A DNA stretch of 20,000 nt from Rhizaria sp. SCN 62-66 (Eukaryota), in contig MEDY01000106.1 in NCBI GenBank assembly GCA_001724265.1, positions 56,801 to 76,800 of the forward strand. Direction: 5' to 3'. This document shows, in pieces, positions 1 through 20,000 of this stretch; the stretch's first letter is position 1, and each line of letters opens with the position of its first letter. The notes below the pieces were generated by a model that was given only the letters and a program-made list of their open reading frames with translations, made no database searches and had not been told where the DNA came from. A program made the translations under genes and the position numbers.

Positions 1-621
1 CGGCGTGGAGCAGCACAGCGACGGCCGTCTCGCTCGCGGCGTCGTACAGCTTGCTCTGCTCGGCCTTCTCGGCGGCCACCTCGACCGCGAGGGCCTTGAG
101 CTTCTCGTCGCCCTCACCGTCGTGCTGCGCCAGTTGAATCAACGATACATGCACAAGAGAAAGTATGAGTAAAGAAAAAGAAAAGCATTAAGATGTAAGA
201 AAGTGAGATCGATGCCTGGGCAGCGTTAGAGCAAGATTGACGTTTAGGAAGGTAGTCTAAGATAGCAAGGTAGGTGTACGTACGCTCTTGACCTCGGCCT
301 GGAACTTGTTCTCTTCCTCGGTGCGGCGCTTCTCGTAAATCTCCTGCACGGCGTTCTCGGCCTCTTGCAGGCGCTTGGAGCGGTCTGTGTGTGTGCGATG
401 AAATCAGCAAAGGGCAAGGGAAAGAGAGGAAAACGTGAGGGATGGTGGGGGAAAGCAAGGGGAGCAACACGAGAAAAGCCGAAGACTGCAGGGGGCTGGT
501 AGGGCGATAAAAGCGGGCATATGGGGGGAAACGTACAGCGCTCCTCGCGGGAAATAATCTCGGCAGCCTCGCGCTCAGCGTTAACAAGCTTGCGGAGAGG
601 GTTGTTGTCGTCCTTGCTCAT
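1..621 (-). CDS. ATP6V1G: V-type H+-ATPase subunit G (Vma10/ATP6V1G family), 3' partial; exons 537-621, 284-384, <1-124
   Basis: Splicing at GTACGT...CAG (intron 385-536) and GTACGT...CAG (intron 125-283) gives a continuous frame: MSKDDNNPLRKLVNAEREAAEIISREERYRSKRLQEAENAVQEIYEKRRTEEENKFQAEVKSHDGEGDEKLKALAVEVAAEKAEQSKLYDAASETAVAVLLHA. This fits the subunit G pattern (LLxAExEAxxIV...RxxRLxxA...E.EF). Confidence 0.88.
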
Positions 622-1555
622 TTCTGTCCAGCCAAGCGGGCGGAAAGGGGGTGCAGCGACGAGGTCGGAACGTGACGGGGCAGTGAGACCAAAAGAAGAG
701 ATTAAGTGAGACTAAATCGTGAAAAACAAGCACACAAAAAGAAAATATGATACAAATCTGCGCAAATAACGTATTCAGAATGAAATGGATCTCAACAGTC
801 CATGAAAGACCCTCGTTTAACGGCAATTTAATCTGCCCACACATCAGCTCTCTTGCTTTGCTCACTTGTCGAGTTGGTTGGTTGGTCGCTGGGATTTTCG
901 CGAACCACTCCAACGGCAGCGTGCGTGCTCTCCTCTGACGACATCTTCACTAAGAGAGTGTTGTGGCGTCTAATGAGCAGTTGTGGAAGTGTAGTTTTGA
1001 TATAATGTTAAACACACTTGTTTCTATTATAGTATAAGTGTTATGTCTCTACTGACGGTTGTGCTACAAAGATAGCGCTTCGATTACCATCGCTTTTCCA
1101 TCCAATCACAGACTGCCACTTAACTCCCTTTTCTCTCGTCACAACACTTCTCAACAACCTTCATTTACGATTTGTTCCTATCATAACGGTGTTTTTGTTT
1201 GCTTACTTTTGTATATCTTGCGCTTACTTCCTCAGCTCCCAATTCTCACGCTCTGTACCCTTTCCCGCTCGACTCTTCCCCTTCAGCCTTCACGACTTAA
1301 GACGCGTCTCTCACTGTTACTCTCGCAACTACAGCGCCCTCCCCTCGTCATTAGTGCCTCAATAAGCACTGGCACAGCATAGTCAGACTTTTTTTAGTAG
1401 CTATAACACGCGGTTTTGGTCCTAAAAACACTCACTCTCACTCCTGGCACTCTCACGACAAAACAGTTAACGACCGGACTGACTCTGCTCTTGGCTTAAC
1501 AGTCGTAAACGCATTGTTGTTGCGAGACTGAGACTGTGACTGAGACCGAGCGACG

Positions 1556-3013
1556 ATGTTCATGCTGCGCCTCATCACGGCCGGGTTCAACCCCTTCGAG
1601 AGCGACACCCCGGGCACGGGCGCCCTCACGGCCCTCGCGTCAGCAGTCTCGGGCTCGGCCGCCGCCACCGCGGGCTCGTACCTGCCCCTCTCCACGAGCG
1701 ACAACAACAACAACAACAACAACAATAACAACAACAGCGATGACGATGACGACGACGGCGGCAACTCTCTCGACAGCACCGGCTCCCCTTTGCGCCCGCA
1801 TCAAAGCAACAGCAAGCAGCAGCAGCAACCGTCAGCGACGACGACGGCGACGCTACTCTCGCCCATCCGCCGTCTCTTCGGCGGCGGCGGCGGCCCTAGT
1901 AATCCCCCGCCTCGTGCCGCGACCACGCTCGCAGACCCCACCTTTGGCCGCTCCTCGTTGAACTACAACAACAACAACAGCAATAGTAGCGGCTCAGGAC
2001 CCATGGGTCCCAGCGGTACCAGTACTGCAATGCACTCTCTTTCGCTAAAGGGACGCATGCCCTTACCCCCCACCAGCACGACCACTTACACGCGTCTAAG
2101 TAGCAGCAACATTCACGGCAACGGCGGCGGCAACACGTGTTTCGCCAAGTGCTGCTCAGACTGCTGCTCAGATTGCTCTTGCTCTTCGTTCGCAGACTGC
2201 CGCGAGTCCACCCGCGCCGCCGCGCTAGCCTGCTGCCAGGCCGTTTCGACGCCGCTCTTCTGCGGCCTGTGTAGCCCTTGCGTCCGTCTTCTCGCCCCGC
2301 CCCGCGTGTCGCTCTCCACCCTCATCCCCCCGCTGCCGCCGGTGACCCGCGAACGATTAGCGTCGCTGCAGGAGCGTTCGGCGGTGCCTTTCTCCCCGGA
2401 CAACGAGGAGCACCTTCGCGAGCTCTACTCCTTTGCAGTCGCCGCGTTCGGGCCCGCGTTTCCCATGGCCGAGCTGCTCAAGTCGCCCCGCTGGACGCAC
2501 ATCGGCTTCCAGGGGCTCAACCCGGCCACCGACTTCCGCGGGGCAGGCGTGTTCGGGCTGCAGAACCTCCACTACTTGGTCGGGCTCGAGCCCCGCATCG
2601 TGCGCCGCATGGCCCTTAAGGAGCACGTGTCGGTTGAGCACTACCTGCCCTTTGCCATCGCGGGGCTCAACCTCACGTTCGCGCTGCTGCAGACGCTTTC
2701 TCTGTCTGTCTCGAGCGCGCCAGAGGACAGGGTGACGGTGAGCCGGACCGAGGCTGCCATCTTTCTCGCCTTCTGCACTCTGCTGCAAAGCGAGCAGTTC
2801 GCGTTCGAGGAGATCTACCGCGCAGCGATGCTCTACCTGGAGGAGCTGTGGGGAGATACCCATGCCAAGTACATCCAGTTCCCGTCGATCATGAAGTCGG
2901 TGCGGGAGAGGGTGGAGCTGACGCTGCTGCGGCGGCCGACCACTGTGGCCGAGTTCGCGAGGATGCTCAACAACGACGACGATGACGACGACGTCAATGG
3001 CGGGATCGTGTGA
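1556..3013 (+). CDS. ELMO/CED-12 domain protein (ELMOD family, Arf/Arl GAP-like), 485 aa, intronless
   Basis: The ELMOD GAP signature WTHIGFQGLNPATDFRGAGVFGLQNL (2492-2569) includes the catalytic Arg. It is followed by YLPFAIAGLNLT and LWGDTHAKYIQFP. The N-terminus is low-complexity (Asn/Asp/Gln-rich) with a Cys cluster. Confidence 0.92.
   Translation: MFMLRLITAGFNPFESDTPGTGALTALASAVSGSAAATAGSYLPLSTSDNNNNNNNNNNNSDDDDDDGGNSLDSTGSPLRPHQSNSKQQQQPSATTTATLLSPIRRLFGGGGGPSNPPPRAATTLADPTFGRSSLNYNNNNSNSSGSGPMGPSGTSTAMHSLSLKGRMPLPPTSTTTYTRLSSSNIHGNGGGNTCFAKCCSDCCSDCSCSSFADCRESTRAAALACCQAVSTPLFCGLCSPCVRLLAPPRVSLSTLIPPLPPVTRERLASLQERSAVPFSPDNEEHLRELYSFAVAAFGPAFPMAELLKSPRWTHIGFQGLNPATDFRGAGVFGLQNLHYLVGLEPRIVRRMALKEHVSVEHYLPFAIAGLNLTFALLQTLSLSVSSAPEDRVTVSRTEAAIFLAFCTLLQSEQFAFEEIYRAAMLYLEELWGDTHAKYIQFPSIMKSVRERVELTLLRRPTTVAEFARMLNNDDDDDDVNGGIV
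1701..1736 (+). repeat. (AAC)n trinucleotide tract encoding poly-Asn in ELMOD
   Basis: Sequence reads acaacaacaacaacaacaacaacaataacaacaaca. Confidence 0.9.
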
Positions 3014-3554
3014 AGCGGCAGGCAGAGCGAAGGAGAAAAAAAAAAATCAGCAACTTGACTTCGACAACAGCTACACCTTGACGTGAGAGCTTCAAGAATG
3101 TCACGCCCCACTCCTTACTTACTTGCTTGTTTTTTTATTTTCAAAACGATGTGAGATATATAACCGTACTTTCAGTGTATCTTCTATATAATAGTATCGA
3201 TTGATGAAGGCCTTAATATGGTTCTGTTCTATCCTAGCGTAAACACTTTACGCGCCCGTTATACATTAGTTTCTTGATTCAAAACTAACAAAGCATGATG
3301 AAATGTGTGATTAGATGCATATAATGACAACAAATCGTGCGAAAACTAAGCGTTGAGTATCAAAATGCATGTATAATTTATTAATTAACATTCACTTCAT
3401 TCTCCTCGAAAGTCCTGACAAATGAAACAAAGCTAAGTCAAACTTAGAGCCGCTAACAAAGCCATTGTCACACTGGCCCTCGATGGCTTTCTCACTCTTT
3501 CTTAACTCTGAAACAAAGCAACAAACGGCAAAAAATAACAGCAGCAGTAGTACT

Positions 3555-3580
3555 CAGACAGACAGACAGACAGACAGACA
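3555..3580. repeat. (CAGA)6 microsatellite in the convergent intergenic/3' UTR region
   Basis: Sequence reads cagacagacagacagacagacagaca. Confidence 0.9.
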
Positions 3581-3696
3581 CGTAAAGCACAAAGATAGAA
3601 ACGTATCTCTCTGCAAATAACAAAGAGAAGTCACATTGACAGTCTTACGAGCCAGCAGTCCGATTCAGCGAAAAAGAGAATCTGCACAGAATGAAT

Positions 3697-3712
3697 GTAA
3701 GTACCCCCTTAG
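3697..3712 (+). repeat. Dispersed 16-bp element GTAAGTACCCCCTTAG (copy 1)
   Basis: Exact reverse-complement copies lie at 9121-9136 and 16395-16410. Confidence 0.85.
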
Positions 3713-3726
3713 ACGGCTGGCTGCAC

Positions 3727-5195
3727 TCACCGCGCCTCTGTGCCCATCGAGGCCCTGCGGTGCGCGGCCGGGAGCGTGACCGCCATCGCATCTCCCCCGG
3801 CGTCCGGCCCCCCAGCCTCGTGGCCGGCCTCGGCGTCAGCGCCGTTACTGCCGCCGCCGCCGTTGTTATGATCGTCAGTCTCACCGTGACCGTGGTCGTG
3901 ATCAGATGCGGTAGCAGCAGCGGCAGCGCCACTGCTCTCAGCAGCGCTATTGCCGCCACCATTGGCGGCGTTGGCGTTGCCGCCGTTGTTGTTGCTGTTG
4001 CTGCTGCTTGAGGCTGCGGTGGCGGCTCGGGCTGGCGAAGCGGTGCGATTGGGGCTGTTGCCGCGCTTGGGGGAGCCCGTGGCGGCGAGCGGCTGCGGCT
4101 TCTCGGGCTTCGGCATCAGCCCCGTCTTGATCTTAGCCAGATCACTCATCTTGGACACAGCAGGTGTCGCCAGCTTCGCGTAGTAAGTCGGGTCCACGGG
4201 GCGGGAGCCGTGCGGCCTAACTTCCTCCGCGGGCTTCTTGCGCTCGCGGCCCTTGGAGAGGCGGTTGATCCAGCTGTCGTGCGGAATCGTGTATTCGCGG
4301 TCAACCGGCGGGCGCGGCGGCGGCGGGGGCTTGGCTAAACAGGGAGGGGCGAAAGGGTGCGACAACGCCAAACAAGATAAGAAAATGAATAGTTAGCATT
4401 GTGGATATAAAACGGAGGATATGATGTCATTATATCATGATAATAATTTGCTCAAGTATACATTATTCATAAATAGATCGTATCATTAGGTTTTGTCGTG
4501 AATTGTTACGATACTACCGAGATATATGCGAAATAAGCTGTTAAATAGGGGACGTACGGCGGCGGTGGGGCGGCACCTCCATGCTCTTGACGAGCCATTC
4601 CTGCGTCTCCTTACTGATGGGGGGCATCGTGGCCGAGGACTGGTACACGCGCGTAGTGTGGTCCTCCTGTGCGCGTGAAAAGAGCAAATGCGTAGAGAAA
4701 GCAAAGCAAAGGGAGGTGAGTCGTGTTTCAGAAGGATTGAGTTAAGGTCATTCTTTGATGATGCGAGCTTAGCGGATTGAAATAAGCGATAATAGATGTA
4801 AAACCAGCACAAAACAGTAGAACTGTGTTACTCATGCGATATATCGTCCGGAATTACGTGGTTTAAAGACATACCTCGGTGAACTTCTTGCGGGGCTCCT
4901 TGGGGACTTTTCCAGGGGGCCGGCACAGACTGGCCACCGTCGGGCTGTCGTGGAACTCCTTAACGGTCTCGCGCAGGCTGCTGAGGTGGTCGTAGGACTT
5001 TCTGTTGGGGCAATACAGCCGCATTAAGAAATAGACAGTGGTAGGGACGAGTATGAGTGAGACAGAGAGTCAAAGATGTAGGCGTTAATTCTGACTAGTG
5101 CTGCGATCGTGAGTAAGCGAACGAGGGAAGGAAACGTACGGGAGATGGCGCGGATCGTGTTTGGGGTACTCGCGGTACTCGTGGAGGTCGGACAT
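3727..5195 (-). CDS. Hypothetical basic/Pro-rich protein, ~299 aa; exons 5140-5195, 4875-5001, 4558-4666, 3727-4334 (an alternative 3' end at 3645 is possible)
   Basis: Three phase-compatible introns (GTACGT..CAG 5002-5139, GTATGT..CAG 4667-4874, GTACGT..TAG 4335-4557) join GC-rich exons into 900 nt: MSDLHEYREYPKHDPRHLPKSYDHLSSLRETVKEFHDSPTVASLCRPPGKVPKEPRKKFTEEDHTTRVYQSSATMPPISKETQEWLVKSMEVPPHRRPKPPPPPRPP... Confidence 0.8.
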
Positions 5196-5994
5196 GGTGA
5201 CGCACACGCACGCAGACACAGTCTGTTTGTTCTGTGGCGCAGACGAAGGGCGGTGCGAGGGATGGGAAGGACCAAGAGGAACGAGAGGGGAAAGGACTTC
5301 GCGTAGAGAAGAAATACAACGCGGATTTACAGGGTTAGACGCATGATAGAAGATGTGGTAAAAGAGAAATAGATAAAACACTATTCAAATATTTCCTCAG
5401 TAGAACAGCAGAAACAGTTATCAGACATGTGTGACGATATTCAGGCTGCAAGTTAGCCGTCTCCCGACCGTTTCACACTGCTACACGCCTCGGACCTGCG
5501 ACTGTGGGCAGCCGATATCATCGTTACGCAGCCTCGTGACAAAGCATAACGACGTGAAAATTTGCGATTTCATTACAACTCTTTGACAAAGTAGACTTCA
5601 AGTTGTCTCAAATACTGTGGTCAAATTATTATTGCGGTTTGAAGATGTCTTGGCAATGTAATCGCCACTAAGACTGGTGCTTGCGCAGCGATGCGTTTGC
5701 CCTCGGAAACTGATTATTACAAGCCTGACAAGCGTCTTGGCGGTGACAGAGACAGCTACGCTCACCAGAGCTCAACAAGTGCAGAGAGATGTGTAGCTCT
5801 GCCGTGTCACTATGACTGGCAACGACGGAGATGGCGACTGTGACTGAGACTGCGGTTGACTCAGTGTTGATTTTGACGTTAGACTGGAGGGAATATGTTT
5901 CAGTGCTGTGCAAGCAAGAGCAAAAAGAAATGGACGGAAGGTCCCGAACACGATGCAGACGCGCTGGGCGTCGTGGAGCGTCGCGGAGGCATGC

Positions 5995-6005
5995 AAAAAA
6001 AAAAA
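5995..6005 (-). terminator. RNA polymerase III terminator (T11) of the tRNA gene
   Basis: A run of 11 A on the + strand gives a T11 run on the - strand, 4 nt downstream of the tRNA discriminator. Confidence 0.8.
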
Positions 6006-6009
6006 GAAG

Positions 6010-6090
6010 TGTGCTAGACGGGGTTCGAACCCGCGCGTCCGGAGACACTACGGCCTTAACGTAGCACATTAACCACTTTGTTACCAGCAC
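6010..6090 (-). tRNA. tRNA-Leu(AAG), type II with long variable arm, no intron
   Basis: The reverse complement folds as a cloverleaf: acceptor GTGCTGG/CTAGCAC + A73; D arm ACA-AAGTGGTTAA-TGT; anticodon arm CTACG-TTAAGGC-CGTAG (anticodon AAG, G37); variable arm TGTCTCCGGACGC; T arm GCGGG-TTCGAAC-CCCGT. Confidence 0.95.
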
Positions 6091-6598
6091 AGATAAGAAT
6101 TTGCGATTTGAACGCGATTTTCTTGACTAACGGCCTGAATCTATGGTATAGATACTTACTTTAAATATCCAACACTTTTAAAAGAGCTCTCACGTGTATG
6201 TAAGACATTTTGCATTCATTCTGTCGAAATGTTGTACGAAGGTTGCATTTGAAGGCTTATATTCAACTAGAGTAAAATAATATTAAAAATGGTCTCAGTT
6301 GGGATTGTTCAAGCTGATCTGTGTAGTTTGTGAGCCTTCACGGTTAAGAGGTGCAAAGTAGCGAGGACAGAACAAATACTAGTAGAAGCTGTATTCCGAT
6401 CATATTAGAGATAGGTATTGAAGGGTCTTTAAAAGCAATATATAATATTATTAATGAATTGATAATGCAGATACACATTTTAACTAATGTAACTTCTAAA
6501 CAATCCAAGCTTCACAACAGCTTCGTTTTCGCAGGAGGCAGTTATGGCGACTGCTACTCTCAAACATACAGTACAACATAAACAGCTTAACTGACGCT

Positions 6599-9500
6599 TT
6601 AGTTGTTGTTGCTATTCTTGTTTTCCCAGTTCTCGGCCAAAGCAAGCAACTTGCTCTCCAGCACACCACCACCCACAACATTGGCACTGGCACTCTTGTC
6701 ACTTTGCACATCATTGCCGTCGCTGCCATCGCACTTCACGGCATTACTCTGTTGCGACTGCGACTGTAACTGTTGCTGCTGCTTCAGCAGCGCACGTGCA
6801 GCGGTGACGGCCTTGGCCCTCTCCACCCGCTCCTTCTTCTCCTGATTGCTCACCCAGATCTTTCGCAGCTCGGCCGCAAAGTTGGCGAAAATGGCGAAGA
6901 AGCGGCACCAGTCCTGGGCAAAGGGCGGAATCGGCACCACGGGCGGGTACTTAGACGCGTCTAAGGGCGGCACTTCGCCCAAGTACTGTAGCACGGTCAG
7001 CACGGCCTCGTCGGCGGCTTGATATAAAACACTCAGTTCCTCCAGTGTCCGCGACAGGGACTGTGCGATGGTGCTGACGCGACTCTTCTCAGCATCTTCA
7101 GCCTCAGCGGGGTTGGGAGGAGCACTTCCATCTTCGCTCGCACTTGCAGTCGCACTCGCGTTACTGGTAGTGTTGTTGTTGTTTTTAAGTTTAGCCGCTA
7201 ACGTGAAGGCCGACCGTGCCGCGAGTTCAATAGTCGTGATGGCAGCCTTCGTCACACTCATATCGCCCTGAGCAGCCGCCAAACAGGGCTCAAGCTCCTC
7301 CGGCAGCGACATCAACAGCGTCACACCGTTACTGCTATTGCTATTAGCCGCGGCGGCTTGCTTTTGAAAGAAGGCCGCCTGCTCCTCGGCGATGCGTGCA
7401 ACGACTGTGAGCAGAGAGTCGCTGTTGTTCGAGTGCGTACTCGTGACTGACGAAGTACTGACACGCTGGTGAGTGCTATTATTATTGCTATTAGCAGTCG
7501 TGGAGCCACTGACACTGGCATCAGCCGCGCTGTTGTTCACAACGACAACATCAGTACTAGTGCCAGCTGTGCCGTCACAAGTATCGTCTTGCGATGACGT
7601 CGACGACGTCGTCGTCATCGTTACAGTGGTGGTCGTTGTTGTCGTCGTGATGATCGTGCTCGTGGAGGTACTTAGAGTGCGGATGGTACTTAGCCTGGGC
7701 AGCAGATCGACCGAGAAGCCGAGCGCGCGCCCCTTCTTTGTGCCCTCGTTCATGCTGTTGCCGATGCGCAGCAGCAGCGCCAGCGCGGCCCGCAGCGCCT
7801 GCGAGCCCGTCACGGCCTTGGCCGCCGCGACAACGGCCGCGAGCTGCGCCCGCGCGAGCGAAGCCAGCTGCCGGTGACCGAGCCACGCGCGCAGCACGTC
7901 GCAGTGTTGCGCCAGCAGAGGGGTGGTGGTGAAGAGGCGGATCACGCGGTCGGCGGGGGTAAGTACCTCGGGGGGACCGGTGTAAGTGGTGAAGACGAGC
8001 CGCTCGGTCGGCGTCGGGAGGAAGAGGGAGCAGCGGTCGAGAAGGTCGGAGGTAAGTACCGAGGCGTCTAAGTGGAGGATAGCCTGGGTAAGGGTCTCCG
8101 GGGTAAGGGGCGCGAAGCCCCTGAGCGTGATGCTGATGGCGTGTGCGCGACGAGAGTCGAGCAGCGTCACACTCGCGGTCGCCGCATTAGCAGCGCTCGC
8201 AGTAGGATTACCCTTGTCAGCGTTGTTCTGAGTAGCAGAGTCGATATCGGCGTTGGGGGCAGGGGGACTATACGTGAAAAGGCCTTCTAAGCAGCTGATG
8301 TTGATGCCGAGGCCAGCCAGCTCCGGAATCTCGCCGATCAACGTCAACTCAGCACTAGCCCCCGCCCCCGCCTCGTTACTATGGGCGGGCACAGCAGCGA
8401 CAACGCCAGTCGCAGCAGCGTTAGAACCAGCGCTTGAGGCAATGGCGGTGGCAGCCCCCGCCTCGTTACTATGGGCGGAGGCGAGAAGCGCAGAGATGCG
8501 GCGGCGACTCTCTAAGCTCGCGATGTCGTGCCACACAGTAGTTCCGGAAAAATCCGACGGGAAATAGGGTTTTTCGAGTGCAGAGACCGCGATTTGACTG
8601 CTCAGGCTGTTCTTGTTGCTGTCGTCGTCAATATCATTGTTGTCGCTGTCGTTGTCACTGTTGTTGGGGTCAATGTCGTCGTTGGCGTTGGCGTTGTTGT
8701 TCTTCTTGAGCAAAGTAAGGGCTTTCTGTGACAGCTCACTGACAGCTCCACTTGCACCGTCTAAGGGGGCGGCGTTCCCGTTAGCAGCAGTGTCGGCAGA
8801 AGCAGCGGCACTCAGAAGCGTGGGCCGTGTAAGTAGGTTGTCTAAGGGTGTCTCCTGCCAGAAGACGCGGCGCACGTTGCCGCCGACGCTGCTGTGGGCC
8901 TTGGCAGCCGCGGCAGAGGCGGCGGCGGCGACAGCGGCCGGGGGCGGCGGCGGGGCGATGATCACGCTCATTCTTACACTCGCACTAGCATTCGCACTCG
9001 TAGTTGCAGTCGTAGCCGCAGCCGGAGGTGCAGCAGTTGCATCGATGACAGCAGTGTGAGCGTCACTGCTGCTGCTGCTGCTGTTACTCTCAGTGCTAAC
9101 TTGAGGGGGCATGATGAGCACTAAGGGGGTACTTACACTCACGCTCTCGCTCTCCTCAACGACCACAACGTTATCGCTATTGTCAGAGCTACTTACATCT
9201 GAGGATGATGCAACAGCAGCAGCAGCAACAGCAGCAGCAGCAGAACTTGCACTCGGCAGCTGCTGAGCAGCAGAGGTACTTAGACTCGTGGCTCCGGTAC
9301 TTACACTGTACGCCAGCGTGCGCAGCGAAGCGGGCCACAGACCGAGACTCACCATTTTCTTTTCAAGTTTGCTCAGACCAGGCACGATACCCTTGGCGAG
9401 TAAGTCAAGCCGCGCCATGGCCTCCTCCTCGCGTCTCTTGGCGTTGCCGCTGCCGCTTAGGTTAAGCCGCTTCTTATTGCTGTGCTTCTTACGTCGGTGC

Positions 9501-11940
9501 TGGCGGCCACCGGGGCTGGCGGTGACCACAGAGTCATCGTTGTCATCAAACTCACTGTCGCTGCCGCTGTTGCCATCCTTGTCGCTCGTGTCAAAGAGGC
9601 CCATCGGCGGCGGCGGCGGCGGCACTGAGCCACTCTTGGCCTCAGTCTCAGAGTCAGAGTCAAAGAGGCCTGCGGGCGCCGGCGGCGGCCCCCCCTCAGC
9701 CGCAGCCGCAGTCGCGATATCGGTGTCAGCGACGGACTCTGCGTCGGCGTCGGCGTCCGAGTCGTCAAACAGACCGGCGGGCGCGGTGGGGATGGGGACG
9801 AGGGCGAACTCCCCCGCCTCTTTACTATGGAGCGACAGCACCGCCGCGGCGTCGCCGTCAACAGCCCCGGCACCGACGACTGTGACACCAGATCCAACGC
9901 CAGTGTTGTTGTTGTTGTTGTTGCTGCCGGTGCCAGTAGCATCACCAGAGCCAGAGCCAGAGCCGGAATCGAGGCCAGTATTGTTGTTACTGTTGTCATT
10001 GCTGTTGTTGATGTAGTTGCCGCCTTCAGAGATTGTGATATGCGAGATGACAGACGAGGAAGCACTGACACCGCGGGGACGGCCCTTAGACCGCGACTTG
10101 GAGCCCTTAGATTTGGAACCGGTCTTCTTGCCGTCGGGCAAGTTAGCGGTACTTACATCGAAGACGTCGTCCTCTTCTTCTTCACCGTCGCCGTCCGAGC
10201 CACTTACATCGCCCTCAGCACCCTTAGACCGGGACTTCGACTTCGTCTTGTTGTTGTTACTGCCCTGATGAGGCATGGCCGCTGCCGCTGTCGTATTATT
10301 GGCCCAGTCAAAGTCGCTGCCGCTGTAGTAACTGCTGTCATTACCACTGTTGCTGTTGTTCAGGTACTCAGAGTCCGAGCCAGAGTCAGAATCGGGGCCA
10401 GAAAGCGGTTCCGAAAAATCGCCAAAATCATTATCGTCGGCGTACCAGCCATCCCAGGCCTCGGCGCCGGAAGTTTGGCCGCTTGCTCCAGAGTGGGGGT
10501 GGACTGAGAACAGATCAAACAAGCTATTGCTGCCGCTGCCGTTGGAGTTGGTGCCGTGGGCGGCATTGTTCGCAATGTCGGCGGCGGCCTTGGCCCGGGC
10601 CCGCATTTGGTAGCTATTCGCACCGCCACCGCCGCCGCTACTACTGTTGTTGTTGTTGTTGTTACTGTTGTTGTTGTTGTGGCTGTTATTGAGCGTCTCG
10701 AGCAGTTGGAAGAGCTGCTCGCGAACGGCCGGCGGGGTCGTGGCGGGCAGCGACAGAATCGTCTGGAAGACCTGCTCGCTTGCGACAATGCTCGCGTTGC
10801 TGTTGTTGCCATTGCCATTACCGCGGTTGCTCGAGTTTGCGTTCGTGTTCGCGGTGTTAGAAGTTTGGCCGCTGCCATGTTGTTGCTGGTAAGTGAAGCC
10901 GCCAATTATAGACGCCAACGCAGAGTCTAGTGAGTCCTCGCCTGCTCCGGTGTAAGCGCCACTTAGTTGCCCCATGTAAGTACCCTGGGCGTTGCCGCCT
11001 CCGCCGACGCCGCCGTTGTTGCTGTAAGTGTTGTTGTTGTAGCCGGTGAGCCAGAGTAATGGGTCACTTAGATCCTGTTGGTGCAGCGCCTGCGCGGCGT
11101 TGCCGTGTCCGTCTAAGTAGTACTCTTTACTGAGACCGAGGATGTTGCTCACACCTGAAGCAGCGTTCGTCTTACCGTTGGGACCATTCCCATTAGCGTT
11201 GCAGCCATGACCGTTATAGTTTGTGTTGCTGTTGTTGATAAGACGGTGTGCGTGGGCGGTCACAGCCTTGAGCGCCAGCAGCAACGGAGCGGCAGCAGCA
11301 GCACTCGCACTAGAGGTCGCAGCGTTGGTATTCCCGCCCACATCGCCAATGCCATTGTCGTTGCCACGGATAGCGTTCGCGGTGCTCGAGCCAGCATGCG
11401 TCAGCGCAGCCAGCCCCTGCCCCTGCGCCTGCATTGTCTGCAGCGGCGGCGGCGGCCGCGCCAACACCACAGTCATCAGCAGCGCGACGCCTCGCGTGAG
11501 GGCCCCCGCAACAACGAACACGGCCTGCAGCCGCGCGCTGACGCGTTTGTGCCGCGACCACAGGCGGTCCGCCCGGTCGCTCGCTGCGGATACGGCTGCC
11601 ACGGCAGCGGTCAGCCGCGCCTGCGCCTGCTGCAGCGCCGCCGCAGAGGGAGCCGCGGCGGCCGCGGCGGCAGCGGCGGCGCGCGCGGCGGCGACGTTGG
11701 CCTGTGCGTGAGACACCGCCGCGCTCTGAAGGATGTAAGTGGGCGCGGCGTCTAAGGGGGCGCCCAGCGCCAGAGGGTCTCGGGGGTTTGGCGCTAAGGG
11801 GGGTGCGGTGCTGACCTTGACGGCGAACACGTCGCGCTTGTCGTCGTAGCTCACGTCTAAGTCCTCCTTGGCCAGGGTACTTCCACTCGGGTAAGAACCA
11901 GCGGCAACGCCACTACCGCTAGAGCCACCGTTCGCACCTA

Positions 11941-11974
<34 letters not shown>

Positions 11975-14841
11975 GAGGTTGTTGGCGGCGGTCACGGCCG
12001 CGGACGGTGACAGCCCTCCCGTCGCGGCCGCCGCGGCCGCCGCGGCCGCCATCTCGATCGCCAGCACGGCCGCTGCCTCGAGCTTGGCGGCCTGTGCGCC
12101 GGCCTCGGCGGCCACGGCGGCTGAGGCCTCGGCCTCGGCCTCCGTGAGGGCCTTGGCCTCTGCGTCGGCCTCGGCGCGCGCCAGCAGCATCGTGTTCAGC
12201 GTCGCCAGGGGCTCGGTGAGGCGCTTTTGACCGGCGAGGAGCGCGGTGCAGGCCTTGGCGACGGAGTTGAGGTCTGAGTGAAGAAGCAATTACAGTGTGT
12301 AAGAGTGTAAGAGTGACAATGAACAGTGAGAAAAGTGGATGAATAAGACAGTTGTGAGTGCAAAAGAATTAATATTAATAGAAAATAAATAATTTGCAAA
12401 TGAGAGACAAGTTCGGGATTTCATAGGATTACATCGATTTGTGATAGTTTGCGTTGTGTTGCTGTTGTTAGCTAAGTACCTTCAGTCCACGAGTCCAGTT
12501 GCCGCAGCAGTGACAGCGCCAGTTGAGACAGGGCCTGGCGGGCGTCGTCGCACACAGCGTCAGCAACGTCAGTATTCGCATTCGCATTCGCACTCGTGAC
12601 CGCGTTCGAGCTGTTGTCGCTTCCCACAGCGACTATAGTGCCACCGGCGGCGCCATTGGCATCAGCAACAACGACAGCGTTGGTGTTAGTGCTGTGTGAG
12701 GGAGTACTGAGAGCGTCTAAGGGGGCGCTTACACCGGGCTTGATGGGCGACATCGAGCAGAGCTGAGTGAAAGAGATATCATTCTCATTAGTCGCAGTCC
12801 CAGCAGCAGCCACAGTGTTGTTGCAATCGTTAGCAGTTGTCTCAGGCTCGGGCTCAGCATTAGCGTTGTTGTTGTTGTTGTTGCTGTTGTTGTTTTCGAG
12901 AGCGAAAGTCGTAAAGGACACATCAGCCTCAGGCAAAACAGGCAAACCGTCAGCCGCGGCCGCGTTTGCACTTAGATTAGCATCAGTACTAGCAGTGCTG
13001 TTGTTAGTGACTGTGGGACGGCGCCGGCGGCTTAACTTGTTGGTGTCGCCCTCGACAGGGCCTAACTTCAGAACACTGTCACTCGCACTCTCATTAACAG
13101 CGGCGGCAGCGTTAGAGGTGTTTTCAGTCGAAGCAGGTAAGCTCGAGTTGCTGCTGCTGTTGGTGTTAGCGTTGGAAAGAGACGGAGGGAACGACAGGGC
13201 ACTGCTGTCAGAAGTTAGGCCGCCGTCGGAAGTCAAGCCGCCCTTGCCAACGGCACTCGCACTGACACTTAGACTCGCTGAGCTGGAGCTGACATCGCTA
13301 GAGGTCGTAACAACACCAGCAGTCGCAGTCTCCTTATCACTTGCGGTCCTCGCGGCATTAGCGTTGTTGCTGTTGTTGTTGTTGTTGTGATTGTTGATGC
13401 CAAGGTTGTCTGTCAAGAGCGGCGCCAATGCGAGTGTGAGCGCTTTGTCAAGGCTATCATGCACGGCTGAGAAGCGCGCGATCGCCTCCTCGGCGGTACT
13501 TAGACTGACTATGGGGGCAATTACACCGTCTAAGTACTGTCCATCGTTCGTAGCAGCAGCAGTAGTCGTTGTGGTGGTTGTGGTGGTTGTTGTTGTCGTG
13601 GTCGTTGTGGTAGTTGTCAACGAATTGTTGCTGTTGTTGTTACTGTTCGCATTAGCTTTAGTGTTGCTGCTGCTGTTGTTGTTGCGGAGAGGGGAGAAAG
13701 CCGAGGGCATTGACCGTGCCGCCTTAAGCTGGGCCTGCGTCTTGCTCCAGATCGATAAGCCGCCGTCGTCGGAAGCTAAGCCGCCATCCGCGTCGGCCAC
13801 ATCATCGAAGTTGTGACTGCTGCTGTCGCCAGAGTGAAACTCCGCGTCAGAGCCTGTGCTTGCGTCGGAGCCGTCGTCCTCCGTCGTCGTCTCGGTCGAC
13901 AGCAGAAACGCTTCGCCGGCCTCTGCCAGCGCGGTGCCCATGGTGGGCACGTCGACGAGAACGCCAGCGTAGGCCCTCAGCTGGCGCTTGAGGGAGGCGA
14001 GGGAGCGCAGCCAGAGGGCGATCTGTGCGCACAAACAGAGAATTGACGAGGTATATGCACGAGTGAGAATTGTCTTTATATCTACTATACATAATTAGTT
14101 AATCCATATTTTACCGAACATTTGCACAGATTGGAGTGCATATCGTACCTTCTCGAGCCGTTTGAGCGCGTCCTCGTCCTCGGTCGGCACGGGCGCGACA
14201 CCGGGACTCTGAGGCTGCTGCTGCTGCTGTTGCCGGTTGGCAAAGCCCGCGGTAGACTTGGTGTTGCTGCTGCGGGGGTGGCGACGGGGACTGCGAAAGC
14301 CCTTGGTAGGCGTCACAAATCCCCCCTGCTGCTGCAACTGCTGCTGCTGGTTGTTGTTGTTGACGTCGGCGTCGTTAGGGTTAGCTTTGTTTTTGTTGAG
14401 GTGGGAACGAATGCGCTCGGCTTTCCGCGAGGCCGCCGCCCGCAGGCGCTGGAACACCTTGGGCAGCGACGGGCCCCTGAGGCCGGTGCTGCCGGTGTTG
14501 CCAGGGCCGTTGAGGGTGTCAGAGCCAAAGCCTCCGTAGCTGTTGTTGTTGCGCGCAAAGCCACTTCCATTCTGCTGCTGCTGCTGCTGTTGCTGTTGCT
14601 GTGAGGAGTAGGACACATTGCGGGACCGCTGCAGACTAGCGAGCGATGCGTTGTGCTGATCACAGGCATTCGCATTGTTGTTGTTGCTGTTGTTGTTGGA
14701 GAAGAGAGAGCCCTGGCGACTGCGGCCGCTGTTGCTGACAACTGACGAGTTGGATTTGCCGCCGCCGCTATTGTTGTTGTTGCCGACAGAGGCGGCAGAA
14801 TCCGTGACTGCGCGGATTAGCGAGGAGATAAACGAGCTCAT
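6599..14841 (-). CDS. Large formin (short FH1 + FH2) with probable N-terminal BAR domain, ~2636 aa; exons 14149-14841, 12480-14022, 6599-12273
   Basis: Three ORFs join in phase through introns 14023-14148 (GTACGA..CAG; LEK|IALW) and 12274-12479 (GTACTT..CAG; TE-D-LNS), totalling 7911 nt. FH2 motifs: VRRVFW, TTVW, LEGLF, VTLLDSRRAHAISITLR, LRIGNSMNEGTKKGRALGFSVDLLPRLSTIRT, FFAIFANFAAEL. Poly-Pro stretches lie upstream of the FH2. Confidence 0.88.
6820..8880 (-). other. FH2 domain-coding region, interrupted by long low-complexity inserts
   Basis: The lasso Trp residues (RRVFW, TTVW), the conserved actin-binding Ile (AISITL) and the GNxMN post motif are all recognisable in order. Confidence 0.85.
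8364..8478. repeat. 25-bp direct repeat (8364-8388, 8454-8478) encoding AHSNEAGA twice
   Basis: gcccccgcctcgttactatgggcgg occurs twice, 90 bp apart. A 19/20 match also lies at 9811-9830. Confidence 0.85.
9121..9136 (-). repeat. Dispersed 16-bp element (copy 2, inside formin CDS)
   Basis: CTAAGGGGGTACTTAC on the + strand, encoding VSTPL. Confidence 0.85.
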
Positions 14842-15414
14842 GCTACGGGCGTGCGCTCACGGGCACGGGAGAGGCACTGCAGTGAGTGGGGAGCTCCGGA
14901 GAGCGTGCAGAGAGGGGAAGAGTCGCACTCGATGGGGGGATGACGAGGGTGCGAGAAGCGAGCGAAAGAACGGCTTTGGGGAGAATAAAAACAAACGAAG
15001 TGAGAATGATAATAAAGCCATTAGGCTGTCAAAACACTATATATTTATGATATAACAGTAATATTTACAATGACGGTGACTGTATCTCCGTGAAGACATT
15101 TTTCGTTAGGCCGATTTTAAAAATTTGTTGCCCCGCAAATTCCGCCCGTTGAGCTTTGGCTCCCAGTCACAATAGTTGGAAGTCAAGAAAACACGCAACA
15201 TTCTCGGCGATGCCTGCGTATTATTGCAATTAAACAGATGTGTTGTATTTAAAAACTCTTCTAAACGTACTTAAATAACTTTTTGTTTGAGATAATAGCA
15301 ATATATCGCTCAAATCTTAGTTCGCGCAATCAGCATACGAAAGCGTGGCTTGCGTCTGAAGAACAAAACGGTTGTTTAAGCTTACAACTCACTTATTCGC
15401 ACTAAGACAGCGAC

Positions 15415-17517
15415 TTACTGGTCGGTGGTGCCCTTCGCGCCCCACGCCAGCGTCACCTCATTCGCCACACTCTGCTCCAAACCAACCTGCCTGACCGGCA
15501 GCAGCACCCGTTGACTCGCCAAGCAGCGACGCTTAACTTGCTGCTGTTGTTGTTCGATATTGTTATCAACCGTGGCACTAACATCATCATCAGCAGCAGC
15601 AGTCGCGGTGGCGCTTTCCTCGCCATTAGCCTGCGCTTGTTTGTCGTAGATCTCTCTCGCCTGACCGCAGATGTCGTCCTGGTACTGTAAGTATCCCCTG
15701 CGGAGGGACGTAAGTGCCGCCGCCTCGGCCGCCGCGGTCGTCGCGCCCTGTTGCCGCAGCAGCGTCAGGAATGCCACGTCAGCAAAGATGACTGCGGGGG
15801 GGACGAACCATGTGCCCGCCACACTCACATTACCACCTGTCGCAGAAGCATTTTCACTGCAATCACTCGTAGCAGCGGCGGCGTGCGCAGCCTTCTCGGC
15901 CCGCCGGAGCGGCTCCAGCGCCCACGCTGGCGCCGCCTGCCGCAGCTCCCTGCCCACCACAAACACGGCCTGCGCGGCGCCAGGGCCCGTCGCCGCGTCC
16001 GCTGCGGCCGCCGCGGGGACCAGGGCGAGGCGTGCGAAAAGGCGGTAGCAGAGGTAGATGAGGGAGACGTGGCACGGGAGGGCGACGGAGAAGGCAAAGG
16101 AGCTGAGGAACATGCCGCCCTGGCGGAGGGTACTTAGAGCCGAGATGAGGGTACTTAAAGCGATGCGTGCGTCGGCCTCCACCCAAGAGGGGTACTTAGC
16201 CACGACTAAGGGGGTCTCTTGCTGTTGCTGCTGCTTCTGCTGCTGAGAGTACTGGTTGAGCCAAGAATGCGCCATATTTGTCTCGGCATCAGGGGACAGT
16301 AGCGTATCAAGCACCGACAACACACCTCCACAGCGGGCGAGAAGCAGCGCACCGGCTAAGCGGCGCGGCGCGGCCTGACTTTCGTCCACGACCACTAAGG
16401 GGGTACTTACATCGGCGCCGCTAATGTTAGACTCACCTGAGTTGCTGCTGTTGCCGTCCTCTAAGGGGGTACTTAGCGTGGGTAAGGGTGGCAGATGGCT
16501 AAGTGCCGCCGTGACCAGTGCCGGAGTCGGCGTCGGCAGCAGCAGTAAGCTAGGCCGCGAGTAAGCACTGCTCGGAATCGCCAACACATCGCCGATTGCG
16601 CTATTACTACTGCTAGTATTCGTTGTTGCATTATCAGTCAAATTAGTGGTGTTGCTATTAGCGTTCGCGGTGGCTTGACGGATCTTTTCGCACTCGGCGA
16701 CGGTGTAGACAACACTGTTTGCGCCGCCGAGGGGCCCTGCGCCTGCGGTCGCGACGGCGAGGACCACGTCGACGTCATTGGGGCGGAAGGCCTTGGTCGA
16801 CTCGGCGCTGACCAGCGGCGCAAAGGGGGGGAAGTCCCACTTACACGCCCCTCCGCTTCCACTTACATTGCCAGCAACAGAGGCAGACGCAGACGCAGCC
16901 GCAGATGCCCCAGTTCCAGCAGCAGCAGCAGCAACAGCAGTGTTGTTGTTGTTGCTGAGATCTGTGAGAGTGATGTTCTTCATTTGACCGAGACGCGTGG
17001 TTGTTGCCATGCGTTCTAGGCGCCACACGGGGAGTGGAATGGTGCTTAGACGGGACATCCACGACGGAGCACTTACACTTACACTCTTGCTTGTGCTGGT
17101 GCTGCTGTTGTTGCTGCTGTTGTTGTTGTTGTTGTTAGTGATGTAAGGGGCACTGAGTGCGACGCCCCTTACAATCGCGCGCTTTTGCCCCTTGAGCCTC
17201 TGATGGATGATGTACTCGAGTGCGCCGCCCGTATACCCTCCGAACCTATTTACAGTGATCTGCGGGGAGGAAGACGATGATGACGGGGGGGTACTTACAC
17301 CGCCGCTGCCGTGTAAGGGGGGAGTGACCGTGAGCAGCTGCCTGGGCGCCGGCGTGATATCGATGACCGTGAGGAACATGTCACGGTCTCGCTGACTCAT
17401 GTCCACGCAGGGACGGAAGATCGGCACGCCGCCGTCGAAGGAGGTACTTAGACCAGCTCCAGCAGAAGAAGTGGGTAAGGGTGCGAACTCCCACTTCGTC
17501 ACATCATCAGCAGTTGC

Positions 17518-17550
<33 letters not shown>

Positions 17551-19308
17551 CGCGTTGTGTTGCGGTGCTTTGTGCAGCGCAATGGGCACGTTGCGGTGCG
17601 TGAACGCACGCGTCGTCTTGCTCTCCACGGCCGCGAGCGCCAGCGCAGTCATGTCGACGAAGTGGCTCGCGGTCGGCGCCAGCGCGAGCAGCGGCGCCAG
17701 AGTCAGCGGGTGACCGTGGGCAGGCTCCGCAGAGGAACCGTGAGCAGCGGCGTTTTGAGAGAGGATGGAGTCGGCTGGGGGCGCCATGAGAGACAGCAAG
17801 GCCGCGCCCGTGCTACTTACACTGGGACAGGTACTTACATTGGGGGCGCTTACACGCGAGCGCGCGACGATGGAGTGTAAGGGCGCGGTGTTGGCAATGC
17901 CCGATAGACCGAGGAAGGGGGACGAAGTACAGAGCGCGTGCGAGAGGGAAAGTAAGGCCGCGTCCGTGGGGGTGAGAAGTGTAGCTTCATCGGTACTTAC
18001 ATCCACCACAGTGGAAGTGTAAGGGGTTGGCAGCAGCGTTGAGTGAGTCGCAGAGGTGACAGCCTGATCCCACTTAGACTGAGCCTGCTGTTGCGTGTCA
18101 GCAGCAGCGTCAGCAGCAGCAGCACCCTTAGACGCGGCAGCCAAACGCGTGTAAGTAGGCGCTTGGGTCAAGCCGCTCGCAGGCAAGTTGTACAGCGCAA
18201 CTGCAGCGGCCTCGGCCTTGGCCAACCGCTGCTGCATGTCCGCAGCACTGTTGTCGGTCTCATCACTGCTTGACTCTTGTTGTTGTTGCTGCTGTTGTTG
18301 CAGTAGCAGCGAAGGGGTGAGTAAAGAAGCTGCAAATGCGACGCGCTGCTCCCAAATCACACTTAGATCGGGGTACTTACACTCTTCCTGAGCGTTGTCA
18401 CCGGCGATAACGCTTGTGTCGTTGCTTGAGCTGACGTTGGCGTCGTTGTTGTTGTTATCGTTGTTGTTGTCGCTGTTGCTGTTAGCATAAATGAACTGTA
18501 GGATCTTGACGTGAGTGGGATCTAAGGGGAACCCCTTCATCAGCTCTAAGTGGCCACTCACCTCTAGGTACCTCTTGTCCTCACCAGCATCAGCGTTCGC
18601 GCTATTCGCGCTGTGACTGTCCTTCTCGTTTTCGTTGTTGTCGTCGTTGTTTTGGCGAGGAAGGACATCAGTCGCCAGAGTCGAGCTGACTGGACACTGA
18701 TAGAACACAACTCCAGAGCTACCACCAGCAGTAGTGGCGTGACTTTGATTCGCCTGCAACGCCCCCGCTGTGGCAATCGCCGCTGCGGCGAGACTGATCG
18801 GCGCATCGGGGGCCTCGCCGTTGTAGGTCGCACTCGGAGCTGCGCCGTTGGCAGTCAATACAGCCATTGCGTCGGCCGCTGCGATGATGCTCTGCTTAAC
18901 AACGCTGCTGCTGCTGCTGCTGTTGCTGCTGTTTTTACCAGCATTAACCACAGCAAGAGCCATACTGGTAGCATCTGCGTTCGCGTCATTCGAGTTGTTG
19001 TTGGAGTTTACGTTGTTGTTGGAGCTCCTGAGAGCAGGATGGTAGGGCAGGGGCAGGAGGGCGGCGTCGATCGCAGCTTCCGTCGCGGCTCGCCGTGCGT
19101 ACGTGTGCGCGTCCGTAACGACACCGTGGTCGATCGAGAACTCGGGCACGGGGAGTTCGAGCGAGGGCAGCGGTGCGCTGGCGGTGAAGCCAAGGGTGAG
19201 CGGCAGAGAGCGGGTGTGGCGGGTGTAGCTGGGAGCGGAGGCCGGGCCGAAGAGGTCGAGGCTGGCGGCGTCGGCGCGGGCCGTAATCGAGCCCGGTTTG
19301 GACGCCAT
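15415..19308 (-). CDS. Divergent CMTR1/FtsJ(RrmJ)-like cap 2'-O-methyltransferase homologue, 1297 aa, probably catalytically inactive
   Basis: A single long ORF. Ordered motifs resemble CMTR1: FVDMTALALAAVE, GGYTGGALEYII, RGVALS, FAPLVS, DVDVVLA, and ALSTLRQGGMFLSSF...VSLIYLCYRLFARLALV...VFVVGREL (compare recalled CMTR1 ALxxxRxGGxFxCKxFD...GLVYLLYCCFERVCLFKP...ERYVVCKGL). Confidence 0.68.
16395..16476 (-). repeat. Two dispersed 16-bp elements (exact 16395-16410; one-mismatch 16461-16476) inside the CMTR1-like CDS
   Basis: CTAAGGGGGTACTTAC and CTAAGGGGGTACTTAG. Confidence 0.85.
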
Positions 19309-19855
19309 AGCTGAGATAGATAGCCGCTAAGCAGGACTAAGTTGTGGTGAAACTGCAGGACGGGTCGCGAAGGTTTAAGTGAAGAGTAGTCTGGATTAAG
19401 GAAGGTTGGAGTGACGAGTGTGTGAGTTGATGTGAGGCATAATTGAAGAGAGTATAGGGGGATAAAATAGGCAATTCTAAAGAAACTAACAGAAAAAAGA
19501 ACGAGATACTAACGCAAAAATAGGATAGTTCAAAAGATGTGCTATTGACGTCAAGGATGAACTGATGTAAAGATTTTCAGATAGCCTAGCAAGACGCAAC
19601 CGCGAGCGCAGCTTAGTCGAAAGCCACCGTCACGAGACATTAAAGAGAACATAGTGTGGTACAGATGTGTGGGATTTTGGGTCGATGAAATGAGTTTATT
19701 TCCGTGAGGTATATATCTTTTAGGTTTTTGCTATTTTACGTCTCCTCCTACTCATCCTTCACACGCATATCCCTCTCAAAGCGCCTATTGACACGAGATG
19801 AGAGAATGGGTGTTACTGACTCGTAGTGTGTTTGCGGATGATAATGATTGACTTC

Positions 19856-20000
19856 TTAATCGAGAGCAACCTTCTTGCCGTTGCCATTGGCACGGTTCTT
19901 ACGGTTGAGGATGGACTGGCGGGAGCCGTTCATGTAGAGGTCGGTGACGACGACGTTGGAGGTGTGGATGGGGACCTGGACAGAGGTGCCGTTGTTCTTG
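19856..20000 (-). CDS. RPL26: 60S ribosomal protein L26 (uL24), C-terminal portion, 5' partial
   Basis: The - strand reads KNNGTSVQVPIHTSNVVVTDLYMNGSRQSILNRKNRANGNGKKVALD*, matching the eukaryotic L26 pattern KxNGxxVxVxIHPSxVVIxxLxxxxxRxxILxRK. Codon bias is strong. The segment is too short for the ORF track. Confidence 0.9.
   Translation of the reverse strand, partial: KNNGTSVQVPIHTSNVVVTDLYMNGSRQSILNRKNRANGNGKKVALD

Follow-up and report, generated by a model that had tools for sequence, protein, structure and literature searches.

A hyper-abundant DNA word in the long open reading frames of a eukaryote that may be read at the nucleotide level

The window, by which we mean the whole 20 kb stretch of DNA analysed, comes from an uncultured single-celled eukaryote and carries three long ORFs (Table 1), together with an ELMO ORF, V-ATPase G exons (1-620) and the end of RPL26 (19856-19999). 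The second giant ORF (15415..19326) has no Pfam family match. The presence of FH2 and ELMO domains in the window's ORFs, in combination with two spliced GT..AG introns in RNA contigs of this organism (152-159 nt, starting GTACGT), identifies the host as a eukaryote, as posited in an earlier model reading of the letters alone (the sequence-only reading).

The word STAAGTACC, in which S is G or C, occurs 22 times in the window compared with 0.15 on average, and never more than 2, in 200 dinucleotide-preserving shuffles, an excess over chance of about 150-fold. For the 8-mer STAAGTAC the count is 23, where 0.71 would be expected; the additional site is 13530-13537. These counts confirm the hyper-abundance reported previously: the recount returned the 23 8-mers, 22 of them extending to the 9-mer, at exactly the places first listed. 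Enrichment on both strands persists under a codon-preserving null (1000 shuffles retaining the encoded protein and the codon usage of every gene), with 7 sense copies in the FH2 ORF against 0.38, 3 antisense copies in the same ORF against 0.07 (about 40-fold), and 9 sense copies in the second giant ORF against 0.64. A codon-pair-preserving null would be circular because the word itself supplies most STA-AGT codon pairs.

The full unit is a 10-mer, T-S-TAAGTACC, which is often lengthened to STAAGTACCCCCTTAG(AC), and a composite form, the near-palindromic 20-mer GT-S-TAAG-TACCCC-CTTAG-AC, has 7-nt arms (GTCTAAG...CTTAGAC). In 16 of 22 copies a T occupies the synonymous position just before the word. 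The word is sharply defined: there are 23 copies (17 preceded by T and 6 by G), while each of the six positions of TAAGTA has no more than one variant with a single mismatch. Its variable position is G or C at 12:10 in the window and 18:16 in a second metagenome (75 kb, which with the window forms the sequence base of this analysis) and almost never A or T, which favours, by inference, recognition of a duplex over reading of single-stranded RNA. The wider family TSTAAG/CTTASA is 6-fold enriched in the three long ORFs; as the sequence-only reading had noticed, the relatives CTTACA/TGTAAG and CTTAGA/TCTAAG are abundant there, with 31 and 30 copies, respectively, against about 5 each (synonymous-codon shuffle, both strands counted). 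The hexamer TSTAAG is nearly strand-symmetric in the FH2 ORF (13 vs 15) and the hexamers are clustered, 18 neighbouring gaps being 25 nt or shorter against 7.4 expected, while full words lie 18-21 nt apart in three pairs. Local arrangements include a perfect 10-bp inverted repeat (GTACTTAGAC at 13497-13506 on the plus strand, its other arm at 13528..13537, with 21 nt between) and an everted junction at 6950-6965, where adjoining CTTAGACGCGT and CTAAGTACC form the palindrome CTTAGACGCGTCTAAG.

Table 1. Long ORFs and individual copies of the word in the window
Feature	Position	Strand	Orientation and reading	Remarks
Giant ORF, 1896 aa, formin-like	6599..12289	-		FH2 domain aa 1354-1544; word 7 sense, 3 antisense
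Second giant ORF, 1303 aa	15415..19326	-		word 9 sense, plus one TTAAGTACC variant
540-aa ORF	12472..14094	-		word 1 sense, 1 antisense (contains TAG stop), plus antisense 8-mer
16-mer GTAAGTACCCCCTTAG then AC (9-mer 3697-3705)	3697..3712	+		outside long ORFs
CTAAGTACC (6946-6954)	6946..6965	-	sense, S-K-Y-P	directly after CTTAGACGCGT
CTAAGTACC	7667..7675	-	sense, L-S-T (aa 1539)	FH2 domain edge
CTAAGTACC	7685..7693	-	sense, L-S-T (aa 1533)	conserved L-S of FH2 motif LPKLS, gapless alignment
GTAAGTACC	7959..7967	+	antisense to FH2 ORF, V-L-T (EVLTPA)	aligned FH2 column, conserved L
GTAAGTACC	8052..8060	+	antisense, V-L-T (SVLTSD)	aligned homologues: VLT 3/20, ILT two more
16-mer GTAAGTACCCCCTTAG (9-mer 9128-9136)	9121..9136	-	sense, V-S-T-P-L-V	
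CTAAGTACC	9275..9283	-	sense, L-S-T (aa 1003)	21 nt after copy 9296..9304
GTAAGTACC	9296..9304	-	sense, V-S-T (aa 996)	
GTAAGTACC	10148..10156	-	sense, V-S-T (aa 712)	
GTAAGTACC	10976..10984	+	antisense to FH2 ORF, G-T-Y	
CTAAGTACC	12472..12480	+	antisense	complement GGTACTTAG = TAG stop codon of ORF 12472-14094
CTAAGTACC	13495..13503	-	sense, L-S-T (aa 198, ORF 12472-14094)	inverted-repeat arm
GTCTAAGTAC, 8-mer copy (ninth base T)	13528..13537	+	antisense, Y-L-D	second inverted-repeat arm
CTAAGTACC	16129..16137	-	sense, L-S-T (aa 1064)	
TTAAGTACC variant	16150..16158	-	sense, L-S-T (aa 1057)	21 nt before copy at 16137
CTAAGTACC	16191..16199	-	sense, A-K-Y-P	
16-mer GTAAGTACCCCCTTAG	16395..16410	-	sense, V-S-T-P-L-V	polyA-RNA contig spans, no gap
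16-mer CTAAGTACCCCCTTAG	16461..16476	-	sense, L-S-T-P-L-E	within polyA-RNA contig 16262-16623
GTAAGTACC	17290..17298	-	sense, V-S-T (aa 677)	
CTAAGTACC	17443..17451	-	sense, L-S-T (aa 626)	
GTAAGTACC	17830..17838	-	sense, V-S-T (aa 497)	
GTAAGTACC	17992..18000	-	sense, V-S-T (aa 443)	
GTAAGTACC	18372..18380	-	sense, C-K-Y-P	

Seventeen of the window's 22 copies are in sense orientation, 4 are antisense and 1 lies outside ORFs; with the 13 unseeded copies of the second metagenome (8 sense, 5 antisense) the sense to antisense ratio is 25:9. The word is read as VST (7), LST (7), xKYP (3), xVLT (2) and GTY (1), the frames that had been named correctly from the letters (YLD fits the 8-mer), and V/L-S-T is the frame of 14 of the window's 17 sense copies. 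Long ORFs (at least 200 aa, 71% of the DNA) hold 33 of 35 unseeded copies across the window and second metagenome (P=0.0008), and copy density differs strongly between genes: the three long ORFs carry 21 copies over 11.2 kb, whereas the shorter genes, about 3.4 kb together, have none (P=0.0017). The word is absent from the ELMO ORF and, as already observed, from the V-ATPase G and RPL26 exons. The earlier description of a word placed regardless of strand and frame thus holds for the use of both strands and several frames but is overstated in view of the sense excess, the dominance of V/L-S-T and the concentration in long ORFs. Outside long ORFs are the window copy at 3697..3712, which lies 15-30 nt beyond the stop of a minus-strand ORF (3727-4392) and antisense to it, and 7 of 30 mapped 16-mers in the second metagenome, found in ORFs of 201 aa or less.

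We tentatively posit, with a confidence somewhat short of even, that this is a lineage-specific genomic word acting at the nucleotide level, recognised in double-stranded form and maintained through selection or a repair/conversion drive. Its core would be the hexamer TSTAAG, its main form the 10-mer and its composite form the 20-mer, and a putative sequence-specific factor would read it as duplex inside gene bodies. Copies would arise in place through base substitution, by synonymous change where the protein fits (V-L-T and L-S in the FH2 domain) and by amino-acid change where the protein is tolerant (V/L-S-T, K-Y-P). Upkeep sharper than free decay may reflect selection for factor binding or, alternatively, a mismatch-repair or gene-conversion bias favouring the word (molecular drive); the protein would follow the DNA, with peptide-level selection setting which strands and frames survive. 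Of the causes proposed in the sequence-only reading, a binding site or a repair ratchet may thus apply. The sense excess and the strong differences in copy density between genes count against a double-stranded DNA word, and the long-ORF preference counts against a uniform drive, which should fill non-coding DNA at least equally. A further point against it is that creation of copies by amino-acid change is seen for sense frames, while VL[TSR], the principal peptide class among antisense readings, shows no enrichment (7 vs 4.9).

The sense excess and the long-ORF preference also support the main rival, which we regard as unlikely though deserving serious weight, namely that the word is an mRNA cis-element. 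An RNA-binding protein or a U1-like snRNP would then bind it without splicing taking place, and long transcripts with few introns would be tagged for export or elongation, or shielded from being terminated early. Beyond the sense bias and the long-ORF placement, the longest genes are richest in the word, polyA-RNA contig 16262-16623 retains it without a gap, and the conserved 5' end of U1 snRNA complements GUAAGUA. However, antisense copies are as strongly enriched as stated above and make up 5 of 13 unseeded copies in the second metagenome, the hexamer core is strand-symmetric, and G and C are equally frequent as first base, the C form lacking a splice-donor GU. Moreover, the organism's two RNA-supported introns start GTACGT, not GTAAGT, and U1 pairing explains neither the T before the word nor the ACC after it. 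Peptide-compatible sites are occupied in 17 of 25 sense and 3 of 9 antisense cases, a difference that is not significant (P=0.12), which weakens an mRNA element but is no proof of strand symmetry.

The sequence-only reading had listed a mobile-element footprint among candidate causes, and copies could in principle be scars left by excision, or an insert that is translated as Rickettsia palindromic elements are. Consistent with this are the 20-mer near-palindrome with its 7-nt arms, solitary half-words each with its own part of the spacer, the everted junction, and the use of both strands and all open frames. The FH2 domain, aligned to 2 solved formins and 20 homologues, speaks otherwise: all four copies lie in gapless columns and two encode conserved V-L-T or L-S residues, and therefore arose by base substitution rather than insertion. 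No target-site duplications were found, flanks are unrelated past 2 nt, a unit of 16 nt would disrupt the reading frame, and the 95 kb revealed no longer element with such ends. We thus consider footprints improbable overall and disfavoured for the four testable copies. The copy at 8052..8060 arose by codon choice alone.

Protein-level selection of a peptide motif [VL]-S-T-P-L-[DA], such as a site of proline-directed phosphorylation, would account for the prevalence of in-frame V/L-S-T (18 of 30 mapped 16-mers in the second metagenome, in addition to the window's sense copies) and for the position of second-metagenome copies mostly off Pfam domains (inside the matched stretch in 1 of 9 ORFs with a family match), but is very unlikely. 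Although [VL]ST tripeptides number 22 against 5.3 in residue shuffles, the entire excess is word-coded (14 of 22), the 8 others being near chance; KYP (3 vs 0.1) is wholly word-coded. The DNA word drives [VL]ST and KYP content. It also fixes the rare codons GTA, CTA and AGT and the synonymous T before it, yields KYP, GTY and VLT and even a stop codon, and is found outside ORFs too, while the three [VL]ST of the ELMO gene use ordinary codons. The fixed codons and preceding T uphold the earlier view that the word is kept at the DNA rather than the protein level, as do the antisense copies, the second sense frame and the copies outside long ORFs; the antisense FH2 copies at 7959 and 8052 encode a conserved V-L-T via codon choice alone. 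The earlier interpretation as a whole is partly supported.

Tiny introns are known, with lengths of 15-16 nt occurring in Stentor, and the G form starts GTAAGT and ends TTAG, so that the 16-mer GTAAGTACCCCCTTAG, or segments from GTAAGTACC to CCCTTAG, might be tiny or in-frame exonic introns. This is highly improbable: the polyA-RNA contig is unspliced, colinear and gapless through two 16-mers, half of the copies start CT, and both 16 nt and all frame-0 segments from GTAAG to the next CCCTTAG equal 1 modulo 3. The same frame continues through ORFs of up to 1896 aa and FH2 homology, and real introns differ in length and start. An assembly, adapter or sequencing artefact, one of the earlier reading's own routes to refutation, can be practically dismissed, as Logan contigs from runs X3 and X4, of two studies other than the possible source, cover 14 of 22 copies with zero letter differences, copies lie in frame on conserved FH2 residues, and the 16-mer recurs in the second metagenome, 34 times over 32 eukaryotic contigs and with unrelated flanks.

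The genomic word that we favour shares features with several known systems. Exonic U1 sites (telescripting) resemble it in the GTAAGTA of the G form, sense bias and long genes, but not in its equally common C form, antisense enrichment or the organism's own intron starts. Rickettsia palindromic elements are likewise nucleotide-level repeats tolerated and translated inside ORFs; they are, however, selfish inserts of 100-150 nt, whereas the word is 10-20 nt and arises by substitution in gapless columns. Bacterial Chi/KOPS-type skewed octamers, read by RecBCD and FtsK, are also short, oriented intragenic words placed partly via codon choice and acting at the DNA level, but their orientation follows replication and that of the word follows the ORF.

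Uptake sequences (USS/DUS) of Pasteurellaceae and Neisseriaceae, like the word, are 9-12 nt long, occur about once per kb on both strands with few degenerate copies, and settle in frames with tolerable tripeptides, raising those tripeptides. According to PMC2817400, they about double tripeptide frequency and favour poorly conserved residues; here [VL]ST rises about 4-fold and the word also sits on conserved residues. Unlike USS/DUS, which are under-represented in ORFs, the word is enriched there, and it has one degenerate position. It also differs in sitting in a eukaryotic nuclear genome, for which we know of no DNA-uptake machinery. Cyanobacterial HIP1 (GCGATCGC), described in PMC5861425 as 15- to 300-fold over-represented, is similarly hyper-abundant, lies in ORFs in several frames, and has an unsolved mechanism with a peptide or RNA-hairpin role unsupported. 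A role in chromosome structure has been proposed for it. HIP1 is a perfect palindrome with known methyltransferases, whereas the word is non-palindromic and strand-biased. Taken together, a word in a eukaryote behaves much like bacterial uptake sequences or cyanobacterial HIP1.

The 9-mer STAAGTACC/GGTACTTAS (S is G or C; here the word) is present 22 times within the 20-kb window against a mean of 0.15 and a maximum of 2 in 200 dinucleotide-preserving shuffles, and its 8-mer form 23 times against 0.71 expected, confirming the number and places of the copies listed in the sequence-only reading. The excess goes beyond codon usage. It survives the codon-shuffled null which that reading had proposed as a check: with synonymous codons shuffled within each ORF (1000 runs), preserving the protein and the gene's own codon usage, the FH2 ORF has 7 sense copies against a shuffle mean of 0.38 and 3 antisense copies against 0.07, while the second giant ORF has 9 sense copies against 0.64, and no shuffle reached the observed count in any of these three classes. 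This null is conservative because it retains the [VL]ST peptides and the GTA, CTA and AGT codons contributed by the word itself; a codon-pair-preserving null would be circular, since the word supplies most STA-AGT pairs. The enrichment extends to the core hexamers, as TGTAAG (31 vs 5.1 shuffled) and TCTAAG (30 vs 4.8) both show a roughly 6-fold excess, with the two strands of the three long ORFs (FH2, second giant and 12472-14094) counted together; in these ORFs 102 of 341 TA dinucleotides lie within TAAG/CTTA compared with 53.5 of 412 in shuffles. The sample comprises the 20-kb window and seeded loci totalling about 75 kb.

The window is eukaryotic nuclear DNA with long ORFs, FH2 and ELMO domains and GT..AG introns (see table). 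FH2 homologues found by a full HMMER search are distant formins only (best E-value 3.3e-29, identity 26-39%) and the FH2 part gave zero matches in a word-index protein search, while the closest ELMO relative shares 55% identity and a protein atlas search with ELMO returned generic ELMO clusters only. Rfam identified nothing but the tRNA in the window, unconnected with the word, and a repeat search found only CAA/CAG/GCN triplet families. The long ORFs (6599-19326) are rich in CAA, CAG and GCN tracts encoding poly-N, poly-Q, poly-T and poly-A, a richness similar to that of Dictyostelium, from which this genome differs in having about 60% G+C. The second V-ATPase G intron itself includes CTTAGAC and CTTACA.

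Features of the window and stretches covered by independent contigs
Feature	Position	Strand	Details
FH2 ORF	6599-12289	-	1896 aa; Pfam FH2 E=2.2e-31
Second giant ORF	15415-19326	-	1303 aa; without Pfam family
ELMO-domain ORF	1544-3013		E=2.8e-33
V-ATPase G intron, 159 nt	125-283	-	starts GTACGT, ends AG; RNA contigs join across
V-ATPase G intron, 152 nt	385-536	-	starts GTACGT, ends AG; RNA contigs join across
tRNA-Leu(AAG) gene	6009-6090	-	AT-richer spacer downstream of FH2 ORF; Rfam and ARAGORN
Contig-covered stretches (examples)	7310-8300; 10693-11680; 16076-16869; 17559-18894		Logan contigs of runs X3/X4

The word is sharp, as single-mismatch variants number at most one at each of the six TAAGTA positions. 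Its first base is G in 12 and C in 10 window copies, the preceding base is T in 16 of 22 and G in the other 6, and TTAAGTACC occurs twice in the window and ATAAGTACC not at all. Four window copies extend to the 16-mer STAAGTACCCCCTTAG. Among 38 16-mers from the window and a second metagenome (described below), 31 have a left flank ending in T and 20 have AC as right flank, and the resulting 20-mer has 7-nt inverted arms, GTCTAAG and CTTAGAC, around TACCCC. Half-words are also found alone, each keeping its part of the spacer (TSTAAGTACC and CCCCTTAGAC), and positions 6950-6965 hold an everted junction, CTTAGACGCGTCTAAG. No longer common flank or repeat unit was detected past about 2 nt on either side of the copies in the window and second metagenome. 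Hexamers cluster at short range, with 18 neighbouring gaps of at most 25 nt where 7.4 are expected; full words form three pairs spaced at 18-21 nt, and 13497-13506 forms a perfect 10-bp inverted pair with 13528-13537. Depletion of one-mismatch precursors, expected of a VSP-type ratchet, gave no clear signal, the expected counts being too small, and an origin by RIP-like or CpA deamination was dropped by reasoning, since the genes concerned keep their CAG/CAA tracts intact.

Relative to the ORFs holding them, 17 window copies are sense and 4 antisense, with 1 outside ORFs. Fourteen sense copies read V/L-S-T and three x-K-Y-P, the third frame being one that would give a TAA stop; the antisense copies read G-T-Y once and x-V-L-T twice, and one (GGTACTTAG, 12472-12480) contains the TAG stop codon of ORF 12472-14094. 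The earlier statement that the word is written regardless of strand and frame thus holds insofar as every stop-free frame on both strands is far above chance, and was too strong given 17 sense vs 4 antisense copies and 14 of 17 in one frame. Where the peptide would permit the word, occupancy is 17 of 25 sense and 3 of 9 antisense sites, not significantly different (P=0.12); by gene, the word encodes 20 of 34 compatible sites in the three long ORFs and none of 3 in three shorter ORFs. Other occurrences near ORF boundaries include the stop of the second giant ORF, which reads TAAG and has CTTAGTG and TGTAAGC in its 3' flank, tandem CTTACA hexamers (cactCTTACActCTTACAcac, two units) at 12290-12330 (-) just upstream of the FH2 ORF start, and two ORFs overlapping on opposite strands, 3640-4011 (+) and 3727-4392 (-), the former of which would start M-N-V-S-T-P-L-D right at a 16-mer.

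To account for these data, a pressure at the nucleotide level is needed by which one specific word is both created and kept. We favour recognition of the word as double-stranded DNA, judging from sequence features, because it is enriched in both orientations, has a strand-symmetric hexamer core and a sole degenerate position that is G/C and almost never A/T, and occurs in closely spaced inverted and direct pairs. The main rival is that the word is an mRNA element, which would agree with the sense bias and with a preference for ORFs and for long genes. Twenty window copies lie in ORFs of at least 200 aa and 2 outside, as against 13 and 0 for unseeded copies in the second metagenome (pooled P=0.0008), so that long ORFs, 71% of the DNA, hold 33 of 35 copies; likewise, the three long ORFs carry 21 copies in 11.2 kb and the shorter genes none in about 3.4 kb (P=0.0017). 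An mRNA element is harder to reconcile with the antisense copies, with a G/C-degenerate position and with splice donors reading GTACGT.

Each of the other explanations runs counter to a direct test, whether it takes the word for a mobile footprint or peptide motif, for a tiny intron or RNA hairpin, or for an artefact. A mobile-element footprint had been among the candidate causes suggested initially. Four copies lie inside the FH2 domain. All fall in gapless blocks, both in phmmer alignments with the solved formin structures 4eah and 9ya0 and when 20 homologues out of 150 listed were aligned by MAFFT (the top by E-value with a few lower ones added, leaving out P0141, a homologue whose match was to another part of the query). 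V-L-T, encoded by the antisense copy at 8052, is found in 3 of the 20 homologues with ILT in 2 more, the sense copy at 7685 encodes L-S-T over the conserved L-S of LPKLS, and the copy at 7959 retains a conserved L. Gapless columns at all four testable copies, with neither flank repeats nor target-site duplication seen, contradict an insertion or footprint, and the alignments show that the word was written by substitution in these 4 of 22 copies, the other 18 lying in regions without an alignable homologue. Directly after two LST words the FH2 domain carries a T/S/N-rich low-complexity insert of about 90 aa (7400-7660, -).

A peptide motif fails on codon evidence. The three long ORFs total 3739 aa, in which [VL]ST occurs 22 times against 5.3 by residue shuffle, about 4-fold; of these, 14 are word-coded and the other 8 near chance. 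All 3 instances of KYP (0.1 by shuffle) are word-coded, and VL[TSR] shows no excess (7 vs 4.9). The three [VL]ST of the ELMO gene are written in ordinary codons. The word therefore drives peptide content, the DNA leading and the protein following, which bears out the original proposal of maintenance at the DNA rather than the protein level.

Tiny or exonic introns are contradicted by transcripts and by length. In polyA-selected run X7, one contig runs colinear with the DNA across 16262-16623, spanning two 16-mers, and the same run shows a spliced V-ATPase G intron; the word is thus present in RNA and not spliced out, on evidence from low-depth contigs in which DNA carry-over is possible. Most of the listed joints between contigs and DNA sit in triplet repeats; 442 more lie beyond the list, so that a spliced or rearranged form at a word is possible, if rare. 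The length enclosed from a frame-0 GTAAG to CCCTTAG (all at codon position 3) is always 1 modulo 3, which argues against introns, and both the ORFs and the FH2 homology continue in frame through the words. A polyA-RNA contig (6581-6840) stops 18 nt beyond the FH2 stop codon, right after TTAAGCTG, so the FH2 gene may have a very short 3' UTR, a contig end not being proof. An RNA hairpin is contradicted by weak energies (minimum free energies of -2.6 to -4.3 kcal/mol, z-scores no better than -1.3) and by arms that lack covariation, the left having G or C and the right always G (38 of 38). An assembly or sequencing artefact, raised at the outset as a possible refutation, is contradicted by assembled contigs, not raw reads: those of X3 and X4, runs belonging to two studies separate from the possible source run, cover 14 of 22 copies with zero letter differences.

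A scan of 241 million metagenome records for the 16-mer yielded 95 stretches, with 34 copies on 32 contigs of one metagenome. These contigs show no flank similarity to one another and no blastn overlap with the window, and share with it 60% G+C and CAA/CAG tracts; their eukaryotic domains include Thg1, Dus, PRMT5, TBCC and Gpi16. The organism is either the window's species or a relative. Of 30 mapped 16-mers, 18 read [VL]STPL, 4 KYPL and 8 are antisense (5 KGVL, 3 LRGYL), with 7 of the 30 in ORFs of at most 201 aa, and 13 further 9-mers in these loci (8 sense, 5 antisense) amount to 0.24 per kb of ORF. The Dus protein is about 50% identical to those of named plants, oomycetes and amoebozoans and its word precedes the aligned part; the TBCC alignment is weak at its word, leaving insertion and substitution indistinguishable, and a PDB search with the ORF bearing the PRMT5 TIM-barrel match gave zero matches. 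Matches outside this metagenome are single copies of unrelated composition and look like chance, with one possible exception, a 1436-nt contig (L050) from a different data set with 60% G+C, which reads cgtCTAAGTACCCCCTTAGacgcttagac and may represent a further relative. Within the second metagenome, a 614-nt stretch (L082, 1-614) is a local hot zone with seven TSTAAG/CTTASA hexamers, including the tandem GTAAGTGTAAGT, located in an S/P-rich ORF. The 16-mer is a practical marker, having retrieved 32 contigs of one organism from 241 million records.

Hyper-abundant genomic words in bacteria, such as uptake sequences, HIP1 and Chi, each indicate dedicated DNA-handling machinery. The likeness to HIP1 and uptake sequences proposed from sequence extends to frame choice, tripeptides and abundance; it breaks down over the host, the enrichment in ORFs and the lack of a palindrome. 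DNA uptake sequences (DUS/USS) likewise number about one per kb on both strands (here 22 per 20 kb), and according to one study their reading frames are those whose peptides are tolerated and the tripeptides concerned become more frequent, a close match to the word (PMC2817400). However, they occur in a naturally competent bacterium with a word-preferring receptor, rather than in a eukaryote with introns, FH2 and ELMO, and are depleted from coding DNA and form inverted pairs in intergenic DNA, whereas long ORFs hold nearly all copies here. HIP1 is described as hyper-abundant in ORFs without a peptide or RNA role and by an unsolved mechanism, which the word resembles (PMC5861425). Unlike HIP1, a perfect palindrome, TSTAAGTACC differs from its own reverse complement, and in the 20-mer the 7-nt arms are separated by 6 nt that are not symmetric. 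HIP1-type palindromes are also marked by a cognate DNA methyltransferase and by sites kept between genomes more than neutral ones. Full-text literature search listings reported neither the word itself nor a eukaryotic analogue.

We propose that a nucleotide-level pressure would make and maintain the word, with selection on the encoded peptide then filtering the surviving copies; upkeep might be by selection, the word being a gene-body binding site, or by repair or conversion drive. It is a possibility we take seriously, if one short of probable, that an uncultured protist lineage keeps a DUS/HIP1-like nuclear word by a sequence-specific system, either repair/conversion drive or a gene-body-binding factor, overriding FH2 codon choice and raising [VL]ST about 4-fold. 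If true, a word of equal strength in eukaryotic nuclear coding sequence would imply an undescribed sequence-specific system, which might serve repair, recombination, chromatin or transcript handling, and would provide a clean case of a eukaryotic proteome reshaped by DNA-level pressure.
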